Of a stretch of 64,000 bases of DNA, positions 1-64,000 are shown one piece after another; positions within the stretch are counted from its first letter, which is position 1, and each line of letters begins with the position of its first letter. The position numbers and the translations under genes were made by a program. The notes beneath the pieces were generated by a model. The model saw nothing but the letters and a program-made list of their open reading frames with translations. It searched no databases and had not been told where the DNA came from. This stretch comes from an uncultured Verrucomicrobiota bacterium (GTDB lineage: Bacteria > Verrucomicrobiota > Verrucomicrobiia > CAZIPW01): positions 77,490 to 141,489 of the forward strand of contig CAZIRU010000001.1 of NCBI GenBank assembly GCA_964541905.1, in the 5' to 3' direction.

Positions 1-2
1 AT

Positions 3-101
3 CCCACCAACTACCTGCTGATGCATGCGATGGGCCCGAATGTCGCGGGAGTGATCGGCACAGCGCTCGTCGCCGGCTTCTTCATTGCAATGATAAACAG
101 A
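3..101 (+). CDS. 3' end of an upstream gene (partial). Frame 3 reads ...[31 protein letters not shown], a hydrophobic C-terminus suggesting a membrane protein.
   Basis: Open frame from the window edge to TAG at 99-101, with a hydrophobic tail. Product unknown. Confidence 0.3.
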
Positions 102-149
102 TAGGGCTTGCGCTTTGATTCTTTTTATGGTAAGCTTGTACTTAAGCAA

Positions 150-215
150 ATGAATAGCAGCTTCTATTTCTGGTACTTTACCCCGGCGGTTTCGTCGAGG
201 AAGGGAACCTGTTAG
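150..215 (+). promoter_or_regulatory. Putative leader peptide ORF MNSSFYFWYFTPAVSSRKGTC, aromatic-rich, an attenuation leader for the downstream DAHP synthase.
   Basis: ATG at 150 and TAG at 213-215. Codons 5-10 are F Y F W Y F. It lies 25 nt upstream of a terminator hairpin and directly 5' of the aroG-type gene. Confidence 0.55.
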
Positions 216-240
216 CAGAAGCTCACCTCCTCTTCGGAAC

Positions 241-268
241 CGCAGCCCAAAAGCTGCGGTTTTTTGTT
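241..268 (+). terminator. Intrinsic terminator or attenuator hairpin: CCGCAGC-ccaaaa-GCTGCGG followed by TTTTTT.
   Basis: A perfect 7-bp GC-rich stem, a 6-nt loop and a T6 tract. It ends at the start of the DAHP synthase ORF. Confidence 0.6.
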
Positions 269-294
269 TGCCCAAATTTTCATCTCCCAAATTT

Positions 295-1368
295 ATGAAC
301 ACGCTTAACCTCCAAACCCTCTCTCCTCTTATGACGTCCCATGAACTCCACGCGGCGTTGCCCTTGGGCAATACCGTCGAATCCGTCCGTCGCGGTCGCG
401 AAAGCGTCCGTGCAATCCTCTCCGGCGCCGATCCGCGGCTTTTGGCTGTCGTTGGGCCCTGCTCGGTTCACAACACAAGCGAAGCCCTTGGCTATGCCGA
501 ACGTCTCGCGGGCCTCTCTGAAGAGCTTGGCGATCGGCTACTGCTCACGATGCGCTGCTATTTTGAAAAACCGCGCACGACAATCGGTTGGAAGGGCTTC
601 CTAAATGACCCCCATCTCGATGGCAGCGACGACATCAACAGCGGGCTTTTGGCCTCACGCAAGCTTTTGCTCGGTGTAGCCAAAATGGGTCTGTCGGCGG
701 CGACCGAGTTCCTCGATCCCCTGCTGGCCCCTTACAATGCCGATCTCATTTCCGTGGGCGCAATCGGCGCGCGCACGGTCGAATCGCCACAACACCGCCA
801 GCTTGCCAGCGCGCTTCCGATGCCCGTGGGTTTCAAAAATGGTACTGACGGCTCGGTCAAGACAGCCATTGAGGCCATGATTGCCGCCTCCGCCTCGCAC
901 GCTTTCCCGATGCCGGATGCGCACGGCCGCGCTAGCATTGTCCGTTCGGCGGGCAATGCAGAAACCTTCCTCATCCTTCGTGGAGGCCGCAACGGCCCCA
1001 ACTATTCCGCAGAGGCACTTGCGGCAGCCAGCGCGCAACTGGCGCAACAGGATTTCGCCTCACGCCTGATGGTCGATTGTAGCCACGGCAATTCCGCCAA
1101 AAACCACCTCCGGCAAAAGGACGTTCTACGCGACCTGCTTGGCCAACGCCGCATGGGCAATATCAATGTCGTAGGCGTCATGCTCGAGAGTTACCATTAC
1201 TCCGGCCATCAGCCCTTTGCCCCACGCGAAAGACTTAAACCTGGCCTTTCGATTACCGATGGGTGCCTGGGCTGGGACGAAACTGAGGCGCTTTTGCGTG
1301 AGGCGCATGCTTCGCTTGGTAGCGCCGATGCACGCCGTTGCGCGGAGCCAAGGCTGGTTCTCGTGTAA
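295..1368 (+). CDS. aroG: 3-deoxy-7-phosphoheptulonate (DAHP) synthase, class I (AroG/F/H type).
   Basis: LLAVVGPCSVHN, KPRTTIGWKGF and other class I DAHP synthase motifs. ATG at 295 is preferred over TTG at 268. Stop is TAA. Confidence 0.9.
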   Translation: MNTLNLQTLSPLMTSHELHAALPLGNTVESVRRGRESVRAILSGADPRLLAVVGPCSVHNTSEALGYAERLAGLSEELGDRLLLTMRCYFEKPRTTIGWKGFLNDPHLDGSDDINSGLLASRKLLLGVAKMGLSAATEFLDPLLAPYNADLISVGAIGARTVESPQHRQLASALPMPVGFKNGTDGSVKTAIEAMIAASASHAFPMPDAHGRASIVRSAGNAETFLILRGGRNGPNYSAEALAAASAQLAQQDFASRLMVDCSHGNSAKNHLRQKDVLRDLLGQRRMGNINVVGVMLESYHYSGHQPFAPRERLKPGLSITDGCLGWDETEALLREAHASLGSADARRCAEPRLVLV

Positions 1369-1384
1369 AGCCTCCGCTTATTCC

Positions 1385-1422
1385 CCCCAACGCCAGAAAA
1401 GTGGCGTTGGGGGCGCTTTTTT
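1385..1422 (+). terminator. Rho-independent terminator after aroG: CCCCAACGCC-agaaaagt-GGCGTTGGGG followed by GCGCTTTTTT.
   Basis: A 10-bp perfect stem plus a T-run, 17 nt downstream of the stop. Confidence 0.7.
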
Positions 1423-1500
1423 ATCATTTTTTCCTATCGTTTTCTGCCGTAGTGGTATATGAGTTATTGGATTGAATGACTCAATCCACGAGCTTGGACT

Positions 1501-2988
1501 ATGCCCTTCACCCTTCCCGATTTGACAGCTGATGAGGCCGCTTCTCTTATCAAAGACGCGCAAGTGATTGCTTTTAGCGGTTTTACACCCGCAGGAGCCC
1601 CCAAGGCCATCCCGGCGGCGCTTGCCAAACGCGCCATCGCCGAACACGCCGCTGGACATCCCTTCAAAATCGGCGTTCTTACTGGAGCCTCAACAGGGGC
1701 CCTGCTCGATAGCGAACTGGCCAAGGCCGATGCCATCACATGGCGCACACCCTACCAGTCGAGCCCCGAGCTACGCAAATCTATCAATGAAGGCCGTACG
1801 GCCTTTTTTGATATGCACCTTTCCCATGCACCGCAAGCTGTTCGCTACGGGTTTCTTGGCAAAATCAACTATGCCATTATCGAGGCATGCGATGTGACAA
1901 CTGAAGGCCAGATTGTCCTCACGACGGCTGTTGGGGCCGCTCCTACCTTTTGCGCCCAAGCCGATAAAATTATCGTTGAGCTTAACGCTTACCACCCGCA
2001 GGCGCTCTACGGCTTCCACGACATCTACGAACCGCAAAGCCCTCCCTTGCGCCGCGAGATCGGGGTCTATCATCCTTGCGACCGGATAGGCACATCGACC
2101 ATCCAGGTGGACCCAAAGAAAATCATTGGAGTCGTGCGCACCAATGAACCGGATGGCGTAGGGGGATTCGATCCGGCAGACGCGCTCACCAACAAAATTG
2201 GCCAGAATGTCGCAGACTTTCTTGCCTCCGAGATAAAAGTCGGTCGCATTCCGCAAAATCTTCTCCCCATCCAATCGGGAGTCGGTAATATCGCCAACGC
2301 CGTTTTGGGCGCTATGGGCGCACACCCGGACTTGCCCACCTTCGAGATGTATTCGGAAGTCGCCCAAGACGCCGTCATCGAGCTCATGAACAAGGGGAAA
2401 ATCCGTTTTGCCAGTGCCGTTTCCTTAACAGTAACACCGGAGGTTCTCGCCGACATCTATTCACGCCTCGACGACTTCCGCGGCAGGCTTCTTCTGCGCC
2501 CACAGGAAATTTCCAATCACCCCGAGGTCGTCAGGCGCTTGGGCGTCATCTCCATCAACACCGCGCTTGAGGCTGACATCTTTGGCAACGTAAATTCCAC
2601 CCACGTTCTAGGCCGCAGTATGATGAACGGCATCGGCGGCTCGGGCGACTTCACGCGCAACGCTTACATTTCGATCTTCACCTGCCCCTCGGTCGCCAAA
2701 AAAGGAGCCATCTCGGCGCTTGTGCCGATGTGCTCGCATATTGACCACACTGAACACGACGTGCAAATTATCATCACCGAACAGGGCATCGCCGATTTGC
2801 GCGGCAAGAGTCCGCTTGAACGCGCCCGCACGATCATCGAGAATTGCGCCCATCCCGATTACAAAGAGGCGCTGCGCGACTATTTGAAGCTAACCCCCAA
2901 TGGCCAAACCCCGCATTCCTTGGCTCACGCTTTCGATTTTCACCTGCAATTTCTGAAAACGGGCAGCATGAAGGGCGTAAGATTTTAA
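1501..2988 (+). CDS. Acetyl-CoA hydrolase/transferase family protein (succinyl-CoA:acetate or 4-hydroxybutyrate CoA-transferase-like).
   Basis: 495 aa, co-linear over its full length with Cat1/ASCT-type CoA-transferases, as judged from memory. Confidence 0.8.
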   Translation: MPFTLPDLTADEAASLIKDAQVIAFSGFTPAGAPKAIPAALAKRAIAEHAAGHPFKIGVLTGASTGALLDSELAKADAITWRTPYQSSPELRKSINEGRTAFFDMHLSHAPQAVRYGFLGKINYAIIEACDVTTEGQIVLTTAVGAAPTFCAQADKIIVELNAYHPQALYGFHDIYEPQSPPLRREIGVYHPCDRIGTSTIQVDPKKIIGVVRTNEPDGVGGFDPADALTNKIGQNVADFLASEIKVGRIPQNLLPIQSGVGNIANAVLGAMGAHPDLPTFEMYSEVAQDAVIELMNKGKIRFASAVSLTVTPEVLADIYSRLDDFRGRLLLRPQEISNHPEVVRRLGVISINTALEADIFGNVNSTHVLGRSMMNGIGGSGDFTRNAYISIFTCPSVAKKGAISALVPMCSHIDHTEHDVQIIITEQGIADLRGKSPLERARTIIENCAHPDYKEALRDYLKLTPNGQTPHSLAHAFDFHLQFLKTGSMKGVRF

Positions 2989-3401
2989 TAACCACCCCCA
3001 CACAAAATAACCCTTATTGGTTTCTTGCCAACTGTCGCGAAATTTGAAAGGAGAGCCGCTGCCAACGCCTCACCTCTAAGATTTTGGCGTTTTATTTCCT
3101 GCGGCACCCCTAAAATTTCAGCCAAAGAATCCGCTAGGCGCTGAGCAATCCCGGGCCCCTTCCCATACACCACTTTACTAAAATAATAAGACACTAAAAC
3201 AGTTCGTCTTTTCTCTTGAAAAGAAACCTCTGGTCGAAATCCAACCTCAACAATACCCAGGAGCATCTGCACACGGTAGCGCGGATTTCCCGCTGTGCCA
3301 TCCACCGCCATTTGAGCCTTTATGAACTCCAGTTTAGCGCGCCCCAATGCGTGTTTTGCTCTTTTTAACCTGCGTTCCGCTTGATTCGGCTTATCCTTCA
3401 T
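2985..3401 (-). CDS. Hypothetical protein, 138 aa.
   Basis: An isolated ORF convergent with the CoA-transferase gene and divergent from queA. Composition looks coding. No motif recognised. Confidence 0.45.
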   Translation of the reverse strand: MKDKPNQAERRLKRAKHALGRAKLEFIKAQMAVDGTAGNPRYRVQMLLGIVEVGFRPEVSFQEKRRTVLVSYYFSKVVYGKGPGIAQRLADSLAEILGVPQEIKRQNLRGEALAAALLSNFATVGKKPIRVILCGGGY

Positions 3402-3459
3402 GACAAAATATTAAGATAATTGACCAATTACATCAATTGTTAAGCTTTTTTGTATCTCC

Positions 3460-4533
3460 ATGCCGCTCCCTCTTTCGCTTTTCGACTACGACCTGCCCCC
3501 TTCCGCCATCGCGCAACACCCCGCGCAAAAACGCGACCATTCGCGCTTGATGGTCGTCCGCCGCGCGACGCGCCAGGTCGAGCATCGCCATTTTTACGAA
3601 CTTCCGGCCATCCTCGCCGCACTCCCGCGCAAAGCCCTCCTTTTTCGCAATAACGCGCGCGTCATTAAGGCCCGTCTTTTCTTGCAGCGACCCAGCGGCG
3701 GCAAAGTAGAGTTGCTCCTCTTGCGGCCTTCGACCTCGGGCTTTGCATGGTGGTGCCTCGCAAAACCTCTCAAAAAAATCACGCTCGGCGATACTCTCCT
3801 CAACGCTTCCGCGCCCGCGGCCACCCTTCGCGAAAAATCCCCCTCCGGCGAAGCCCTTTTTGAATTCTCCCGCGACCCGCTCGCCCTTTCCGAAGAAATC
3901 GGCGCACTGCCCCTCCCGCCCTACATCGCGCGCACTGACGGCAACGAGCCCGAAGACAACTCCCGCTATCAAACGGTCTATGCGCGCGAGCGCGTGGCGG
4001 CCGCAGCACCTACTGCCGGACTTCATTTTACGCCGGAGTTGCTCGACACCCTTCGCGCTTCCGGCCACCGCTTTCTGGAGACCACGCTTCATGTGGGCCT
4101 CGACACTTTCCAGCCCATCAAGACTCCGACTATCGAAGAGCACCGCATCCACACCGAAACCTATTCTCTCTCACAAGAAGCCGCCTCAGCCCTTACCCGC
4201 CGCAAACAAAATCCCGCCGAAGCGTCCTCCGATCTTTATCTAGCCATCGGCACCACTTCTCTGCGCGCGATGGAAGACTACACGCGCAAAGGCTGCCCCT
4301 CCGAGCTCACGCAACAAGCGTCGCTCTTCGTTTATCCGCCACAAACGATTACTTCTGCCGACGCGCTCATTACCAATTTTCACCTGCCGCGCTCAACTCT
4401 TCTGTGTCTTGTCAGTGCCTTTTTAACGCCTGACTCGCTCGAAGGCATTGCTTGGATAAAAGACCTCTACGCCGGCGCACTTGCGCGTGGTTATCGCTTC
4501 TACTCTTACGGGGACGCAATGCTTATCCTTTAA
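3460..4533 (+). CDS. queA: S-adenosylmethionine:tRNA ribosyltransferase-isomerase QueA.
   Basis: N-terminal LFDYDLPP..IAQ.P motif. Length and layout are typical of QueA. Confidence 0.9.
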   Translation: MPLPLSLFDYDLPPSAIAQHPAQKRDHSRLMVVRRATRQVEHRHFYELPAILAALPRKALLFRNNARVIKARLFLQRPSGGKVELLLLRPSTSGFAWWCLAKPLKKITLGDTLLNASAPAATLREKSPSGEALFEFSRDPLALSEEIGALPLPPYIARTDGNEPEDNSRYQTVYARERVAAAAPTAGLHFTPELLDTLRASGHRFLETTLHVGLDTFQPIKTPTIEEHRIHTETYSLSQEAASALTRRKQNPAEASSDLYLAIGTTSLRAMEDYTRKGCPSELTQQASLFVYPPQTITSADALITNFHLPRSTLLCLVSAFLTPDSLEGIAWIKDLYAGALARGYRFYSYGDAMLIL

Positions 4534-5303
4534 GCTTGCAGCGTTTTTGCGCCCGCCGTCTTGCCCGAAATGGCCCGCGCCGCGTCCATGAGTTCAATGG
4601 GCACGGCCAGTACAACTGTATTCGAGGCCGTTGGCCCGAGCCCGTCAATCGTCTGGAGCGTGCGCAACTGCATGGCCCCGGGCGACTCCAACATCGTCCG
4701 CGCAGCCTCGGCCAAGTTCATGGCCGCGGCACGATCTCCCTCGGCTTTGGTAATGGTTGCACGTTTTTCGCGCTCTGCGGAAGCCTGCCGCGACATCATT
4801 TTTTTAAGATCTTCCGGCACATCGACATCCAGAATCTTAATATCCGAAACCTTCAAGCCCCAGCTTTCAGCCTTTTTCTCAATGATGCTTTCGATCTCAC
4901 TGCCAATCTTCTGTCGCTCGGCAAGCAAGTCGTCAAAAGTAACGCCTCCGACTACGTCTCGCAAAGCCGCCTGTGCATACTGCGAAACCGCATAAAGGTA
5001 GTTTTGCACCTTGATGACGGCCGCCTGTGCATCGACCACCTGAAAATAAACGACTCCGTTGATCGAAACCGGAACATTGTCTTTGGTAATCGCCTGTTGT
5101 CGGGGAATATCAATCGTCAATATGCGCATATCCACGATCGTGACGGCCTCAAGCACGGGGATAATGACATTGAGCCCGGGCTGGACCGTTCGCGCATAGC
5201 GTCCCAAGAAAAACACAACCCCCGTTTGATACTGCTGGACGACCCGCAGCGAAGCGACCAAAAGAAAAATGGCCACGAAGATGATAAAAGGAAGCGCCTG
5301 CAT
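4530..5303 (-). CDS. SPFH/band-7 (stomatin/HflC-like) membrane protein.
   Basis: N-terminal TM segment followed by a band-7 domain (VVFFLGRY..., VDMRILTIDIP, NYLYAV). It overlaps the queA stop by 4 bp in convergent orientation. Confidence 0.85.
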   Translation of the reverse strand: MQALPFIIFVAIFLLVASLRVVQQYQTGVVFFLGRYARTVQPGLNVIIPVLEAVTIVDMRILTIDIPRQQAITKDNVPVSINGVVYFQVVDAQAAVIKVQNYLYAVSQYAQAALRDVVGGVTFDDLLAERQKIGSEIESIIEKKAESWGLKVSDIKILDVDVPEDLKKMMSRQASAEREKRATITKAEGDRAAAMNLAEAARTMLESPGAMQLRTLQTIDGLGPTASNTVVLAVPIELMDAARAISGKTAGAKTLQA

Positions 5304-5342
5304 ACGCCCACCTTCTACTCCATGCGCCGCATCGAGTCAACC

Positions 5343-7652
5343 CTACCCGCTTTTCTTCGGAGTCTTTTTTTCTTCGGAATCTTCGCTTACAGCATCGCCC
5401 TTCAGAGCCTCCGGCAGCTTCTCGAGTTTGCCTTTGCCCTTATATTTAAAGGCCAAGGTCGAGTTGGGCGGCAACAAAAGCTCCACGTAATAGGGCTGAC
5501 CGTCCCAATCCTTTTCAGGAACCTTGCCCGTAAGCCCTTCGGGATTCCCCTGCCCCGCTCCTCCATAAATTGAAGCGGAGGAGTTAAGCACCTCTTCCCA
5601 CGCTCCAAGGAACGGGACGCCCACGCGATAGTTTTTGCGCAAAACAGGCGTATAATGTCCCACGACCAAATACAAATCCGTCTCTTTTTCTCCTTTACGC
5701 AGAAACGAGATGACAGAATTTTCCGCATCAGTACAGTTGATCCACGAGAAACACGTATGGCTAAGGTCGTGCTGGTGCAAAAGAGGCTCGCGAGCGTAGA
5801 GCGCGTTCAAATCCCTGACCAAATCCTGAATGCCCGAGTGATCTTTATATTGGAGCAAGTGCCAGTCCAAACTCGAGTCGTAACGCCACTCGCTGCTTTG
5901 GCCAAACTCGCTTCCCATAAAAAGCGTTTTTTTGCCCGGCCACAGCCACATCAGCGCATAAAGCGCCCGTAATGTTTGCGCTTTTTCGGGCATCCCCCAC
6001 GAGCCCATTTTCAAAATCATCGGACCTTTTCCGTGTACCACCTCGTCGTGCGAAAACACCTGAATGAATTTTTCGGTATGCTGATAAATCATGCCAAAGG
6101 TCAGGTCGTTCTGATGCCATCTGCGATGGATGGGATCCTTCGAAAAATACACCAGAGTATCGTGCATCCAGCCCATGTTCCACTTGAAATCAAAGCCCAA
6201 GCCGCCCTGCTCCTGTATGGGACGGGTGACGCCCGACCAGGAAGTCGATTCTTCGGCAATCATCAACGCCCCAGGGTACGTCTTGTGCACCAGCTCATTG
6301 GTATCACGCAAAAAGTCGATGGCCCCGAGATTTTCTTTGCCACCAAACTTGTTGGGTATCCACTCCCCCGGGTTACGCGAATAGTCCAGATACAGCATAG
6401 AGGCAACTGCATCCACGCGCAGGCCGTCAATATGGTAGCGATCGAACCAGCTCAGTGCACTAGCCGTCAAAAACTCGCGCACCTCGTGCCGATCATAATT
6501 GAAAATATACGTCCCCCAGTCGCGGTGCTCGCCTTGGCGCGGGTCAGCGTGGTTGTAAAGATGCGTCCCATCAAAGTTCGCCAACGCAAAAGTGTCTTTT
6601 GGAAAGTGAGCCGGCACCCAGTCAATAATGACGCCGATGTCGTTTTGGTGGAGTTGATCCACTAGATATTGAAAATCCGCCGGCGCACCATAGCGATGGG
6701 TAGGCGCAAAAAATCCTGTCACCTGATAGCCCCACGAACCTGCAAAAGGGTGCTCACAGACCGGTAGAAATTCAACATGCGTAAAACCCATCTTCTTGAC
6801 ATAGGGGATGAGTTCCTCTGCCAGCTCACGATAGCTCAGCGGGCGATTCCCCTCTTCTACCTTTCGCTTCCACGAGCCCAAATGTACCTCATAAACCGAA
6901 AGGGGCTCCTTTTTCCAATCCGTTCCGGCACGCTTTTTAAGCCACACAGCGTCCTTCCAACGAAAGTGCGAAACATCGTAAAGGATCGAAGCGTTGTGCG
7001 GAGGCGCCTCATAGTAGGTGGCATAAGGATCGGTTTTGAGCTTAATATTGTTGTCACCGCCAATGAGCTCATATTTGTACTTCATGCCTTCGGTCAAACC
7101 GGGGATGAAGAGTTCCCACACACCGCTTGCGCCCATCGAGCGCATTTGGTGATAGCGTCCATCCCAAGCATTCCAGTCGCCGACCACACTCACGCGCTTG
7201 GCGGAAGGCGCCCAGACCGCAAACGAAACTCCTGCCACACCCTCGACCGTCCGGAAGTGTGAACCGAGCTTTTCATACACCTTGCGATCTTTTCCCTCGT
7301 TAAAAAAGTGCAAGTCCATCTCTCCGAGCGTCGGCAAAAAGCTGTAGGGGTCCACCATCTGGCGAATCTCGCCATTTTTTTGAAAAACGCGCAGTTGATA
7401 ATGAAAAATCTTTGCCTCCCCTGGTATAAATGCCTCAAAAAAACCCATTTCATCGAGTTTTTGCATGGGGAAGCGCCGCTCGGGTTTTGCCTGAGCGTCA
7501 ACAACTTCGCAAGCCTCCACATCGCGCAAAAAGGCGCGCACAACAAGCCCCTCCTTCCCTTCAAACTGGCAGGGATGCATCCCTAATAGGCTATGGGGTT
7601 GGCCATTGCGTGCTTTCAAAAGTGAGTCAAGTTCCTTGGGAGAAATAATCAC
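5343..7652 (-). CDS. glgB: 1,4-alpha-glucan branching enzyme GlgB, with a Lys/Glu-rich C-terminal tail.
   Basis: 769 aa. GH13 catalytic core motifs (DWVPAHF, GLRVDAV, EESTSW, FSHDEVVHGK). N-terminal CBM48-like region. Confidence 0.9.
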   Translation of the reverse strand: MIISPKELDSLLKARNGQPHSLLGMHPCQFEGKEGLVVRAFLRDVEACEVVDAQAKPERRFPMQKLDEMGFFEAFIPGEAKIFHYQLRVFQKNGEIRQMVDPYSFLPTLGEMDLHFFNEGKDRKVYEKLGSHFRTVEGVAGVSFAVWAPSAKRVSVVGDWNAWDGRYHQMRSMGASGVWELFIPGLTEGMKYKYELIGGDNNIKLKTDPYATYYEAPPHNASILYDVSHFRWKDAVWLKKRAGTDWKKEPLSVYEVHLGSWKRKVEEGNRPLSYRELAEELIPYVKKMGFTHVEFLPVCEHPFAGSWGYQVTGFFAPTHRYGAPADFQYLVDQLHQNDIGVIIDWVPAHFPKDTFALANFDGTHLYNHADPRQGEHRDWGTYIFNYDRHEVREFLTASALSWFDRYHIDGLRVDAVASMLYLDYSRNPGEWIPNKFGGKENLGAIDFLRDTNELVHKTYPGALMIAEESTSWSGVTRPIQEQGGLGFDFKWNMGWMHDTLVYFSKDPIHRRWHQNDLTFGMIYQHTEKFIQVFSHDEVVHGKGPMILKMGSWGMPEKAQTLRALYALMWLWPGKKTLFMGSEFGQSSEWRYDSSLDWHLLQYKDHSGIQDLVRDLNALYAREPLLHQHDLSHTCFSWINCTDAENSVISFLRKGEKETDLYLVVGHYTPVLRKNYRVGVPFLGAWEEVLNSSASIYGGAGQGNPEGLTGKVPEKDWDGQPYYVELLLPPNSTLAFKYKGKGKLEKLPEALKGDAVSEDSEEKKTPKKSG

Positions 7653-7756
7653 AATCTTAAGCTAAACGGAAAGCACCCCCTCACGTCAAGTTGGGTTTGT
7701 AAAAAGCACAAAATAGCTGGGAACAAAAGCATTGCGACGCCTGAATTCTATCAGTC

Positions 7757-8866
7757 TTGACACCCACCCACGGCAAAAGTCATTCTCGTCTCATGCCAAT
7801 ATGGAATGAAATTCTCTCTCTCGAAATCTTTGGTCTGACCTATCGTCAGGTTCTCTTAGCGCTGCTTATTCTTTTGGCAACCATTCTTCTGCGCAATGTC
7901 ATCGCCCACATTCTTTTTGCAGGCATCCGCCTTTGGACCTCGCGCACCAAAGCCACTTGGGACGATTTGCTTCTGGACGCCCTGTACAAGCCGGCTTCGG
8001 CCATCATCTTTACTTTGGGCGGCTATATGGCCATACAGGCGCTTGAGCCCTCCGCAGCGTTCTCGCACGCAGTCTTTTTGGCTCTCAAGAGCCTTATCAC
8101 CATTTTTATTTTCTGGGCTCTTATCAAGGGGCTCAACGTACTTTCAAATATTTTCAAAAGCCACGATCGCTACAAGGGGCTTTCGATGGCAACCTTCATC
8201 CCGCTATTCAAGCAGATTCTCGTCATAGTCCTGATTATGATTTGCTTGGTGATGGTGCTGGATATTTTGGGCTTTTCGGTCGCCTCAATTATTGCTGCTT
8301 TGGGAATTGGCGGCGCCGCGATCGCCTTCGCCAGCCAAAACACGATCGCCAATCTTTACGGCTCCATCTCGATTGCACTCGATCATCCGTTCCGCGTGGG
8401 AGACTTCATCAAGATGGCGAACGTCATGGGCACGGTCGAGGCAATTGGCCTGCGTTCCACGCAAATCCGGACGCTCGATAACACGCTCGTTTCAGTTCCC
8501 AACAACACCGTCGCCGCCGAATCGATCGAGAATTTCTCTAAGATTACCCAGCGGCGCGTTCGCACCTACATCGGCCTTGTTTACAGTACCACTCCCGCAC
8601 AAATCGAAGCGATTACGCGCGACATTCGCGCCGCAATGGCCGAGCTGGGCGACAAACTCCTGCCCACTCCACAGGCGGCCAATTTCATGGAATTTGCCGA
8701 CAGCTCCTTGAACATCGAGATCACCTGCTTTATCAACACCTCCGACTATCAAAGGGCACTCGAGATCAAGGAGGAGTTTTTCCTCAAAATTATGAAGCTT
8801 GTGGAAAAGAATGGTTCGTCCTTCGCCTTCCCTTCACGGACGGTCTATCTTGCGAAAGAGTCGTAA
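7757..8866 (+). CDS. Mechanosensitive ion channel, MscS family.
   Basis: Multiple TM helices, then the MscS pore motif (GIGGAAIAFASQNTIANLYGSISIALDHPFRVGDFI). Confidence 0.85.
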   Translation: MTPTHGKSHSRLMPIWNEILSLEIFGLTYRQVLLALLILLATILLRNVIAHILFAGIRLWTSRTKATWDDLLLDALYKPASAIIFTLGGYMAIQALEPSAAFSHAVFLALKSLITIFIFWALIKGLNVLSNIFKSHDRYKGLSMATFIPLFKQILVIVLIMICLVMVLDILGFSVASIIAALGIGGAAIAFASQNTIANLYGSISIALDHPFRVGDFIKMANVMGTVEAIGLRSTQIRTLDNTLVSVPNNTVAAESIENFSKITQRRVRTYIGLVYSTTPAQIEAITRDIRAAMAELGDKLLPTPQAANFMEFADSSLNIEITCFINTSDYQRALEIKEEFFLKIMKLVEKNGSSFAFPSRTVYLAKES

Positions 8867-8892
8867 ACTTGACCATTCCCGCTCCTTGCTTT

Positions 8893-8965
8893 CGCCCCCG
8901 CCCGGACTTGAACCGGGATTAAAGGTTTAGGAAACCTCTGTTCTATCCAGTTGAACTACGGGGAC
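8893..8965 (-). tRNA. tRNA-Arg (anticodon CCT).
   Basis: Cloverleaf folded by hand. Acceptor stem GTCCCCG/CGGGGGC, D-arm GTTC...GAAC, anticodon stem GAGGT/ACCTT with loop TTCCTAA, T-arm CCCGG-TTCAAGT-CCGGG. CCA is not encoded. Confidence 0.8.
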
Positions 8966-9082
8966 TGGAAGGGTAATTTTAGCAAAACGCTCCCCGCGCG
9001 CCAATGTTATTTTCCTTCCTCTTTTCTCTCGCTTCCTCCCGCTTTTTCTGCTAGGATAGTCCTTTTCTATCCCTAAAAGGCC

Positions 9083-10924
9083 ATGCGCAACGACTCCATC
9101 CGCAATATCGCCATCATCGCCCACGTCGACCATGGCAAGACGACGCTGGTGGACCGTCTTTTGCAAACGGGTGGCGTTTACCGCGCCAACCAGCAAGTCG
9201 AGGAGCGCGCCATGGATTCGATGGACCTTGAACGCGAAAAGGGAATCACCATCAAAGCCAAAAACACCTCCATCCGCTGGCACGACCGGACTCTCAACAT
9301 TGTCGATACCCCCGGGCACGCCGATTTTGGCGGCGAGGTCGAGCGTGTCCTCAAGATGGTCGATGGCGTCTTGCTTTTGGTGGACGCCTACGATGGCCCG
9401 CAGGCCCAGACGCTTTTCGTCCTCAAGAAGGCCCTGCAAAACGGTCTCCAGCCGATCGTCGTCATCAATAAAATCGATCGCCCCAACGCCGATGCCGAGA
9501 GCGCTCACAATAAAACCCTCGAGCTTTTCCTTGAGCTGGGTGCCTCCGATGAGCAGTTCAGCTGTCCTTTCGTCTTTGCCTCGGGCCGCGAAGGCTACGC
9601 CATGCACAATCTCGCCGACGAGAAAAAAGACATGACCCCCCTTTTCGAGGCCATTTTCAAATACATTCCCGCCCCCGAAGCCGATCTCGACGCCCCCTTT
9701 AAAATGCTCGTCTCAAATGTCGGCTGGGACGACTACGTTGGCCGCATTGCGCTTGGCAAGATAGCTTCCGGCTGCGTCCGCGATGGCGACACGCTTTTTT
9801 GTGCGCGCACTGATGGCACCCGCGCGCGAGGCAAGGTCACCAAGATTTTTGAATACACGGGCCTCAAAACTCACGAGTCCGGTCATGGCGAAGCCGGCAC
9901 GATCATCGGCATTGCCGGTTTTGCCGAAATTGACATTGGCGAGACCCTCATGGCCAGCGAAAGTGATACCGCCCTTCCCTTCATCCAGCTCGATCCCCCG
10001 CGCATCGAAATGTTCATTCGCGCCAATGACGGCCCGCTTTTGGGCCGCGAGGGCAAGCTGCTGACTTCCCGTCAGATCCGCGACCGTCTTTATCGCGAGC
10101 TGCGCACTAATATTTCCATCCAAGTCGAGGACACGCAAGAGTCTGGCGCCTTCCGCGTGAAGGCCCGCGGCGCCATGCAAATTGCGGTTTTGGTCGAAAC
10201 CATGCGCCGCGAGGGTTTCGAGCTCCTCGTCTCGCGTCCGGAAGTCATTACCCGCGAGGAGAATGGCGTACGGCTCGAGCCCTACGAAACCCTTTGGGCT
10301 GAGGTCCCCGACGAATGCGTGGGCGCGGTCATGCAGGCCATCGCCAACCGCAAGGGGCAGGTCCAAAACATGGGCAAGCACTCGCAAAGCGGCACCACCA
10401 TCGAGGCCAAAATCACCACTCGCGGGCTCATCGGCTTCGAGACTTTCCTCACCAACGAAACCAACGGCCGCGGCATCGCCTCCCATCTTTACGAAGGCTA
10501 CGGGCCTTTTGTGGGCGAAATTCTCACCCGCATAACGGGAACTCTTGTCTCCACCGAAACAGGAGAAGCCAATTTCTACTCTCTCCAAACCCTCCAAGAC
10601 CGCGGCCGGCTTTTCATCAAACATCAGGATGTCGTTTACGAGGGCATGATCGTGGGCGAAAACCCGCGGCAAATGGACATGCCGGTCAATCCGACCAAAA
10701 TGAAGCGCGTCACCAATGTCCGCTCCCAAGGCGAAGGCGTCAGTATTGTCATCGCCCCGCCAATCGTTTTTACGCTCGAAAAGGCCCTCGAATACATCCA
10801 GCCGGACGAATATGTCGAGGCCACGCCCAAGTCGATTCGCCTGCGCAAAAAGATCCTCAAGGCCGACCTTCGCCGCAAGACCGCCCGCGATGCCGGCAAA
10901 ACCGAAGAGCCCTTCGAGGAATAA
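9083..10924 (+). CDS. typA: Translational GTPase TypA/BipA.
   Basis: G1 motif [21 protein letters not shown] and an EF-G-like domain order. 613 aa. Confidence 0.9.
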
Positions 10925-10999
10925 GAGCCCATCCCGATAGAAGAGCGTAGGCGAGGCGCGAGGATTTTTGTTTTTTAGCAAGGCTTCGGAGGAGGAAGT

Positions 11000-11049
11000 G
11001 GGCTAGAAGCCCATACTCCGGGGGAGAAACGCCGCTAAAAGACAAAAAG
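11000..11049. repeat. Copy 1 of an approximately 50-bp imperfect direct repeat starting with the hairpin GGGCTAGAAGCCC.
   Basis: GGGCTAGAAGCCC...AGAAACGCCGC..AAAA.ACAAAAG is shared with copy 2 at roughly 80% identity. Confidence 0.5.
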
Positions 11050-11197
11050 ACCGCGAGTTTCTCGTCCGCGCCAGCTAACCTATCGGAATGGGCTCTAAGA
11101 GCGTGTTTAGAATCTATTTGGCAGTATTGTTGGGATGATTTTGGCGTTTTGGCAAGGCAAGCCCCGATGAAATCGGGGTTCTTCGAGCGAGCAACAC

Positions 11198-11247
11198 GGG
11201 CTAGAAGCCCGAAATGCGAACGAGAAACGCCGCCAAAACACAAAAGC
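11198..11247. repeat. Copy 2 of the same repeat.
   Basis: Same 13-bp palindrome and the conserved AGAAACGCCGC block, 198 bp from copy 1. Confidence 0.5.
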
Positions 11248-11265
11248 GCCCAACCCGAAGGGCGC
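11246..11265 (-). terminator. Candidate intrinsic terminator for the lipase gene. On the minus strand it reads GCGCCC-ttcgggtt-GGGCGC followed by TTTTGTGTTTTGG.
   Basis: A 6-bp GC stem plus a U-rich tail, 70 nt downstream of the lipase stop. Confidence 0.4.
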
Positions 11266-11332
11266 CGCTCATTATTGTTTATCAGCAAATTATGCGGCGC
11301 AATATGGCGAAGAGATTCTGAACACGCTCTAA

Positions 11333-12376
11333 CTACCCCGAGACTTCAGCGAGTTTTGGCGCTTGCGCGATGGGCATGCTGGGATTTGCCAGCCTACTTT
11401 CAGCGATAGCCGAAAGATTTCCGGCGTAGGTTTCTATCGCGTGATCTCTAATTCCCTGCTTCCAATTCAGCCCCACACACTTGCGGAGTGTATCGGCTTC
11501 ATTTCTAATTTGCGAAAGATCGCTTTGTATATAAAAGGGAACGCCATCGTGCTTATAAGTCGTCATCTGCTCCAGAAAAGCCACAATCTTCCCTTTTTCT
11601 TCCTTTGCTGCGTTTTTTGTTCGAGCAATAATCCTCAGGGCAATCCTCAAAACCCACCCAAAAATCCCATCGCCGCAAGGCAGCGCCGGAACAATATCGC
11701 CCATATTGACAATACGATAAACAGGCGTTCTCGCATCAATATCAAGATCTTTAGTCCCCACCTGCGGCGCCCCAAACGAATATCCCGCGGCTAGGAAACC
11801 GTTGTTTTCAAATTCCCTCACGGCAAGCGCGGCGAGTGCGCCGCCCAACGAATGCCCAGTGATGTACAAGCTATGGTCGTGAAGCTTTTCTATTTCTTTC
11901 TTAACATCATCTTTTACCGCGTTAAACGCATTTAAAAAACCGCTATGAACGGCGCCGCCGGCAGACGCCTCGGTCAAGGTTGCCCACAGATCGTGGATAA
12001 TATCGTAAACTTCCTTCAACTCGCACTGAGTCCCGCGAAACGCCAAAACGGCCATTTTGTCCGACTCGCGCCGAGCAAGAAAGGCCTGGGTACACGTTTT
12101 GTTGAAAAACTTGACCATCTCAAAACCAATAGCCGACAAACTTTCGCGAATAACTTCGGGCTCCTCGTAGGAAAGCCGCGACATTTCTGCCAGTAACCAA
12201 GCCGTACGATCCGAGTATGCCGCGCGTCTAAGCGGCACCGACAAGAGCTTGGAATTCGAGAAAAACGCCTTCATATATCTATTTTTCAACCTACGAGGAA
12301 TCTTAAACCGCTTGCAAATCAATTCGCGCGATGACAGTCCAAAGCGTGGGTCTGCCATCGGCGCGTCTTGCCCCAC
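11333..12376 (-). CDS. Lipase class 3 (fungal-lipase-like alpha/beta hydrolase).
   Basis: Nucleophile elbow ITGHSLGGALAALA, the preceding beta-strand region and the downstream Asp/His region are typical of Lipase_3. Confidence 0.75.
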   Translation of the reverse strand: MGQDAPMADPRFGLSSRELICKRFKIPRRLKNRYMKAFFSNSKLLSVPLRRAAYSDRTAWLLAEMSRLSYEEPEVIRESLSAIGFEMVKFFNKTCTQAFLARRESDKMAVLAFRGTQCELKEVYDIIHDLWATLTEASAGGAVHSGFLNAFNAVKDDVKKEIEKLHDHSLYITGHSLGGALAALAVREFENNGFLAAGYSFGAPQVGTKDLDIDARTPVYRIVNMGDIVPALPCGDGIFGWVLRIALRIIARTKNAAKEEKGKIVAFLEQMTTYKHDGVPFYIQSDLSQIRNEADTLRKCVGLNWKQGIRDHAIETYAGNLSAIAESRLANPSMPIAQAPKLAEVSG

Positions 12377-12403
12377 TGCAATAGAGCGTGCTCATAAGAA
12401 TCA

Positions 12404-14380
12404 TTATTTTGACAGTCTCTTCCTCATTTCGATAAGCAAAATAGTAATATCCGTAGGATTAACCCCTGAAATCCGCTCTGCTTGCGCCAAGTTTATAGGC
12501 CTTAACTCGTTGAGCTTCAAGGCACTTTCTTTGCGAAGGCCTGGGATGTCCAAATAATCAATCTCTTGCGGAAGTTTTACACACTCCAGGGACTCTTGTT
12601 TTTGAGCCGCCCTCTCCTCGCGCTCCAAATACCCTTTGTACCGAATTCGGTATAAAACCTCTTCCTGCAATGCTACGGGCAATTTTGTAAAACCCTCAGG
12701 AAGCGCGTCCAGCCGTCCCGCCCTCTGCATCTGGGCAAATGACCCTCCTTTCGTTTTTTCACCTTCAAAGCGGCGAAGCCATTCCTCCCAAAGCCCCCTG
12801 CCCTCAGACATCTTTTCAAGCCTTTGCTTCTCAACGACTTGAGAAGCTTTTGCCGCCTCCAAAAGCCTCAGCTCTGCACTCCCATGATTTAAAAGCAAAC
12901 GATGCTCGGCACGCGAGGTAAACATTCGATAAGGCTCGCGAGTTCCCTTTGTCACTAAATCATCTATCAATACCCCAATGTATGCGGTATGTCTTTGTAA
13001 AACAATGCTTTGCAAATTTAGCGCTTTGCCGGCTGCGTTAATGCCAGCCATAAGTCCTTGAGCAGCAGCTTCTTCGTAGCCGCTCGAACCATTGATCTGC
13101 CCCGCGCAAAAGAGCCCTTCCACTACCCTACTCTCCAAAGTTGGCAGCAATTGCGTTGGCGGCGCAAAATCATACTCAACTGCATACGCCGGCCTTAAAA
13201 TTTCGGCGTGTTCAAGCCCCTTCACACTCCTGACCAAATCGACTTGGACATCAAATGGCAATGAAGTTGAAAGACCGTTTATATACCATTCGTCTGTATA
13301 CCGGCCCTCGGGCTCCAAAAATAGTCGGTGCTGGCCCTTATCTTCAAATTTTACAAATTTATCCTCAATACTTGGACAATAACGGGGACCAACACCTTGA
13401 ATCTCTCCGCCGTAAAGAGCCGAACGCTTGATATTCTTTTTTACAATTTGCTCTGTTTTTTCGGTCGTATTTGTGATCCAACACGACATTTGGTTCCAGC
13501 CAGGCGGCCAACCGCAAAGATATTCTTTTAAATGTTCCACATGGAACGAATCTTTTGAACAACGGGACTTCACATCGACTTTAAGCAAATCCATAATCAG
13601 TTTATCTGAAAGCAGATTGTTCCACGTAGAACCGCTGTCTTTTTGAATTTCTTGGAATTTTCGCGAGTCAATCCCGCGCGATTCATAAAAAGCAAAGAGA
13701 GTAGGGGACTCATCTCCTTTTTGATCAACAACTTGTGAAAAATCTATTGAAGCGCCCAAGATGCGCGCAGGCGTGCCTGTTTTGAGACGTTCAAGTTTTA
13801 TGCCTGCATCTAACAAACTACCAGACAATGTTTTAGCGCTAAAGTCTCCCAAGCGGCCGCCTTCGTTTTTATTTGTGCCGATGTGCATCAAACCACGCAA
13901 GAAAGTTCCGGTTGTGAGGACAACGGCGGGGGCATAAAAATCTAAATTGAGATTGGTTTTTACTCCAGCAACGGCGCCATTCTTCAAAATTAAACCCGTG
14001 ACAATCGCTTGAAATAAATTCAGATTTTCTTGAAGCTCAAGGATATGCTTCATTCTTATCGAGTACGCGCGCTTATCACATTGTGCACGGGGCCCTTGAA
14101 CTGCCACGCCTTTACTGGCGTTGAGGAGTCTAAATTGGATGGCTGTAAAATCGGTATTGAGCGCCATCGCACCGCCAAGCGCATCGATTTCGCGCACGAG
14201 ATTGCCCTTCGCAAGCCCGCCAATTGATGGGTTGCACGACATTTGGGCAATTGTTTCCAGGCTGCCCGTAAGCAGGAGGGTTCGTGCGCCGCGGCGTGCC
14301 GAGGCCAACGCGGCTTCGCAGCCGGCATGACCGGCGCCACAAACAATGACGTCGTAGGGATGGGAAGGGCCGAAATGCAT
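12404..14380 (-). CDS. mnmG: tRNA uridine 5-carboxymethylaminomethyl modification enzyme MnmG (GidA).
   Basis: N-terminal FAD motif DVIVCGAGHAGCEAA, NPSIGG and a conserved C-terminal domain. 658 aa. Confidence 0.9.
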   Translation of the reverse strand: MHFGPSHPYDVIVCGAGHAGCEAALASARRGARTLLLTGSLETIAQMSCNPSIGGLAKGNLVREIDALGGAMALNTDFTAIQFRLLNASKGVAVQGPRAQCDKRAYSIRMKHILELQENLNLFQAIVTGLILKNGAVAGVKTNLNLDFYAPAVVLTTGTFLRGLMHIGTNKNEGGRLGDFSAKTLSGSLLDAGIKLERLKTGTPARILGASIDFSQVVDQKGDESPTLFAFYESRGIDSRKFQEIQKDSGSTWNNLLSDKLIMDLLKVDVKSRCSKDSFHVEHLKEYLCGWPPGWNQMSCWITNTTEKTEQIVKKNIKRSALYGGEIQGVGPRYCPSIEDKFVKFEDKGQHRLFLEPEGRYTDEWYINGLSTSLPFDVQVDLVRSVKGLEHAEILRPAYAVEYDFAPPTQLLPTLESRVVEGLFCAGQINGSSGYEEAAAQGLMAGINAAGKALNLQSIVLQRHTAYIGVLIDDLVTKGTREPYRMFTSRAEHRLLLNHGSAELRLLEAAKASQVVEKQRLEKMSEGRGLWEEWLRRFEGEKTKGGSFAQMQRAGRLDALPEGFTKLPVALQEEVLYRIRYKGYLEREERAAQKQESLECVKLPQEIDYLDIPGLRKESALKLNELRPINLAQAERISGVNPTDITILLIEMRKRLSK

Positions 14381-14478
14381 AGGCTAGAGGAGGGCATTCG
14401 GCAAGGCTTCCACCACTTGCACAAGCGTGCATTATACCGAAAATCAACGCGAATGTAAAGGGCGCACCATCGTAGCTT

Positions 14479-15456
14479 TTACGGATGCGGGCTTGTCCGC
14501 GAAACCGTCCAGCCCTTGCCCGTGGCGATCGAGTCAGTAGCGGCAGTCGTTGCGTCTCCGCCCACATAAAGCGTTCCACCACTCGTCGTTGGCAACGCAT
14601 TGTAAAGCCCATTAAGATTCGTCGCGTTGGCATATAGGTTCGTCCACTGATGGACATTCAGCAGCGTAAAGCCCGAGCATGTCGCGGGGAAGGAAATCGA
14701 AGTGATAGTGTTTCCCTGCAAGCGGGCCTCCTTGAGGGCCGTACAGCCGTTAAAGTTCATTGTCGTCAGGCCGTTACTCCAACAGTCTATATTCTCAAGC
14801 GCCGTGCAAGTACTTGCGTTCAAAGAGGTGACGGAAGTCCCCGAAAACGAAAGAATCTTGAGCGCTGCGCAACCGGTAATCGTTAGAGAAGTTAGCGACG
14901 ATTGCCCGTCGCAATAAAGTTCCTCCAATAGCAAACAGCCGCTTACATTCACGGAGGTCAAGGCGTTGTTGTAGCAGTAAACCGTCTCTAAAGCCGTGCA
15001 GCCGGTCAAGTTGAGCGTCTGCAGGGCATAGTTGCCAGTGCAAAGCACATAATAAAGGTTTGAGCAGCCCGTACAATCTATGGACGTCACTGTGGTTGAG
15101 TTTCGGCAATCAAGAGATTCCAAATTGGAACAATTTGTCAAATTCAGTTCTGTAAAAGCATTTTCTGAACAGACCAAGCTCGCAAGCGCGGTACACCCGC
15201 TAAGATCAAGTTCTGCAATCTGGTTGCCGCCGCAATATAGCGTCGTTAAAGCTGTTCGATTGCTCAACTCCAACGATGAAAGCTCATTGTTTTGACAAGT
15301 GACGGCTTTCAAGTTCATACAACTATCTAAGCTCAAGTCACTTATATTGTTGTTGTCACAATAAAGCTCCTCCAGAGCGGTGCAGCCACTCACGTTGAGT
15401 GTTTCGAGGGTGTTTTGATAACAAATCACATATGTCAGGCTGGTCAATTTGCTCAA
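14479..15456 (-). CDS. Leucine-rich-repeat protein of about 14 LRR units (consensus L..L.C..N.LT.LDLSGCTAL). It probably continues upstream to 15732.
   Basis: Regular 22-24 aa repeats. The ORF-track start is TTG, and the repeat pattern and the open frame continue 92 codons further upstream with no start codon. Confidence 0.7.
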   Translation of the reverse strand: MSKLTSLTYVICYQNTLETLNVSGCTALEELYCDNNNISDLSLDSCMNLKAVTCQNNELSSLELSNRTALTTLYCGGNQIAELDLSGCTALASLVCSENAFTELNLTNCSNLESLDCRNSTTVTSIDCTGCSNLYYVLCTGNYALQTLNLTGCTALETVYCYNNALTSVNVSGCLLLEELYCDGQSSLTSLTITGCAALKILSFSGTSVTSLNASTCTALENIDCWSNGLTTMNFNGCTALKEARLQGNTITSISFPATCSGFTLLNVHQWTNLYANATNLNGLYNALPTTSGGTLYVGGDATTAATDSIATGKGWTVSRTSPHP

Positions 15457-15732
15457 GTTGAGCGCCGTTGCATTGGCGGGATGTGAATTTCCCCGTGCAT
15501 CTATGTAAGTAATATTGCCTTCGGGAGTGCTATCGGTTGCACTCTTGCAGGACCAAAAGGTCGCGTAGCGCCCCGTTATGCCACTGGACCAGTTCCAAGA
15601 GAAAATCGATGGCTCCTCGGCGTTCTCCGATTGAATGGCCCAATAACCAGTTGAACTTAAAGCGCTTATATAAATGCCTTGATCATCATTGACGGTAATG
15701 GAGCCGACTCCCGCAGCCAGATTTTCACCTTC

Positions 15733-16182
15733 CTACTCCTCTTCTTCGCCTCCAGCGGCCGCCGCCTCGGCTTGATAACCGTTATAACCGCTAAAACGGA
15801 AGGTCGCGTAGTTGCCCACGACCTGCAGACTCCGCGCAGGAATCGTCAGCGAGTTGTTCAAAAACTGGTGCACTTGCCCCGTCCAGTTGATCGGCGTTTT
15901 GAGCTGCCGGAGTACGCGGCCGATGGAGGCCCCGATGGTCAGCCCCGCCGTGCCGCCCCCTTGGGTTTTATAGCGCGTCAGCGCCTCGTTGAGCGTCGAA
16001 AGCATCACCTTTTTGGCGGTAGTTCTGGTCTCGTTCACATAGCCGACGATAAAAAATATAGCCGCCGAAACGATCATCGCAATGATCGCAACACTCATCA
16101 TAAGCTCGATCATCGTAAACGCACGCCCGTGGCGCTTTACATCGCTCCCCGTCGTCAGGCAAGTATTAAACATATACTTCAC
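15733..16182 (-). CDS. Protein with a prepilin-type N-terminal cleavage/methylation domain (type IV pilin or pseudopilin-like).
   Basis: KRHGRAFTMIELMMSVAIIAMIVS is a class III signal with a hydrophobic helix. It stops at TAG 15733-15735, in the same frame as the LRR ORF. Confidence 0.75.
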   Translation of the reverse strand: MKYMFNTCLTTGSDVKRHGRAFTMIELMMSVAIIAMIVSAAIFFIVGYVNETRTTAKKVMLSTLNEALTRYKTQGGGTAGLTIGASIGRVLRQLKTPINWTGQVHQFLNNSLTIPARSLQVVGNYATFRFSGYNGYQAEAAAAGGEEEE

Positions 16183-16289
16183 ATCATCCTGCCGCGCGCT
16201 CGTATTTTTTGCAAGCTGTTTGTGCCAAATAACAACTCGTGAATAACTCTCGCTTGTCTTTTGGGTGGGTTTGAAACTAGTATCGGTTC

Positions 16290-17777
16290 ATGCCCACGCG
16301 CGCCTCTTCGGTCAAAGTCACCCGCACTCAGGTCTCTTCGCGCCAAGCATCTTCGAGGAACGGCGCCTCGACGCGCGAGGCTATCTCCAAGATAGCCTCC
16401 GACGCCGGAGCCGATACTTCCGCGTTGGGCCGCACGCTCCCGCACAATCTCGAGGCCGAGGCGGGGCTTTTGGCGTGCCTTTTGATGGATGGCGGTCAGG
16501 AAATCATCGCCGATTGCATTGCCGAACGCCTCAATGCCGAAGCCTTCTTTCATCCCAATCACCAAATCATCTTTCAGGCCATCCTTAATCTTTACTCCAA
16601 CAACAAACCGGCCGATCTGGTGCTTTTAACCGAAGAACTCAAGTCAATGGGCCAGCTCGAGCAAGTTGGCGGGGTAGGGGCGCTTTCGGATTTTACGCGG
16701 CTGATCGAAACAACTACCCATGCCCATCATTGGCTGCAAGTCGTTCGTGATACGTATCTTCTGCGAAAACTCATCCGCACCACCACCAACGTAGCCGAGC
16801 GCGCCTATAGCTATGACGGCGAACTGCCCACCTTCATCGAAGAGGTCGAGCAGACGATTTTTTCGATCTCCGAAGAGCGCTTGAGCGATGGCGGACACCC
16901 TGTCGGCGAGGCCGTTGATCGAGCCAGCCTCCAAATTCAGCAGCTTATTCAGGGCCGCGGCACCATTCAGGGGCTCGTGACCGGCTTTACCGATATTGAC
17001 CGGATGACCTTCGGACTCCACCCGCAGGAGATGATTGTCCTGGCCGCACGTCCCTCGGTGGGTAAGACCTCGTTTGCGCTTAATGTCGCCGAGAATGTCG
17101 TTTTGCCCGCGCGCGCCGACCGCGCCGCCACACCCACCCTTTTCTTTTCGCTCGAAATGGGCGCCGACCAGCTGGCCATGCGGCTTTTGTGCTCGCATGC
17201 GCGCGTGCGGATGGGCCGGCTGCGCGACGGCTTTATCGACGGAGGCGAGCAAAAATCGCTCGCCCAATCTGCGGCGGCCCTCAAGGCGGCCCCTTTGTGG
17301 ATTGACGATTCAGGTTATCTTACCATCCTCGAACTGCGCGCCAAGGCCCGCCGAATGCACGCCAAAAACAAGGTGGGGCTTATCGTTATCGATTATTTGC
17401 AGCTCATCTCCGGTACCGATCCGCGCGTCCCCCGCGAACAACAGATCGCTGAAATTTCTCGCGGCATCAAGGCTATGGCCAAGGAACTTCATATCCCCGT
17501 CATCGTGCTTTCCCAGCTTAACCGCGAGAGCGAGCGCGAAAAGCGTCGTCCGCGCATCTCCGACTTGAGAGAGTCGGGCTCCATCGAACAGGATGCCGAC
17601 GTGGTAATGCTCCTTTCGCGCAAGGTGGATGACGGCGAAGGCGAGTTTCAGGGTGAGGATAACTCTCGCGAGCTTATCATCGCCAAACAGCGCAATGGCC
17701 CGATCGGCACCGTGCCGCTGACGTTCCTGCCAGACCTCACGCGTTTCGAGAACTTTGCACAAACGACTGGCGAATAG
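16290..17777 (+). CDS. dnaB: Replicative DNA helicase DnaB.
   Basis: LPHNLEAEAGLL, Walker A ARPSVGKTSFALN, and the IVIDYLQL and SQLNRE motifs. There is an N-terminal Ser/Arg-rich extension of about 50 aa. Confidence 0.9.
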   Translation: MPTRASSVKVTRTQVSSRQASSRNGASTREAISKIASDAGADTSALGRTLPHNLEAEAGLLACLLMDGGQEIIADCIAERLNAEAFFHPNHQIIFQAILNLYSNNKPADLVLLTEELKSMGQLEQVGGVGALSDFTRLIETTTHAHHWLQVVRDTYLLRKLIRTTTNVAERAYSYDGELPTFIEEVEQTIFSISEERLSDGGHPVGEAVDRASLQIQQLIQGRGTIQGLVTGFTDIDRMTFGLHPQEMIVLAARPSVGKTSFALNVAENVVLPARADRAATPTLFFSLEMGADQLAMRLLCSHARVRMGRLRDGFIDGGEQKSLAQSAAALKAAPLWIDDSGYLTILELRAKARRMHAKNKVGLIVIDYLQLISGTDPRVPREQQIAEISRGIKAMAKELHIPVIVLSQLNRESEREKRRPRISDLRESGSIEQDADVVMLLSRKVDDGEGEFQGEDNSRELIIAKQRNGPIGTVPLTFLPDLTRFENFAQTTGE

Positions 17778-17829
17778 GCATTTTCTTTAAACTTGCCCCG
17801 CGACTACTTTTTGTTTACAGTTTGCTCTC

Positions 17830-18714
17830 ATGTCGCTTTTCGACAAGCCCCAGTATACAAAGGTTCTTATCAAAAAGAAGGACCTGCCGCGCAATCTTTA
17901 CACGCGCTGCCCCATCTCTGGAGAAATCGTTTATACCAAGGAAATAGAGAAAAACTACTGGATTGTTCCCAAAAGCGGCTACCACTTTCCGCTGGGCGCC
18001 GACCGCAGAATTGAACTGCTTATCGACAAAGACACTTGGAAGGGTTTTGACGACAATCTGGTGTCCTCGGATCCACTTAAATTCAAGGGACTGGCTACCT
18101 ATGCCAGCAAAATCAAAGATTACACAGCAAAAACCGGCATGAATGACGCCGTTTTGGCAGGCGTTGGCGAGCTTGACGGGATGGAAATCAGCCTCGCGGT
18201 GATGGATTTCCGTTTCCTCGGGGGCAGCATGGGAAGTGTGGTCGGCGAAATTATTACCCGCGCTATCGAACGGGCGATTGAAAAGGAAATACCCATGGTC
18301 ATTGTCTGCAACTCGGGTGGAGCACGCATGTATGAAGGGATTCTTTCACTTATGCAAATGGCCAAAACCTCTGCAGCTCTTGCGCGCCTCGATGATAAGC
18401 GTCTGCCCTATGTGGCGGTATTGACTGACCCGACCACCGCAGGAGTTTCGGCAAGTTTTGCCACATTAGGCGATGTTATTATTGCTGAACCGGGAGCGAT
18501 GGTCGGCTTTGCGGGCCCCCGCGTGATTAAAGAAACGACCAACGAAGAGCTGCCTGAAGGCTTTCAAACTGCGGAATTTTTGCTTGATAAGGGCCTTGTC
18601 GACGCCATTGTACCTCGTTTGGAAATGAAAGCATGGATTAGCCACTATCTTCACGCGACACACAAGGGCCGCCACCCTGAAGAGCCCAAGAGCGAGGCCA
18701 AGGCAGAGGGGTAG
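17830..18714 (+). CDS. accD: Acetyl-CoA carboxylase carboxyltransferase beta subunit AccD.
   Basis: GGSMGSVVGE and a conserved CT-beta core. The N-terminal zinc-finger cysteines are mostly absent. Confidence 0.9.
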   Translation: MSLFDKPQYTKVLIKKKDLPRNLYTRCPISGEIVYTKEIEKNYWIVPKSGYHFPLGADRRIELLIDKDTWKGFDDNLVSSDPLKFKGLATYASKIKDYTAKTGMNDAVLAGVGELDGMEISLAVMDFRFLGGSMGSVVGEIITRAIERAIEKEIPMVIVCNSGGARMYEGILSLMQMAKTSAALARLDDKRLPYVAVLTDPTTAGVSASFATLGDVIIAEPGAMVGFAGPRVIKETTNEELPEGFQTAEFLLDKGLVDAIVPRLEMKAWISHYLHATHKGRHPEEPKSEAKAEG

Positions 18715-18719
18715 GGGGC

Positions 18720-19340
18720 TTAAAGGGCCAAGGCGCAACGCAATAAGGTAATATTTTCTGAAATACCGGCGGATGCGTCAATTTCCACAACGGGATAGCC
18801 GTATTTTGCCACTTCGGCGCGTATAAAGTCGTTAAAGACGAGAACCCACTCAACTTCCTTTTCTTTGATGGTGTCGTTGTAGGCGCTGGGTTCCGCCCAA
18901 AGCCCTCGCCGGAAAACCACCTCGCGGATTTGTTCGGGATGCGTGTTTATTAAAAAGCACGCCCGTAAATCCTTGTCGCGCTCCAAACGCGCAACCATTT
19001 CTGGCAAAATCGCAACTCCTTCTATTACAAATGGTTGCCACCCACGCGTCTCGTCAATAATCGCCTGTACGCCGCGCCAAACCTCCGCACTTTCGGCATT
19101 TTGATCTTGGACGATTTCCTGCGGCGTCTTGCTCCCCAAGTAACGCAAGGCCTCAGCGCCCGAGTTGTCTTCAAAAAAGAAGAGCCCCGGATAATCTTCG
19201 CGCCGAACGAGCTTAAGCATCTGTGCTCTAACAACATCCGTCGAAAGCCACGGATAGCCAAGCTCCCGCGCAAGCTTTTCTGCAAGGAAGGTTTTGCCGG
19301 AGGTGGGTGAACCACCCATAAGAAGTGTTTTTGCAGACAT
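18720..19340 (-). CDS. P-loop NTPase or kinase family protein (AAA, zeta-toxin or small-molecule-kinase-like).
   Basis: Walker A GGSPTSGKTF at the N-terminus. 206 aa. No further assignment possible. Confidence 0.55.
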   Translation of the reverse strand: MSAKTLLMGGSPTSGKTFLAEKLARELGYPWLSTDVVRAQMLKLVRREDYPGLFFFEDNSGAEALRYLGSKTPQEIVQDQNAESAEVWRGVQAIIDETRGWQPFVIEGVAILPEMVARLERDKDLRACFLINTHPEQIREVVFRRGLWAEPSAYNDTIKEKEVEWVLVFNDFIRAEVAKYGYPVVEIDASAGISENITLLRCALAL

Positions 19341-19382
19341 AGGATTGACGGGAGTGTTAATTTAATTAATAATTATCCAGTT

Positions 19383-19904
19383 ATGGCGCAAGAAAATTCT
19401 TCCGCAACGCTGGGCTGTCTTCGCCCCAAATGTCTTCTTTTGGGCGTGGACCTCAAGGGAACCCTGACGCTAATGCCACCGGGCTTTGCGCAAAAGCTTG
19501 TCTGCGCGGCTGAACAGATTTTGGGCGCCGAAAATACGGCACTATTCATGGCAACATCCTATCCTAGAGAAACTTACGAGCGCTATATGGGCCTTTTGCT
19601 CCGGCCGCTAGGCAATATAGATGCCGGTGCGGGGAACGTTGATTTCAAAGGAGAAGGAGAAAGGCAGAAATTCACGGCTTTAGTTCAAAGCCATTCCCCA
19701 GTCATAGCAGTGATAGATGATGAGTCTCAAGCGGGCTGGAGCAAGGTAGCGACTTTGGGCAAAGAAGCTTTCGGAAAATTACAGCGTCCGGATAACAATG
19801 CCATTATTCTTTACAATTCGCAAAAGAGCGTGGAGGATTATGCCGCAGTCTTGCGGCAGCTTGTAGAGAAGACGGCCGTCGCGGCACCAGCCATAACCGA
19901 ATAG
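19383..19904 (+). CDS. Hypothetical protein, 173 aa.
   Basis: Divergent from the kinase gene. Coding-like composition. No motif recognised. Confidence 0.45.
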   Translation: MAQENSSATLGCLRPKCLLLGVDLKGTLTLMPPGFAQKLVCAAEQILGAENTALFMATSYPRETYERYMGLLLRPLGNIDAGAGNVDFKGEGERQKFTALVQSHSPVIAVIDDESQAGWSKVATLGKEAFGKLQRPDNNAIILYNSQKSVEDYAAVLRQLVEKTAVAAPAITE

Positions 19905-20041
19905 GGCCTTAAATTGCCGTTTTTAAAATACCGCCCGCACTCAATTGTAAAAAGCCTCCCCGACAAGAAAAGACGCCTTCTTTTCTTGCCACGCTCTGGT
20001 GGTGCTGTCATCCTTTTTCTTGTCCAGAAAGTCTTAAAATT

Positions 20042-21154
20042 ATGTCTTCCGCCACTCCCTCCGTCAAAGTCACCAAAACGGCCGTCATGCAAAAATCCGC
20101 CGCTTCGTCGAAGTCTTCCGCCAAAACTATCAACGATCTCGAGCTAGCTATCGCCGCCGTCAATCGCCAGTTTGGCGAAGGGACGCTCATGAAAATGGGC
20201 GAACGCTCGCATCAAAAGGTGCCAGTCATTTCGACGGGGTCGGTAGCGATCGACTTGGCGCTGGGCATCGGCGGCCTGCCGCGCGGCCGCATCTGCGAAA
20301 TTTATGGACCTGAGTCCTCCGGCAAAACAACCTTTTGTCTCTCGCTTATTGCCGAGGCTCAACGTCAGGGCGGCAATGCCGTTTTTGTGGACGTCGAACA
20401 CGCCCTTGATCCGCGCTATGCCAGAGTGCTCGGCGTAGATTTGGACAATTTGATGGTCTCGCAGCCCGAGAGCGGCGACGACGCGCTCAATATCACCGAG
20501 ACGCTCATCCGTTCGGGCGCGGTGGATGTGATTGTCATCGACTCGGTGGCGGCTCTTATCTCCAAGCAAGAGCTCGATGGGCAAATGGGCGACGCAACGG
20601 TTGGTTCGCAAGCGCGACTCATGTCGCAGGCTATGCGGCGCCTGACGGCCGCCATTTCCAAAACAAACTGCGTGTGTCTATTTACCAATCAAATCCGCGA
20701 GAAAATTGGCGTGATGTTCGGCTCACCCGAGACACAGCCCGGAGGACGCGCGCTTAAGTTTTTCTCCTCCGTGCGACTGGACATCCGCCGCATCGGCCAG
20801 CTCAAGGACACCACCGGCAAAATCGTAGGCAACCGCACGCGCGTCAAGGTTGTCAAAAATAAGATGGCTCCTCCCTTCACCGAGTGCGAGTTTGACATCA
20901 TGTTTAGCGAAGGCATTTCGCGCACCGGCTCCGTAATCGACTTGGGCGTCGAGTATAAAATTTTGGAGAAACGTGGTTCCTACATTGTGCACGAGGGCCA
21001 GATGCTGGGCCAGGGCCGTGAGGCTGCAAAAGATTATCTCCGGCAGAATCCAGAGCTGATGAATAAGCTTTCGGAGACCATTTTGAGCAAAGTGCAGGTC
21101 TCGGGCGGGGTATCGCTTGGCAGCAACGAGGAAGCTCCGGCCGAAAACGCATAA
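20042..21154 (+). CDS. recA: Recombinase RecA.
   Basis: GPESSGKTT Walker A, and the L1 and L2 loops. 370 aa. Confidence 0.95.
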
Positions 21155-21241
21155 TTTTGAGACTCCGTAAAAACGGCGCCGCTTGAAAAAGTGGCGGCAG
21201 GTGGTTTTCCTTCCGGAAGCCATCCGCAGTTGTAAAAATTT

Positions 21242-21502
21242 ATGCCAAAGTACGCCATCCATATCGTTCAGATCGGGTCGTTTAAAGCAGGCTCCAACGC
21301 TCTTTACGAGCGGTTGCGACTGCTGACAGCCAAGGCAAGAAAAGCAAAACTAACGCCGCAAGAGCTTCCGTCACAGCCGTCTGCCGGTTTGGGGTTTGCA
21401 GTGGAAACGCCACTTCCGCCGGAGAGGTTATCTAAGATTTTTGAAGGGATTGATGTTTCGATTTCGAAAATAGAAGAGCCGGGCGTAGCGGGAATGAATT
21501 AA
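21242..21502 (+). CDS. Hypothetical small protein, 86 aa.
   Basis: The ORF ends 4 nt before a strong terminator. No homology recognised. Confidence 0.3.
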   Translation: MPKYAIHIVQIGSFKAGSNALYERLRLLTAKARKAKLTPQELPSQPSAGLGFAVETPLPPERLSKIFEGIDVSISKIEEPGVAGMN

Positions 21503-21530
21503 AAAAGCCCCGAGTTTTTCGGGGCTTTAG
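21501..21530. terminator. Bidirectional intrinsic terminator AAAAAA-GCCCCGA-gttt-TCGGGGC-TTT.
   Basis: A 7-bp GC stem flanked by an A-run and a T-run, lying between convergent genes. Confidence 0.65.
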
Positions 21531-21555
21531 TGTTTTAAAAAACTTGTCAGGAGGA

Positions 21556-22284
21556 CTATTTCTTTTCCTCGGCCTTCGCTGGCGCTTTCGCATCTTTCGC
21601 AGGAGCCTTGGCGTCTTTGGCGCCTTCCGCAGCCACAACAGCCCCATCAGCGGGCTTGGCTTCGCCTTCGGCCGCAGCGCCTTCAGCAGCGGCAGTCGGC
21701 TTGGTCTCTTCCTCGACTTCGGGCACATTGCAAGTGATAAGCACCTGATCGGCCTTCTCGTCATAGACGACTCCGGAGAGAGCCTTCAGGTCGCGGACGA
21801 AAATAGCCTCGCCAGCATGGAGATTGGCGACATCCACTTCGACAACCTCGGGTAGATTCTTGGGCAAGCAGCGCACGGCCACCTCGGAATAGACAACTTC
21901 CAAGAGCGCCCCTTCCATCTTGACGCCGATACATTCGCCAACGGTGCGGATAGCCACATGGGCACGCATCTCTTCATTGGCCTTGACCTCGACAAAGTCA
22001 AGGTGCGTGAAGGCGTCCGTAAGACGATCGCGCTGGGCCTCTTGAAGGAGCGAGAGGTTCTTTTGGCCCTTTTCGTCCTCAAGTTCCAGAAGCGCGGAGC
22101 TTCCGCCAAACTGCTTGTAGAGTTTGACGAACGTTTTGCTGTCTATCATGAGTCCGCGGGGTTCCGATTTGCCGTAGATGACGGCCGGAATCTTTCCCTC
22201 ACGGCGCTGCGCGCGTGAAGCGCGGCGACCGGAAGTTTGACGGGACTCTACTTTCAACGAGTATTGTTTCATAGAGACGGTCAT
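21556..22284 (-). CDS. rplY: 50S ribosomal protein L25 / general stress protein Ctc.
   Basis: N-terminal L25 domain (RRASRAQRREGKIPAVIYG) plus a C-terminal Ala/Lys/Glu-rich tail. Confidence 0.85.
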   Translation of the reverse strand: MTVSMKQYSLKVESRQTSGRRASRAQRREGKIPAVIYGKSEPRGLMIDSKTFVKLYKQFGGSSALLELEDEKGQKNLSLLQEAQRDRLTDAFTHLDFVEVKANEEMRAHVAIRTVGECIGVKMEGALLEVVYSEVAVRCLPKNLPEVVEVDVANLHAGEAIFVRDLKALSGVVYDEKADQVLITCNVPEVEEETKPTAAAEGAAAEGEAKPADGAVVAAEGAKDAKAPAKDAKAPAKAEEKK

Positions 22285-22321
22285 CTTAGCACGAAACGCA
22301 GCGCCAAGGCAAGTCCAAAGA

Positions 22322-23395
22322 CTAAGGCGTTGCGGCTTGGGCTCTTAATGTTTCGAAGCTCGTGGGGACAAGCTTCCCCTCTTTCACTACCCAAAGTCCT
22401 CCCGAATCGATACTCATAAGCCCTTGTGGGCTAAAGGAAAGAGGCCCGAAGGCGCCGTCGATTTTGGTTGCTCGCAGGGCTTGAGCAAGTTGCGCGCCGG
22501 ACGGCTTTTGCCCGCCATGCTCTCGGGCGAAGTTTTCACAGGCGGTAATAAGCGCGAGACAGCAGTCGTGCATATAGGCCGCGTAATAGCTATTCCTGAT
22601 GGCGGGGTTTTGCGCGCAGATTTTGGCTTCAAACCCGCTCTCAAAAAAGTGGGGCGAGACCCAACTCATCCAAAGGCCTTCAGCAACAGTAATATCGTGG
22701 ATGGCCGAAAGCCAGCCGGTTGAGGCAATTTTCAGCGGTGAACTGATCTGCTTTTTTTGGATAAGCGCGATGGAGAACTCGGGATCGAGGGCCTGCATAA
22801 GAACCAGATCGGGGTGTTTTTCTTCCACGCGCAGCCAAAGAGTCCGAAAATCGCGTTCGCCAAAGATGAATTTTTCATCGGCGACAATCTCGATGCCATA
22901 GTTGGCGGCAAGATTAAGAACTTCGCCGCGATAGACCGCAACCCCTTGCTGCTGGAGCGAAAACAGCGCGAGCTTTTTGACGCCAAGCGCACGCGCGGTT
23001 TCGAGGAAGAGTTCCACGTGCAGCTTCGCATTGACGGCACTCGTAAAGCAAAAAGAGCCGTTGGCAATATTCACATCGGAGCCGCAGACAGCCAGCATGG
23101 GAATTTTCGCCGGTTCGCAAAACGTTTTGGCAACATTTCCGCCAACGGAGCCGAATTGCAAAACAGCATCAACTTTTTCGCTCCGGATGAGTTTTTGTAC
23201 GGCGACAGCGGTCAATTTGGGGGCCATCTGATCATCTTCGACTACCCATTGATATTCAAAGGCGGTACTCTCGGGAGGGAATTCCTCTTTGATGAGGGAG
23301 AGTGCTGCCATGCATTCTGTTCCCGCAAGAGCATTAGGGCCCGTCATTGGCAGAACCGCGCCGAACTTGATAACTTCCTTGGCGCCCAAGGCCAA
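22322..23395 (-). CDS. ABC-transporter substrate-binding protein, type I periplasmic binding fold (Liv-like). The N-terminal signal peptide is encoded out of frame upstream.
   Basis: GAVLPMTGPNALAG and PBP1 architecture. MKPIFVLACALFITLGLG is encoded from ATG 23436-23438 in a different frame. Confidence 0.7.
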   Translation of the reverse strand: MALGAKEVIKFGAVLPMTGPNALAGTECMAALSLIKEEFPPESTAFEYQWVVEDDQMAPKLTAVAVQKLIRSEKVDAVLQFGSVGGNVAKTFCEPAKIPMLAVCGSDVNIANGSFCFTSAVNAKLHVELFLETARALGVKKLALFSLQQQGVAVYRGEVLNLAANYGIEIVADEKFIFGERDFRTLWLRVEEKHPDLVLMQALDPEFSIALIQKKQISSPLKIASTGWLSAIHDITVAEGLWMSWVSPHFFESGFEAKICAQNPAIRNSYYAAYMHDCCLALITACENFAREHGGQKPSGAQLAQALRATKIDGAFGPLSFSPQGLMSIDSGGLWVVKEGKLVPTSFETLRAQAATP

Positions 23396-23474
23396 GTGTT
23401 ATAAACAATGCGCAGGCCAGAACAAAAATGGGCTTCATGACGCCAAGCCTATGCACGGTAACGGGGGCGTTCAA

Positions 23475-23504
23475 TAAAAAAGCCCCGAGGCGCTCGGGGC
23501 TTTT
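23475..23504 (-). terminator. Intrinsic terminator downstream of rplI: GCCCCGAG-gcg-CTCGGGGC flanked by an A-run and a T-run.
   Basis: An 8-bp perfect stem. On the minus strand it is followed by TTTTTT. Confidence 0.6.
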
Positions 23505-23519
23505 CGTAAAATGGAAAGG

Positions 23520-24068
23520 CTATTCGGCCTTGGGCTCTTCGGTCGTCTCAGCTTTTTCCGCGTGAGAGGTGCGGCGGGCCTTCTTTTTGGGCTCCTCCTT
23601 TTTCTCCTGAACTGGGTTTTCGCTTACCACATTCACCTTCAGTTCGGCCACCACGCCTTCATAGACGCGGACTTCGACAACGTGCTCGCCGAGGGTTTTG
23701 ATCGGCTCGCCAATCTTAATGTCATGACGCTCGACGGAGATCTCCTGCGCAACGAGGGCCTTGTGAATTTCCATATTGGTGATGGCGCCATGCGGCTTGC
23801 CATCGTCACCGGTCTTGACGGCTATCGTAAGCGCCAAGCCACCGATGCGTTCCGCCAAAGCTTTTGCCTCTGCAAGCTCGCGGGTAAGGCGCGCTTCGCG
23901 GCGTTGGGCAAGGACCTCCAGCTGGCGCTGGGTCGAGCGGTTCACCGGAAGTGCGATATCTTGCGGGAAAAGGTAGTTGCGGGCATAGCCAGCCTTGACC
24001 GTGACCGCTTCGCCTTCGTGTCCGAGGCCCTTGACGGGTTTGATGAGGAGTACTTGTTTTTTTGCCAT
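23520..24068 (-). CDS. rplI: 50S ribosomal protein L9.
   Basis: MAKKQVLLIKPVKGLGHEGEAVTVKAGYARNYLFPQ is the L9 N-domain signature. Confidence 0.9.
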   Translation of the reverse strand: MAKKQVLLIKPVKGLGHEGEAVTVKAGYARNYLFPQDIALPVNRSTQRQLEVLAQRREARLTRELAEAKALAERIGGLALTIAVKTGDDGKPHGAITNMEIHKALVAQEISVERHDIKIGEPIKTLGEHVVEVRVYEGVVAELKVNVVSENPVQEKKEEPKKKARRTSHAEKAETTEEPKAE

Positions 24069-24072
24069 AAAT

Positions 24073-24393
24073 TTAAAGTTGAAAGCCCATGCCCTTGAGG
24101 AGAGCCTTGTAATCTTTTTCGCTGGCGCCAGCGGGAGCGTTGCCGCTTTCGTCTCCGGTTTTCTTTTCGGACCTTGCCGCGGGGATTGCCGTCAGAGTCT
24201 CGACAAGCGCTTGGGCTTTTTGAAGCTTGTCGTCAGGGGCGCGTCCGGCTGAGGAAAATCTTTTTAAAATCGCTTCGGCTTCGTCTGCTTTTTTGGCGTC
24301 CGCAGTCAGATCGATATCAATCGAGCGATAAATCTTCTGCCGCGCGCGCACGGTGCCGATTGAGCCCTCCTTGACTGGATGTTGCGAAGCCAT
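24073..24393 (-). CDS. Hypothetical acidic protein in the position normally held by rpsR (S18). The N-terminal third is weakly S18-like. The C-terminal half is unrelated.
   Basis: ATG at 24391-24393. It lies between ssb and rplI. RARQKIYRSIDIDL...ILKRFSS resembles the S18 N-terminus, but the GKI.PRR.TG...AIKRAR motifs are absent. Confidence 0.4.
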   Translation of the reverse strand: MASQHPVKEGSIGTVRARQKIYRSIDIDLTADAKKADEAEAILKRFSSAGRAPDDKLQKAQALVETLTAIPAARSEKKTGDESGNAPAGASEKDYKALLKGMGFQL

Positions 24394-24405
24394 TGCGGGC
24401 AAGGT

Positions 24406-24825
24406 TTAGAAGGGGACATCGTCGTCGCTGGTAGTTTGCGGACGACTCTGGGGCGAGACATCATCATAGCTGTGCGCCGTTTCACCTTCGGCCTCGCCGC
24501 GACTGCCCATGAATTGGAAATTTTCGGTGACAACCTTCAAGCGCGAACGCTTTTCGCCATTTTTCTCCCATTGGTCGAGCTTCAGACGGCCTTCGACCAT
24601 CAAGGGGCGGCCCTTGTTGACGTATTTTCCGATAAGCTCGGCTTGTTTGCCATAGGCTTCCACGTCCACAAAGGTCACCTCTTCGCGATCCTCGCCACTT
24701 TCGAGCTTGTAGCGGCGGTTAAGCGCAAGGCTGAACGAGCAGACGGACTTGCCATTGGGAGTCGTACGCGATTCTGGGTCGCGGGTGAGGTTCCCAATGA
24801 GGATAACACGATTGAAGGAGGTCAT
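24406..24825 (-). CDS. ssb: Single-stranded DNA-binding protein SSB.
   Basis: OB-fold N-terminus (VILIGNLTRDPE) and the C-terminal acidic tip DDDVPF. Confidence 0.9.
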   Translation of the reverse strand: MTSFNRVILIGNLTRDPESRTTPNGKSVCSFSLALNRRYKLESGEDREEVTFVDVEAYGKQAELIGKYVNKGRPLMVEGRLKLDQWEKNGEKRSRLKVVTENFQFMGSRGEAEGETAHSYDDVSPQSRPQTTSDDDVPF

Positions 24826-24845
24826 GGATGGTGTGGGTTAAAAAG

Positions 24846-25142
24846 CTAGGCGGGCGCAAGGGCCTTTTCTACAAAAACCTGCTTGACCTCTTTTTCCAAG
24901 CGGAATCTTTGTTGAATCTCGGCATTTATGTCGCCTTTGGCGGTAAAATTGAAGGCCAAATAATGGCCATTGGGATAGGCTTTGCGGGCGGCGTGGGCAA
25001 AATCGCGAAGGCCGAGATCCTGCGTGGAATCAACCTTGACGCTCATTTCGGCGAGCACGCTCTTGATCCATTCGGTAAGGGCGGGTATATCGCGCTTGGT
25101 TTCGCTGGGATTGATAATGAAAGTGGCTGTGTAAGTTTCCAT
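24846..25142 (-). CDS. rpsF: 30S ribosomal protein S6.
   Basis: Same length and conserved pattern as E. coli S6 (YE..F..NP, G.R.LAY). It sits upstream of ssb. Confidence 0.85.
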   Translation of the reverse strand: METYTATFIINPSETKRDIPALTEWIKSVLAEMSVKVDSTQDLGLRDFAHAARKAYPNGHYLAFNFTAKGDINAEIQQRFRLEKEVKQVFVEKALAPA

Positions 25143-25145
25143 GAT

Positions 25146-25721
25146 TTAGATCCGTTGATTCAAACAATTTTGAGCCAACTCCGGGCCTTTGTCAACGATA
25201 AGCGAGAGGGCCTCGGCGATTTTTTCGGACTTGAGCCACATTTGCCCCTCTTCGGAGAGCTTTTCAAGCACCCAATCGCTTAAAGGGATTTCGGTCGTCT
25301 TGGGGCCGATTCCCAGCCGCAGCCGCCAAAAACGCTCGTGTCCAAGCCCCGCGATAATGCTTTCTACTCCATTATGCCCGCCGGAGCTTCCTCCAAAACT
25401 CAGCCGCAACACACCCAAATCAAAGGCGGCCTCGTCGTGAATAACCAGTAGCTCCTCAGGCGCAATTTTGTAAAATTGTAAAAAAGGAACAACGGCACGA
25501 CCAGAGAGATTCATGAAGGTAAGCGGCCGCAAAAGCCACGCGCGCTTATCTCCTTGGGCGGCCTCCGAACGCAGGGCGCTAAATTTCTTGTCCTCTTTCC
25601 AGGGGGCAACCGCTTGGGTTTGCGTCCAAGCTTCAAGCCCCAACCAACCGGCATTGTGCCGTGTCAGGGCATACTCCTGCCCGGGATTCCCCAGCGCGGC
25701 AATGAGCTTGATCATGCCCAC
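25146..25721 (-). CDS. pth: Peptidyl-tRNA hydrolase.
   Basis: LIAALGNPG..Y..TRHNAGW is the Pth signature. Confidence 0.9.
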   Translation of the reverse strand: MGMIKLIAALGNPGQEYALTRHNAGWLGLEAWTQTQAVAPWKEDKKFSALRSEAAQGDKRAWLLRPLTFMNLSGRAVVPFLQFYKIAPEELLVIHDEAAFDLGVLRLSFGGSSGGHNGVESIIAGLGHERFWRLRLGIGPKTTEIPLSDWVLEKLSEEGQMWLKSEKIAEALSLIVDKGPELAQNCLNQRI

Positions 25722-25768
25722 AGCTTAACAAGCCTGTGCGGGTTTTGCGAGGGCTTTTGCAGAGGGGG

Positions 25769-26767
25769 TTAGATGCCAATCTCGCCAATTTCTTCGTTAA
25801 GCGTAGCGCGCGCAATGTCGCCCACAAGCTTAAGTCCGATTGCGCGGAAGCCGGCATTTTCAGAGCTTGTAAGGATATGCAAGCGGTCCTGTATGTTGCT
25901 AATGCCGTTTTGCTGGCCGTGTGCGATAAAGACCGCAAGTGCCGCCGGATACTGCCGGGCGGCAACTTGATCAGCATATGAAAGCTTCGCCTCCATTGCG
26001 CAACGCACGGCTCCCACGCGGTCATAGGCGCAACCAAGGGTATTCCCTTGATCGAAATCCTCCGCTTCCTGAATTTTGTCCATGTATCTTCCATAGGCCT
26101 TTTCGGGGCCTCCCTGAAGTCGTTCGATTTGTCCCTTTTCGTATTCGATGAGGCTTTTGGCTTTGGGGCTGAAATCGGCCGGGCATTCTCTAGATTTGTC
26201 CAATATGCCCTCAAACATCTCTGCGGCAAAATCCGAGGGGTTCTGAAAGGTTCGGCATGAAACGCTGCCGCCGAGTATCACATAGCAGTTATCCGGCATT
26301 GTCTCGAAATATTGCTTACCGAGCAACTGAACGCGCTCTGGCTCGCTCGTAAGCGCCTGCGGGCTATCCAGAAGGCTATTTAGCGGATTGGCCTCCGCCA
26401 ACCTCCGCGCAAATTCCAGCAAACACACCTTTGCATCATTGTAGGCAACCAAATTTCCCTCGTCGAGCGCTTCCTCAGCCATCCAGCCCACCAGTGCAAA
26501 AAGCCCGCGCCGCCGTTTGGCAACGGTTGTGTGCACCCACTCGCCTTTTTCAAAGTCGGGTCTTGCCACTCCCGCCGCTTCATGTCCGCCCGCGATCAGC
26601 GTGCGCATGAGAATATTTAGTGGGCCGCTTTGCCTCTCGGGGTTGTTGGTATCCGTAAGCGTCAAATCTTTGACAGCCCCAGCAACTATTTCTTTGCCAA
26701 AATAACCGATGGCGGAGGGCTGCTGGTCAATAAAGGCGATGTATTTTTGTACAATTTCTTCGTGCAT
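25769..26767 (-). CDS. Hypothetical protein, 332 aa.
   Basis: A long ORF with coding composition. No motif recognised. Confidence 0.45.
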
Positions 26768-26882
26768 TCTTCAATTATACCCCCGAACGGCGCTTGCACA
26801 ACATTTTTTGCCCCTTTCACCAGCGACTTTTGCGCCGTTTGATGGGTTGACAGTTCCTGCTTGCAGGGAACATCTTTTTGCC

Positions 26883-27860
26883 ATGTCTATCCTTCTTAAC
26901 AAAAACTCACGCATTGTCTTTCAGGGCCTCACTGGCAAGGCGGGCGGCTTTCACGCGCAGCAGTGCCTTGAGTATGGCACGCAAGTCGTCGCAGGAGTCA
27001 CCCCCGGCAAGGGCGGTCTCATCTGGGACGCCAAAATAGCCGACGTTACCAAGCAAACTTTCGATACGCACACCCCCTGGAAATCCAGCGACAAAACGCT
27101 CGTCCCCGTCTTTGATACCGTACGCGAGGCAGTCGAAGCGACGCGCGCCGACGTCTCCTGCATTTTTGTGCCCCCGGGGGGCGCAGCCGATGGCATTTTG
27201 GAAGCGGCAGATGCGGGGGTCGGCCTTATTATTGTTATTACCGAAGGTATCCCCGTGCGCGACATGATGGAGGTGAAGGCCAAGCTCAAGGCCTGTCAAA
27301 ACGATCGCTCCTGCAATTGTGTGCTCATTGGGCCCAACTGCCCGGGAGTTATTACTCCCGACGAAGCTAAAGTCGGCATTATGCCAGGCTATATCCATAA
27401 AGACGGCCACGTCGGCATTCTTTCGCGTTCGGGAACCCTCACCTACGAGGCGGTCTGGCAGCTTACACAAAAAGGTATTGGACAAAGCACCTGTGTGGGA
27501 ATTGGCGGCGATCCAATTATCGGCTCCAGCCAGCTTGAAATCGTCAAACGCTTCAACGACGATCCGGACACCCACGCCCTTATCATGATCGGGGAAATCG
27601 GCGGCCAGGGCGAAATCGAGGCGGCCAAATATATCAAAGAGCACGTCAAAAAGCCGGTCGCGGCCTTTATCGCCGGAGCTTCGGCCCCGGCAGGGCGTCG
27701 GATGGGGCACGCGGGGGCGATCGTCTCGGGAGCAAACGAGTCGGCGGCGGCTAAGGTCAAGTTTTTGGAGGAGTGCGGGATCTTCTGCGCGCCCACCCCT
27801 GCGACTATGGCGGAGACGCTCCTGCACGCCTGCGAAGCCAAGGGTGTCAAAATCGCATAA
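26883..27860 (+). CDS. sucD: Succinate--CoA ligase (ADP/GDP-forming) alpha subunit-like protein.
   Basis: [26 protein letters not shown] and the phospho-His motif MGHAGAI. The ATG at 26883 is chosen over the longer ORF-track start. No adjacent beta subunit. Confidence 0.8.
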
Positions 27861-27900
27861 CAGGGTTTTCTTCGTGGCTGGTTTGTTTTACAATACTTCC

Positions 27901-28218
27901 ATGAAGAAGTCTGCGAACGAACATCAACTCTTATGCCGCATTAAGGAGGGTGTGGGGACGCCCTTTCAAAAGGAAGTTTGGTTGGAAATCACTCAAATTC
28001 CTAAAGGAGAGATCATTACATATACAGAACTGGCGCGGCGCATAGGGCGGCCCGGAGCGGCTCGAGCCGTTGCAAACGCCTGTGGCGCAAATCCTTATGC
28101 GCCAGAAGTGCCGTGCCATCGTATTATTCGTAGCGATGGAGCTTTAGGCGGCTATTCCGGCAAGGGCGGAGTTACAAAAAAAGAGCGGCTCCTTCGCACT
28201 GAAAGAGCCGCTCGATAA
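27901..28218 (+). CDS. ogt: Methylated-DNA--protein-cysteine methyltransferase, DNA-binding or catalytic domain (Ogt/MGMT family).
   Basis: Active-site PCHRII and a helix-turn-helix. ATG at 27901. Confidence 0.7.
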   Translation: MKKSANEHQLLCRIKEGVGTPFQKEVWLEITQIPKGEIITYTELARRIGRPGAARAVANACGANPYAPEVPCHRIIRSDGALGGYSGKGGVTKKERLLRTERAAR

Positions 28219-28229
28219 AACTAAAGCCT

Positions 28230-28601
28230 CTAGCGATACTGCATCTCAGTGGTCGCAGCAGCCAAAAGTCCATTCCTCGAGTGTTGATGAACAATAACTT
28301 TCTTAACTTTCAAGGAGGTGAACATTTCAGAGCCGAGATGAATGGCTGTTGATGGCGACTGAGGCTCATCGGAACGCATGCTTTGGGGACGCTCAACCAG
28401 CAGGTCCGGATGTTGCATCAGTTCGGCCATCCCCTGATCCTCGGAAACATTAGCCCCTCGCAAAATGCTCGAAAGCCTTTGCGCCATATTTTCATGCACG
28501 CGCGAAGTTTGTTTTGCCTCACGGATCCTTCTAAGGGTCTTTGAGCGGCGTGAGCTTTCGGGAGAAATTCTCCCAATTTGATTTTTAAGAGTTTGCGTCA
28601 T
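28230..28601 (-). CDS. Hypothetical protein, 123 aa.
   Basis: ORF downstream of the GT8-like gene. No motif recognised. Confidence 0.35.
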   Translation of the reverse strand: MTQTLKNQIGRISPESSRRSKTLRRIREAKQTSRVHENMAQRLSSILRGANVSEDQGMAELMQHPDLLVERPQSMRSDEPQSPSTAIHLGSEMFTSLKVKKVIVHQHSRNGLLAAATTEMQYR

Positions 28602-28681
28602 ACGAGTTATCAGTACACTATGCGCCTAATTAATCAAGTAAAAATTTCATAAAAATGTAAATTTTCGTGGTTCAGGGGGGC

Positions 28682-29596
28682 TTAGGCTCTATGGTAAAAC
28701 CTTCCAATCGCCGAAGCTATTGACAATGAAAGCCTTAAAAACATCAAGCGAATCGGACAAATCGAGCGCAAGGGGCCGGAAGTGTAAGCAAAAAAGCTCT
28801 TTTGGGCCATTGTAGGTCGTTTTCCCTGAAGTGCTTGTAGAATAAAACGGCCCCTCCATGGCTTATCAGGGCCTATGGCATGTGAAAGCAAATACCCCCC
28901 AGGCGCAAAATCCATTCCCTCGGGCCCGCAGGTATTTAAGGCAAAATCCGCGCAAATGAGCGCCATATTGAGTGCATCTTGATCGGTGGAGCAGAAGAGC
29001 TCCCAAGCGTGCCCGATTTTTAAGTCCGTATGTTTTTGGGAAAGCAAAATGATCTTCTCCCACAGCTCAATAAGAGGTTGCTGCTCTGGGCCCAGCCCGA
29101 TAAATCCGCCGGAATAATAGCGATCCATCGGCCGAAGGCCCTCGGCTAAATGATGCTGCGTTAGCCAATCCTGCCAAAGGAGCCTCAAAGGATGACGGGG
29201 CGGGAAATAACTGTTTACATCTTCACAGAGCGCCACGCCCCCGCGCGCCCATCTTTCGAGCAACTCCCAAGGGCATTTTACAACAATATCGGGATCGAAA
29301 TAAAAAATTTGCTCCGGGTGGTAACGCTCCAAAAGAGCCTTCAAAAAAGTCGGTTTGTAGGTTGTAAAATGCATGGAGATTTTGAGCTCTTCAAAACAGA
29401 GCTCGAGCCCCTCCGCGACAGAAAGCCGCCAAAGGCCATCCGGCGTACCTACCGCATCCTTTGCAAAGGGCGGCAAGGGCCCTCTAAACCCACAATGCAC
29501 AACCCCGCGAAAGCCTCCCGCATAAATGGAATTCACAAGCGCGGCAACCCCATGATAGTGGTCTTTTTCAAAAAGCGTGCAAACAAGCGATGGCAT
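28682..29596 (-). CDS. Nucleotide-diphospho-sugar transferase, probably glycosyltransferase family 8-like.
   Basis: FDPDIVV (DxD) and DQDALN motifs reminiscent of GT8. Family call is uncertain. Confidence 0.55.
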   Translation of the reverse strand: MPSLVCTLFEKDHYHGVAALVNSIYAGGFRGVVHCGFRGPLPPFAKDAVGTPDGLWRLSVAEGLELCFEELKISMHFTTYKPTFLKALLERYHPEQIFYFDPDIVVKCPWELLERWARGGVALCEDVNSYFPPRHPLRLLWQDWLTQHHLAEGLRPMDRYYSGGFIGLGPEQQPLIELWEKIILLSQKHTDLKIGHAWELFCSTDQDALNMALICADFALNTCGPEGMDFAPGGYLLSHAIGPDKPWRGRFILQALQGKRPTMAQKSFFAYTSGPLRSICPIRLMFLRLSLSIASAIGRFYHRA

Positions 29597-29639
29597 GTAA
29601 AATTAAAGACTGAATTTAGGCCTTTGCGGCATGTAAAAT

Positions 29640-30557
29640 TTGATATATAGGTTGGGGGTGAGCGTACCGCATATCAGCATTTGTTTGCCAGCCTATAAAG
29701 CACAGCAGTATATTGGAGCGACTCTGGATTCGATTGCAAGTCAGACCTTTCAAGATTGGGAATTAATCGTGGTAGAAGACGGCTCTCAAGATTCAACAGA
29801 AGAAATTTTGCGCACCTGGGCCAAAAACATCACCCAGTCGATTACCTTCCACCGGCACGAGTGCAACAAGGGATTATCCGCCGCCCGCAACACGGCTATT
29901 TCTTTGGCAAAATCGAATTTCATTGCATTGATTGACGCTGATGACCTTTGGCTTCCTGCGCACTTGGCCAGCCTGGTAAAGATTCAGAATACTACAAATT
30001 GCGATTGGGCCTTTGGAGGTGTATCGCTTTTTGATAGCGATAGCGGCACGCATCTGTATGACCGCACGCCGCCAATTTGCACGGGGAAGGAAATCCCTTT
30101 AAAACTTTTCAATTGCACCTATAATATCCAGCCCTCGGCCACTCTTTTACGAAAATGCTGCGTCGAGGCCGTGGGCGGCTTTGATGCCTCTTTGCGAAGC
30201 GTGGAGGATTTGGATATGTGGATTAAATTATTTAGGCGAGGATATAAACTTGCATACTCAGGCGCAGTTACTTGTCGCTACCGACAACACGCCCAAGCAA
30301 TGACGCGCAACGCCATAGCTATCGCTGAAGCCTTGGCCTTGGTGCAAGAACGCAACTTGGACTGGGAGGGCATCCCCCTAAATGCATCAAAGAAAGAGAC
30401 GGCAAAGACAAGACTGGCGGCCGCACGCATGTTATTAAGAAACGACCCCTCCCGCGCCCTTCTTCATATGCAAAAAGCATTATATTTTAGACCCATTTGG
30501 CCCCGTTTGTGGATCTACATGTGCGTTGCACAATTTTTAAAATTGCTTAAGCGCTAA
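29640..30557 (+). CDS. Glycosyltransferase family 2.
   Basis: ISICLPAYK..., VVEDGSQD (DxD) and a GT-A fold order. Confidence 0.8.
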   Translation: MIYRLGVSVPHISICLPAYKAQQYIGATLDSIASQTFQDWELIVVEDGSQDSTEEILRTWAKNITQSITFHRHECNKGLSAARNTAISLAKSNFIALIDADDLWLPAHLASLVKIQNTTNCDWAFGGVSLFDSDSGTHLYDRTPPICTGKEIPLKLFNCTYNIQPSATLLRKCCVEAVGGFDASLRSVEDLDMWIKLFRRGYKLAYSGAVTCRYRQHAQAMTRNAIAIAEALALVQERNLDWEGIPLNASKKETAKTRLAAARMLLRNDPSRALLHMQKALYFRPIWPRLWIYMCVAQFLKLLKR

Positions 30558-30609
30558 CGCGCTTGGGAGTTGATGAAAAATCAAAAAAACGGTATATTAG
30601 GGGTTTCCC

Positions 30610-31992
30610 ATGAACCGCGTATACATCAAAACGTATGGGTGTCAGATGAACGAGCGCGATAGCGAAGCGGTTGAGGCGGCCTTGCGCGCAAAAGGGTATA
30701 GTTTTGTTGAAAACGAGACCGAAGCTGACATTATACTCATAAATACTTGCTCGGTTAGAGACTTAGCAGAGCAAAAAGCCCTCGGCAAAGCTGGAAGGCT
30801 GCAGAAGCTCAAGCGGATGAAGCCGCAGCTTATTTTGGGAATTATGGGTTGCATGGCCCAAAATCGGGGGGCTGAGCTGCTTGCGCGGCTGCCGGATTTG
30901 GATTTGGTCGTGGGAACGCAAAAACTGCACCGCGTGCCCGAATTTATCGAAAAAGCCATTAAAACAAAAGAAGGGCTCGGGCCAAGACAGGCGAATTTGC
31001 CCAAAAGCGAGCGGAGGGGGCTTGGTTTTGTGGAGATCGGAGAGGAAGCTGGTTCGCAAAATGAGCTACGCGATCATCCCAAGTCCTTTTCAGTCAGCGC
31101 TTTCATCAGTATCCAGCAGGGCTGCGATATGCGCTGTGCCTATTGTATTGTGCCCAAAACACGCGGCGATGAACGCAGTAGGCCTATTAAAGATATCGTG
31201 CAAGAGGTGCGCGAATTAGTCGCAAATGGAACGAAGGAGGTTGTTCTACTGGGACAAATTGTCACAAGCTATGGAAGAAAGTTGGAAAGCTTCTCTGGAG
31301 GCAAGAGCCCATTTGTAAAATTGCTTGAAGAACTCAATGATATTGAGGGGCTTGCGCGAATTCGGTTTACCTCTCCGCATCCGCGCGGTTTTAAAGATGA
31401 CCTCATCGGGTGTTTTGGGAGATTGGAAAAACTATGCGAGCAAGTACATTTGCCGCTGCAAAGCGGAAGCGACCGGATTCTGCGGCTAATGAATCGGCCG
31501 TATGGACGGGAGCGATATTGGGAAATTGTACGCGCATTGAAGGAAAAAGGTGTGGCTCTAAGTACGGATATCATCGTCGGGTTTCCGGGAGAAACGGAAG
31601 ACGACTTTGAACAAACGCGGGAGCTTTTTGAGCGGGTAGGGTTTGACATGGCGTATATTTTTAAATACTCCAAGCGCAGCGGTACGGTAGCGGCAGAAAT
31701 GCAGGAACAGGTCGCAGAGGAGGTGATGGAGCGGCGCAATCAGGTTTTGCTCGAGATTTTGGAGAAAAGCTCGCGGCGGCAGGGCCAAAAGCTGGTCGGA
31801 ACCACGCAAGAGGTTTTGGTTGAAGGATTTGCGAAAAGAGGCGGACGGCTCGTGGGTAAAACGCGCGGCGGCAGAAAGGTGGTTTTTGATGGGGAAGAAA
31901 AGCTAATTGGGAGGCTTGTTAAAATCGAAATTCAAAACTCAAGCGTGGCGGCACTAGAGGGGCAGGTGGATTTTGGTTTGCCCGCACGGTAG
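30610..31992 (+). CDS. miaB: tRNA-2-methylthio-N6-dimethylallyladenosine synthase MiaB.
   Basis: YIKTYGCQMNERDSE, radical-SAM CAYCIVP and a TRAM C-terminus. Confidence 0.9.
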   Translation: MNRVYIKTYGCQMNERDSEAVEAALRAKGYSFVENETEADIILINTCSVRDLAEQKALGKAGRLQKLKRMKPQLILGIMGCMAQNRGAELLARLPDLDLVVGTQKLHRVPEFIEKAIKTKEGLGPRQANLPKSERRGLGFVEIGEEAGSQNELRDHPKSFSVSAFISIQQGCDMRCAYCIVPKTRGDERSRPIKDIVQEVRELVANGTKEVVLLGQIVTSYGRKLESFSGGKSPFVKLLEELNDIEGLARIRFTSPHPRGFKDDLIGCFGRLEKLCEQVHLPLQSGSDRILRLMNRPYGRERYWEIVRALKEKGVALSTDIIVGFPGETEDDFEQTRELFERVGFDMAYIFKYSKRSGTVAAEMQEQVAEEVMERRNQVLLEILEKSSRRQGQKLVGTTQEVLVEGFAKRGGRLVGKTRGGRKVVFDGEEKLIGRLVKIEIQNSSVAALEGQVDFGLPAR

Positions 31993-32012
31993 CGCTGAAG
32001 TAACCTTGAGGG

Positions 32013-32687
32013 ATGTTTTATCCGCCTCCGCAGAAGACCATGCCATTAGGCGTTGATGAATGTGGCAAGTTTGCTTCTGACTACGGCGTGATGTCGCACC
32101 TTGCGTGCGCAGCGCAAGGAACCTCGGGTTTACCCGTGGGGCTCCATTTAACGATAGCGACGCTTGTTTTGGCGGTTATTTTCCTGCTTAAAGGCGCGTT
32201 TCTTTTGTGGGGAAGTGAGGCTTCGCACAAGCGCGCGATGGCCCTTTTGTATAACCGAGGGGCTAGCATAACACTATGGGCAGTAGCCGTTGCGTGGGTA
32301 CTATGGGAAACGCTTAAGCTGGGGCCGGCCGATTTTGGCGACCTAAAATGGCCGCTTTTTACACTCTTCGCAGCGCTCGGGATTTCCAGCATCTGGATGC
32401 TCAAAGATTATCTGATCGTGCGCGCAGGATGCGTCTTGTGGCTGCTTTTGGCGTGGAGGTTCCTCAAGGCGGCCTTTTTGAGGCCGGAAGGCTCGCGGCT
32501 TTTGATGGTAGGGGTGGTTTATCTGCTGATTGTGGCGGCGCTTTATCTGGCTGTGGCCCCGTGGCGCGCACGCGATATTTTGGAGGCCCTCGCGCCCGGG
32601 AAAAAGCTTAGGGGTGTCGTCGGAAAAATCGTTTTTGGCGTGGGCGCCCTGCTGATGCTCGCCGCGGCAACGTATCGCTGGGCGTAG
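32013..32687 (+). CDS. Hypothetical integral membrane protein.
   Basis: At least five predicted hydrophobic helices. The start is uncertain. Confidence 0.45.
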   Translation: MFYPPPQKTMPLGVDECGKFASDYGVMSHLACAAQGTSGLPVGLHLTIATLVLAVIFLLKGAFLLWGSEASHKRAMALLYNRGASITLWAVAVAWVLWETLKLGPADFGDLKWPLFTLFAALGISSIWMLKDYLIVRAGCVLWLLLAWRFLKAAFLRPEGSRLLMVGVVYLLIVAALYLAVAPWRARDILEALAPGKKLRGVVGKIVFGVGALLMLAAATYRWA

Positions 32688-32727
32688 AAGGATAGACTTT
32701 TGGGGCCAGAGTGCCGTAAGAAGAGGC

Positions 32728-33318
32728 ATGGAAGAAAATCAGGTGTGGCTGCTTTTGAGCGGGCCCAGCGGAGTGGGAAAAAGCACGCTCATTGACCAGA
32801 TGGTGGGGTTTTTCAAACCCGCGTTGGAGGCCGTCGTCACCACAACCACTCGCGCGCTCCGCGAAGGCGAACGCGAAGGGGCCCCCTATTATTTTCTGAG
32901 CGCGGAGGAATTTGAAAAGCGAAAGGAGCAGGGCGCCTTTGTGGAGACAACGCAACGTCACGGCATCGGCTATGGAACTCTAAAGGAGGAAATCGAGTCG
33001 CGGCTTTTGAGTGGGCGCGACCTGATCATGCAGGTGGATTTTTTCGGCATGAAAGAATTTAAAAAGCTGCGCGAGCGCTGGGGCAAAATCAGAATCGCAA
33101 GCATATTCCTAAAACCGCAAAGTCTGGATGCGCTCCGAGAACGCTTGCAGCGCCGAGGCCGCAACAGCCCGGAAGAAGTGGCCGCGCGCTTGAAAATAGC
33201 CGAGGAAGATTTGTCGCACGCGGGAGCTTACGATTATTGCTTTGAAAGCGGCACTTACGAGCAAGACTTTCAACGAATGCGCGGAATTTACTTGGCCGAA
33301 AAAGCGCGGGTAATGTGA
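32728..33318 (+). CDS. gmk: Guanylate kinase.
   Basis: LLLSGPSGVGKSTL P-loop, with the overall Gmk length and motifs. Confidence 0.9.
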   Translation: MEENQVWLLLSGPSGVGKSTLIDQMVGFFKPALEAVVTTTTRALREGEREGAPYYFLSAEEFEKRKEQGAFVETTQRHGIGYGTLKEEIESRLLSGRDLIMQVDFFGMKEFKKLRERWGKIRIASIFLKPQSLDALRERLQRRGRNSPEEVAARLKIAEEDLSHAGAYDYCFESGTYEQDFQRMRGIYLAEKARVM

Positions 33319-33372
33319 GGAGCCGAGAACGAAGGCTTGTCTTGCGGCGCGAAAAAGCCGTAAGAAAAATGT

Positions 33373-34173
33373 ATGCTGCATGACCCCAAAAAGCTGCTTC
33401 TGGTGGCTGGCCCTTCGCTTTTGGAAAACAAGCTTGCGGTCTTTAAAGTGGCAGAGGCCCTCAAAGCTCTTTCGCAAAAACATGCGGAAAGCTTGACGGT
33501 CGTTTTTCGCAGCTCATTTGACAAACCCCACCGCGGCACGCTCTTTAGCGCGAGGGGAAGCGGCCTCGAAGAAGGGCTGCGGCTGCTGACGGAAGTCAAA
33601 GATCAACTGGAGCTAAAAATCTCGACGGATGTACACGAGCGGCAACAGATTGAGCCCGCCTCGCTTGTGTGCGACGTACTGCAGATCCCTTCGCTTTTGT
33701 GCCGGCAAAATGACCTGATCACCGACGCGGCCAAAAGCGGATGCGTGGTCAATCTGCGCAAAGGCGTGGCGCTCTCGCCGATTGACGCTCTGCAGCTCGC
33801 CGAAAAAGTCGAGTGTGCGCACGCAACCGAATTTTGGATGACCGAACGCGGAAGTGCGTTTGGCTATAACCAACTAATGTGTGATATGCGGATCTTTACC
33901 GCGCTCAAACATACGGATTGTCCGGTCCTCTTTGATGCTTCGATCACAACCGAGTTGCCCGAAGGCGTGGCCCAGCGGCTAAAAAACAGCGCTCGGGCCT
34001 TTTCCCTGCCGCTGGCAAAGGCGGCGTTGGCGGCCGGAGCTGCAGGGCTTTATTTGGATGTGCATCCCGAGCCGGAAAACGCTTTGGTCGATAATGCAAC
34101 ACAGCTGCCTCTTAAGGAGCTGGACGGGTTTGTCGCACAGGCGCTGGAGCTTTGGCAAAAATTGCACGCCTAG
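33373..34173 (+). CDS. kdsA: 3-deoxy-8-phosphooctulonate (Kdo-8-P) synthase.
   Basis: LLVAGPSLLENK... and the (beta/alpha)8 KDO8PS signature. 266 aa. Confidence 0.9.
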   Translation: MLHDPKKLLLVAGPSLLENKLAVFKVAEALKALSQKHAESLTVVFRSSFDKPHRGTLFSARGSGLEEGLRLLTEVKDQLELKISTDVHERQQIEPASLVCDVLQIPSLLCRQNDLITDAAKSGCVVNLRKGVALSPIDALQLAEKVECAHATEFWMTERGSAFGYNQLMCDMRIFTALKHTDCPVLFDASITTELPEGVAQRLKNSARAFSLPLAKAALAAGAAGLYLDVHPEPENALVDNATQLPLKELDGFVAQALELWQKLHA

Positions 34174-35309
34174 GAAGGTTGGGTCGGCTTCTGCAACGTA
34201 TCAAAAAGGAGAGCCTCAAGGCGTTCGGCCACCGTTGCTGGCTGGAAGCGCTTTTCATAACTCGGACGGGCAGCCGCACGCAAATCGGAGAGCGCGGAAG
34301 GCGAAAGGGCCGCAAAACGCTCGAACAGCTCCCGCGTACCTTTGAGGGTGTCGGCGGCTACGAGCGCGCAACCGTCGGCAGCAACGTCGCGAGCGAGCGC
34401 AACCTTATCGGAGAGCAAAACGGGGGTCCCCATCGAAAGTGCCTCGGCCACGACCATGCCAAAATTTTCTTGGTGCGAGGGTAAAATCAAAGCCTGAGCC
34501 GCAGCAAGCGCGCCCCACTTGACAGGGCCTTCCAAAAGCCCCGTCCAAACGACCTTTTTGGAAGCGGCGAGATGGCGCAAGCGGGTGTAATAAAAGGTGC
34601 ACTCCGGAGGCCCTGCCATAACGAGAGCCGTTGAGGGAGGAAGCGCCCTGAGGAGCAGATGTGGGGCTTTTTTGGGATGAAAACGCGAAAGATAGAGGAA
34701 GAAGGGCGTTTGCGCGAGGGAAGGGAAGGCTGCATAAAAAGCCTCGCGGGCCTCGGCGGCTGAAACGGGAGAGCTGCGCAGGCCAAGGCCGACGATCAGC
34801 TGGCGGCGTGGCGCAAAGAAAGGGAAGGTGTGCTGGCTGGACTCGAGCTCTGCGGTTGTGGTGTAGAGGAGCGCGGCGGCGTGATTGAGGGTGTGGCGTT
34901 CAAAGAGCAGATAGTAGGCGAGCTTTTTAAGATATTTGAGGGGAAATCGATTGAAATAGCCATCCAGCATGCCATGAGGAAAAAGAAAGTAGGGGATTTG
35001 CCCGCGCAGCGCCCAGCGCGCAAAAGGAGCGGTCGAAAAAAGCCAAAGGCCATTCAAAAAAAGAGCATCTGGCCGCGGAAGGGCGGCCAGTTTGCCATCA
35101 AGGTCGGGGACAAAACCGTGCAAATTTTTGGGCGGACCGAAGGCATGAATTTTGACAAACGGAGGCGCTTCGGCTGGAGGCGCCCCATCGAGGGTAATCA
35201 AATCAACCGCATGGCCGCGTTCGGCAAGCGCTGACGCAAGTTCAAGCGTAGCGGAAGCAACCCCGCCACTTGAGGCATTTAACGTATGTACGACGAAGCT
35301 TAAACGCAT
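34170..35309 (-). CDS. Glycosyltransferase family 1 (GT4-type).
   Basis: The C-terminal GT-B EX7E-like region (ENFGMVVAEALSMGTPVLLS). Confidence 0.8.
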   Translation of the reverse strand: MRLSFVVHTLNASSGGVASATLELASALAERGHAVDLITLDGAPPAEAPPFVKIHAFGPPKNLHGFVPDLDGKLAALPRPDALFLNGLWLFSTAPFARWALRGQIPYFLFPHGMLDGYFNRFPLKYLKKLAYYLLFERHTLNHAAALLYTTTAELESSQHTFPFFAPRRQLIVGLGLRSSPVSAAEAREAFYAAFPSLAQTPFFLYLSRFHPKKAPHLLLRALPPSTALVMAGPPECTFYYTRLRHLAASKKVVWTGLLEGPVKWGALAAAQALILPSHQENFGMVVAEALSMGTPVLLSDKVALARDVAADGCALVAADTLKGTRELFERFAALSPSALSDLRAAARPSYEKRFQPATVAERLEALLFDTLQKPTQPS

Positions 35310-36538
35310 GATTCAAGTGCATTAAGAAGGCTCTCGCGGAAAGCCTCGGGCGTAAAACCTTTAGCAAGAGCCAAACCCTTGGCAATTAGTGCAGCGCGCT
35401 CTTCGAGTGAAGCGTTGAGATAGGCAAGGAGCTTGGGGGCGTTGGCTTGCGCCCAAGTCTCAATTTCGTCTGGGCGGGGCGTCTCGAGGATAACGGAGGC
35501 GCCCGTGGCAAAGCAGGTTTTTAGCGAGGAGTTGTCGGTAATAATAAGGGGCGTGGCGCACGCAAGCGCTTCCAGCGCCGGCCAGCCAAAACCCTCATTG
35601 AAGGAAAGAAGCAGGAAGGCTTCTGCCCCGCAATAAAGTGCCTGCATCTCCGCGTTGGAAACATCTGGAAAAGAATAAACCTCAACGCCACCCTTTTGGG
35701 CAATCGCAAGCTCGCTCGCGTCCATCGCAGTCCCCGCAAAAACAAGAGCCGGTGGAGTCGGGGTTAATTTTTTCAATTCTGCGCACAAATGAACGATCCC
35801 TTCGCGGTTTTTGTACCAAGCCGAAGAACCCATGTAGAGTAAATACGCCCGAGGAAGGACGCCCTTTTTGCGCCAGAGCGCTTCCTGTCGAAGACGCAGC
35901 TCCTCCGGCGGCAGGGGCGCGTAAGGGTAGTTTAGGCAAAGAGGAGCCACGCTAACGCGCGAAGCAAGCTGGGGCAAAAAACGCTTGGCATCAGCGGCTG
36001 TCGCTTCGGAAGGACACACGGCACAAGCGCAATTTCGCAGGCCGGAAAGATTCATCTGCTGGGAAAAACGTTGGCCAAAAGTGCTTTTGGGAAGACCGGC
36101 AAAATCATCCAGCGTCACGCGAAGCGCCGTGAGGTCGCTGATAAACGAACAAACACGGAAACCCGTCAAGGCGGTAGCCAAAAATCCGAGAGACTGATCG
36201 CTTAAGAAAACCACAAAATGGCGTTTTTCCTTTTGCGCTTTCTTGCGCAAAGACGAAAGCTTGATGCGCAAAATAAGCGAAGAAAAAAAGAGCCTCTCGA
36301 AGAGCGCCACCGCACGATGAATTTGGGGAACGCCGAGGGTTAAGTCCCCTAAAAAACTTGGGGGCGTCACGTTTATCACCTCGACGGGAGCTCCCGAGCG
36401 GCCACGGGAAAGCTCTTCGGCCATCAGGGAACACAGCAGCCTAATGCTGCGGAAAGGCTGGTACTCAAAAGGCTCAATCAAGGCGACCGTAAGCGACTTC
36501 ATCGGGTAAAGCATAAACACACGCACAAAATTTTCCAA
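35300..36538 (-). CDS. Glycosyltransferase family 1.
   Basis: GT-B layout with NEGFGWPALEALACATPLIIT. Confidence 0.75.
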   Translation of the reverse strand: MENFVRVFMLYPMKSLTVALIEPFEYQPFRSIRLLCSLMAEELSRGRSGAPVEVINVTPPSFLGDLTLGVPQIHRAVALFERLFFSSLILRIKLSSLRKKAQKEKRHFVVFLSDQSLGFLATALTGFRVCSFISDLTALRVTLDDFAGLPKSTFGQRFSQQMNLSGLRNCACAVCPSEATAADAKRFLPQLASRVSVAPLCLNYPYAPLPPEELRLRQEALWRKKGVLPRAYLLYMGSSAWYKNREGIVHLCAELKKLTPTPPALVFAGTAMDASELAIAQKGGVEVYSFPDVSNAEMQALYCGAEAFLLLSFNEGFGWPALEALACATPLIITDNSSLKTCFATGASVILETPRPDEIETWAQANAPKLLAYLNASLEERAALIAKGLALAKGFTPEAFRESLLNALESCV

Positions 36539-36560
36539 GCTTGGACTGGCGGCCGGAATA

Positions 36561-37877
36561 TTAAAGGGAGCGCATCAATGCACGGAAGAGCGGATGGTCC
36601 TGATAGGCCGGACGCGTTGCCGCCAAAATAAAGCCAGCCCCCAACGAAGCAAAGCCTAAAATCGTCGGCTGACCCCAGCCTCCGCTAAAAACCCACGGCA
36701 GAATTGCGGCGCAAAGAAGCCACGGCGTGGCATTGCCCTGCTGTTTAAGCGCTCGATAGCTCCAATAGAGCAAATAAAAACACAAGGCCACCCGAAGGCC
36801 AATTAGCGCCACCCCCAAAATGAGCCCGCTCTCGCGCAAAAGACGAGTCCACTCCACTTCGCCAAGCGCAAAAACACGCTGGCCCACAAGCAAAGAGGTT
36901 CCCACATTCGTGCCGGCTCCCGTGCCGGCTCCCGTGAAAGAAACGTCGCTAAGAATCCTAAATGGCTCCATCAGCTCGCTATAAATACGCTCGGCAATCC
37001 CCATCGTCGGAGTTCCCATCGTGTCGGCCTCGTCAAAGCGCGCCGCCATCAGCGAGCTTCCCCACTGGAAAAGCGGCGTCAGGCTGGCCAAAAGGCCCAA
37101 CAGCACCACGCTGGAAATAAAAAGAAGACCGCGCTTGACCCGTGAGGGATTGAGAAAGAAAACCAAAACTGCTCCCGCAAGGACTAGAAGGCAGGCAACG
37201 ACGGAACTGCGGCTCAAGGAACATGCCAACGCGAAAAGAAGCGCTATGAATGAAAGAGTGCGGAGAAAACGTGAGCTCTTTTCAAAAAACGCCGAGGCGA
37301 TAAAGGCACACTGAAGCGAAAGGAAAGCTGTTGCGCCAATCACAAAAGAAAACGTGGCCGCCGGACGCACGTGATCGAGGCTGGCTTGCATCTGCGTGTA
37401 AGTGCCACCCACGGCAATATTGAGAATATGCCGCGCGGGCAACATAAACTGCAAAATAATAAGAGCCGCCATCGGCAACGATACCCATAAAAGCGCCTTG
37501 CCAAAAGCGCGCACATCGTCCTGCGAGAAAATTCGAGGGATGATAAAAATAAGCGGCAGATGGAGAAAATTGGCGCGCAACCCGAAGAGCGCCACTAGAA
37601 GATTGCCGTGTCCCCACAAAAGCGCGGAAATAAAAAGCAGCACCGCAAGAATGGCCGAATAGCCGATAAATCCATTTAAAGGGAACTGTCGCCGCGAAGC
37701 CGCCAAAAGGTAAATCAAAAGGACAACCGGATCGCGTATTAGCAGGAGAGGGTTTGAATAGCCCGGCAAAAACCATTTGCGTAAAGCCCCCTCAAACAAG
37801 AGCAGCCAAAAGTAGAGCCAAACCAAACGGCGGGCCCAGAGAATTTCCGGATTGCGGCGAAGAGCGTCAGTTTCCAT
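36561..37877 (-). CDS. O-antigen ligase/polymerase family membrane protein (WaaL/Wzy-like).
   Basis: About 11 TM helices with a large periplasmic loop, as in the O-antigen ligase family. Confidence 0.65.
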   Translation of the reverse strand: METDALRRNPEILWARRLVWLYFWLLLFEGALRKWFLPGYSNPLLLIRDPVVLLIYLLAASRRQFPLNGFIGYSAILAVLLFISALLWGHGNLLVALFGLRANFLHLPLIFIIPRIFSQDDVRAFGKALLWVSLPMAALIILQFMLPARHILNIAVGGTYTQMQASLDHVRPAATFSFVIGATAFLSLQCAFIASAFFEKSSRFLRTLSFIALLFALACSLSRSSVVACLLVLAGAVLVFFLNPSRVKRGLLFISSVVLLGLLASLTPLFQWGSSLMAARFDEADTMGTPTMGIAERIYSELMEPFRILSDVSFTGAGTGAGTNVGTSLLVGQRVFALGEVEWTRLLRESGLILGVALIGLRVALCFYLLYWSYRALKQQGNATPWLLCAAILPWVFSGGWGQPTILGFASLGAGFILAATRPAYQDHPLFRALMRSL

Positions 37878-39051
37878 GTCGGGTAAGCTCTTTTATAAGC
37901 GTTTGCTCATAAACTTGCCAGCTTAACTGTTGCGCGCGCTGATAGGCGGCTTCTTGCATGGCCGCAAGCGCCGTACGGTTTTTGATCATCCAGGTGAGTT
38001 TTTCGGTGATGGCCACCGAAGAGCGAATGGGAACAATAAAGCCCTCATGCCCATCGGTAATAAAATCGGGCGCTGCCGTGTTCGCCGTGGTAATGACGGG
38101 CAACCCGCAACTGAGAGCCTCCGTCAAAACGAGCCCAAAACCTTCGAACAACGAGGGAAAGATCAGAACGTCGTGGCGGCGCATCTGCTCGAGGATTTCG
38201 GAGTGTGGGAGGCTGGCTTTATGCGTGTGCGCTGCAATGGCCTTCTCGAGGGCACCGCAGTGCGAAACGGGGGGGCGCCCAATTACGGTCAGCGTCAAGT
38301 GATTGTGCAGCGAAACAACGGCGTCGAAAAGATAGCTCAAGCCTTTGCGCTGCGTAAGCGCTCCCACGTAGAGAACCTTCAACTTTCCAGAGGTATGCCG
38401 GCGCTCCAGAGGTCCCGGCGGTGGCGCGCCATAGGGGATAACCGAAAGGGTTTGCTTAGGCGAAATGAGTCCGGCAAGCGTATGGGCCGTAAAAGACGAG
38501 GGGACAAAGATGCGGTCGGCCATCGCCAGCTCAACGTCTTTGCGGACCAGTTTCTTTTCGGAATCGCGCAAGCCTGTAAGTGTGGGCGCCCACGCAGGAT
38601 TGAGGAGCGCCTCATCACGAAAAAGCTGCTGGGCGGCCTTGTGATGGCCGATGGGCAGCTCGTAGAAAGTTTGCAAAGACAGCTTTTTGGCGGCGAGAAA
38701 GGTCTGGGAGGCCCCATCTTCGTAGCAATATACCCCCTTGAGTTTCCCGTCGCGAGCCAAGCTGGGCAAATCGCGCGCCAACGCCGCATCCAACCGGCGG
38801 TACACCTCGTCTATGGAAGGCCCCACCTTGCCAGGCAGCAAGAGCCTCATCAGCTCGCCCAAAGGATGGGGGCAGATTTTTGAATAGGAGATGGGATAGC
38901 TGCGGCGTGCCGGAAGCGTTCCGAAAAGATTACCCAGCCAACGAGGCCAAGCCAGCGTCGTGTAAAAACTTTGCAGAAGCCCAGCTGCGTCAAGCGCCGC
39001 AAGCGCATGGCGCACGTTGGGATTGCCGGTAGGGTGAGAAAGAATCAGCAT
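37867..39051 (-). CDS. Glycosyltransferase family 1 (GT4).
   Basis: FEGFGLVLTEALSCGLPVITT is the EX7E motif. Confidence 0.8.
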   Translation of the reverse strand: MLILSHPTGNPNVRHALAALDAAGLLQSFYTTLAWPRWLGNLFGTLPARRSYPISYSKICPHPLGELMRLLLPGKVGPSIDEVYRRLDAALARDLPSLARDGKLKGVYCYEDGASQTFLAAKKLSLQTFYELPIGHHKAAQQLFRDEALLNPAWAPTLTGLRDSEKKLVRKDVELAMADRIFVPSSFTAHTLAGLISPKQTLSVIPYGAPPPGPLERRHTSGKLKVLYVGALTQRKGLSYLFDAVVSLHNHLTLTVIGRPPVSHCGALEKAIAAHTHKASLPHSEILEQMRRHDVLIFPSLFEGFGLVLTEALSCGLPVITTANTAAPDFITDGHEGFIVPIRSSVAITEKLTWMIKNRTALAAMQEAAYQRAQQLSWQVYEQTLIKELTRHGN

Positions 39052-39070
39052 GAGAGAAAATTATAGCGGT

Positions 39071-40159
39071 TTATTTTATTTGCGAGCGAGAAGCTTCGAG
39101 ATCTTTCATAAAAGAACGTGCAATCTCTGGCAACAGCATGGGCGACGGCATAGCAATGGTTTCTTGAAGCAACGCGGGGGTTAGTTCTCGAAAAACACCT
39201 TGCGGAAGGGGTTCCTTCTTCGATATGCCGTCGTCCGAGAGCAGAAGAACAGGCAAGCCGTGCTCGCGCGCAGCGGCAATAGCCCCGCTTTTTTGCCAAA
39301 ATGCCGGAGAATAGCCGGAAAGAAAAATATCCAGAGAAGAAAGATAGTAGGAAGCTTCGCGCATCGACATGAAGCCCAACTGTTCCACCTGCAACCGCCC
39401 GCGATACTTCTGAGCAAGCCTCTGCCAACGCACGACAGCTGCATTGGAAAGAGAGCCCCCGGAAAGCAGCGTCAGCTCAAGACCTGTTTGGGACTGTATC
39501 TTTGCACAACTTTCAAAGAAAGGCTCCAGCGGCGTTGCGGCCGAAATGGAGCCAAAAAAGCCCAAGCGGCGGTGATTTCCGCGCACAGGTTTTCGCGAGA
39601 CTGACTCGACAGGAATATTGCCGAACAGCGGAAGCAGTCGGGGGGCAAAACCCTCGATTTTGAGAGTCTCGGCATAAAAAGGAAGCGCCACATGCAAACA
39701 ACAAGGCTTGAGCGCGCGGAAAAGCGAAAGAATAAGGCGCTTTTGCAAGAGCGGCCCCAAAATGCGATATTTGAGTGGTTCTCCACGCCGATTAAACACC
39801 CATAGCTCGTGCGCAAAAATATGAACGGGGGCCAACTGTACAAGGCCGCGAAGTTCCTGCTGAAGGGAAAAGGGGAAGCCTCGCGCTTCAAAGGCAAAAG
39901 GCACAAACTGGAGCGAAATGAAATCGGGTGCAAACCCCGAAAGAAAGTGGCGCAAATGCGCGCGCTTGGCGCTTAGGGGAAGGTGGCGAGGCAACCGCAG
40001 AGAATCCTCGGAGAAAACAGGTGCCCCCGAGCGCTCCGAAAGAGAAATAAAACGAGACTCTACGCCCATGGGCTTAAGCGCCTCGGCCAACCGCAATGTA
40101 TAATCCGCAACACCGTCATGCTCGCGCGAAAGAGACCCTGTTATAAAGAGAATATTCAT
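39071..40159 (-). CDS. Glycosyltransferase (GT-B type).
   Basis: N-terminal MNILFITGS... and the C-terminal LPVLLLSDDG region. The start overlaps the wzt stop. Confidence 0.55.
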   Translation of the reverse strand: MNILFITGSLSREHDGVADYTLRLAEALKPMGVESRFISLSERSGAPVFSEDSLRLPRHLPLSAKRAHLRHFLSGFAPDFISLQFVPFAFEARGFPFSLQQELRGLVQLAPVHIFAHELWVFNRRGEPLKYRILGPLLQKRLILSLFRALKPCCLHVALPFYAETLKIEGFAPRLLPLFGNIPVESVSRKPVRGNHRRLGFFGSISAATPLEPFFESCAKIQSQTGLELTLLSGGSLSNAAVVRWQRLAQKYRGRLQVEQLGFMSMREASYYLSSLDIFLSGYSPAFWQKSGAIAAAREHGLPVLLLSDDGISKKEPLPQGVFRELTPALLQETIAMPSPMLLPEIARSFMKDLEASRSQIK

Positions 40160-41394
40160 CGCAGCGTCCATTCGGCAGGAATCAAAAGCGGCCCATCCGC
40201 TGAAAGGTAGCGCACCGCGCGGCCGAAGAAAAGATGCGGGCGGATATTAAACTCAAAAACCGATGACAATTCATCCACAACGACATCGTCCCGCCGCAGC
40301 TCAAACGACACCGTATAGGGTCCGGGCACTAGACTGGGAAGCGTAAATTCACTGCGGAGCGTAAACTTATCTCCGGTGACTTCAAAATCTTCCATTGCAG
40401 CTTGGGTGCGGAGCGCGAAAAGAGTCGAAGAGCCCGCACGCGCAAAACGCAAAACGAGGTTGAGATGATTGGCAGAACCACAAAGCGCACCATCGATTTC
40501 GATCGCCACACGCTCACCGGTTTCAAAGTCGTGCGGACGAGAGCCGTCGGGCCGCAACATCCTCAACCGCCGCAAGACGCACTCGCGCCCCGCCGTACGT
40601 TTGAAATTATCCAGCGCCACCCCATCGGCCATTTCTTTTGCGACGGCTGCGTGTTGGTAGCGCTCCAGAACATCTTCCAGCGGGCCCCACATCGCTTGAT
40701 GGCCGTTTTCGAGCAAAAGCCCCTTCTGGCAGAAACCCTGCAATAGCGCTGGATTGTGACTGACAAAGACAACCGCACGTCCGGCACGGCCCACCTCGCC
40801 CATTTTGTCGAGGCATTTTTTTTGGAAACGCTGGTCGCCCACCGCCAACACTTCATCCACGATCAATAGCTCCGTTTGCAGGTGCGCCGCGACGGCAAAA
40901 GCCAGTCGCACATACATCCCCGAAGAATAACGTTTGACCGGGGTATCGAGAAATTCTTCGACCTCGGCGAAGTCAACAATTGCGTCAAAGTTTTTGAGAA
41001 TCTCCACGCGGCTCATCCCCAAAAGAGCGCCGTTAAGAAAGATATTTTCGCGGCCCGTCAATTCGGGATGAAAACCGGTCCCCACCTCTAAAAGAGACCC
41101 CACGCGCCCGCGTAAGATCATACGACCATCCGTTGGCAAGGTCACGCGGCTGATGACTTTAAGCAAGGTGCTCTTGCCAGCGCCGTTACGCCCAATCAGG
41201 GCCAGAGTCTCTCCAGCGTTAAGCGTAAAATTCAGATCCTTGAGAGCCCAGAATTCCTTGAGACTCTCATTGCCAAAAAATGAGAGCGGGTTTCGAAAAA
41301 AACGCTCCACTACATAGCGCGCGCCTCGATCGGCGCTTCGGCCGAGCCAAAAACGCTTTGAAATATTTTCGACTTCCAGTAGGGGTTCGCTCAT
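40156..41394 (-). CDS. wzt: Polysaccharide/O-antigen ABC exporter ATP-binding protein (Wzt/TagH-like) with a C-terminal substrate-binding extension.
   Basis: GRNGAGKSTLLK Walker A, the LSGGQ-like SSGMYVRLAF, and an extra C-terminal domain of about 150 aa. Confidence 0.85.
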   Translation of the reverse strand: MSEPLLEVENISKRFWLGRSADRGARYVVERFFRNPLSFFGNESLKEFWALKDLNFTLNAGETLALIGRNGAGKSTLLKVISRVTLPTDGRMILRGRVGSLLEVGTGFHPELTGRENIFLNGALLGMSRVEILKNFDAIVDFAEVEEFLDTPVKRYSSGMYVRLAFAVAAHLQTELLIVDEVLAVGDQRFQKKCLDKMGEVGRAGRAVVFVSHNPALLQGFCQKGLLLENGHQAMWGPLEDVLERYQHAAVAKEMADGVALDNFKRTAGRECVLRRLRMLRPDGSRPHDFETGERVAIEIDGALCGSANHLNLVLRFARAGSSTLFALRTQAAMEDFEVTGDKFTLRSEFTLPSLVPGPYTVSFELRRDDVVVDELSSVFEFNIRPHLFFGRAVRYLSADGPLLIPAEWTLR

Positions 41395-42200
41395 ATTTCA
41401 TCCGCCATGGAGGTTTCGGAGCGCAGAAAAAGAGCGACTCCAAGAAAAAAGAACAAAGTGGAAATAACCATGCACCAGAGCAATGCCTGCAGCGGAAAAA
41501 CCATTTCCGGCAAAACCGCCCAGCGCATCCCCTCAATAACGCCTACCAATGGATTGAGCATAAAGACCGCGCGGAAAGCCTCCGGCACAACCGCCATCGC
41601 ATAACCAACCGGAGTAATAAACATTCCAAACTGAACCGCAAACGGCAGCAAAAATCGCAAGTCGCGGTAGCGCACCAAGAGCGCTGCCACTACTAGCATC
41701 GGCCCCAAAGTCGCATATGCGCCTAGCAAAACCCAAATCGGCAAGGTAAAAAGGCGAAAACCCCATGCGCCCCCGGCCAAGGGAATAGCCGCCAAAAGCA
41801 AAAGTAAATTGAGCGCCAAGTCAACAAAGGCCACCCATAGACTTGAGATGGGGATAATCATTCGGGGAAAATACAATTTTGTCACCAAAGGAATATTCCC
41901 CAGCAAACTTGTGCCGCCCGTTTGCAGACCAAATGTAAAAAGCTGCCAAGGGATCATCGCCGCATAAACCGAAAGGAAACTCGAACCCTCCAACCCCGCC
42001 ACACGACCAAAAACAAAGGAAAGGGCCCCCACGGTCAAAAGGGGCACCAGAAATGCCCACAACACCCCTGCAACGGTCTGTTTGTAGCGCACCGACAGAT
42101 CGCGCCCAGCCAGAAAGTAGAGCAGCTCGCCATACGCGCGCAGGTCCGCCAAATAACGCGGCAAAGAAAGACGGGGGGTGATAACGGTCACACGTTGCAT
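41391..42200 (-). CDS. wzm: ABC-2 type polysaccharide exporter permease (Wzm).
   Basis: Six TM helices. It is 4-bp translationally coupled to wzt. Confidence 0.8.
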   Translation of the reverse strand: MQRVTVITPRLSLPRYLADLRAYGELLYFLAGRDLSVRYKQTVAGVLWAFLVPLLTVGALSFVFGRVAGLEGSSFLSVYAAMIPWQLFTFGLQTGGTSLLGNIPLVTKLYFPRMIIPISSLWVAFVDLALNLLLLLAAIPLAGGAWGFRLFTLPIWVLLGAYATLGPMLVVAALLVRYRDLRFLLPFAVQFGMFITPVGYAMAVVPEAFRAVFMLNPLVGVIEGMRWAVLPEMVFPLQALLWCMVISTLFFFLGVALFLRSETSMADEI

Positions 42201-42266
42201 CAGGAGGACTATTATACAACCTTTTTAGGCTTAACAGCCATCCAAAAATGTGAGATTTTATTAGGT

Positions 42267-43676
42267 GTGCTGCACAATCGTAAAGTTGGGATCCTCGCGC
42301 TCTACGGCGCCTGCGTCAGCTTGGGGCTTCCTCTTTGGTTTATGGCCTACTATTTCGCCTACTCGCTTTTGGGAAGCGGGCTGGTCTGGGAGGGGGCCAA
42401 ACTGGAGCTTTACACCGCCTCACTCCTTTTGGGAACGCTTAGCTATTTTGGACATTACCATCGCTTGGGCTATCGTCGGCACGGGGGGCGTTTACTGTCA
42501 GCCGTCCAAGTTGCCGCATTTCAAACCCTTATTGCCGCACTTGTGCTTTTCGGCGTGGCTTTTGTCGTTCATTCCTTGGCGCTCAGCCGCATATTTGTAC
42601 TCTCTTTTTTGGCATTGAGCTGGGTTGGCTTCATTCTTTCCAACTATTTTGGTCCCTCATGGGTCGCGCGAGTGGCGCTTTGGCATGACGCCCCGCTACG
42701 GACTATTTTGATCGGGTCTTCCAAAGCCGCAGCGCACTTGTGGGGCTGGCTGGAAGGGCAAAAGGATATTGGCGTGAATACCATCGGACTGGTTACCGAA
42801 GAGGAAGCCGATAAGGGACTTATCGGATTGCCGCATCTCGGAAAAGCTTGGGAACTCGAAGAGGTACTCAAAACGAACTCTATCGATCAGGTTATCTTAC
42901 TGGAGGGGATGACTTCGACTGAGCGCTCGCGCAACATTTTTCGGCTTTGCCAGCGCAAGGGCGTGCGAATTCTCATTTACAGTTATTGGGAAGATCTTCT
43001 GAATTACCCACTCTGCCCCATTAGTGAAGGAGAGGCGACCTTTTTTACCTTGGGTGAAGAACCGCTCGAAAACATCGTCAACCGGTTGCTAAAACGAACT
43101 TTTGACATCATCGTGTCTGCTGCCGTTTGCGCGCTTGTCCTGCCATTACTACTCCTGTGGGTTATGAGCCGACAGAAAAAAGAAAGCCCCGGGCCTCTTT
43201 TTTTCAAGCAACTGCGCGCCGGCAAAAACGGGCGGCCGTTTGAGGTACTGAAAATTCGCACGATGCATGTGCGCACAAACGATGCAGCAGACGTTCGTCA
43301 AGCGACACAGGGGGATGAGCGGGTTTATCCATTTGGAGAATGGCTGCGCAAAACAAGCCTCGACGAGCTGCCGCAGTTTATCAATGTCTTGCGCGGACAG
43401 ATGAGCGTGGTAGGGCCACGCCCGCATATGCTGGCGCATGACGCGAAGTTTGCGGAGTTTGTGGACGTTTATCGCTCGCGCTTTTTTGTAAAGCCCGGCA
43501 TCACGGGGTTGGCGCAGGTAAATGGCTATCGAGGGGAAATCGAAAACGCCGAGCAGCTCGAAAAAAGAATCAAATATGACATCGAATACATCACCAGCTG
43601 GTCGTTCTGGCTGGATGTGGTCATCGTTTTAAAAACAGCGTGGTTTGTCCTCCGGCCTCAAAAGAAAGCGTACTAA
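42267..43676 (+). CDS. wbaP: Undecaprenyl-phosphate sugar phosphotransferase (WbaP/WcaJ-type initiating transferase).
   Basis: C-terminal bacterial sugar-transferase domain (KRTFDIIVS..., PRPHMLAHD, GITGLAQVNGYRGE). GTG at 42267 is chosen because the first ATG falls inside TM1. Confidence 0.8.
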   Translation: MLHNRKVGILALYGACVSLGLPLWFMAYYFAYSLLGSGLVWEGAKLELYTASLLLGTLSYFGHYHRLGYRRHGGRLLSAVQVAAFQTLIAALVLFGVAFVVHSLALSRIFVLSFLALSWVGFILSNYFGPSWVARVALWHDAPLRTILIGSSKAAAHLWGWLEGQKDIGVNTIGLVTEEEADKGLIGLPHLGKAWELEEVLKTNSIDQVILLEGMTSTERSRNIFRLCQRKGVRILIYSYWEDLLNYPLCPISEGEATFFTLGEEPLENIVNRLLKRTFDIIVSAAVCALVLPLLLLWVMSRQKKESPGPLFFKQLRAGKNGRPFEVLKIRTMHVRTNDAADVRQATQGDERVYPFGEWLRKTSLDELPQFINVLRGQMSVVGPRPHMLAHDAKFAEFVDVYRSRFFVKPGITGLAQVNGYRGEIENAEQLEKRIKYDIEYITSWSFWLDVVIVLKTAWFVLRPQKKAY

Positions 43677-43678
43677 AA

Positions 43679-44986
43679 ATGGCAACCTATCTTTTTTTCA
43701 CACAGGGCGCAGATGCGCAATGGATGGAGTTACTCAAACATTTTGCGGCGCTCCACGACAGCGAAACGCGCCTTCATTCGGCCCTAACCGCCACGCAGGC
43801 TACATCAGCGCTAGGGGGAGAAAAGCCAGCGGTTGTCGTGTGTTTTGAGGATTTCACCCAACGTGTGGCGGTAAAGTACAAGCACGCCTCACGGGCAATT
43901 GTCCATGTGGTGCGTATTCGAAAAACCGGCGAGCAAATCGCAAAAACGGCCGAGAACAAAGCCTTTCACTGCCGCGAGTGCTCGATCAATTTTTTCTATG
44001 ACCGCCAAGGTTACGAAAAAAACTGGGCGTTAAAAAGAGAGCGGCGATTTCTGGCGCTGGACAATCCCTTCTGCCTCGAAAGCCAAAAAGCAAATCGGAA
44101 CGTTCTTTTTTCATATGCGCTTGAAGCGCTCCTTCGGCCTTGCGCGTGCCCGACAAATGAGCAGCTAAAAGAGGATTTTGGCCATATCGAGCTAAGCTAC
44201 GTCACCCATTTTTATTTCAACCAAAAAAGTCCGAAAAGTATTTTTGACTTGCTTGAGACATATGCACGCTACGACCGATCGTTGCGCGAAAAGATTCTTT
44301 TTGTCCTCGTCGATGACGGCTCGAGCGTCGAGTACACCGTACCAGAACTTCCTCTCAATATCTTGTGGCTAAGAATCACTCGGGATATTCCATGGAATCA
44401 GGCCGGCGCGCGCAATCTTGGCATGACCTACGCCAAGTCGGACAAGGTCGTTTTGACGGACATCGATCATATTTTCCCCGAAGAAACCCTGCGCGGTCTA
44501 GTGAAAGCGCGACCCTGCGGGAGACGTTTTTACAAATTCCATCGCAAAACGGACGAAGGAAAGCTCCGTAAGGGACACCCCAATATTTTCTACCTTTCAC
44601 GCGGCCGGTTTTTTGAACTCTTCGGCTACGACGAGGAATTTGGTGGGGCCTATGGCGCGGAAGATTACCGTTTTGTTAAATATCAGAAGGCTTGCGGCTC
44701 GTGGCAGCGCTATTTTCCCAAACGCTATTTCATCCACGAGAACAAAGTTGATCGCGAAAAGTCGTATCACACACTTACCCGCGACTTGAGCCTCAATACG
44801 CCTATCGATTCGCGCAAGCGCGCCGAAATGGAAACTTATGGGCACAAGCTTGGCCACAGCCGAATGTTTTTGAATTTTGAATGGCAACTGGTAAGCAAAC
44901 AGTTTTTAAGGCCTCGCGAAACCCCAAAGATTGATAAGACGTGGAAGTACCTTTCATGGGTGCGGACACTTTTCCCCACCAAATAA
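43679..44986 (+). CDS. Hypothetical protein with a GT-A (family 2-like) glycosyltransferase core.
   Basis: LFVLVDDGSS and TDIDHIF (DxD-like) motifs. Confidence 0.5.
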   Translation: MATYLFFTQGADAQWMELLKHFAALHDSETRLHSALTATQATSALGGEKPAVVVCFEDFTQRVAVKYKHASRAIVHVVRIRKTGEQIAKTAENKAFHCRECSINFFYDRQGYEKNWALKRERRFLALDNPFCLESQKANRNVLFSYALEALLRPCACPTNEQLKEDFGHIELSYVTHFYFNQKSPKSIFDLLETYARYDRSLREKILFVLVDDGSSVEYTVPELPLNILWLRITRDIPWNQAGARNLGMTYAKSDKVVLTDIDHIFPEETLRGLVKARPCGRRFYKFHRKTDEGKLRKGHPNIFYLSRGRFFELFGYDEEFGGAYGAEDYRFVKYQKACGSWQRYFPKRYFIHENKVDREKSYHTLTRDLSLNTPIDSRKRAEMETYGHKLGHSRMFLNFEWQLVSKQFLRPRETPKIDKTWKYLSWVRTLFPTK

Positions 44987-46918
44987 TTATTCATAGCGTA
45001 GTGCAACAATGGGCGAAAGTGCGGAAGCTTTGAGCGCAGGCCAAAGCCCAAAGACAATACCAATAACGAACGAAAAACTCGTCGCCAGAATGACTGCAAA
45101 AAGCGAAACCGAGACTGCCCAGCCCAAAACAACCGCCATCAGAACGGAGACTCCGGCGCCCAAAGCCACCCCAAGAAGGCCGCCAATAAGCGAAAGCAGA
45201 ACCGACTCAAATAAAAATTGGAATAAAATATCTCGCCGCGTGGCTCCCACAGCCTTTCGCAACCCAATCTCTTTCGTGCGTTCTACAACCGCCACCAACA
45301 TAATATTCATAATTCCAATGCCGCCAACTACCAATGAAATAGCAGCAACCGTTCCCAAAAGCGCCGTCATTGTATTTGTCATTGAAGAAAGAGTCGCTTT
45401 GATATCAGCCATGTTGCGAATTTCAAAAGCGGAATCACTACCAACGGTACGATGCCGGCGATTAAGAAGCGTTTCTATTTGTTCTTGTACCGCATCGGAG
45501 TATTTTGCCTCCGCAACGTCCACATAAATGCCATCTAAAAAATCCCGCCCTAAAAGCCGCCTCATGCCCGTCTTAAGCGGGATGATAATTACATCATCCT
45601 GATCGCGTGGACCGCTGACGCCGCGTACCGGCAGCACGCCGATTACGTTAAAGTAGGTCTCGTTGACGCGAATGGTCTTTCCCACGGGATCGGCCCCACC
45701 CCAGAGCGTTTTTACAATCGTTGCGCCCAAAAGCGCGACTTTGGCTCCCGACTGCTCCTCTTGCGGCGAAAAAAACCTACCCGTCAAAGGCGTCAAATTG
45801 CGGATTTTTTCGTAAGGCCGTTCAACAGCCTCCACGCTCGTGTTGGCATTTTGGCCGTCGGCTATAACCTGCACACGCGACGTAACTACTCCGCTAACGC
45901 CGTTGAGATGAGGAATCTGAGTCCGGATGGCAAGGACATCCTCATCCGAAAGCCGTGTTGTCGAACCACTCTCAAGCGCAACCCCTCCCGCGCGCGATGT
46001 CCCCGGGCGCACCAATATCATATTGGATCCCAAAGAAGCCAGCTGCCTTTGCATGGTGGCGCTTGCGCCCTCTCCCAGCGAAAGCATGGCAATGACGGAA
46101 GCGATGCCGATAAGAATCCCGAGCACCGAAAGGAACGAACGCGTGCGGTGACTCCAAATCGAAATAAGCGCCTGTTTGAGATAATCCAGAAAGTGGATCG
46201 CCTCTCGATTTGGGGGAGAAGGAGCGGCGGCCTCCTTGCAGACATTGGCCGCAGGCGCCGAATCGCTCAAGATTTTGCCATCGCGCATGACGATAATCCG
46301 GCGCGCATAGTGGGCCATTTCCTCTTCGTGCGTCACTAAAATAATCGTTTTCCCCGCCTGATTGAGCGCGCGAAGGTGTTCCATGATTTCGACTTTGGTG
46401 CGGCTATCGAGATTGCCGGTAGGCTCATCTGCAAAAATAATCTGTGGATCGTTGACAAGCGCGCGGGCAATCGCAACTCGTTGCTGCTGTCCTCCCGACA
46501 TCTCATTGGGTTTGTGCGCGGCCCGCTCTGCAAGCCCCACGCGCTCTAGAGATTCGCGAGCCTTCCGCGCGTCGCGGGAGTTGCCGCTATACAAAAGCGG
46601 AAGCGCCGCATTCTCGAGCGCAGTCAATTTTGGCAGGAGAAAAAATTGCTGAAAGACAAAGCCAAAATAATGGCTACGCAGGCCCGCCAAGCGCCGGCTG
46701 TCTAGGGAGGCCACATCTTCGCCAAAGAGCTTATAGGCGCCCGAGCTTGGTGTGTCCAAGAGCCCCAGAATTTGCATGAGCGTGCTTTTCCCCGAACCTG
46801 ACGCACCCATGATGGCAACAAACTCCCCCGGGCAAATCGAAAGCGATACTCCGTCAAGCGCCCGGATTTCCTCGGCCCCGGGCGTATATATTTTTCGGAT
46901 ATCGCGCAGTTCTATCAT
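44987..46918 (-). CDS. macB: MacB-type ABC transporter with fused ATPase and FtsX-like permease.
   Basis: [11 protein letters not shown] and [15 protein letters not shown], plus a C-terminal 4-TM permease with a large periplasmic domain. Confidence 0.9.
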
Positions 46919-46928
46919 CTGGCCTTCG

Positions 46929-47849
46929 TTATTTTTTCCCTCCGCGGAACTCCGGCATGAACGGATTTTTGCCGCCCGATTCTGGGTTGAGGTTAAGTTG
47001 TCTTGAGCGCGAAACCACCCGCGAGTTTTCGCTCAAGCCCTGAAGAATCTCCACGCGATCATTGGTGATAATTCCCGTCTGCACTCCCACGACTTGCGGC
47101 TTCCCTTTTTCATCCAAAAGTGTAACTGTTGCGGGGTCGCTGGCGAGTTCGACGGCCTCGAGCGGCAATGTAAGTGCCCCTTCCTTGCTAAGCGTCTCAA
47201 AAGCAATCTGGGCGTTCATTCCCGAGCGGAAAAAATCAGGCGCGTCAACAGGAAGCAAATCCACCTTATATACCGTCACATTGCTGGCAACGGTCGATTC
47301 ATAATAGATATGCGAAACAGCAGCCTCAACTCCCGCTTTCGGGAAGGCATCAAGCGTTACTATCGCGCGCTGACCTTCGCAGATGCTGCTAATATCGGTT
47401 TCGTCCACTTGCGCCCGAACGATCAGCTGATCTGAAAGGACGACAATGGCGTCCGTGCTGGCCACTACTTGTCCAGGTTGGAGCGTCGCGACAATAACCG
47501 TCGCTTCCATCGGAGAAACCAGCTGAATGGGTTTGTAAACTTCCTCCCAATAGGCCAGCTCCTCGGCCCCCTGACCCTGCGCCGCATCAATGAGAGTGGC
47601 TCGATCGGTCGAGCTCAAGGTTGCCAGCGGATCGCCTTTTTGGACCTGCTGCCCCTCAGCAACCAACATCTGCTCCACGCGTCCGGCCACAGGAGGACGT
47701 ATTTCCAGCCGATTCCGCGGGGTCACCACACCCGTAGTGGTGAGCGTTTGGGTAAGCGTCATGCGCAGGGGGGTAATCGTTGCGTTGCCGCCGCCGAGAG
47801 CAAACAAGAGGCTACTTGAGCACAACCATACTGCGAGAATTTTTTTCAT
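46929..47849 (-). CDS. Efflux periplasmic adaptor subunit (HlyD/MacA family).
   Basis: Signal peptide and the biotinyl/lipoyl-like and beta-barrel segments typical of membrane fusion proteins. Confidence 0.8.
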   Translation of the reverse strand: MKKILAVWLCSSSLLFALGGGNATITPLRMTLTQTLTTTGVVTPRNRLEIRPPVAGRVEQMLVAEGQQVQKGDPLATLSSTDRATLIDAAQGQGAEELAYWEEVYKPIQLVSPMEATVIVATLQPGQVVASTDAIVVLSDQLIVRAQVDETDISSICEGQRAIVTLDAFPKAGVEAAVSHIYYESTVASNVTVYKVDLLPVDAPDFFRSGMNAQIAFETLSKEGALTLPLEAVELASDPATVTLLDEKGKPQVVGVQTGIITNDRVEILQGLSENSRVVSRSRQLNLNPESGGKNPFMPEFRGGKK

Positions 47850-49105
47850 AAATTAATCTCCGGCAAAGGCACGCCTTTGGCTTGCTGCCACACCGCCTCG
47901 GCTCGGAAGGCCGCCGCACGCGCATTAAGCTCGGCTTGTTTGGAAGAAACAAAATTGTCTTCGATGATCGTCCAGTTGTCGTAGGAAAGAAGACCTACGC
48001 CATACTGCGCCTGCGCAATGCGCTCTCGCTCGGTATTTGCCTCAAGGAAAGCCTTCTGCACTTCCGCCGCGTCTATTGCGTTTTGGAAATCCTCATAGGC
48101 ACCTCGTAAAGCCGTAAAGAGGGTATTATAGGCAGAGCGCGTCGAGGCCTCTGCGGCAATGATCGCCGAACGCGCCTTTTGCACCCCCGCTTCGCGCGCA
48201 AAACCATCAAAGAGCGTATAGCTCACGCTTGCAGAAGCCGAAAGTTGATTGTCTTCAGGGGGAATATCGTTGGAAGAGCGCCCCACGCCGGCTGAAACGT
48301 TCAAGCTAGGCCAATAGGCAGCTTGCGCCTGCTTGAGACCCTCCCGCGCCGCGCGTTCGGCGGCAAGCGATCTTAAATAGGTGGGGTGGACTTTTGCCAA
48401 AAGTTCAAAGTCTGGCGACTCAGGAAGCTCGAACGCACTTGAAATTGCCTTTACAAAAAAATCACGCGTCAGCGGCAACCCCATCGCCTTGCTCAGCGCC
48501 ACTTGCGCCTGGCGGAGATTGCGGCGCGCCGCCGAAAGATTGGCGCGAGCTTGCGCGGTATTCGCGCGCGCCGAGAGGAGCGCCCCGCGGTGCTCAATCC
48601 CCGATTCATAGCGCAACGAAACCAGTTTTTCGTTGGAAAGGCGCAGGTTCAAAATCGACTCGGAGAGCACAATATTTTCCTGCGCCTGCCAGAGCGTCAC
48701 AAAAGCCGTGCGCAGCTCGTAACGCAGTTGCGCCGAGGTGACCGTGTACGCGCGGCGCTGGACTTCCCGCTCGGCTTGCGCTTGGCGCGTTTGCGAACGA
48801 TTGGCCCCCGCATCAAAGAGCGTCATCGAAGCGTTTAGTCCCACCGACGAAGCATTTTGCGCGGCAGCATCCCCGCGTTTCGTGCGACTAAGGGAAGCTT
48901 CGGCGGAAAGTTGCGGAATCTCGCTGGCACGCGTTTGGACAACCGTAGCCTCTGCTTGCGTAATACTTTCCACGGCCACGATCAAATCGGGATGATAACG
49001 CGCCGCCTCAGCCAAGCACTCCTGCCAATTCATTTCCTCAGCACCCCACAATGGAGCCAAGCCAAAGATAAGCAGTAGAATTCCCGCACGCTTCATTTCT
49101 TCCAT
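47846..49105 (-). CDS. TolC-like outer-membrane efflux protein.
   Basis: Two-repeat OEP architecture with a signal peptide. It overlaps the adaptor gene by 4 bp. Confidence 0.8.
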   Translation of the reverse strand: MEEMKRAGILLLIFGLAPLWGAEEMNWQECLAEAARYHPDLIVAVESITQAEATVVQTRASEIPQLSAEASLSRTKRGDAAAQNASSVGLNASMTLFDAGANRSQTRQAQAEREVQRRAYTVTSAQLRYELRTAFVTLWQAQENIVLSESILNLRLSNEKLVSLRYESGIEHRGALLSARANTAQARANLSAARRNLRQAQVALSKAMGLPLTRDFFVKAISSAFELPESPDFELLAKVHPTYLRSLAAERAAREGLKQAQAAYWPSLNVSAGVGRSSNDIPPEDNQLSASASVSYTLFDGFAREAGVQKARSAIIAAEASTRSAYNTLFTALRGAYEDFQNAIDAAEVQKAFLEANTERERIAQAQYGVGLLSYDNWTIIEDNFVSSKQAELNARAAAFRAEAVWQQAKGVPLPEINL

Positions 49106-49181
49106 TGCATCTCAGCGGCCCCCAAAAGGCAACCTTCGAGCATAGAACTTTTGGGCATCACGGCCATGCCTGAAAAAACTT

Positions 49182-49257
49182 GGGCGGCCAAGGGGATTTG
49201 AACCCCCGACCCCCAGATCCACAATCTGGTGCTCTAACCGACTGAGCTATGGCCGCC
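49182..49257 (-). tRNA. tRNA-His (anticodon GTG). G-1 is not encoded.
   Basis: Hand-folded. Acceptor GGCGGCC/GGCCGCC, D-arm TAGCTCAGTCGGTTAGAGC, anticodon stem CCAGA/TCTGG with loop TTGTGGA, T-arm GGGGGTTCAAATCCCC, discriminator C. The genomic position -1 is C. Confidence 0.85.
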
Positions 49258-49384
49258 GTAAAGACACTTATTATACCCTCCCGCACCTTCAAAAGTCCAC
49301 CAAAAAAGAGGGCGTGGAGGACGCCCTCTTTCTGTTTGCGATTGATTTCATCCCGCCAGCGAACCGATCGTTGGCAAATTGCTT

Positions 49385-49900
49385 TTAGGTCTCGGGGAGA
49401 TTTTGACCATCTTCGGGCTTGGGAGCGGCATTGTAATGCCCATCCACCACTAGCTTGAGGTTGCCAATATCGGCTTGAATTTGGACGGTATTAACCCCCG
49501 TTCCCTCGTTGACGCCAACGGCCATCTTAAGCGGAATGTAGGGCGTCACCTTAATGCCGCGCACCGAGAATTTGTTTTGCTGGTTATCAGCCAGCTCTAC
49601 CACCAGCGAGGTGATATACTCCGCCAACCGAGGATCGGCCAGCTTCGACTTCAAAAGCGCCTGCCGTACTTGTAGATAGTAGAAAAAGTAATGCGATACA
49701 TTAAGTTTTTCCCCTTGTTGCTTGAGTTCCTCAAAGAGCCGCCGGCTATCCAAAAGCGGCTGGCGCAAGTTTTGATCCGAAAGGATCATGCCGAGGTCAT
49801 CGCGCGAAACTAGACTTTTTCCAAACGCTCGGTGGATAAAAGCGACATCCGCTCCCGTAAACGGACCGCTCGAGTTATAGTGCTCCTCGTTAAACTTCAT
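49385..49900 (-). CDS. Hypothetical protein, 171 aa, immediately downstream of the 1117-aa gene.
   Basis: Co-directional and a possible operon partner. No motif recognised. Confidence 0.4.
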   Translation of the reverse strand: MKFNEEHYNSSGPFTGADVAFIHRAFGKSLVSRDDLGMILSDQNLRQPLLDSRRLFEELKQQGEKLNVSHYFFYYLQVRQALLKSKLADPRLAEYITSLVVELADNQQNKFSVRGIKVTPYIPLKMAVGVNEGTGVNTVQIQADIGNLKLVVDGHYNAAPKPEDGQNLPET

Positions 49901-50094
49901 TTGTCTAGGCCTCCATTCCCAGTCATGTAGATAAAATCGGAAGCCTAGCCTTAAAATTCAGTACACCAAAAGCGCTAAGTGCTTTTTATTGAGATTTTTA
50001 CGGCGTGTAAAAAAACGGGCGTTTTATTTCCGTTTTTTACAAAACGAACCGCGAAAAACCGCCCCTAGCTTGTTAAAAAGCTACTTTGCAATCC

Positions 50095-53000
50095 CTATTT
50101 AAGCTTAGGCGGCGCGCCGATCGTACCATTAAGGAAGCGGAGATATTCAGGAGAAGAGGCTTCTTCGAATTTCTTCTGACAAAAGCTCAGCTTTGCCTCC
50201 CAATCTCCTCGCTGGGCCGGATTGGCTTCCACGTGCCTCTTAATGGAGGATAAATGGCGCCCCCATAGGGCCGCATCAATCTTTTGCTTGGCCTCCAGCC
50301 GCTCCTGATACCAGCGACTCTCAAGCATACTGCTCAAAGAGAACAACTTACGGAAAGTATCGTCGTTGAGCGTCGCGCCTTCATAGGAGCCCCTGGCCAT
50401 AAGCGTCAAGAGGGCTTTTAAAGGCGGCACCGCCAGTTCGATGGAACCATCGGCAAAGTACAGCTCCGCCACGCGCTGATGCGTATCGGTGATTGTCTGG
50501 ACGGAATCGGCAAAGAGGCCCTTGTCCTGCAGCTCCGGCCGCAACATTTCGGGAGTTAAAACCACCCCGGGATTGTTAAAAACTCGTCCGAAGAATACCC
50601 GCTCGAATTGCGCCGTCATGCGCCACCCTAAGCGGCTTGCTGGGACATTTTTACCATTGTACTGAAAATCGCGGCAGCGCTCAAGATGGCCGTTCTTGAT
50701 AAGGAAAGCCGGATCGCGCTCAGCAACGCTCATCCGCGAAAAAACTTCTGGAATTAGGAGCGATATGTCGTGATTAACCTTATAATGTGGCCCCACATAC
50801 GCCGTCGATGTCACAAAGGTCGGACATTGCGTCAAAAGGGCGCTCACAAAGGCCGAATTGAGGTCGATAATAGGCAAAAGCGCGTTAAATGGACCTTTCG
50901 TCAGCGCTCCTTCGGAACCCGCTCCCGTCGTTGAAGGGGATTTGCCCGTCATCGAGGAAATAAACTCCATGAAAAGCTCCGGCAACTCCATGTAATGGAT
51001 GGGGTTATAAGAGCAAAGCGCAGGCGAACCCTTTTCCGGAGGGTTATTCCGACGGCCAGGGACTATAAGATTGACGGGGGTATAGAGCGGACTTGCCGGC
51101 TTTAGCCGGCGCGAAAGCCGCATGCCGACTTCGGCCAGATAGCGCCCGCGCGGATTGAGCAAATCGGGGCGGTTTTGTAAATAACGCGGATTTTTAGAGG
51201 GAGCCCCGTCCACCAAGCGAGGATTGGCGGAGCTCACGACAAAGGCTGGGCCCTCTTTTGACTCAGCATGAGCACGCAAAAGCTCCTTCATGGCGGGCGT
51301 AAAGTAATCAAAACGGATGGCGTCATCCACCATTGTCTGGGCGTCAGCCTTCGTAAGCGGCTGAAAATTGGATATAAAATTCCCATTTCCGGCCATATCT
51401 TTTTCGGCCTGCTTATCATAGCCGCGCACAATGGCATCGTCTGGACGTTGAAAAAGTCGGTACTCGCAGTTGCCAACAAATTTGAGACCCACGACATTTT
51501 CCGGAAGTGGCAAATTCGAGAAATCGCGCGCCGGCAAGACAACCGAAGCCGTAATGTCATCTTCCATTTGGATCTTCGTAGCGGGGTAAAAGTCTTTACG
51601 CGTCCCCAAGGTGCGCCAAGCGCCATCGGGCTCGTAGCCCACGCGGAGGAAATTGGTGCTCAGTCGCGCATTCTTGTATTTTAACTCGTGTCCGGGCATT
51701 CCGTTTATCAAATCCACGCTAAAGCGCTTTTTCCAATCTGCTTCCCAGCTCGGCTTATAGTAACGCTTGATCACCAAGAGCATTTCCAGAACGTGCGACG
51801 GGATCGAGCGGATAAAATCATTATAACCGTCCGTATACTCCTCGGAGTGCGTAAAGAGCTTGATCACCGAACCCAACGAAAACTTGGGCTCCAAAATGCT
51901 CGGGTGGCGCTTGGTGCGGCGGACGGGGTCTCGATAGATTGTCGAATAGTCGAAGTTCAAGAGCATATCGATTTGCTCCATGTCGGACTTGAAGTCCATG
52001 ACAAAGACAGAACCGATAATGCAGGCATCGTTGATGGATTTGGAGATCTCGGATTTGCCGCCGCCCGAAACGGTCGAGGGTTTGTGGCACAAACACGGCT
52101 CCGCCACGGTGCCAATAATGCGCCAACGGCGGTTTTCAGCAGGCTTGAGCATCTCAATCTTGTAGCCGGAGGGCAGAACGTAAGTGGTGTTGGGCTTCAA
52201 CCGAATGGAGTGGGCGGCGCCCAAACTATCCGACCAGCTTATCGACTGGTCGTAAAGCCTGAAGCGCACATTTTGCGGAACATAAAAAATATTATCATAG
52301 CGTTTATCGGAAGCATACCCTTCTGGGTGCGCATCTGCCAGCGGCCCCAGACATTCCAAGGCCTCGGCATAGTTGTGATCTTCGGGGGTATGCACAACCT
52401 CATCCAAAGAAAATTCCTCGCCCAAGTCGTAGGCAGCAAAGGTTAGCGCTCCGCCGGCGTGCTCTTCCTCGCACATCCCAAGCAAGTTCGCCGCATAGCT
52501 AAGCTGGGTCTTGACCTCTTTTTTGCAATAGCCGAAATAATTGTCGGCGATGACCGTTACGATCACGCCGCATTCGTCGCGCGAGGTCAGCTTGAAGGCT
52601 TTTCCGTCATTGTAGAGCTCCTTTTCGTCTTTATAGCACATACCATCGCGCCGCTGGCGTTCGGTAGCTTTGTCAAAATGGGGGAGCCCAACCTGCTTTT
52701 TGGTCAAACAGGTCAGGTGGGGCGCCAAGATGATGCATCCCGTGTGGCCGCTCCAATGTTCAACGTCCAAGGCCGCATTATTTTCGCGCGGATTGCCGGC
52801 GTTCCCAAAGACCGATTCAACAAAATCGAGGTTGCAAACCAGGCTCCCGGGAACAAGGAAGAGCGTTTCCATCGACTTGGCATAGGCAAAGCCTGGCACC
52901 TCGGGCGAAACCATCGGCCTCAAATACAGCGACGCCCAAACGGAAGCCCCCGCCGCCTCAGTAGCAGTATAGGGCAAGCGCAAAAAAGACGCGGGGGCAT

Positions 53001-53448
53001 TGAGCGCCACTTTCAAGATGGCCGCGAACGTCTCAAGCGGCACCACCTTCTTGTCGCCCGGTATAGGCAATCCGCCTTCGGCCACATGGAAAACGCCTTC
53101 GGTCGTACGGCGATCGCTTTTGGGATTATGCAAAATACCCTGTTTTAAACGATAACTTGTGACTGTCTCGCTCTTGTACTCATCCTGTGTTGCGGGCAAC
53201 GAAAGCGTTCGCGAAAGCCCAAACAAATCCATGTCGAAACACTGGACAGGCAACATCGTTGTATCCGCCCCCAAAATTGATTTCAGATACTCGTTGATGC
53301 GGCCCGCGATGGGGGAGGGCGACGCAAGGGCCTTCAGCTCCTCCAGTCGCGTGCGGATGATCGCCTCAAGCTCAGCTGGCGGCGGCATCCAGTTCTTGCC
53401 CTCTTCGCAATCAAAACCAACTCGTCTCTTATAGTCAAAAGCCATCAC
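50095..53448 (-). CDS. Large conserved hypothetical protein, 1117 aa. A speculative assignment is PPi-type phosphoenolpyruvate carboxykinase-like.
   Basis: Uninterrupted ORF of 3.35 kb. No TM segments or repeats. A P-loop-like STVSGGGKSEISKS resembles the PEPCK kinase-1a loop. The size matches PPi-PEPCK, at about 1100-1150 aa. Product unverified. Confidence 0.7.
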   Translation of the reverse strand: MMAFDYKRRVGFDCEEGKNWMPPPAELEAIIRTRLEELKALASPSPIAGRINEYLKSILGADTTMLPVQCFDMDLFGLSRTLSLPATQDEYKSETVTSYRLKQGILHNPKSDRRTTEGVFHVAEGGLPIPGDKKVVPLETFAAILKVALNAPASFLRLPYTATEAAGASVWASLYLRPMVSPEVPGFAYAKSMETLFLVPGSLVCNLDFVESVFGNAGNPRENNAALDVEHWSGHTGCIILAPHLTCLTKKQVGLPHFDKATERQRRDGMCYKDEKELYNDGKAFKLTSRDECGVIVTVIADNYFGYCKKEVKTQLSYAANLLGMCEEEHAGGALTFAAYDLGEEFSLDEVVHTPEDHNYAEALECLGPLADAHPEGYASDKRYDNIFYVPQNVRFRLYDQSISWSDSLGAAHSIRLKPNTTYVLPSGYKIEMLKPAENRRWRIIGTVAEPCLCHKPSTVSGGGKSEISKSINDACIIGSVFVMDFKSDMEQIDMLLNFDYSTIYRDPVRRTKRHPSILEPKFSLGSVIKLFTHSEEYTDGYNDFIRSIPSHVLEMLLVIKRYYKPSWEADWKKRFSVDLINGMPGHELKYKNARLSTNFLRVGYEPDGAWRTLGTRKDFYPATKIQMEDDITASVVLPARDFSNLPLPENVVGLKFVGNCEYRLFQRPDDAIVRGYDKQAEKDMAGNGNFISNFQPLTKADAQTMVDDAIRFDYFTPAMKELLRAHAESKEGPAFVVSSANPRLVDGAPSKNPRYLQNRPDLLNPRGRYLAEVGMRLSRRLKPASPLYTPVNLIVPGRRNNPPEKGSPALCSYNPIHYMELPELFMEFISSMTGKSPSTTGAGSEGALTKGPFNALLPIIDLNSAFVSALLTQCPTFVTSTAYVGPHYKVNHDISLLIPEVFSRMSVAERDPAFLIKNGHLERCRDFQYNGKNVPASRLGWRMTAQFERVFFGRVFNNPGVVLTPEMLRPELQDKGLFADSVQTITDTHQRVAELYFADGSIELAVPPLKALLTLMARGSYEGATLNDDTFRKLFSLSSMLESRWYQERLEAKQKIDAALWGRHLSSIKRHVEANPAQRGDWEAKLSFCQKKFEEASSPEYLRFLNGTIGAPPKLK

Positions 53449-53566
53449 CTACAAAGAAAAACGGTTTTGCGCTCCAAGACAAGCGCTTTGTTGCAGGAAA
53501 ATTTTTTAAGATATTGTCACGATGCGGTGCTTGACGCAAACCCCTCCGCCGCCCTAGGCTCTTGCC

Positions 53567-53989
53567 ATGGCTCTCAATCAAGCGGACGTTAAACGGTTGC
53601 TGGAAGATCACGACTTGGGGCTGCTCCTTGTGCGCATTGCAATGGGTTGCACGATGATGGCGCATGGAATCCCCAAGTTTATGGGAGGGCAAAGCACGCT
53701 TATTCAGGTGGGGCAGGCGATGGGCTATGTAGGCATCCATTTTGCGCCGCTTATGTGGGGAATCTTGGCTGCTATTATCGAAGTGATGGGAGGTTTTATG
53801 ATTTTGCTGGGCTTTCTTTTCCGCCCCGCAGCCTTCCTTTTGATGATCACGATGGCCATTGCGACGACGATGTTGGTTAAAACCGGCGCCGATTTTCTTC
53901 AAACGACGATCACACCTCTTTCATACTTCGGCGTTTTTTTGGGCCTTCTCTTCGCCGGCCCAGGCAAAATAAGTATTCAGAAAAATTAG
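53567..53989 (+). CDS. DoxX family membrane protein.
   Basis: LLLVRIAMGCTMMAHGIPKF... with four TM helices, the DoxX signature. Confidence 0.8.
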   Translation: MALNQADVKRLLEDHDLGLLLVRIAMGCTMMAHGIPKFMGGQSTLIQVGQAMGYVGIHFAPLMWGILAAIIEVMGGFMILLGFLFRPAAFLLMITMAIATTMLVKTGADFLQTTITPLSYFGVFLGLLFAGPGKISIQKN

Positions 53990-53991
53990 GC

Positions 53992-54723
53992 TCAAGCCCC
54001 AATATAGGCCAGCTCCGCAATCTTCCGGACCTCTTTGGGATTCCCTGCGATGGATATACGCGAAAGGCCGTAAGCGGAAACAACAGCCTCGCGTTGAACA
54101 TCAAACCTTCCCACGCAAGGCCCCTGCACGCGGGCATCAAGATTTTGAGTTTTAAGCAAAGAAGCGTCCAGCTTTACCGAGCCATCCAGCGCCAATAGGT
54201 GACTCGACGCAATACCAACCATCTTTAAAACGCCAGCCCCTTTAATTTCGCTAATAATTTTTGCGGCAGAAAAATTCAGAAGGCCATCCACGCGTCCGTA
54301 AAACTCCAAGCAGACCTCTCTTGAGACGAAACAGGCGGGACTCTCAAGAACCAAATGGCCTCGCCCATAAATGGACTCTATTTTTTCCACCCAGATTTCT
54401 ATCTCCAAATCGGCAACAGCCAAGCGTTCTATCCGTCCACAAAAAACATCCAATACACCATAACGATTAACGCCAACACGAAGTCTTTTAAAAACAGGGA
54501 GGGGCGCGCGGATAATAATTTTGTGTTCGCCCGAAGAAACGCGCAGACGAACTTTCGCATCCGCGCAAATGGATAGGCTTCTAAAACTTTCGAGCGGTAT
54601 TGTTTTCTCGGAAATCGCAAGCTTTGCTCTGTGCTCGTGAGCAAAGATTTTCTTTAGCGCCTTAAACATTCGTCCACCTCCCACCCGCAAAAATCCTCCC
54701 CCTTTTCGGTCCAACAACCTCAA
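53992..54723 (-). CDS. Hypothetical protein, possibly a beta-rich DUF2807/GIN-like domain.
   Basis: Loosely repeated beta-strand-like segments. Assignment is weak. Confidence 0.4.
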   Translation of the reverse strand: MRLLDRKGGGFLRVGGGRMFKALKKIFAHEHRAKLAISEKTIPLESFRSLSICADAKVRLRVSSGEHKIIIRAPLPVFKRLRVGVNRYGVLDVFCGRIERLAVADLEIEIWVEKIESIYGRGHLVLESPACFVSREVCLEFYGRVDGLLNFSAAKIISEIKGAGVLKMVGIASSHLLALDGSVKLDASLLKTQNLDARVQGPCVGRFDVQREAVVSAYGLSRISIAGNPKEVRKIAELAYIGA

Positions 54724-54851
54724 AATCTATACTCCCTAACAACGGAAGCAGCCGCTCGCCTACTGGCAGAGATCCGAAGGCGATCGGAACGCAAAGTGCG
54801 TTTTCGCCACGGCACGAGAGTAGAACCTCAATATAATTCATTAACAACAAT

Positions 54852-54938
54852 ATGCACATATATATGCATTTTGTCAAACATCTCGGCTAGTTTGCGCGTT
54901 TCTAATTGCATTTTCTTGCATTTTAAAATAAAAATGCA
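54852..54938. promoter_or_regulatory. Candidate operator: three direct copies and one inverted copy of TGCATTTT, plus the palindrome ATGCA..TGCAT, in the AT-rich leader of the XRE-like regulator.
   Basis: TGCATTTT at 54865, 54907 and 54917. AAAATGCA at 54931, overlapping the start codon. Confidence 0.35.
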
Positions 54939-55791
54939 TACAAATGCAGTAAAGAATATGAGTATGAACAAAATTTGTAGTGCAACGGTTGGGAATCTGC
55001 TTCGCGACCTAAGGAGGGCGGCTGGCGTTCGAAATGCAATCCATCTGGCAAAACTTATGGGAGGTAAATATAGCTCGTCTGGAATCTTGCGCCGCGAAGA
55101 AGGGCTCTTGAAAATTGATTCGGATTATGTGGACCTTTTTTGCAAAACAGTCGGAGTTGCGGGCGCACAAAAGGATGAAATTTTGTGGCAACTCAGAGTT
55201 GAGGTTTTGAGAAAAGAAAACACCCCCGAACTCTTGGAGCTCGAGTTCTGGCAAAAAAGAGAACAGTCCAAATGTATATGCACGTATAGCGCGTGCTTGA
55301 TTCCTTCTGCACTCCAGACCTTCAACTATGCCAAGGCCATCATTGAAACGTACAAACACGTCGCCAATGTTGAGAACTCCGCCCTCAAAAGAGTGCAAAC
55401 GTCCATGCGCTGGCTAAACACTCCGGACAAAACTATCCGCATCATCTGCAGCGAGACGGCTCTTTATCTCCCAACCGGCAACATCCATGTGATGGTGGAT
55501 CAGTTGCGCCGGCTCCGTCTTTTTACAGAAAACAAGACTCTAGATTTTCGCATTTTCCCAAATAATGTTTTTGTGGGCGTTCCTCTCTACGCTTTATTTA
55601 CAGTGTTCGACGAAACCTACAGTATTTGCGAAACCCGTTTGGGCGCTTCTACATCAGAAGATCGCTCAGACGCTCAAACACTCCTTAAAGACTTCGGGCT
55701 GCTTTGGGAGAAATCTGCATCCAACAAAGACCGCAATCAACTTATTGACCGAGCATTAACGTATTACGAAAAGGAATATCCTAAAAACTAA
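54934..55791 (+). CDS. Helix-turn-helix (XRE-like) transcriptional regulator with a C-terminal domain resembling the DUF5753/Scr1-type. Gene GC is well below the window average.
   Basis: N-terminal HTH (VGNLLRDLRRAAGVRNAIHLAKLMG). ATG at 54934. The gene is AT-rich and is preceded by a TGCATTTT repeat array. Confidence 0.6.
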   Translation: MHTNAVKNMSMNKICSATVGNLLRDLRRAAGVRNAIHLAKLMGGKYSSSGILRREEGLLKIDSDYVDLFCKTVGVAGAQKDEILWQLRVEVLRKENTPELLELEFWQKREQSKCICTYSACLIPSALQTFNYAKAIIETYKHVANVENSALKRVQTSMRWLNTPDKTIRIICSETALYLPTGNIHVMVDQLRRLRLFTENKTLDFRIFPNNVFVGVPLYALFTVFDETYSICETRLGASTSEDRSDAQTLLKDFGLLWEKSASNKDRNQLIDRALTYYEKEYPKN

Positions 55792-55800
55792 CGATCAGCC

Positions 55801-56604
55801 TTACTCCGGCTCCATTGCTTTGATTTGCAAAGCACGGCAAAAGTCGTCATAGGTCATCACCGAAAGAGCCCCGTCCATCTTTTCGACCACGCATGTCAGC
55901 GACTCCACCCAGTCGCCGGAGTTCAGATAATGGATCTTTCCAATCTGTTTATTGGCAGGCGTATGGATGTGCCCGCAAATAATCCCCACACACCCGCGCT
56001 TGAGGGCCAGCGTTTCCACACGTTCCTCAAAGCGGCTCAAATAATTAACGGCTTCCTTGACGCGCTTTTTGATGAGCTTGCTGAAAGAAAAGTTTTCCAT
56101 CCCCATCCAGCGTCGAATGCGATTCGTCAGACGGTTGATTTTCAAAAGCGTTTGATAGCCAACGTCCCCAATATGCGAAAGGATGGGGTATTGATGTGTG
56201 ACCGAGTCAAAAACGTCTCCGTGCACCACTAAATAGGCCCCCTTGTCGGTATAGTGGATGCAATCTTCGACAATTTGCACAGCACCGAAGGAGAGGGGAA
56301 TAAAGCGCGCCAGTAAATCGTCGTGGTTGCCGCGCGTGTAGATAATTTCGCTTTCACGATCCTCCATTCGGCCCAAAATCAGTTTTACAAAACGGGTATG
56401 CGCCGATTTCCAGCCGCCACGCCGCCTTAAAGACCAGCCGTCGATAATATCGCCATTGAGGATGATTTTGGGGGCTTTGACGTGTTCCAGCAAATAGTTA
56501 ACCTGATCAATTTTGCACTCCTCCGTCCCCAGATGGACATCGGAGATAATCAAGGTTTTGTACTCCAGGCGAACGCCTAGAGGGGCTGTTTGAACTTCAG
56601 ACAT
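55801..56604 (-). CDS. Calcineurin-like metallophosphoesterase, LpxH-like (UDP-2,3-diacylglucosamine pyrophosphatase family).
   Basis: ISDVHLG, ILNGDIIDGW, GNHD, VVHGD, ICGHIHTP and NSGDW line up with the LpxH metal-binding motifs. Confidence 0.7.
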   Translation of the reverse strand: MSEVQTAPLGVRLEYKTLIISDVHLGTEECKIDQVNYLLEHVKAPKIILNGDIIDGWSLRRRGGWKSAHTRFVKLILGRMEDRESEIIYTRGNHDDLLARFIPLSFGAVQIVEDCIHYTDKGAYLVVHGDVFDSVTHQYPILSHIGDVGYQTLLKINRLTNRIRRWMGMENFSFSKLIKKRVKEAVNYLSRFEERVETLALKRGCVGIICGHIHTPANKQIGKIHYLNSGDWVESLTCVVEKMDGALSVMTYDDFCRALQIKAMEPE

Positions 56605-57748
56605 GAGCGTCGGGCTTCTTCGGCTTCAATCCTAAGAGGTCACGCTCATAGCTGGCGACAATATTTTCCCAGGAAAGCCGTTCGGTAGTTTCTCGCGCCG
56701 CACGCTTGATAGGCCCCCATTCTCCACGCCTGTCCAAAAGGTCCTTAAAACGATCCAAAAACTCCTGTTCTTTGCGGAAGGGAGCTAAAAAGCCGTTTTT
56801 GCCATCCACGATATGCTCACGTCCGGCGGCATAATCATATGCCAAGACCACGAGCCCGCTCGCCATCGCTTCCATCACCACATTGCCGTAAGTCTCGGTA
56901 AACGACGGAAAAATAAATAGATTTGCGGAGGCATAATGCTCGGCCAATGACGTTCCCGAGCGCTTTCCCACAAAAACAAGCTCCGGATGCTCGCGCTGGA
57001 GTTTGGCGCGCTGCGGCCCATCGCCGACCAAGACCAGCTTGGCCGTAGGGTTCGTCCGGCGTAAGCGATGGTAACACTCCAACATCAACGTGAGGTTTTT
57101 TTCAGCGGCGATCCGCCCCACGTAAAGCATCACCAAATCGTCCGAAAGGGCGCCCCAAGCATTGCGCAAGTTTTCGCTATAGCGTGCGGGATTAAAAAGC
57201 GCCGTATCTACCCCGCGCGACATAATCGCGAGGTTTTTATATTTATAGCCCTCCACTTTTGTTTTGACGCTCTGGGAAGGAACGAAGGTTTTGAGGGTTG
57301 CGTTGTGAAGCGCGCGGAAATACTCGAAACCGATCCCGCGCAAAAACCCCAGACCATAGTAGCGGCTGTAATCAAAAAAGTTGGTGTGATAGCTGGAGAC
57401 GACAGGCACCCCATAGGCATAGGCCGCGAGCACTCCCGCCAGTCCTAAGGGCCCCTCGGTTGCAATATGGATAAAGTCCGGCTTAAAGCGATGAATATTG
57501 TGACGCAACTGGCCAAAGTAGGGAAGCCCCAACCTCAATCCCTTATACCAAGGGAAGGCGATTCCCCATACGAGCGTCGAGGAGGGATTGGCCGGATATT
57601 TTGCACGGCGGTCGTGTCGGCCTTGCTTTGGACGCACAATGTGCACCTGATGTCCGCGCGCGAGCAAGCCTTCCGCGAGTTTCGAAAGAGTTGTCGCCAC
57701 GCCATTAATGTCCGGCGGGTAAGTCTCTGTGATGAGCATCCAGCGCAC
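56597..57748 (-). CDS. Glycosyltransferase family 4 (GT-B).
   Basis: N-terminal ITETYPPDINGVATT and the C-terminal EX7E-like ETYGNVVMEAMASGLVV. It overlaps the LpxH-like gene by 8 bp. Confidence 0.8.
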   Translation of the reverse strand: MRWMLITETYPPDINGVATTLSKLAEGLLARGHQVHIVRPKQGRHDRRAKYPANPSSTLVWGIAFPWYKGLRLGLPYFGQLRHNIHRFKPDFIHIATEGPLGLAGVLAAYAYGVPVVSSYHTNFFDYSRYYGLGFLRGIGFEYFRALHNATLKTFVPSQSVKTKVEGYKYKNLAIMSRGVDTALFNPARYSENLRNAWGALSDDLVMLYVGRIAAEKNLTLMLECYHRLRRTNPTAKLVLVGDGPQRAKLQREHPELVFVGKRSGTSLAEHYASANLFIFPSFTETYGNVVMEAMASGLVVLAYDYAAGREHIVDGKNGFLAPFRKEQEFLDRFKDLLDRRGEWGPIKRAARETTERLSWENIVASYERDLLGLKPKKPDAHV

Positions 57749-57820
57749 GAGGGCATCTTCGCAAATATGCGCCGCCTTGGCAATAGGTTTAAAGCGCTCA
57801 AATTTGACCCAAGAATTTGG

Positions 57821-58915
57821 CTATTTCACTCCCTTGAGGCGCTTAAGTTCTTCCAGCGACACTTCGCGCCCCACGCCATTTTCGTAATAAATAAGCGCCG
57901 CACGCGGATGAAAAGCGCCGTGGGCATCCTGATGAACCTCACCCATTTGGGTATGGATAGTTTTCATTCCCCGCAACGCCGCACAGACCGCTTCCCCTGT
58001 CGGCTTTGCTTGTCCATCTCCGGCTCGCTCAAAAGCTTCGGCGATGATGGCGGGCAAGTCGTAGGCATAAGGTGTATAAACCAAAGTCGGAAGCACTCCT
58101 TTTTCCTTCATCTTGGCGATAAAAGATTCTCTTAGCGGAGGGCATCCCGCAATCCAAAGGCCTTCTATGAAGGCCTTGTTTTCAACCTCGTCAAACGTCT
58201 CTACTGTCGTAATATTTTCTATACCACCCAGTTCACGAGCCTGTTTGAAAAGAATATCTATAGCGGGAGGGAAGGCCCAAAAATGGTAAAAGTCTGGATT
58301 AAGTTCGCGAGCGCGAAGCAGGTGCGCTCGATAATCTTTGGAGTCCAGAGCATTGAACCAAAATATCTCCTTATAATTCAGCCCCCAAGCCTGAGCGTGC
58401 TTCCTTAATTCTTTGTCGGCGCGCACGGCGCCATCTTGCTTGCATGCGACTACAACACAACTTTTTAAGCCTAGCGCCGCAGCTGTGGCACACGACAGCT
58501 CCGACACATCACCGCTTGTAAGGAAATACGAAAAACACGACTCGCCATCCGCACAATCCTCATAAGAAAGCGAAACTTGCGGCACTTTGGCGCGACGCAC
58601 CAGCGGCATTGTAATTTTGGCGCTCAAGGATGACGTTGGGGCCAGCACATCCACTTTATCTGTAAAAAGCAGCTTTGTTGCGGCCAAATGCGTTGTCTTG
58701 GGGTCAAATTTTGAGTCCTCAAAAAGCAACTGATATTCGTATTTCGTTGCGGGGTCCTCGTTGATTTCTGCGGTGCGAATTTTTATTGCAGCCACAAGTT
58801 CTTGAAAAAGCGCCCCTGTATCGCCACTCATTGGGATAACCACTCCAATTTTTACTACCTCTTTTGCCGGAAGCAGCGTAGCAAAAAAAAGCAACAGTAG
58901 CCAGAAACGTTTCAC
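57821..58915 (-). CDS. ABC-transporter substrate-binding protein, type I periplasmic binding fold (branched-chain amino-acid type), with an intact signal peptide.
   Basis: MKRFWLLLLFFATLLPA signal, then KIGVVIPMSGDTGALFQE. Confidence 0.8.
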   Translation of the reverse strand: MKRFWLLLLFFATLLPAKEVVKIGVVIPMSGDTGALFQELVAAIKIRTAEINEDPATKYEYQLLFEDSKFDPKTTHLAATKLLFTDKVDVLAPTSSLSAKITMPLVRRAKVPQVSLSYEDCADGESCFSYFLTSGDVSELSCATAAALGLKSCVVVACKQDGAVRADKELRKHAQAWGLNYKEIFWFNALDSKDYRAHLLRARELNPDFYHFWAFPPAIDILFKQARELGGIENITTVETFDEVENKAFIEGLWIAGCPPLRESFIAKMKEKGVLPTLVYTPYAYDLPAIIAEAFERAGDGQAKPTGEAVCAALRGMKTIHTQMGEVHQDAHGAFHPRAALIYYENGVGREVSLEELKRLKGVK

Positions 58916-58939
58916 TCTAAAATAAGCGTTGGGCTAGCG

Positions 58940-59923
58940 CTATTCGGTTACAGCAGGCGTCGGCACGGGCGCAACAGCAGAAGCTTCGGGAACTTCCTCG
59001 CTTTCGGCGGGGCTCTCTTCCGGCTCGGCAGCCTTGGGAAGGATCTTTAAGAGCTCGACTTCAAAAATGAGCGTCGAACCCGCGGGAATTGGGCCGGCAG
59101 CCTGATCGCCATAAGCGAGGGAGGCGGGAATATAAAGAGTCGCCTTGCCGCCCTCTTTGAGCAGTTGCAGTCCTTCGCTAAAGCCGGGGATTACCCCAAA
59201 AAGCGGCAGATCGATCGGCGCGCCGCGCTCGACAGAACTGTCAAATACCGTCCCATCAATGAGCTTGCCGGTATAATGGAGCGTTACCATATCGCTTGCG
59301 CTCGGCGAAGCGCCAGCTCCTGCATTCTCAACCTTGTAATACAAACCGCTCTCGGTTTTTTGAACACCCTCTTGAGTCGCCACACCGGCCAAAAATTCTT
59401 CGCCCTTGAGCTCGTTGCTTTTTGCTTCTTCGGCCATCTTGACCGTCATCTTCGCGCGATAGGCCTGTTCTTTGGCGCTAAGATATTCCTGCATTTTCGG
59501 GAAAAGTGCTTTCATCTCGACAGGGGCAGGATTGCCTTGGGCGGCATTTTCAATTCCGCGCAAAATAGCAGCCTTTTCTTCGCCGGTAAAATCCATCTCA
59601 AAGCCGGCCTGCTGACCGACCATCCAACCGTACGCTTCGAGACTAGCAGTAATCTCTTCATTCGTTAGCGATACCGAAGCAACCGGCTCGGCGGCTGTGG
59701 TAACCGCAGAGGTTTCCGCGGGCGTGGCAATTTCTTGCGCCTGAGCGACTTCAGCCTTCGTAACCTCGGCATCGGCAGCTTGAGGTTTTCCACCGGTTGA
59801 AAGCGCAACAATGGCTGCGAGCACCATAATTGTGCTGAAGGTAAGTACAAACTTGCTAAAGGGAACTGCTTTTCTGGTCATGAGCACCATCCTGTTGGAT
59901 TTTTCCATTTTCGTCAATGCCAT
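58940..59923 (-). CDS. FKBP-type peptidyl-prolyl cis-trans isomerase (FkpA/Mip-like), followed by a C-terminal Pro/Glu/Ala-rich tail.
   Basis: VTLHYTGKLIDGTVFDSS...LIFEVELL is the FKBP domain. An N-terminal dimerisation helix is present. Confidence 0.85.
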   Translation of the reverse strand: MALTKMEKSNRMVLMTRKAVPFSKFVLTFSTIMVLAAIVALSTGGKPQAADAEVTKAEVAQAQEIATPAETSAVTTAAEPVASVSLTNEEITASLEAYGWMVGQQAGFEMDFTGEEKAAILRGIENAAQGNPAPVEMKALFPKMQEYLSAKEQAYRAKMTVKMAEEAKSNELKGEEFLAGVATQEGVQKTESGLYYKVENAGAGASPSASDMVTLHYTGKLIDGTVFDSSVERGAPIDLPLFGVIPGFSEGLQLLKEGGKATLYIPASLAYGDQAAGPIPAGSTLIFEVELLKILPKAAEPEESPAESEEVPEASAVAPVPTPAVTE

Positions 59924-59983
59924 TAAAGTTGTTTTGCTTTGCGCTTGATTTTAACAAAACACGCGCCAAGACTGATACGCATT

Positions 59984-60871
59984 ATGAAGCGTCTCTCCTT
60001 TTTTCTTTTGGCCCTCGCCGCCCTTCTTTCGGGTTGCGCCCGTTCCGCCCTCAGCAACCTGACGCCTCAACGGTTGCCCGAAAACCCCTCGGGCATCTAC
60101 ACTTTTACGCTTAGCAGTGGTGTCGATCTCCATCGCGTTGTTGCCGGCTCCATGAAAGCCGAAATTGTCATCAACGGTCGCGCGACGCCTATGAATCAAG
60201 CCGCCGATTCTCCTACGCTTTTCGATTTTGATTTCCGCATGCCCCCGGGCCAAACGGAAGTACGCTATTTTTACAAACTAATCTATCAAACCAACGAAGC
60301 GGGAATTATCCGGGACTATGAGGAGACCAGCCCGCTTTACAGCGCCTTTTTGGTAAATCGCTATGTGCTTTCGCTGGAGAGCGATCGCGGGCCTGTGGGC
60401 GCAACAATCGCCGTCGTTGGCCGCGGGTTTAGCCCTTACGACACCGTAGTGCTCGGCGATACGGAGGCTCCTACGCGCTATTTCTCGCCAAACTCGCTGC
60501 AATTCACCGTTCCGACCGTTGAAGGCGGCCGCCGTTATGATGTGTATCTACGGACAGGAACGGGAGATCTTTTGATTGGCAGCTTCCGCGTGGATGCATC
60601 GACGCTTCAGGTTTTGCCCAGCTCGCTTGAGTTAGTCTCGGGCGGCCGCACGCTGCTCGTGTTTTCAACCCCCAAGGAAGCTCCCTCGAATGGGCTGTCC
60701 ATCTCTGTGGTAACAAACGTTCCGGCTTCAATCATTATGCCAGAAGTTATCATTCCTGCCGGAGCGCGTTCGGTCAGCGTGACTGTCGAAGGTGGCGTAG
60801 CCGGAACAGGAACGGTTGTCGCCTCGGCCCCGGGCTATCAAGAAGTGAGTATCCCCGTCATCGTCCGCTAG
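59984..60871 (+). CDS. Lipoprotein with Ig-like (IPT/TIG-like) beta-sandwich segments.
   Basis: MKRLSFFLLALAALLSGC lipobox. ATG at 59984. Confidence 0.55.
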   Translation: MKRLSFFLLALAALLSGCARSALSNLTPQRLPENPSGIYTFTLSSGVDLHRVVAGSMKAEIVINGRATPMNQAADSPTLFDFDFRMPPGQTEVRYFYKLIYQTNEAGIIRDYEETSPLYSAFLVNRYVLSLESDRGPVGATIAVVGRGFSPYDTVVLGDTEAPTRYFSPNSLQFTVPTVEGGRRYDVYLRTGTGDLLIGSFRVDASTLQVLPSSLELVSGGRTLLVFSTPKEAPSNGLSISVVTNVPASIIMPEVIIPAGARSVSVTVEGGVAGTGTVVASAPGYQEVSIPVIVR

Positions 60872-60995
60872 GCGGGGAACCAAAAGGCCAAATTCGCAAA
60901 CTGCTGATGGATAGTGGCTTTATGTTTAAATGAGGGTCTGTAAGCTTTTTGGTAGACAGAAAGAGCCTTCGCGTGCCGTAAAAACCATGCTGGCC

Positions 60996-61925
60996 ATGAA
61001 GATCTTCCTTTATTGCGACGAGAGCGACAATACCCCCTTGCGCAAACGATTGGAGCGCCATTTTGGGAAAACTGCCATACACCAAGTGGAGGCAAAAGCC
61101 ATTTGCGCAGGAATCTTGGCCTCAAAAAAGCCCGATTTACTGGTTTTCGGCGGCGGAATGACGCAAAATTTCTCCAAATCGTTGGAGCGCAAGGGGAACC
61201 AAGCTATCCGCGACTATGTTCACGCGGGGGGATGTTACTTGGGCATTTGCGCGGGAAGTTACTACGCGCACGCCACAATTGACTGGTTGGCGGGATTCGC
61301 GGGGGCCTTTGAAGGTTTTGCCGAAGAAGAGGCGGCGCTTGGCCTTATTGAAGGGGCCGTGGCGCGCGGCCCTGCTCTTATCGAACGCGACGCGCCGCCG
61401 GCCTGCGCCTCGGGTTGCGTACAAGTCATTGACGAAGAAGGTGTTTTTCATAGCGCTTTCTACCACGCAGGGCCCCTCTCCGACCTCTCCGCCTGCGATC
61501 CGTCAAATGTCGCCGGAGTCGCATTTTTCACGGAGATGACAGAAGCCCCCGCCATTGTTGAGGCCTACTATGGGAGGGGTCTCGTGGTAGCGAGCAGCCC
61601 GCATATTGAATATGAAGAGGCTTTGTTGCGGCAAATTGTAAAAAACGGAAGGATCGTCGCGCCCAATGGTGTTTCTCTCCAGGAAAGCGCCCAAGCGGTT
61701 TTGTCGCGCGGATTGCAAAATTTTTGCAACAATCCAAAAAAGATGCTGCGTTTAAGCACTATTTTAATAGAGAAGGTTTTTGAAAGGCTCGAAACCTTTG
61801 TAACTCTTTCAAAAAAAGAGACCTACGGGGTGCGCGTGGCAGACCAGCTGGGCACTCTCCCGCCATTTATCCACCGACAATCCACCAAACTACGGCGACA
61901 GACCTTGCCCCCGGAGCTTAGCTGA
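60996..61925 (+). CDS. Class I glutamine-amidotransferase-like (BPL_N/DJ-1-like fold) hypothetical protein.
   Basis: LLVFGGG...GGCYLGICAGSYYA nucleophile-elbow-like segment. Assignment is tentative. Confidence 0.45.
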   Translation: MKIFLYCDESDNTPLRKRLERHFGKTAIHQVEAKAICAGILASKKPDLLVFGGGMTQNFSKSLERKGNQAIRDYVHAGGCYLGICAGSYYAHATIDWLAGFAGAFEGFAEEEAALGLIEGAVARGPALIERDAPPACASGCVQVIDEEGVFHSAFYHAGPLSDLSACDPSNVAGVAFFTEMTEAPAIVEAYYGRGLVVASSPHIEYEEALLRQIVKNGRIVAPNGVSLQESAQAVLSRGLQNFCNNPKKMLRLSTILIEKVFERLETFVTLSKKETYGVRVADQLGTLPPFIHRQSTKLRRQTLPPELS

Positions 61926-63171
61926 GCTTTTTTTCCACCTGCGGGGCGTTAATTCGGACAAAACCAGGCAATCCGCCATCAAATGGAACGGCAACTTCTC
62001 CGGCAATTAAGGGCGCGGCATATTTGTGAAACTGGTAGTTCAGCGAAATGCCATCTTCATTAATCCATTGCAGCGGAAAGGGTTTCACTTGATTCGCAAT
62101 TTCCTTCAAGTCTGCCAAGCCCGTTTCGCAGTGATATTCGACGGTCTCAGATCGCAAAAGTGTAACCATTTTGCCGCTTTCTCCAGTCACAGCCGCCTGA
62201 ACAGCCGCGACTCCGGCCATATACGCCTCGTCGCTATCGGTCTTGGAGGCACAATGCGCCGCGCAGCGTTGGGCATAGCCTAATTTGGTAATTTTTGAGC
62301 TAATTCCTGTCGCTTGTTCAATAATACCTTTCAAATACTCGGCGTTGCCGCCACCTGCAAAAACCGCATGGCCAAAGGCATCCGTCTTGGTGGGGGCGGA
62401 AACGTAATTGCCACTCTCGTCCACGAGCCCTTCGGCCACAATAACCATGCAATATTTTTCCGTTTTAAGGACCGCCTGAACATCGGCAATGAACTTTTGC
62501 GCATTAAAGGCAACTTCCGGCATCAAGATGATGTGGGGGGCATCATGGGGGTGATCTTTGCGTTTGGCCAAGGAGGCTCCCGCGGCAACCCAGCCCGCTG
62601 TGCGACCCATGACCTCGACAATGGAGACCAGATCGTGGTTGCCCATGCCCTGATGGTCGCAACTTAGCTCACGAATAGTGGAAGCAACATATTTAATAAC
62701 GCTGCCATAGCCTGGCGTATGGTCGGTAATCGGGAGGTCGTTATCCATCGTCTTAGGGAGCCCAATAACGCGCAGAGCGTAGCCCTTGGCTTTGGCGAGC
62801 GCGTCAATTTGCATGGAAGTATCTTGGCTATCATTGCCGCCGATATAGAAAAAATAGCGGATATTGTGGGCCTCAAAAACCTTTAAAAGCGTATCGTAAT
62901 CTTCTTGCTTTTTGAGCTTGAAGCGGCAGGAACCCAGCGCCGGCCCCGGGGTATAGCGCAAGCCGCGCACAACAAGCTGGCTTTCTTCTGCCAAATTGAC
63001 GATATCTTCACTTAAAATGCCCTGGATGCCATTTCGTCCTCCGTATATTTCTTCTATTACATCTTCATGGTTAAGGGCTTCTGTAATAACACCCGCCAAT
63101 GTTGCATTAATAACAGCCGTTGGCCCTCCGGATTGGGCGACCAAACAATTTCCTACAAGGTTTTCAGACAT
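61918..63171 (-). CDS. pfp: Pyrophosphate-dependent 6-phosphofructokinase (PPi-PFK, Pfp).
   Basis: AQSGGPTAVINATLAGV and a GGDGS-type core. Its length of 417 aa and the motifs typical of the PPi-utilising group are noted from memory. Confidence 0.8.
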   Translation of the reverse strand: MSENLVGNCLVAQSGGPTAVINATLAGVITEALNHEDVIEEIYGGRNGIQGILSEDIVNLAEESQLVVRGLRYTPGPALGSCRFKLKKQEDYDTLLKVFEAHNIRYFFYIGGNDSQDTSMQIDALAKAKGYALRVIGLPKTMDNDLPITDHTPGYGSVIKYVASTIRELSCDHQGMGNHDLVSIVEVMGRTAGWVAAGASLAKRKDHPHDAPHIILMPEVAFNAQKFIADVQAVLKTEKYCMVIVAEGLVDESGNYVSAPTKTDAFGHAVFAGGGNAEYLKGIIEQATGISSKITKLGYAQRCAAHCASKTDSDEAYMAGVAAVQAAVTGESGKMVTLLRSETVEYHCETGLADLKEIANQVKPFPLQWINEDGISLNYQFHKYAAPLIAGEVAVPFDGGLPGFVRINAPQVEKKLS

Positions 63172-63202
63172 GTTTTGATTCCATCACAAAGGACGCAGTC
63201 TT

Positions 63203-63221
63203 GCCAACTTAAAAAGTTGGC
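63203..63221. promoter_or_regulatory. Perfect palindrome GCCAACTT-aaa-AAGTTGGC in the divergent pfp/transporter intergenic region.
   Basis: An 8-bp inverted repeat 18 nt upstream of the transporter ATG. Confidence 0.35.
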
Positions 63222-63238
63222 GATACGCTGTTTATTTT

Positions 63239-64000
63239 ATGGCAACCTCTGCGGGACTGCTCAGCGTTTTTTGTTTCGCACTCAACGACTTGCTTTACCG
63301 AGTGCTTTCCCCGCAGATGGGTGTTTGGCCTTTGATGCTGATTGTAAATGTGGGCCTGTTTCTTTTGGTTGCCGCATGGTCGATTTGTAAAAAAACATCG
63401 CTTTTGTCTTTAAAATCACCGCTGTGGGTGGGCGGCTGGATCCTTTGCAGCCTCGTCATCCAAGTCTTTGCGTTGCTAAGTTTTCGTTTTTTGACCGTTT
63501 CGCAGGCGTATCTGGTTATTTTTTCTTACCCCATCCTTACCGCGGCGCTCGATGCTTTTTACAAAAGGAGTTTTCCCAAGCGCTATATCGCAGCCTTTGC
63601 ACTCGCGGGACTGGGAATTGCGCTCGTTTTTGGAACACGAGGGATGGTCTTGAGCTTTGGCGTTTGCGCGGCAGGGATTGTTGCGGCGGCGATTGCCGTC
63701 CAGATTTTTATTGCCGCACGGATGCCAGAGGAAAGTCCTCTTAAAATAACAGGGCTTGCGGCGCTTGCGGGAGTTTTTTTAGCCCTTGGCGGCGGAATGC
63801 TTTCGGGAAAAGGAGGAGATGTAAAATCGGAGCTTTGGCCAGCCTTGGGGGGGCTGTTGGCCGTTTCGATCGTTGGAAATATCACAAGGATAACAGCGTC
63901 ACAAAAGATGTCTTCGGCGCGCTATGCGCTCATGTGCTATTTACAGGTGCCCCTGGGCGTAGGCTTGGCTTGGCTCTTCTTAAAAGAGGAAGTCTCTTTG
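63239..64000 (+). CDS. EamA/DMT-family transporter, partial. It continues beyond the window.
   Basis: ATG at 63239. An open frame of 254 codons to the window end with repeated hydrophobic helices. It is absent from the ORF track because no stop lies within the window. Confidence 0.65.
   Translation, partial: MATSAGLLSVFCFALNDLLYRVLSPQMGVWPLMLIVNVGLFLLVAAWSICKKTSLLSLKSPLWVGGWILCSLVIQVFALLSFRFLTVSQAYLVIFSYPILTAALDAFYKRSFPKRYIAAFALAGLGIALVFGTRGMVLSFGVCAAGIVAAAIAVQIFIAARMPEESPLKITGLAALAGVFLALGGGMLSGKGGDVKSELWPALGGLLAVSIVGNITRITASQKMSSARYALMCYLQVPLGVGLAWLFLKEEVSL

Follow-up and report, generated by a model that had tools for sequence, protein, structure and literature searches.

Attenuators whose leader peptides carry codons for more than one amino acid are known from enterobacteria, where the ilvGMEDA leader contains Ile, Leu and Val codons and the thr leader Thr and Ile codons. 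The codons combined in such a leader specify different end products of one common pathway, and shortage of any of these can relieve termination. In the general Yanofsky model, as outlined in PMC11802643, a leader peptide contains codons for the end product, and it depends on where the ribosome stands which of the mutually exclusive hairpins is formed. A leader ahead of a 3-deoxy-7-phosphoheptulonate (DAHP) synthase gene has also been described; the aroR leader of aroF in the actinobacterium Corynebacterium glutamicum, with its Phe-Tyr-Phe codons, was predicted in 2013 by Mentz et al. (PMC4046766), and its attenuation in response to Phe limitation is reported to have been shown experimentally by Neshat et al. 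in 2014, as summarised in PMC11802643. According to the same summary, stalling at the aroR codons raises downstream transcription, and only limitation of Phe, not of Tyr, was effective (PMC11802643). The preliminary description of the DNA analysed here had regarded control of a DAHP synthase by a leader peptide as unusual and as undescribed outside the proteobacteria, a claim of novelty that is overstated in view of the published aroR-aroF case. Regulation in Verrucomicrobiota has, to our knowledge, hardly been studied, and our literature searches returned nothing specific on attenuators in Verrucomicrobia, Planctomycetes or Chloroflexi.

Here we describe a locus within a 64-kb stretch of DNA (“the window”, meaning the whole stretch that was analysed) from a Verrucomicrobiota bacterium (Opitutae-like). 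We consider it likely that positions 108–294 form a ribosome-mediated transcription attenuator of a single-gene DAHP synthase unit, as predicted from an aromatic leader peptide followed by a terminator. This is the reading that the preliminary description had offered, and it agrees with an exclusive antiterminator, a fitting geometry and independent loci in Planctomycetota and Dehalococcoidia. The element is real and probably functional. It is probably an additional case of a known type of switch, ribosome-sensing attenuation, that is already described for DAHP synthase in Corynebacterium, and the understanding of attenuation itself is unchanged by it. The sequence elements, which were observed directly, are collected in Table 1 with the roles proposed for them.

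Table 1. Features of the leader region and of the DAHP synthase unit, in window coordinates
Feature	Position	Strand	Description	Basis
Possible promoter	108–136	+	-35 TTGCGC (108–113), 17-nt spacer, -10 TAAGCT (131–136), TGG before the -10	By eye
Leader ORF	150–215	+	21 codons plus stop, MNSSFYFWYFTPAVSSRKGTC; ATG 150, TAG 213–215	ORF translation
Proposed regulatory codon run	162–179	+	Codons 5–10, TTC TAT TTC TGG TAC TTT = Phe-Tyr-Phe-Trp-Tyr-Phe	
Small hairpin	184–197	+	CGGCG-GUUU-CGUCG, -4.7 kcal/mol, competes with the antiterminator 5′ strand	
Predicted antiterminator	186–243	+	Helices 186–194:235–243 (9 bp), 197–201:228–232, 203–206:223–227, 209–211:216–218	Folding
Intrinsic terminator	237–265	+	Stem 237–246/253–262, loop CCAAAA, U-run 260–265, then GUUUG	Scan and folding
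Class I (AroF/G/H-type) DAHP synthase, putatively regulated gene	295–1368	+	357 aa	
Terminator after the DAHP synthase gene	1384–1423	+	12-bp stem CCCCCAACGCCA/TGGCGTTGGGGG, then CGCTTTTTT; would end the regulated unit	Terminator scan

The likeness of this arrangement to aroR may be described as a functional analogy, one that is documented by the descriptions of aroR. Both are short leader ORFs of mixed aromatic codons directly before a DAHP synthase gene in a phylum outside the proteobacteria, Actinobacteria in the one case and a Verrucomicrobiota-like lineage in the other. With its six codons the run in the window exceeds that of aroR in length and has Trp in addition, and its DAHP synthase gene stands alone whereas aroF of C. 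glutamicum heads an operon. With pheL-pheA and trpL-trpEDCBA of E. coli the locus shares end-product codons, mutually exclusive antiterminator and terminator, and a choice between them that would depend on the position of the ribosome. However, the E. coli leaders control terminal-branch operons and sense one amino acid each, while here the gene encodes the entry enzyme of the pathway and all three aromatic residues are encoded in the leader. The ilvGMEDA and thr leaders differ from it in pathway and phylum, and multivalent sensing in the window is suggested by codon content only.

The assignment of the structural gene is based on PF00793 (E = 2e-70) and on NCBIfam PRK12755 (448.6 bits against a cutoff of 343), with TIGR00034 aroFGH matching as well; the isozyme-specific AroH and AroG models stayed below their cutoffs. 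Two starts, 268 and 295, had been proposed for it. ATG 295 is the most likely one, as homologues align from query residues 1–4 and an independent gene call uses it, and TTG 268 is unlikely; one database annotation places the start at 331. The gene is followed by its own terminator (Table 1) and then by a CoA transferase gene (1501–2988), and the regulated unit seems to consist of the DAHP synthase gene alone. Among the annotated genes of the window no other amino-acid biosynthesis operon was seen.

On the upstream side lies a gene for an oxaloacetate decarboxylase beta-subunit (OAD_beta), on the same strand, whose stop codon is at 102–104 and not at 101 as given before. A promoter at 108–136 is possible, judged from its hexamers, and would leave a 5′ UTR of only ~5–8 nt ahead of the leader ATG. 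A scan for consensus promoters upstream of the leader detected none; it did not report 108–136 because no more than 3 of the 6 positions of the -10 hexamer agree with TATAAT. This hexamer, TAAGCT, is also found 17 nt after TTGACA ahead of the leader of a Planctomycetota locus (L149, see below). Alternatively, the transcript may arise by read-through from the upstream gene.

An intrinsic terminator separates the leader ORF from the structural gene. Its perfect GC core, CCGCAGC (240–246)/GCTGCGG (253–259), followed by T6 at 260–265, had been correctly recognised in the preliminary description, although the hairpin begins 22 nt past the leader stop rather than about 25. The core extends to AACCGCAGC/GCUGCGGUU (238–246/253–261), and the terminator scan reported the hairpin at 236–263. 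When folded alone it reaches -16.9 kcal/mol (z = -4.39), and 0 of 200 shuffled sequences were as stable. Hairpin and U-run could instead be a constitutive terminator of the upstream oxaloacetate decarboxylase operon, in which case the aromatic ORF and the antiterminator-like fold would be coincidental and the DAHP synthase gene would depend on an unregulated promoter of its own (266–294) or on leaky read-through. We consider this quite unlikely. The OAD_beta gene, ending at 104 on the same strand, has no other terminator before 237 in the terminator scan, and the result of the promoter scan is in line with such a reading. Yet the hairpin lies 133 nt past the upstream stop, which is unusually far, and the 29 nt from the U-run to ATG 295 are too short to hold a promoter and a 5′ UTR. 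Moreover, the two roles are compatible, as a terminator that is regulated may serve the upstream operon as well.

The leader ORF weighs further against a purely constitutive terminator. The ORF at 150–215 and its FYFWYF at codons 5–10 are present as first noticed, so that six consecutive Phe, Tyr and Trp codons precede the gene for the entry enzyme of the very pathway whose three end products they encode. This run, which shares its reading frame with an ATG and a stop codon, is the only one with six aromatic codons out of six among 127,966 six-frame codon windows in the 64 kb, against an expectation of ~0.05 at the overall frequency of aromatic codons. As a deliberately conservative control, the T-rich intergenic region itself served to train first-order Markov simulations, and these produced such a run in 0.45% of cases, a figure that leaves out the in-frame ATG, the stop, the downstream terminator and the position before an aromatic-pathway gene. 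The leader ORF with its aromatic run is thus improbable by chance. When the whole window was scanned for short ORFs that contain codon runs and have a terminator behind them, no other credible candidate was found. The ORF has no Shine-Dalgarno sequence, but other genes of the window are without one as well, and its absence seems normal for this genome. An in-frame TTG at 108 would give an alternative version of the leader with 35 aa.

An antiterminator that pairs with the 5′ arm of the terminator and excludes it, as the preliminary description had envisaged, was found by folding at 186–243. It is both the minimum-energy and the centroid fold of 183–246 (-27.9 kcal/mol, z = -2.83, with 3 of 200 shuffles as good), and it is the minimum-energy fold of 150–246, that is before the 3′ arm of the terminator exists, when no ribosome is present. 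The mutual exclusivity of the two structures can be read off directly, since eight nucleotides (236–243) are common to the antiterminator and to the terminator 5′ arm. The leader stop UAG sits in the apical loop of the antiterminator; a ribosome reaching the stop should thus melt the antiterminator and allow termination. The significant stability of this fold, with the stop codon placed in its apical loop, is again not what would be expected beside a constitutive terminator. For the complete 180–266 segment the predicted energies of the terminated (-32.9 kcal/mol) and antiterminated (-31.0 kcal/mol) states are nearly equal, which is what a kinetic switch needs.

Constrained folding gave the dependence on ribosome position that the model predicts for two placements; the terminator is part of the minimum-energy fold when the footprint lies on the stop codon, and the antiterminator when it lies on Trp codon 8. 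For stalls at codons 5–7 there is little difference in energy between the two states, the equilibrium lying slightly toward the terminated one, and the model therefore depends on co-transcriptional kinetics. A ribosome stalled at codons 9–10 (174–179) would overlap the antiterminator 5′ strand in part, and folding then yields the terminator as the structure of lowest energy. The outcomes for codons 5–7 and 9–10 count against an attenuator.

A strong 1:2 anti-antiterminator was not found in the leader of the window. The only candidate is the small hairpin at 184–197, which competes with the antiterminator 5′ strand and may act as a weak anti-antiterminator or as a pause hairpin. The covariance model of the Planctomycetota leaders described below aligns their invariant 1:2 hairpin onto this segment. 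Without a strong 1:2 hairpin, read-through is the predicted outcome for untranslated RNA; in the pheL and trpL leaders of E. coli, by contrast, this hairpin is strong and the untranslated RNA terminates. The 1:2 hairpin is typical of the E. coli examples and is not essential to the class of attenuators.

From this arrangement we infer the promoter, leader translation, ribosome-polymerase coupling, the amino acids actually sensed and the physiological response. Transcription would begin just upstream of the leader, or enter from the upstream oxaloacetate decarboxylase beta-subunit gene, and the 21-codon leader would be translated while RNA polymerase transcribes 186–265. With charged Phe-, Tyr- and Trp-tRNAs at hand, the ribosome would reach UAG 213–215 and cover roughly 198–227, the antiterminator would not form, and the terminator stem with its U-run would end transcription ~30 nt ahead of the DAHP synthase start. 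If any aromatic aminoacyl-tRNA were scarce, the ribosome would stall within the codon run, best at codons 5–8, and thus upstream of nucleotide 186. The antiterminator, complete before the 3′ arm of the terminator is transcribed, would then sequester 236–243 and the polymerase would read into the gene.

Perhaps the leader ORF acts mainly on translation, by re-initiation or ribosome-dependent remodelling of the 5′ UTR, or on mRNA stability, the hairpin being a structural or stability element. The aroR leader of C. glutamicum is indeed termed a “translational regulatory leader peptide” in an engineering paper (PMC7356990), for leader genes it has been suggested that they enhance the translation of downstream genes via re-initiation (PMC4833913), and a genome apparently devoid of Shine-Dalgarno sequences brings non-canonical initiation into play. 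We nevertheless hold this reading to be quite unlikely. From the leader stop (215) to ATG 295 there are 79 nt, to be compared with re-initiation distances of 10–16 nt (PMC4833913), and the start region 280–300 is free in every predicted state. Moreover, a GC-rich stem of 10 bp with an immediate U6 is a canonical intrinsic terminator, and it is specifically with the terminator stem that the alternative fold competes.

The same layout can be observed directly at other DAHP synthase genes. In five Planctomycetota lineages (L149, L175, L177, L179 and L181) the gene is preceded by a leader of the form (F/Y)Y(F/C/A)(W/R)YFSYPW...TA-stop, in which the substitutions among the five loci are synonymous or replace one aromatic residue by another, and by an invariant 1:2 hairpin (CCCUGG/CCAGGG) plus terminator. 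Their antiterminator holds the stop codon (-28.2 kcal/mol, z = -4.07), with 90% of cells paired against 21–43% when the partner was slid. The leader of L149 contains the identical FYFWYF with three synonymous differences, and its DAHP synthase is 48% identical to that of the window. An identical hexapeptide within the same layout at an independent DAHP synthase locus is a further argument against a constitutive terminator with a coincidental ORF.

A second set was found in a clade of Dehalococcoidia (L001, L002, L005, L006, L008, L014 and L019) in which a promoter is accompanied by a Tyr/Phe-rich leader and by a conserved terminator with covariation; it is exactly this module that is missing from two members. 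For an antiterminator in this clade no covariation support was found, as the stop-codon hairpin UUGGUGU/ACACCAA was 86% paired but had no double changes in a MAFFT alignment in which the two divergent members are misaligned at this site. The leaders of both groups (for Planctomycetota L149 and L175–L182) resemble that of the window in being aromatic-rich and in the placement of the stop codon within a hairpin that is in competition with the terminator further downstream. On the other hand, their stems are unrelated in sequence, and their DAHP synthases share only 44–51% identity with that of the window. The Planctomycetota leaders, unlike that of the window, have a clear 1:2 hairpin and a Shine-Dalgarno sequence ahead of a TTG or GTG start. 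A covariance model of the Planctomycetota leaders (R1) had its best match in the 64 kb at 144–265 (18.1 bits, E ~0.002 by a rough calibration), barely above a generic gene-end terminator at 21501–21636 on the minus strand (17.4 bits). Common descent with the Planctomycetota leaders is thus not shown and convergence is equally possible; the small difference also suits a constitutive terminator.

A terminator and antiterminator pair alone would fit any attenuator that senses a ligand or a protein, be it a riboswitch, a T-box or a TRAP/PyrR-like RNA-binding protein, with the ORF being irrelevant. Such a sensor is very unlikely here. It would leave unexplained both the aromatic run and the aromatic identity that is kept in Planctomycetota through synonymous and Phe/Tyr changes. 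In fact, an Rfam cmscan of 1–1600 with E up to 10 gave no leader family and only noise matches to unrelated snoRNA and sRNA models, and at gathering score the whole window yielded two tRNAs and nothing else. The locus thus matches no leader family curated in Rfam, be it the Phe, Trp, His, Leu or Thr leader or another. Neither a T-box specifier or T-box architecture nor a regular (G/U)AG repeat array was seen, and nothing placed the locus among T-box, riboswitch or protein-dependent attenuators.

For the ribosome-mediated attenuator a broader reading may tentatively be put forward. The FYFWYF leader might be a multivalent sensor, by which shortage of any of Phe, Tyr or Trp derepresses what is possibly the sole DAHP synthase. 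It might at the same time be a member of an unrecognised, widespread set of DAHP synthase attenuators in Verrucomicrobiota, Planctomycetota and Dehalococcoidia, derived from an old element of the PVC superphylum or from repeated convergence on the hexapeptide, and working without the classical 1:2 hairpin, with the ribosome as the only anti-antiterminator. We found no description in the literature of the Planctomycetota and Dehalococcoidia DAHP synthase leaders. If functional, the element of the window would be the first leader-peptide attenuator recognised in Verrucomicrobiota, as far as literature searches show, and control of the shikimate-pathway entry enzyme by charged tRNA would not be a Corynebacterium oddity, the same solution being found in at least three further phyla. 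None of these leader elements is in Rfam, and genome annotation thus misses them. In uncultured bacteria, such leaders could point to those DAHP synthase isozymes that are responsive to aromatic supply, and they could be compact, portable sensors of aromatic amino-acid starvation.

Some other candidates were rejected. In the ‘FFFDF’ short ORFs ahead of DAHP synthase genes of Geobacter and Geomonas (L035, L096, L097 and L118), the Phe codons are a T9 tract that immediately precedes a TTGAC...TAGATT promoter, and a terminator does not follow; the Prochlorococcus ‘LIEFFIWFF’ and enterobacterial matches of a first crude scan had neither start-codon nor terminator support.

The only other copy found of the element itself (L081) is 100% identical and lies on a 3.3-kb contig from run SRR8925774, and with a sole identical copy neither conservation nor covariation is demonstrable for the hairpins of the window. 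Besides this copy, scans of genomes and metagenomes with the DAHP synthase gave no match above about 54% identity. The nearest DAHP synthase homologues are 50–55% identical, and most of them are without a leader. In the closest relatives of the enzyme, including Verrucomicrobiae (P0003, P0005, P0036, P0008, P0074 and P0025), neither an upstream aromatic ORF nor a terminator was found, and these leaderless relatives count against an attenuator. In several of these six the DAHP synthase gene lies 25 nt behind a HAD-like gene.

We consider it likely that the element upstream of the DAHP synthase gene is a leader-peptide attenuator, a reading already put forward in the preliminary description and now well supported by computation through its aromatic run, its terminator and a competing antiterminator. 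The sequence of the region carries the short ORF, the run of aromatic codons and the hairpin as they had been described. In the six frames of the 64-kb window, only one of 127,966 six-codon windows is all aromatic, the leader run itself, against an expectation of ~0.05 at the overall frequency of aromatic codons. In a harsh control, at which the 190-nt intergenic region was simulated from its own T-rich dinucleotide statistics with the real signal included, a 6-of-6 aromatic run appeared in 0.45% of the simulated regions, a figure that counts the run alone without demanding an ATG four codons 5′ in frame, a stop, a terminator 22 nt on or the position of the gene. A generic scan of the 64-kb window found no comparable short ATG-ORF with a codon run and then a terminator elsewhere; the other matches of the short-ORF scan were Arg/Ser-rich frames within genes. 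Neither the leader nor the DAHP synthase gene shows a Shine-Dalgarno sequence, and ten further window genes checked lack one too, thus its absence is no argument against translation of the leader; initiation in this organism appears to be SD-independent. Start regions without a recognisable Shine-Dalgarno include those at 295, 1501, 3460, 9083, 16290, 17830, 20042, 30610 and 33373.

Positions of the features of the window leader (window coordinates) and spans of related leaders at other DAHP synthase loci (L-numbers)
Feature	Position	Details
Possible promoter	108-113 and 131-136	TTGCGC, 17-nt spacer, TAAGCT
Leader ORF	ATG 150 to TAG 213-215	encodes MNSSFYFWYFTPAVSSRKGTC
Aromatic codons 5-10	162-179	TTC TAT TTC TGG TAC TTT
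Antiterminator helix 1	186-194 with 235-243	GCGGUUUCG with CGGAACCGC
Antiterminator helix 2	197-201 with 228-232	
Antiterminator helix 3	203-206 with 223-227	
Antiterminator helix 4	209-211 with 216-218	
Terminator hairpin	238-246 / 253-261	AACCGCAGC / GCUGCGGUU; loop CCAAAA; U-run 260-265, then GUUUG
Planctomycetota leaders	L149:1250-1476, L175:990-1200, L177:165-375, L179:985-1200, L181:960-1200	
Dehalococcoidia leaders	L001:2690-2880, L002:2700-2890	

The hairpin that follows the leader stop by 22 nt was also picked up by a terminator scan and folds alone at -16.9 kcal/mol (z = -4.39), with 0 of 200 dinucleotide shuffles equally stable. A mutually exclusive antiterminator, which the preliminary description had raised as a structure to look for, is present and pairs the leader region with the terminator 5′ arm. 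Folding 183-246, the RNA available while the terminator still lacks its 3′ arm, gives it as one dominant structure (-27.9 kcal/mol, z = -2.83; equalled by 3 of 200 shuffles), and it is the minimum-energy fold of the entire leader 150-246 as well. Its 5′ strand starts 7 nt past the last aromatic codon, its apical loop holds the leader stop UAG, and it takes up 236-243, most of the terminator 5′ arm; since both structures need these nucleotides, they cannot coexist. In the predicted folds, it is this shared stretch and the stop codon at the apex that mark an attenuator rather than a mere stable hairpin. With -32.9 kcal/mol for the terminated state of 180-266 (the terminator together with a small hairpin, 184-197, and another, 200-235, in shifted register) and -31.0 kcal/mol for the antiterminated state, the choice between them would be kinetic, as a switch needs.

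The ribosome was modelled as a 30-nt footprint imposed on the fold as an unpaired constraint. Placed on the stop codon, it left the terminator in the minimum-energy fold, and placed on Trp codon 8, the antiterminator. On codons 5-7 the equilibrium tilts slightly to the terminated state, yet the antiterminator is already whole by the time polymerase makes the 3′ arm of the terminator; on codons 9-10 the footprint extends over 186-191, and the terminator prevails. The E. coli trp leader has a strong 1:2 hairpin (the anti-antiterminator or pause hairpin), whereas the window leader has none, and the sole competitor for the antiterminator 5′ strand is the hairpin 184-197 at -4.7 kcal/mol. Because of this difference, untranslated RNA is predicted to read through, and termination would require a ribosome physically on the upper part of the antiterminator.

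The downstream ORF encodes a class I DAHP synthase (Pfam PF00793, E = 2e-70) that scores 448.6 bits against NCBIfam PRK12755 (cutoff 343) and matches TIGR00034 too; the isozyme-specific AroH and AroG models were both under cutoff. Its start had been left at 268 or 295, and as alignments with homologues begin at residue 1-4 when translation is taken from 295, the start that a separate gene call uses too, we retain ATG 295 and discard TTG 268. One database annotation puts the start at 331. A second strong terminator was detected by the terminator scan 3′ of the gene, at 1384-1413, and the next gene downstream encodes a CoA transferase, so the regulated unit is a single gene.

No sigma-70 promoter was found by consensus scan; the possible promoter in the table was recognized by eye, and its TAAGCT hexamer is also the -10 of the leader at the Planctomycetota locus L149, 17 nt after TTGACA. 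The upstream gene, which ends on the same strand at 102-104, encodes a Na+-transporting oxaloacetate decarboxylase beta subunit, identified with added upstream sequence from L081 (Logan run SRR8925774), the only other DNA copy found, 100% identical over 2,650 nt. For this gene (window 1-104, L081:2-715) a methylmalonyl-CoA decarboxylase beta subunit is the other assignment. As the stretch from 104 to 237 is free of terminators, the leader may alternatively be reached by read-through from this gene, and the attenuator's terminator may serve both roles, ending the decarboxylase operon, which lacks an earlier one, as well as attenuating. That the hairpin merely ends the upstream operon, with the ORF there by chance, is hard to reconcile with an aromatic run unique in the window, a stable antiterminator carrying the stop codon at its apex, a gap of only 29 nt from the U-run to ATG 295 and the recurrence of the same design at other loci. 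A purely translational role of the leader is unlikely given a canonical terminator and a leader stop 79 nt from the gene start, and a riboswitch, T-box or protein-dependent attenuator finds no support, no Rfam family matching the element.

We compared 166 DAHP synthase loci from genomes and metagenomes, and 16 more obtained via exact protein look-up, by scanning their upstream regions for short aromatic-rich ORFs followed by terminators, and three groups emerged. At L149, whose protein is named 'Planctomycetota bacterium' in one source, the leader has a TTG start and a good Shine-Dalgarno and encodes (M)ATGRTFYFWYFSYPWWSPGLRDTA up to its stop; its FYFWYF is the hexapeptide of the window, with three synonymous differences (TTT TAC TTT TGG TAC TTT). 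The same module is present in 4 of the 4 L149 relatives fetched (L175/176, L177/178, L179/180 and L181/182), whose DAHP synthases share 71-80% identity with the L149 enzyme. Where the aromatic blocks of these leaders differ, the changes are synonymous, Phe/Tyr swaps or Trp loss, which indicates selection on codon identity. The family has a TTGAC-17-TAnnCT promoter, a Shine-Dalgarno, TTG/GTG starts, a peptide of the form ..(F/Y)Y(F/C/A)(W/R)YFSYPW..PG..TA before the stop, an invariant 1:2 hairpin CCCUGG/CCAGGG and a terminator AAGCCCUGAGA/UCUCAGGGCUU with U5-6. In its antiterminator (-28.2 kcal/mol, z = -4.07), which has the stop codon inside, CCAGGGCU is the partner of the terminator 5′ arm; 90% of cells are paired versus 21-43% with the partner slid, and double changes occur at two pairs, the 1:2 and terminator stems being without any variation.

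A covariance model of the five Planctomycetota leaders found its best match in the 64 kb at 144-265 of the window (18.1 bits, E ~0.002), aligning aromatic run on aromatic run, the 1:2 hairpin on 184-197 and terminator on terminator. Since an ordinary terminator at a gene end reaches 17.4 bits, convergence on the design, even on the hexapeptide, is as possible as common descent; as a rough estimate, chance would yield a specific hexapeptide of this kind ~4e-5 times in the ~74,000 codon positions that the scan covered in front of the other loci. Strong terminator-like hairpins at 21501-21636 (minus strand) and 23479-23503 (both strands) reached 13-17 bits against the same model, and the latter possibly terminates in both directions, between genes that converge or lie next to each other.

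Within the genome collection, the window protein is matched best, at ~50% identity, by the Dehalococcoidia loci L001, L002, L005, L006, L008, L014 and L019. Each has a clear TTGACTT...TAGTAT promoter, with a Tyr/Phe-rich leader of 27-29 codons (e.g. MKITWDGCGYCCYFFTGCQPVGEGLVC) and a conserved terminator, ACCCCAGCCGGCAnAGGyTGGGGTTTTT, that shows covariation; a candidate antiterminator round the stop codon is 86% paired, without covariation support. In L004 and L079 (both 2880-3000) the promoter is kept and exactly the leader and terminator are missing, through a ~200-nt deletion between ACCTGGG and ACCCGGG repeats, which is a natural 'attenuator deletion' allele. L133, an AT-rich metagenomic contig, may carry another attenuator of different design (1235-1450), at which the ORF MNNKCFTFFYAYFYFWCFKHTN upstream of DAHP synthase is followed by a long and significantly stable hairpin (z = -4.19), whose stem, ACCGCAAUUAGAUUU/AAAUCUAAUUGCGGU, is perfect over 15 bp. 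The 'FFFD' frame of Geobacter/Geomonas (L035:2870-2960; L096, L097 and L118 at ~1370-1450) was rejected as a Phe leader, as it stems from a conserved T9 run joined to a TTGAC...TAGATT promoter, probably UP-element-like.

The TypA protein of the window is 64-66% identical to its best named relatives, from Opitutaceae and other Verrucomicrobiota, and up to 78% to metagenomic ones, therefore its source is a Verrucomicrobiota lineage, probably Opitutae-like, of which little has been sampled. Among 5.8 billion proteins, no relative of the DAHP synthase outside its own cluster exceeds 55% identity. No leader was found upstream of its closest relatives, P0003, P0005 and the Verrucomicrobiae/Verrucomicrobiota homologues P0036, P0008, P0074 and P0025, so the distribution is patchy. 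In an Opitutaceae MAG (L063:2720-2850), a terminator-like hairpin, GGCGGATCGC...GCGATCCGCC with T5, lies ~150 nt upstream of DAHP synthase, after a short ORF, MLHQVAATTNTFSPSEILG, without an aromatic run.

Mechanistically, the window element belongs to the class of the classical trpL and pheL leader-peptide attenuators. For a single leader that combines codons of more than one end product, the ilvGMEDA and thr leaders are precedents. The claim that no leader peptide of a DAHP synthase was known outside proteobacteria does not hold, as one has already been published for aroF of the actinobacterium C. glutamicum: a Phe-Tyr-Phe leader was predicted there from RNA-seq (PMC4046766), ribosomes halted at its Phe and Tyr codons raised operon transcription when Phe, but not Tyr, was limiting (Neshat et al. 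2014, as cited in a 2025 review, PMC11802643), and strain engineers routinely delete it (PMC7356990). For E. coli aroF, an old proposal of Tyr-tRNA-dependent attenuation is cited in PMC2659441. Leader-peptide attenuators of Verrucomicrobia, Planctomycetes or Chloroflexi were not found described in the literature covered, outside which falls one 2010 comparative survey of possible relevance. From that literature the Planctomycetota and Dehalococcoidia sister families appear uncatalogued, the Rfam comparison having covered the window element rather than the Planctomycetota loci. The finding is of moderate interest, as it would extend the leader-peptide mechanism to Verrucomicrobiota, with sister families in Planctomycetota and Dehalococcoidia.

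Elsewhere in the window, composition shifts at 28000-40000, where GC skew turns positive and AT skew rises up to +0.26 at 36-40 kb, coinciding with a long block of minus-strand ORFs (34170-42200).

Follow-up and report, generated by a model that had tools for sequence, protein, structure and literature searches.

An in-frame amber codon parts the pilin-type carrier from the leucine-rich repeat effector in a disrupted modular pilin locus

Modular pilins have already been described as a kind, and the locus reported here adds a member to it. The known examples include PilB, with a vWA module, and PilC, with a lectin module, of Streptococcus sanguinis, and an InterPro census (Raynaud et al., 2021; PMC8179133) lists in its Dataset S1 the architectures IPR012902-IPR001611 (LRR), IPR012902-IPR000408 x2 (RCC1) and IPR012902-IPR001258 x3 (NHL), with one protein each. 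Like the family to which our locus belongs, these proteins consist of an N-terminal IPR012902/N_methyl module, a short linker and a bulky non-pilus functional module, and the LRR, RCC1 and NHL architectures are effector types that also occur in this family. The family differs from the published proteins in having its own carrier signature (LNDALTRYKTQGG), in spanning more than 100 representatives among which the effectors are swapped, and in being known from sequence alone; its genes stand alone or in mobile contexts and not in pilus operons, and at the locus itself the modules lie in separate ORFs. Other pilin-fold subunits with extra domains, namely CofB and TcpB of type IVb pili and GspK of type II secretion, are thought to be located at the tip (PMC8179133); past alpha1 the family shares no sequence similarity with them, and their extra domains are not LRRs. 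The NCBIfam pseudopilin models GspH, GspG and ComGE scored well below their cut-offs.

The locus lies on the minus strand of a 64-kb stretch of DNA, which we refer to throughout as the window. A prepilin-type ORF opens at GTG 16182 or at ATG 16173, the latter being the start picked by gene callers, and ends at TAG 15735-15733; it is followed by 92 in-frame sense codons (15732-15457) that include no ATG, GTG or TTG, and then by a TTG (15456-15454) from which the frame stays open up to TAA 14481-14479 (Table 1). The sequence, the ORF list and the translation thus agree with an earlier note, which had described a pilin-like ORF and an LRR ORF in one frame, separated by a TAG and 92 stop-free codons without a start. 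The read-through product would measure 567 aa with the GTG start and 564 aa with the ATG start. A random frame would be open over 92 codons with a probability of ~2% (calculated at GC 0.53), and chance does not offer a plausible cause of the open frame, mainly because homologues align across the TAG, as set out below.

Table 1. Features of the pilin/LRR locus, in window positions
Feature	Position	Strand	Details and basis
Upstream ORF, prepilin-type carrier module	15733..16182	-	149 aa from GTG 16182, 146 aa from ATG 16173; amber end; ORF list
Class III (prepilin) signal and N-methylation motif	16057..16131	-	basic leader ...KRHGRA, then FTMIELMMSVAIIAMIV, Glu at +5
Inter-module linker, QAEAAAAGGEEEE then stop then EGENLAA	15712..15774	-	acidic, low complexity; alignment with relatives
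In-frame amber codon TAG	15733..15735	-	within Glu-codon run GAA GAA GAG GAG TAG GAA GGT GAA
Conserved beta domain (GVGSITV ... TFWSC ... DSTPEGNIT), linker to LRR	15463..15711	-	no canonical start codon; AF2, relatives
TTG taken as 'LRR gene' start by mechanical ORF calling	15454..15456	-	codes Leu243 within first LRR
Twelve leucine-rich repeats, 21-22 residues	14653..15462	-	Pfam LRR_4, AF2
C-terminal cap, family-conserved ending ..DSIATGKGWTVSRT, then TAA	14479..14652	-	alignment; BLASTP to P0049

Between the pilin half and the LRR half we found no internal promoter or terminator beyond shuffle expectation, and the 64-kb window contains no second copy of the module and no further prepilin motif. 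The sole strong promoter-like site (14459-14431) serves mnmG; dnaB (16290-17777) and accD (17830-18714) are both TAG-terminated. Same-frame ORF pairs split by one stop include one other real gene pair in the window (57821-58915 and 56597-57748). Because the downstream member of that pair starts on a separate GTG 24 codons past the stop, and the remaining pairs resemble antisense or overlapping frames, the pilin/LRR locus is the sole real split gene in the window.

The upstream ORF carries the features of a type IV pilin-like carrier. It matches Pfam N_methyl (25.9 bits vs. a cut-off of 21.2, residues 18-42 of the upstream part) and TIGR02532 (23 bits, cut-off 16.3), and its class III signal combines the basic leader with a hydrophobic stretch and the Glu at +5. 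In the AF2 model (pLDDT 90.5), a long helix spanning residues 21-70, predicted with pLDDT above 95, is followed by a small 4-stranded sheet. The family profile, whose search is topped by this ORF (E 1.1e-62), matches alpha1 of Geobacter PilA, PAK pilin 1oqw, Neisseria PilE 2hi2, PpdD 6gv9 and GspG 5wda (E 4e-6 to 0.13), and model and profile together point to the extended ~50-residue alpha1 of the type IV pilin superfamily. Pfam scans of the window ORFs found, within the 64 kb, no gene of the processing and assembly machinery (prepilin peptidase, PilB/PilC-type T2SSE/T2SSF).

The earlier note had proposed a pilin, a linker and about 14 LRRs, in that order. The order stands, but the 92 codons comprise more than a linker, which takes up ~20 residues; the remainder encodes an ~80-residue beta domain, with strands at residues 159-242 in the AF2 model (pLDDT 80-90). 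The LRRs likewise stand but not their number, as we count 12 full repeats (12-13) plus a cap, mostly with two Cys each and with a consensus of roughly LNLxGCTxLxxLxCxxNxLTx. The first repeat (L241-NLSKLTSLTYVICYQNTLET) begins two codons upstream of the TTG (L243) and is preceded by the conserved beta domain, so the repeat pattern does start ahead of the TTG, as had been suggested. Pfam LRR_4 matches the downstream part in 6 stretches (E 1e-22), and the tandem repeats, their LxxLxLxxN/CxL core and a solenoid predicted at pLDDT ~90 are those of an LRR protein. By Foldseek, the model is closest in structure to InlJ of Listeria (3bz5), an LRR of the 'cysteine ladder' type (E 4e-8), and the top PDB matches are InlJ, SHOC2, LIC11098 and InlA. 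With Listeria monocytogenes Internalin J the window protein shares 21-22-residue repeats and conserved Cys, but it has no internalin N-cap, inter-repeat Ig-like domain or LPXTG anchor, and its export and anchoring would use the prepilin signal. The best NCBIfam match, internalin_J (E 4e-20), covers the LRR region only and reaches 71.6 bits against a cut-off of 1700, which falls short of the full-length match over cut-off that would place the protein among class 1 internalins.

To relate the two ORFs, we turn to their homologues. With a 288-aa query straddling the TAG, P0001-P0007 cover 78-94% of the query (E 1.6e-81 to 8e-33), with P0001 reaching E 1.6e-81 at 92% coverage, and in BLASTP P0049 aligns end to end (40% identity, E 7e-118). 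These proteins, and the ORFs at loci L009-L011, run uninterrupted across the junction. At 50% identity, 34 representatives combine the pilin module with the TFWxC beta/LRR effector in one protein, and in every one of them, as in all fetched loci of that architecture, a single ORF encodes the pilin module, linker, beta domain, LRRs and conserved C-terminal cap. Because the same-effector relatives are single uninterrupted ORFs, these comparisons support the view that the pilin and LRR ORFs are one ancestral gene, and the proposal of one gene of ~567 aa is borne out, with homologues spanning the junction as single ORFs. The window keeps 18/18 conserved columns before the TAG and 11/13 after it, one of the two departures being shared by the intact P0001. 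A modular pilin has both modules in one polypeptide; every such relative does, whereas in the window they are parted by the TAG, and the locus is a disrupted modular pilin, a member by descent and not as an intact gene.

The comparison with orthologues that had been proposed for the TAG position returns sense codons and no stop at the junction in the loci of intact relatives, from genomes and metagenomes alike, with no positional orthologue among them. At the matching place the relatives have a Pro/Thr/Ser-rich linker (..GTPTSxxP.YG.GVGY..), and the linker at the TAG is 3 residues longer than theirs. The closest relative is 40-57% identical to the window protein and is not syntenic; P0049, the closest full-length relative, is flanked by fusA and not by dnaB and mnmG. 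The housekeeping proteins of the window genome are singletons at 90% identity. We infer the ancestral codon at the TAG site from these relatives, because the collections searched contained no conspecific genome or positional orthologue in which to read it and the closest relative is non-syntenic.

The pilin-module family as a whole numbers about 110-160 representatives at 50% identity, of which 108 were recovered at E<1e-30 (median length 353 aa). On the same carrier sit LRR_4 (34/140) and Laminin_G_3 (16/140) effectors, and also NHL, Gly_rich_2, PA14, RCC1-like and others. There are also module-only relatives: P0065 ends in ..GYTEETL and a stop, followed by rnhB and with a T2SSF gene nearby, and P0165 has dnaE next downstream. 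The T2SSF gene lies 1.2 kb from a module-only relative that comes from the same sample as the window, though possibly from another organism. Two further family members (L020-22 and L024) are broken in the same linker, by frameshifts without a recognisable slippery motif, as found in a survey that opened only representatives shorter than 180 aa. A genome scan returned distant members only, with other effector types, and one relative in a Verrucomicrobiae MAG. Matches to the Verru_Chthon cassette within the window were sub-threshold, and these and the MAG relative are weak hints to taxonomic placement.

Three causes had been put forward for the TAG (a nonsense mutation, an error, or read-through), and these are still the right three. 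We rank a recent nonsense mutation in a single modular-pilin gene, leaving a carrier-only pilin, first, with a probability of roughly 0.7, and consider programmed read-through unsupported and unlikely. It is also conceivable, though improbable, that most cells do not carry the TAG, which would then be an error of the consensus or of sequencing or a single allele in a polymorphic population, and that an intact 564-567 aa protein is made: the source (SRR8925805, PRJNA533495, biogas plant) is a digestate metagenome sequenced in short reads, the downstream frame remains entirely open with most of its conserved columns, every relative of this architecture has an intact gene, and one base change (T to G) gives back a Glu in the Glu run. 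Consensus substitution errors, however, are rare at normal coverage, and the site is neither homopolymer nor repeat; the DNA at the TAG has no tandem repeats and is not prone to slippage. Moreover, the NCBI assembly and the Logan contig of SRR8925805 carry the identical base (100% identity over 8,983 bp), and the 146-aa product is on record from both sources; exact-product look-ups gave no match for the GTG-start pilin or the TTG-start LRR protein, the ATG-start 146-aa product alone being recorded. The TAG is common to the output of two assemblers and is not the peculiarity of one, but because both assemblies were very likely built from one read set, they give no independent confirmation of the base. 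Decoding of the TAG as an amino acid, by a reassigned code, pyrrolysine or another dedicated suppressor, has a negligible chance of being correct. Pyrrolysine-using organisms do occur in anaerobic digesters, which counts for it, and its sole support at the locus is the single in-frame TAG. A reassigned TAG would be rare as a terminator and accompanied by a tRNA-CUA, whereas here TAG terminates 17/57 long ORFs in the window, including dnaB (495 aa) and accD (294 aa), for which the earlier reading of their terminators was correct; because of this, TAG is an ordinary stop that is not reassigned in this genome, and genome-wide recoding is indeed unlikely. The search for a suppressor tRNA that had been recommended was carried out over the 64-kb window with ARAGORN and Rfam, which found tRNA-Arg(CCT) and tRNA-His(GTG) only and no CUA anticodon.

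Leaky or programmed amber read-through, by which an abundant carrier-only pilin would be made together with a small fraction of pilin-LRR fusion at low adhesin stoichiometry, is very unlikely in our estimate. The stop does stand exactly between the carrier and effector modules, and both products would be well-formed, much as in Qbeta coat/A1 and retroviral gag-pol, where a stop likewise separates a self-sufficient structural module from a same-frame extension; the intact downstream frame, the existence of module-only relatives and the interruption of the same linker in two other family members agree with it as well. Yet programmed read-through would be marked by a conserved stop and a stimulatory structure, and we found neither: no intact relative has a stop at the TAG site, the two interrupted relatives have frameshifts that offer no common mechanism, and no stimulatory RNA structure was detected 3' of the stop (15760-15600, 161 nt; z = +0.57, 140/200 shuffles folding equally well or better). 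The absence of a suppressor tRNA from the window and the common use of TAG as a genuine stop there speak against it too, and the clustering of breaks in the linker is confounded by the length limit of the survey. In a bolder reading, which we think highly doubtful, the linker would be favoured for recoding or for a break that can be reversed, with amber read-through acting here and frameshifting in L020-22 and L024, and with mostly carrier-only product and little fusion; if true, this would tune the number of adhesin-bearing subunits reaching the filament, and the three members broken in the same ~20-codon linker by three different lesions would be its first hint. It is more improbable still that the locus comprises two independent genes, a small pilin and an LRR protein whose translation begins at TTG 15456 or on some non-canonical codon, for instance CTG 15720. 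Automatic calling on the Logan contig does give a separate downstream gene (316 aa), as does the mechanical ORF list (325 aa from the TTG), and CTG 15720, five codons past the TAG, is preceded by an SD-like purine-rich AGGAGTAGGAAGGTG. The TTG, however, lies within the first LRR, and starting there would discard the conserved 80-residue beta domain; no SD-like sequence was found upstream of TTG 15456, in a genome that barely uses SD, and this TTG is an artefact and not a credible start. Re-initiation at CTG 15720 through the purine run was rejected, as the SD 5-mer occurs in only 1/49 window genes and the purines are those of Glu/Gly codons. A separate downstream product would also be made without a signal peptide, whereas in all homologues this domain follows a prepilin signal within a single ORF.

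Under the nonsense mutation that we favour, the intact gene would have encoded a modular type IV pilin-like protein with a class III signal peptide, a ~50-residue hydrophobic/amphipathic alpha1 and a small beta-sheet head, tied by the short linker to an effector composed of the beta domain, 12 InlJ-like cysteine-ladder LRRs and the cap. A GAG-to-TAG transversion in the run of Glu codons of the acidic linker would be the simplest lesion. Translation would then end past a complete carrier module, giving a carrier-only prepilin of 146-149 aa, a product made plausible by natural relatives that consist of the module alone and stop at this very point; the downstream 417 codons would go unmade beyond trace near-cognate read-through, because they lack both a start codon and a signal peptide of their own. 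The change presumably ran from sense codon to stop, and it is probably recent, given that the downstream frame has stayed open and the conserved residues of the family are retained. The intact protein would probably be assembled into a type 4 filament with its LRRs acting as adhesive modules, and such a pilus-displayed adhesin, as the earlier note had imagined it, would fit the published modular-pilin concept (PMC8179133); the truncated carrier may keep residual function. The intact 417-codon downstream frame fits continued expression equally well. The linker breaks in two other members are an observation against a one-off mutation, which ascertainment bias or assembly chimeras can explain.

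For annotation, these results call for the 146-aa 'pilin' and the 316/325-aa 'LRR protein' to be joined into a single entry marked as a disrupted gene. As for the amber codon, a fresh pseudogenising mutation or a variant of the strain is the most likely account of it, and it would gain importance only if read-through were shown. The wider outcome is the delineation of a coherent uncharacterised family in which one pilin-type carrier bears many binding modules (LRR, LamG lectin, NHL, RCC1, PA14 and Gly-rich), a natural example of the strategy, known from modular pilins, of grafting a module onto a pilin. This family could serve as a source of surface-display scaffolds, or help to explore how uncultured bacteria of digesters and soil adhere.

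The earlier note had described a prepilin-type gene and an LRR gene in one frame, separated only by a TAG, and we found its coordinates and its description of the split to be correct by sequence, ORF list, translation and Pfam. The upstream part carries a prepilin N-methylation motif at residues 18-42 (25.9 bits vs. a Pfam cut-off of 21.2; also matched by TIGR02532), and the downstream part matches LRR_4 (Pfam, E 1e-22). LRRs are indeed present, but they amount to 12 full repeats of 21-22 residues each plus a cap, rather than the proposed 14 or so. Within the open stretch that follows the TAG, the linker takes up only ~20 residues, and the remainder is a conserved beta domain of ~80 residues.

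Coordinates of the split gene and of other features in the window
Feature	Position	Strand	Remarks
Upstream prepilin-type ORF	GTG 16182 (ATG 16173, gene callers' start) to TAG 15735-15733	-	sequence, ORF list, translation
Open stretch after TAG, same frame	15732-15457	-	92 codons; ATG, GTG and TTG absent
Downstream LRR frame	past TTG 15456 to TAA 14481-14479	-	ORF list, translation
Pilin-LRR locus			neighbours dnaB and mnmG, one on either side
Sigma-70-type promoter, near-consensus	14431-14459	-	TTTACA, 17-nt spacer, TATAAT; 11/12 matches
DAHP_synth_1-family gene	33373-34173		taken as KdsA-like on size
Polysaccharide biosynthesis/export cluster	34170-46918		
Longest ORF of the window	50095-53448	-	1,117 aa; no Pfam match at E<1e-4
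DUF2807 (adhesin head GIN domain) protein	53992-54723		
Peripla_BP_6 and GT4 glycosyltransferase genes	56597-58915	-	one frame, separated by TAG; second gene starts at a GTG of its own, 24 codons past the stop

Same-frame adjacency alone is not unusual, as the Peripla_BP_6/GT4 pair, which serves as a control, makes clear, and the case for one ancestral gene is carried by the relatives. A 288-aa query straddling the TAG retrieved seven uninterrupted proteins (78-94% query coverage, E 1.6e-81 to 8e-33), and in the alignment the relatives have sense codons at the TAG position, which is what the earlier note had proposed looking for. The closest full-length relative (P0049, 537 aa), from run SRR8925774, whose accession number is close to that of the window's run, aligns end to end with the window protein (40% identity, E 7e-118), and the alignment takes in the C-terminal ..KGWTVSRT. 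In 14 further loci from genome and metagenome scans, translated through any stops, the junction is a single ORF wherever the contig permitted. A search with only the pilin module against a representative library of 1.84 billion proteins yields 108 representatives at E<1e-30, rising to 162 at E<1e-10 (median length 353 aa); in 34 of them the module is found together with the TFWxC beta domain in one protein. Judged by these homologues, which cross the junction as uninterrupted ORFs, the pilin part and the LRR part were one gene, as had been proposed.

The reading that opposes this, a pilin gene beside a separately started LRR gene, is highly improbable. The TTG at 15456 encodes Leu243 within repeat 1, and starting there would remove the conserved beta domain and leave a product without an export signal; we do not consider it a credible start. 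A start at CTG 15720 is no more credible, since the Shine-Dalgarno-like purines ahead of it are Glu and Gly codons, and a 5-mer Shine-Dalgarno match within 20 nt upstream occurs in only 1 of 49 putative window genes. The organism evidently initiates translation largely without such a sequence, and with so few genes carrying one, arguments from ribosome-binding sites are weakened in this window.

The amber codon itself stands in the context GAA GAA GAG GAG TAG GAA GGT GAA, where a single G-to-T change in a Glu codon accounts for it, the direction being inferred. TAG is a normal terminator in the window: the earlier note had pointed to dnaB and accD, and both are among the 17 of 57 long ORFs that end in it. 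The 64-kb window holds no suppressor tRNA with a CUA anticodon (its only tRNAs are Arg-CCT and His-GTG), and a recoded TAG can, given these tRNAs and the ordinary use of the codon, practically be dismissed. Leaky or programmed read-through is very unlikely: RNA folding gives no structure downstream of the codon (z = +0.57), the site has neither a repeat nor a slippery sequence, and none of the relatives has a stop at this position. Together, these observations disfavour any special decoding. A population variant or a consensus error at the TAG is an unlikely reading too, to which we nonetheless leave some room. A Logan contig from SRR8925805, a digestate metagenome from full-scale biogas plants (PRJNA533495; PMC7842101), matches the window without a difference over 8,983 bp (100% identity), and the 146-aa product is on record under both NCBI and Logan sources, so the base is not assembler-specific; the two assemblies probably share one read set. 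Of columns at least 90% conserved in 34 relatives, the window keeps 18/18 upstream and 11/13 downstream of the TAG, one of the two downstream differences being shared with an intact relative (P0001), and the downstream frame thus reads as free of decay. We put the probability that the TAG is a genuine, recent nonsense mutation at roughly 70%; the likeliest account of the amber codon is an ordinary lesion of recent origin, or else a strain variant, in line with the earlier interpretation of one gene interrupted by it.

The linker is interrupted in two other family members as well. A 155-aa relative (P0050; L020 229-1135, also L021 and L022) has a +1 frameshift in the linker between carrier (the pilin-type part) and effector (the domain fused after it), at ..CTCTATATCGGGC.., where ..APTTQMLY gives way to SGVGYMANGG... 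and LRRs come next; three assemblies with 99.9% identity share this lesion (Logan ERR1022686, ENA ERZ27262724, JGI 3300039462). In a further metagenome locus (L024), a carrier enters the +1 frame just past ..RFTRYNSF, and the +1 product aligns from about residue 139 onward of intact relatives. Three differing lesions within a ~20-codon linker stretch are suggestive, but this clustering may mislead, because only representatives of <180 aa were opened, and proteins this short can be nothing other than products of a linker break, modules that stand alone, or genes cut off at a contig end; the scrambled-looking C-terminal tails of P0139 and P0147 suggest that breaks occur elsewhere in the gene too. 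Assemblers can mis-join at a boundary between conserved module and variable effector, especially in tandem arrays. We record the linker interruptions in other members as unexplained, and not as evidence for recoding.

The family architecture is what Raynaud et al. term modular pilins; they counted >1,200 such proteins with 264 architectures, and pilin-LRR, pilin-RCC1 and pilin-NHL are already in their Dataset S1, one protein each (PMC8179133). In Pfam scans of 140 members, one and the same carrier is joined to differing effectors: LRR_4 (34 members), the lectin Laminin_G_3 (16), DUF6242 (7), Gly_rich_2 (4), NHL (4) and, in smaller numbers, Ig-like, PA14, GLEYA and RCC1-like domains. The AlphaFold model of the window's 146-aa carrier (pLDDT 90.5, from a 140-sequence alignment) has a 50-residue N-terminal helix, a short helix and a four-stranded sheet, a predicted topology that is the pilin 'lollipop'. 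The module profile matches alpha1 of solved pilins and pseudopilins, including PilA, PilE, PpdD and GspG; because Foldseek found no significant PDB match for the carrier head, the pilin fold assignment rests on topology and alpha1 homology. The read-through model of the downstream part (pLDDT ~80-95 from residue 153 on) places a beta domain before an LRR solenoid; among PDB structures the model is closest to Listeria InlJ, a cysteine-ladder LRR (3bz5, E 4e-8). This fits the paired Cys in most of the window protein's repeats and its NCBIfam internalin_J match, which is far under the cut-off.

At the loci inspected (the window, P0005, a Verrucomicrobiae MAG copy, L011 and L024), family genes lie outside pilus operons. 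Two settings look mobile: P0005 (L006 1-9873) adjoins TrwC relaxase-like and TraG-like genes, and the MAG copy (L002 6592-11405), a carrier followed by an apparent NHL-type repeat effector (by eye, no domain scan), is flanked by two large tyrosine recombinase-like ORFs, likewise by eye only. Two tandem, diverged carrier-beta-LRR paralogues ~100 nt apart on one metagenome contig (L011 54-2308) show that local duplication expands the family. The L024 array (47-3583) comprises four family genes or more: first the tail of an LRR-type gene, next the carrier with its LRR effector in the +1 frame, then an intact carrier-LamG gene and, at the contig end, a further carrier. Carriers of neighbouring paralogues there are nearly identical, which could give rise to assembly chimeras or else reflect cassette-like effector exchange.

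In the window, the promoter directly follows the LRR gene's TAA and precedes mnmG by 50 nt, so the transcription unit of the pilin-LRR gene ends with that gene. The polysaccharide cluster holds three GT4 glycosyltransferases, two ORFs without Pfam match, Wzt/Wzm-type ABC transporter genes, a Bac_transf sugar transferase and a GT2, then MacB-like, HlyD and OEP efflux genes; the outer-membrane factor and the presumed KdsA-like gene suggest a diderm. The 155-aa ORF after the longest ORF likewise has no Pfam match at E<1e-4.

On the family architecture and the modular pilin literature, the ancestral protein would have been exported and processed as a type IV pilin and incorporated via alpha1 into a type 4 filament, with its LRR module displayed outward to bind proteins as an adhesin. 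Translation that stops at the amber codon would give this genome a full carrier module, extended by a short acidic tail, and leave the LRR part silent. This carrier-only product could plausibly be a functional pilin, because natural module-only relatives stop at the same place: P0065 ends ..GYTEETL* before rnhB, on a 25-kb contig from the window's own sample (SRR8925805; GC 56% vs. 53% in the window), where a T2SSF (PilC/GspF-type) gene lies 1.2 kb further downstream (L026, same as L027; positions 1113-1613 and 2869-3852 for the pair), and P0165 is followed by dnaE. We class the locus as a modular type IV pilin gene, a known kind, that has been disrupted; its subfamily is sizeable and uncharacterised, and the effector modules within it are swappable.

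Follow-up and report, generated by a model that had tools for sequence, protein, structure and literature searches.

In the 64,000-nucleotide stretch of contig CAZIRU010000001.1 from an uncultured Verrucomicrobiota bacterium that was analysed here (hereafter the window), a single large gene very probably encodes a pyrophosphate (PPi)-dependent phosphoenolpyruvate (PEP) carboxykinase (PPi-PEPCK), an enzyme also referred to as PEP carboxytransphosphorylase (EC 4.1.1.38). By its sequence and its predicted structure, the product clearly belongs to the known family assigned to EC 4.1.1.38 and Pfam PF26300, from which we infer the specificity for PPi.

The gene and its family assignment

50095..53448, minus strand: gene for a probable PPi-dependent phosphoenolpyruvate carboxykinase of the EC 4.1.1.38 family (open reading frame, matches to 6K31 and 8E1U, TM-scores of the model, PF26300)

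The reading frame is uninterrupted and comprises 1117 amino acids if counted from the GTG at position 53448. Judged by its sequence, it is a real gene far beyond chance, because it matches two solved structures with an E-value of 0 across approximately 1085 residues. Translation likely starts at the ATG at position 53445, which would result in a protein of 1116 amino acids. The existing database gene call uses the ATG at position 53388 (1097 amino acids) and is approximately 19 residues too short. The longer version is favoured by the peptide FDYKRRVGFDCEEGKNW at the N-terminus, which is also conserved among relatives whose proteins begin with MDYKQQLGFD or MDFKRQLGFD.

Searching the PDB sequences with phmmer revealed the PPi-PEPCKs of Actinomyces israelii (AiPEPCK, 6K31; 1170 bits, E = 0, query residues 31-1116 aligned to chain residues 51-1152) and Propionibacterium freudenreichii (8E1U, a malate complex; 1120 bits, E = 0, query residues 50-1115 aligned to chain residues 61-1129). 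A profile built from 18 homologs scored 1587 and 1545 bits against these two structures and had no further match in the PDB. With 1116-1117 amino acids in one polypeptide, the protein is approximately twice as long as ATP- or GTP-dependent PEPCKs and falls within the range of its homologs (1097-1195 amino acids) and close to the two PDB chains (1153 and 1131 amino acids). Scans with Pfam-A (hmmscan) and NCBIfam did not return any family, while the precomputed annotation of an identical database protein (P0001) and of every listed homolog contains PF26300 (PEPCK_PPi_lobe_2). Because of this annotation, the empty scans reflect a gap in the libraries and not the biology of the protein; presumably, the Pfam-A copy that was scanned did not include the PF26300 model. 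Furthermore, many homologs carry the JGI label ‘phosphoenolpyruvate carboxykinase (diphosphate)’.

An AlphaFold (AF2) model based on an alignment of 120 sequences reached a pLDDT of 88.8 and a pTM of 0.90, with residues 834-855 as the only segment below a pLDDT of 50 and the remainder modelled confidently. A model from 18 sequences reached a pLDDT of 58.8 and a pTM of 0.41, and the fold search conducted with it serves as a sequence-level check only. Foldseek aligned the model to 8E1U and 6K31 with TM-scores of 0.88-0.92 and 48-50% identity. The predicted fold is of the PPi-PEPCK type, consisting of a PEPCK-like core and family-specific lobes. The earlier note had described a lone 1117-residue reading frame of a size typical of PPi-PEPCKs (about 1100-1150 amino acids) and without recognisable common domains, which agrees with our data on the minus strand and, regarding the domains, with the Pfam-A and NCBIfam libraries that were scanned. 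Its guess of a PPi-PEPCK, which was based on length and one motif and was called speculative by the note itself, is now supported by the E = 0 matches, the TM-scores and PF26300; the sequence and structure comparisons with the characterised PPi-PEPCKs that it had proposed were positive, with ATP- and GTP-PEPCKs as the next-best folds.

The two characterised enzymes allow a closer comparison. AiPEPCK aligns over the full length (50% identity, TM-score 0.88-0.89) and is identical in VSGGGKSEISKS, DNYxGYCKKEVKTQ, EEEH, LFQRPDDAIVRGYDKQ, GRRNNPPE and the lid loop. In contrast, the protein from the window is about 35 residues shorter (1116-1117 versus 1153 amino acids), both its N-terminus and its C-terminal helical region being reduced in length; moreover, AiPEPCK stems from a member of the Actinomycetota, whereas the protein from the window, with its predicted activity, is of Verrucomicrobiota origin. 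The P. freudenreichii enzyme aligns over approximately 1115 columns (48-49% identity, TM-score 0.90-0.92) but contains a His in the Asp motif at the position of Val674, a residue that is shared with 6K31. The family’s founding sequences are PPi-PEPCK1-3 of Entamoeba histolytica (Chiba et al. 2015, as cited in PMC8100219).

The PPi-PEPCK family is well known: it has two crystal structures, an EC number and a Pfam entry, and it is represented by over 8000 database clusters, of which many fall in Verrucomicrobiota. The gene described here adds a further member to a described family and is in this respect an ordinary finding. Its value lies in a confident functional name (EC 4.1.1.38) for a gene left unassigned by the models of NCBIfam and by the Pfam-A copy that was scanned.

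Proposed role of pyrophosphate in central carbon metabolism

61918..63171, minus strand: PPi-dependent 6-phosphofructokinase, providing metabolic context (NF010675, PF00365, GGNDS and LPKTMDND motifs)

A PPi-dependent phosphofructokinase (PPi-PFK), which the earlier note had placed at 61918-63171, was confirmed by a score of 521.8 bits against the NCBIfam model NF010675 (‘diphosphate--fructose-6-phosphate 1-phosphotransferase’, cutoff 273); all models of ATP-dependent phosphofructokinases stayed below their cutoffs. The product also contains the motifs GGNDS and PKTMDND with the Asp and Lys positions for donor specificity, which, in line with published work on phosphofructokinases, we take to be the PPi signature. 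A common operon of the two PPi-related genes was rejected, as 8.5 kb and eight unrelated genes separate them and the PFK gene is missing from the flanks of the relatives’ PEPCK genes.

As judged from its sequence, the PPi-PEPCK would interconvert PEP, CO2 and phosphate (Pi) with oxaloacetate and PPi. In vivo, PEP might be carboxylated to oxaloacetate during the fermentation of sugars towards succinate or propionate, whereby the energy of the phosphoryl bond would be conserved as PPi and subsequently spent by the PPi-PFK in glycolysis. On balance, we consider this fermentative role with PPi feeding the PPi-PFK to be likely. This role is supported by the presence of the PPi-PFK, a succinate/acyl-CoA transferase (1501-2988) and SucD (26709-27860) in the window, and by a methylmalonyl-CoA mutase gene located approximately 5 kb from the PEPCK ortholog of a relative (L085). 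This context resembles that of P. freudenreichii, a propionate/succinate fermenter that also possesses a PPi-PFK. For Entamoeba and P. shermanii, it has been proposed that PPi-PEPCK supplies PPi (PMC8863071), and a planctomycete of the PVC superphylum is reported to contain PPi-PEPCK, PPi-PFK and PPDK together (PMC7716947).

It is also conceivable, though we hold it to be less likely, that the same enzyme acts mainly in the gluconeogenic or cataplerotic direction, converting oxaloacetate and PPi to PEP and CO2. Biosynthetic PPi would then spare ATP, and the PPi-PFK would likewise be gluconeogenic. The reaction is reversible, a cataplerotic function was proposed in Methylotuvimicrobium (PMC6860931), PPi enzymes are treated as allowing gluconeogenesis in modelling of Propionibacterium (PMC7650540), and the window encodes the glycogen branching enzyme GlgB. 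On the other hand, genes of the succinate pathway occur in the window and next to the ortholog of a relative, and in Propionibacterium and Entamoeba the enzyme is classically regarded as a supplier of PPi (PMC8863071). The sequence itself contains nothing that decides the direction of the PEPCK reaction.

PPi-PEPCK and PPi-PFK together mark this uncultured Verrucomicrobiota lineage as PPi-linked in its central carbon metabolism. This is relevant for metabolic reconstruction, for instance regarding ATP yield or the fixation of CO2 into succinate or propionate. No new question arises from it, since the family, its structures and the co-occurrence with PPi-PFK have already been described, including for the PVC superphylum.

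Conserved motifs and the putative active site

Residues 107-121, 53086..53130, minus strand: HNPKSDRRTTEGVFH, invariant N-terminal motif containing Arg (H107, N108, P109, D112, R114, T115, T116, G118, F120 and H121 invariant; conserved in 6K31 and 8E1U)
Residues 302-315, 52504..52545, minus strand: DNYFGYCKKEVKTQ, invariant Tyr/Lys-Lys motif (D302, N303, Y304, G306, Y307, K309, K310, E311, K313 and T314 invariant; identical in 6K31 and 8E1U)
Residues 327-334, 52447..52470, minus strand: EEEHAGGA, invariant acidic/His motif (E327, E328, E329, H330, G332 and G333 invariant; conserved in 6K31 and 8E1U)
Residues 458-471, 52036..52077, minus strand: STVSGGGKSEISKS, kinase-1a-type P-loop, presumed pyrophosphate/phosphate-binding loop (T459-K470 invariant in 120 homologs, same in 6K31 and 8E1U)
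Residues 666-678, 51415..51453, minus strand: FQRPDDAIVRGYD, invariant Asp motif (F666, Q667, R668, P669, D670, A672, G676 and D678 invariant; identical in 6K31)
Residues 798-805, 51034..51057, minus strand: GRRNNPPE, invariant Arg/Asn motif (G798, R799, R800 and N802 invariant; identical in 6K31 and 8E1U)
Residues 832-857, 50878..50955, minus strand: SMTGKSPSTTGAGSEGALTKGPFNAL, nearly invariant Gly/Ser-rich loop (columns S832-L857 invariant or nearly so; pLDDT below 50 at 834-855)

Invariance of these motifs was scored across 120 homologs including the protein from the window. The P-loop, the KK, EEEH, PDD and RRNN elements and the Gly-rich loop were invariant in all of them, and 6K31 and 8E1U carry them in identical form. 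In the predicted structure, the catalytic core is of the PEPCK type, enlarged by the family-specific lobes, and the kinase-1a-like P-loop (VSGGGKSE) may bind PPi or Pi. A P-loop-like motif had already been pointed out in the earlier note, and it could be verified at residues 458-471. It is the only segment that hhalign paired with E. coli PckA (F247-D260, the kinase-1a loop; 14 residues, E = 0.071, not significant), and catalytic residues of PckA outside the P-loop were not aligned to the family profile in this comparison.

Divalent metals might be held by the Lys, His and Asp motifs. The Tyr/Lys-Lys motif DNYFGYCKKEVKTQ putatively corresponds to the Y...KK motif through which ATP- and GTP-PEPCKs bind substrate and metal, EEEHAGGA contains a putative metal-ligand His, and FQRPDDAIVRGYD may provide a kinase-2-like pair of metal-binding Asp residues comparable to a segment of E. 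coli PckA, for which the E. coli sequence was verified. GRRNNPPE comprises putative residues for the binding of PEP or oxaloacetate, and HNPKSDRRTTEGVFH could be a substrate-binding loop. The Gly/Ser-rich loop SMTGKSPSTTGAGSEGALTKGPFNAL is a probable mobile lid, of which residues 834-855 would close over the active site.

The protein belongs to a distinct sub-clade with 62-70% internal identity and 56-58% identity to mainstream Verrucomicrobiota sequences, and this sub-clade is characterised by an N-terminus of reduced length and by 48 substitutions typical of the clade. In a scan of genome contigs, the best match was 58% identical, and TypA, through which the host was placed, has its best named matches in Opitutaceae at approximately 65%. 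The features of the sub-clade could be taken as signs of a divergent paralog with altered chemistry, for instance through use of another phosphoryl donor or acceptor, or through a predominant oxaloacetate decarboxylase or pyruvate-forming activity. We regard this as highly improbable, as all family-invariant motifs are intact, 375 of the 423 columns with a conservation of at least 95% in the other clade are retained, and most of the deviations are conservative, with none of them located in a motif. Moreover, the identity to both characterised enzymes is at the level of ordinary orthologs with TM-scores of about 0.9.

In the fold search, the PPi-PEPCKs were followed by the ATP-PEPCK 1YVY of A. 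succiniciproducens (E = 2.4e-4, probability 1.00) and then by GTP-PEPCKs (probability 0.93-0.99). Taken together, the ATP-PEPCKs (E. coli PckA 1AQ2 and 1YVY) and the GTP-PEPCKs (rat cytosolic 2QEW and C. glutamicum 2ZCI) share the core fold with the model (probability 0.93-1.00, TM-score on target 0.42-0.54). Unlike the PPi-PEPCK, they use a nucleotide as phosphoryl donor, where PPi would be used here, and the P-loop and the Asp motif are separated by approximately 10 residues in E. coli PckA in contrast to approximately 190 in the protein from the window. The reading as a nucleotide-dependent (ATP or GTP) PEPCK of exceptional length, which could draw on this common core and the shared kinase-1a-type P-loop, is effectively refuted by a structural identity of 8-9%, by twice the length with added lobes, by a PDB profile search that returned PPi enzymes only and by the lack of sequence homology to nucleotide-dependent PEPCKs (PF01293, PEPCK_ATP, and PF00821, PEPCK_GTP) in the Pfam, NCBIfam and PDB profile searches.

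The downstream gene and the tRNA-His

49385..49900, minus strand: conserved 171-residue protein of unknown function, immediately downstream of the PEPCK gene (own GGAGG ribosome-binding site, followed by a hairpin and T-run terminator)
49182..49256, minus strand: tRNA-His (GTG), with a separate promoter-like site ahead of it (TGGACT-18-TATAAT)

The 171-residue reading frame has the same direction as the PEPCK gene and is located 194 nt 3' of it, in agreement with the earlier description of a co-directional neighbour. Four loci (the window, L083, L088 and L089) show this order, with the gene placed after that for PEPCK. In L087, the gene follows a carboxyltransferase gene instead, and remote homologs of the protein are encoded behind a DAO-family oxidoreductase, with DoxX in the vicinity. 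Because of these other neighbours, the adjacency to the PEPCK gene looks like synteny within the lineage. A specific partnership with PEPCK was thus largely rejected, and the protein is probably not PEPCK-specific. That it represents a previously overlooked partner or regulator of PPi-PEPCK, with the two genes forming a conserved module at the PEP-oxaloacetate node of this uncultured Verrucomicrobiota clade, appears very unlikely. The protein itself is unusually conserved, with 76-90% identity across a lineage in which PPi-PEPCK shows only 63-70%.

The PEPCK gene had been placed 127 nt from the tRNA-His gene. This distance has to be corrected to 838 nt, whereas it is the end of the 171-residue reading frame that is located 128 nt from the tRNA.

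The large gene and its family

The minus-strand gene at 50095-53448 is one uninterrupted ORF of 1117 amino acids, to which local Pfam-A and NCBIfam scans assigned no family, in line with the earlier note, which had described a single large ORF without a recognisable common domain. That note had also guessed, by its own account speculatively, that the product is a PPi-dependent PEP carboxykinase (PPi-PEPCK). This was correct. A phmmer search of the protein against all PDB chain sequences revealed exactly two matches, both full length with E = 0, namely 6K31 (AiPEPCK of Actinomyces israelii; 1170 bits, query 31-1116 against chain 51-1152) and 8E1U (PPi-dependent PEPCK of Propionibacterium freudenreichii; 1120 bits, query 50-1115 against chain 61-1129). 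A profile of 18 homologs matched 6K31 at 1587 bits and 8E1U at 1545 bits and retrieved nothing else from the PDB at E-values up to 10. As judged from sequence and predicted structure, the gene adds a new member, unnamed until now, to the well-characterised PPi-PEPCK family.

The identical database protein P0001 carries the precomputed annotation PF26300 (PEPCK_PPi_lobe_2). The local Pfam scan therefore probably came back empty because its library copy lacks the model, and this outcome is uninformative about the protein. NCBIfam contains no model whatever for the family, which is why homologs are called hypothetical proteins in NCBI records. The homologs form more than 8000 clusters (a lower bound) in a large protein database; PF26300 is precomputed for every homolog among the matches listed, and many bear the JGI label 'phosphoenolpyruvate carboxykinase (diphosphate)'.

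Motif conservation was scored on a 120-sequence alignment including the window protein. Seven blocks were invariant or nearly so throughout, and all seven are the same in 6K31 and 8E1U.

Conserved blocks in the 120-sequence alignment (window protein numbering)
Residues 107-121, HNPxxDRRTTxGxFH
Residues 302-314, DNYxGYCKKExKT
Residues 327-333, EEEHxGG
Residues 459-470, TVSGGGKSEISK
Residues 666-678, FQRPDxA..GxD
Residues 798-802, GRRxN
Residues 832-855, S.TGxSPS..GAGSEGA.TK..FN

In the mainstream clade, 423 columns reach at least 95% conservation; the window protein retains 375 of them. Its 48 departures are mostly conservative and common to its own sub-clade, and none falls inside a motif. The motif STVSGGGKSEISKS (residues 458-471, window 52036-52077), which had been likened to the PEPCK kinase-1a loop, was compared with E. 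coli PckA, for which the pck gene was retrieved and residues 246-288 were confirmed against PDB entries. An hhalign comparison of the family profile with PckA gave one local alignment, pairing S458-S471 with PckA F247-D260 at an E-value of 0.071, which is not significant alone; at the motif level the likeness holds.

An AlphaFold model from 18 sequences was poor (pLDDT 58.8); the one built from 120 was confident, with a mean pLDDT of 88.8 and a pTM of 0.90. Its Foldseek comparison with the PDB, of the kind the earlier note had proposed for these two enzymes, gave TM-scores of 0.88-0.92 across both: 0.90-0.92 for 8E1U (48-49% identity, approximately 1115 aligned columns) and 0.88-0.89 for 6K31 (50% identity). 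The next-best matches were all nucleotide-dependent PEPCKs at 8-9% identity, led by the A. succiniciproducens ATP-PEPCK 1YVY (E 2.4e-4, probability 1.00) and followed by rat and bacterial GTP-PEPCKs (probability 0.93-0.99). This modelled fold matches the published description of PPi-PEPCKs as sharing the fold of ATP/GTP-PEPCKs without sequence similarity to them (PMC8100219; PMC10441589).

The P0001 gene call (1097 aa) begins at the ATG at 53388, with a GAGGG box 9 nt upstream. The 19-20 codons 5' of this ATG (window 53386-53448, minus strand) read MAFDYKRRVGFDCEEGKNW / FDYKRRVGFDCEEGKNW. Since the encoded peptide can be aligned to the N-terminal sequences of the nearest relatives (MDYKQQLGFDLESGQNW, MDYKKQIGFDPETGLN, MDFKRQLGFDPERGQN) and the region is modelled at pLDDT 75-89, translation most probably begins at the ATG at 53445, giving 1116 aa, or else at the GTG at 53448, and the P0001 call is probably truncated at the N-terminus.

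PPi-phosphofructokinase and proposed metabolic role

Genes of central metabolism in the window
61918-63171, minus strand, PPi-phosphofructokinase (PPi-PFK; NF010675 521.8 bits, cutoff 273; GGNDS and PKTMDND motifs)
1501-2988, plus strand, succinate/butyryl-CoA (acyl-CoA):acetate CoA-transferase (NF053666 815 bits; YgfH subfamily 755 bits)
26709-27860, plus strand, succinyl-CoA synthetase alpha subunit, with no beta-subunit ORF adjacent

The previously proposed PPi-PFK was confirmed by its NF010675 score, and every ATP-PFK model stayed under its own cutoff. The usual PFK motif is GGD(G/D)S; in the GGNDS of the window enzyme, an asparagine stands before the aspartate diagnostic of PPi use.

An operon of the PEPCK and PPi-PFK genes is ruled out. 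They are 8.5 kb and eight unrelated genes apart, and no PFK was found near PEPCK in the relatives examined, so the two occur together in the genome without forming an operon. No further PEP/oxaloacetate-node or PPi enzymes were found within the 64-kb window. The CoA-transferase, the succinyl-CoA synthetase subunit and a methylmalonyl-CoA mutase approximately 5 kb from the PPi-PEPCK gene of a relative (L085:1-4045) hint at a succinate/propionate pathway.

In Propionibacterium and Entamoeba, PPi-PEPCK has been proposed to supply the PPi that PPi-dependent glycolysis uses (PMC8863071). PPi-PEPCK, PPi-PFK and PPDK have been tabulated together for a planctomycete of the PVC superphylum (PMC7716947). 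The opposite, gluconeogenic direction is a live alternative; for a methanotroph PPi-PEPCK, reversibility and a cataplerotic role have been reported (PMC6860931). Our best reading, held with moderate confidence, is carboxylation: PPi-PEPCK would convert PEP to oxaloacetate and keep the bond energy as PPi, which PPi-PFK would then consume, while the oxaloacetate formed would feed a succinate or propionate branch.

The downstream gene and tRNA-His

A co-directional 171-aa ORF follows the PEPCK gene, as previously described, after a gap of 194 nt. The distance of 127 nt given earlier between the PEPCK gene and tRNA-His was wrong: it is 838 nt, and the 171-aa ORF is the one 128 nt away.

The 171-aa gene, its counterparts and tRNA-His
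49385-49900, minus strand, 171-aa protein
49182-49256, tRNA-His (GTG)
L083:13511-14023, ortholog after PEPCK gene
L088:6001-6498, counterpart after PEPCK gene
L089:4062-4472, counterpart after PEPCK gene
L087:6001-6522, counterpart after carboxyltransferase gene

The 171-aa gene has its own GGAGG ribosome-binding site and ends in a strong GC-rich hairpin with a T-run (GAGGGCGTCCTCCACGCCCTCTTTTTT; window 49270-49340, minus strand), directly followed, ahead of tRNA-His, by a promoter-like site (TGGACT-18-TATAAT, 10/12 matches). Its product matched nothing in Pfam, NCBIfam or the PDB. Only 19 close homologs (76-100% identity) were found; a profile search added 188 remote relatives (representatives, 160-250 aa), and no Pfam domain covers the region of homology in any of them. 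The L083 ortholog is 85% identical, compared with 63% for PEPCK and 78% for TypA in the same organism pair; across the lineage the values are 76-90%, 63-70% and 78%, respectively.

The PEPCK gene directly precedes the 171-aa gene in four loci (the window, L083, L088 and L089). A dedicated partnership is disfavoured by the carboxyltransferase gene in this position in L087 and by the DAO-family oxidoreductase gene that precedes the remote homologs, with DoxX nearby in L092. Because of these neighbours, the adjacency looks like lineage synteny around DoxX; a functional link to PEPCK is the much less likely reading.

Host lineage and other window features

The best genomic matches to the PEPCK gene among GTDB representatives (54-58% identity) are mostly Verrucomicrobiota, the remainder being Abditibacteriota, Spirochaetota, Gammaproteobacteria and Bifidobacteriaceae. 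The best named relatives of TypA (9083-10924) are Opitutaceae and Verrucomicrobiota at approximately 65%. The nearest PEPCK relatives are metagenome proteins (62-70% identity) with an equally short N-terminus and DoxX-PEPCK synteny in common with the window. On these grounds, the host is an uncultured, fairly divergent Verrucomicrobiota lineage.

Elsewhere in the window, 14479-15456 (minus strand) encodes a 325-aa leucine-rich-repeat protein with weak internalin/SlrP-like matches far under curated cutoffs. A large polysaccharide-synthesis cluster (34170-46918) combines several glycosyltransferases (GT4 and GT2) and a Bac_transf priming transferase with ABC-2 transporter genes for export, and is followed by a MacAB-TolC-like efflux trio (44987-49105). 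The AT skew over 36-40 kb is unusually high (0.26).
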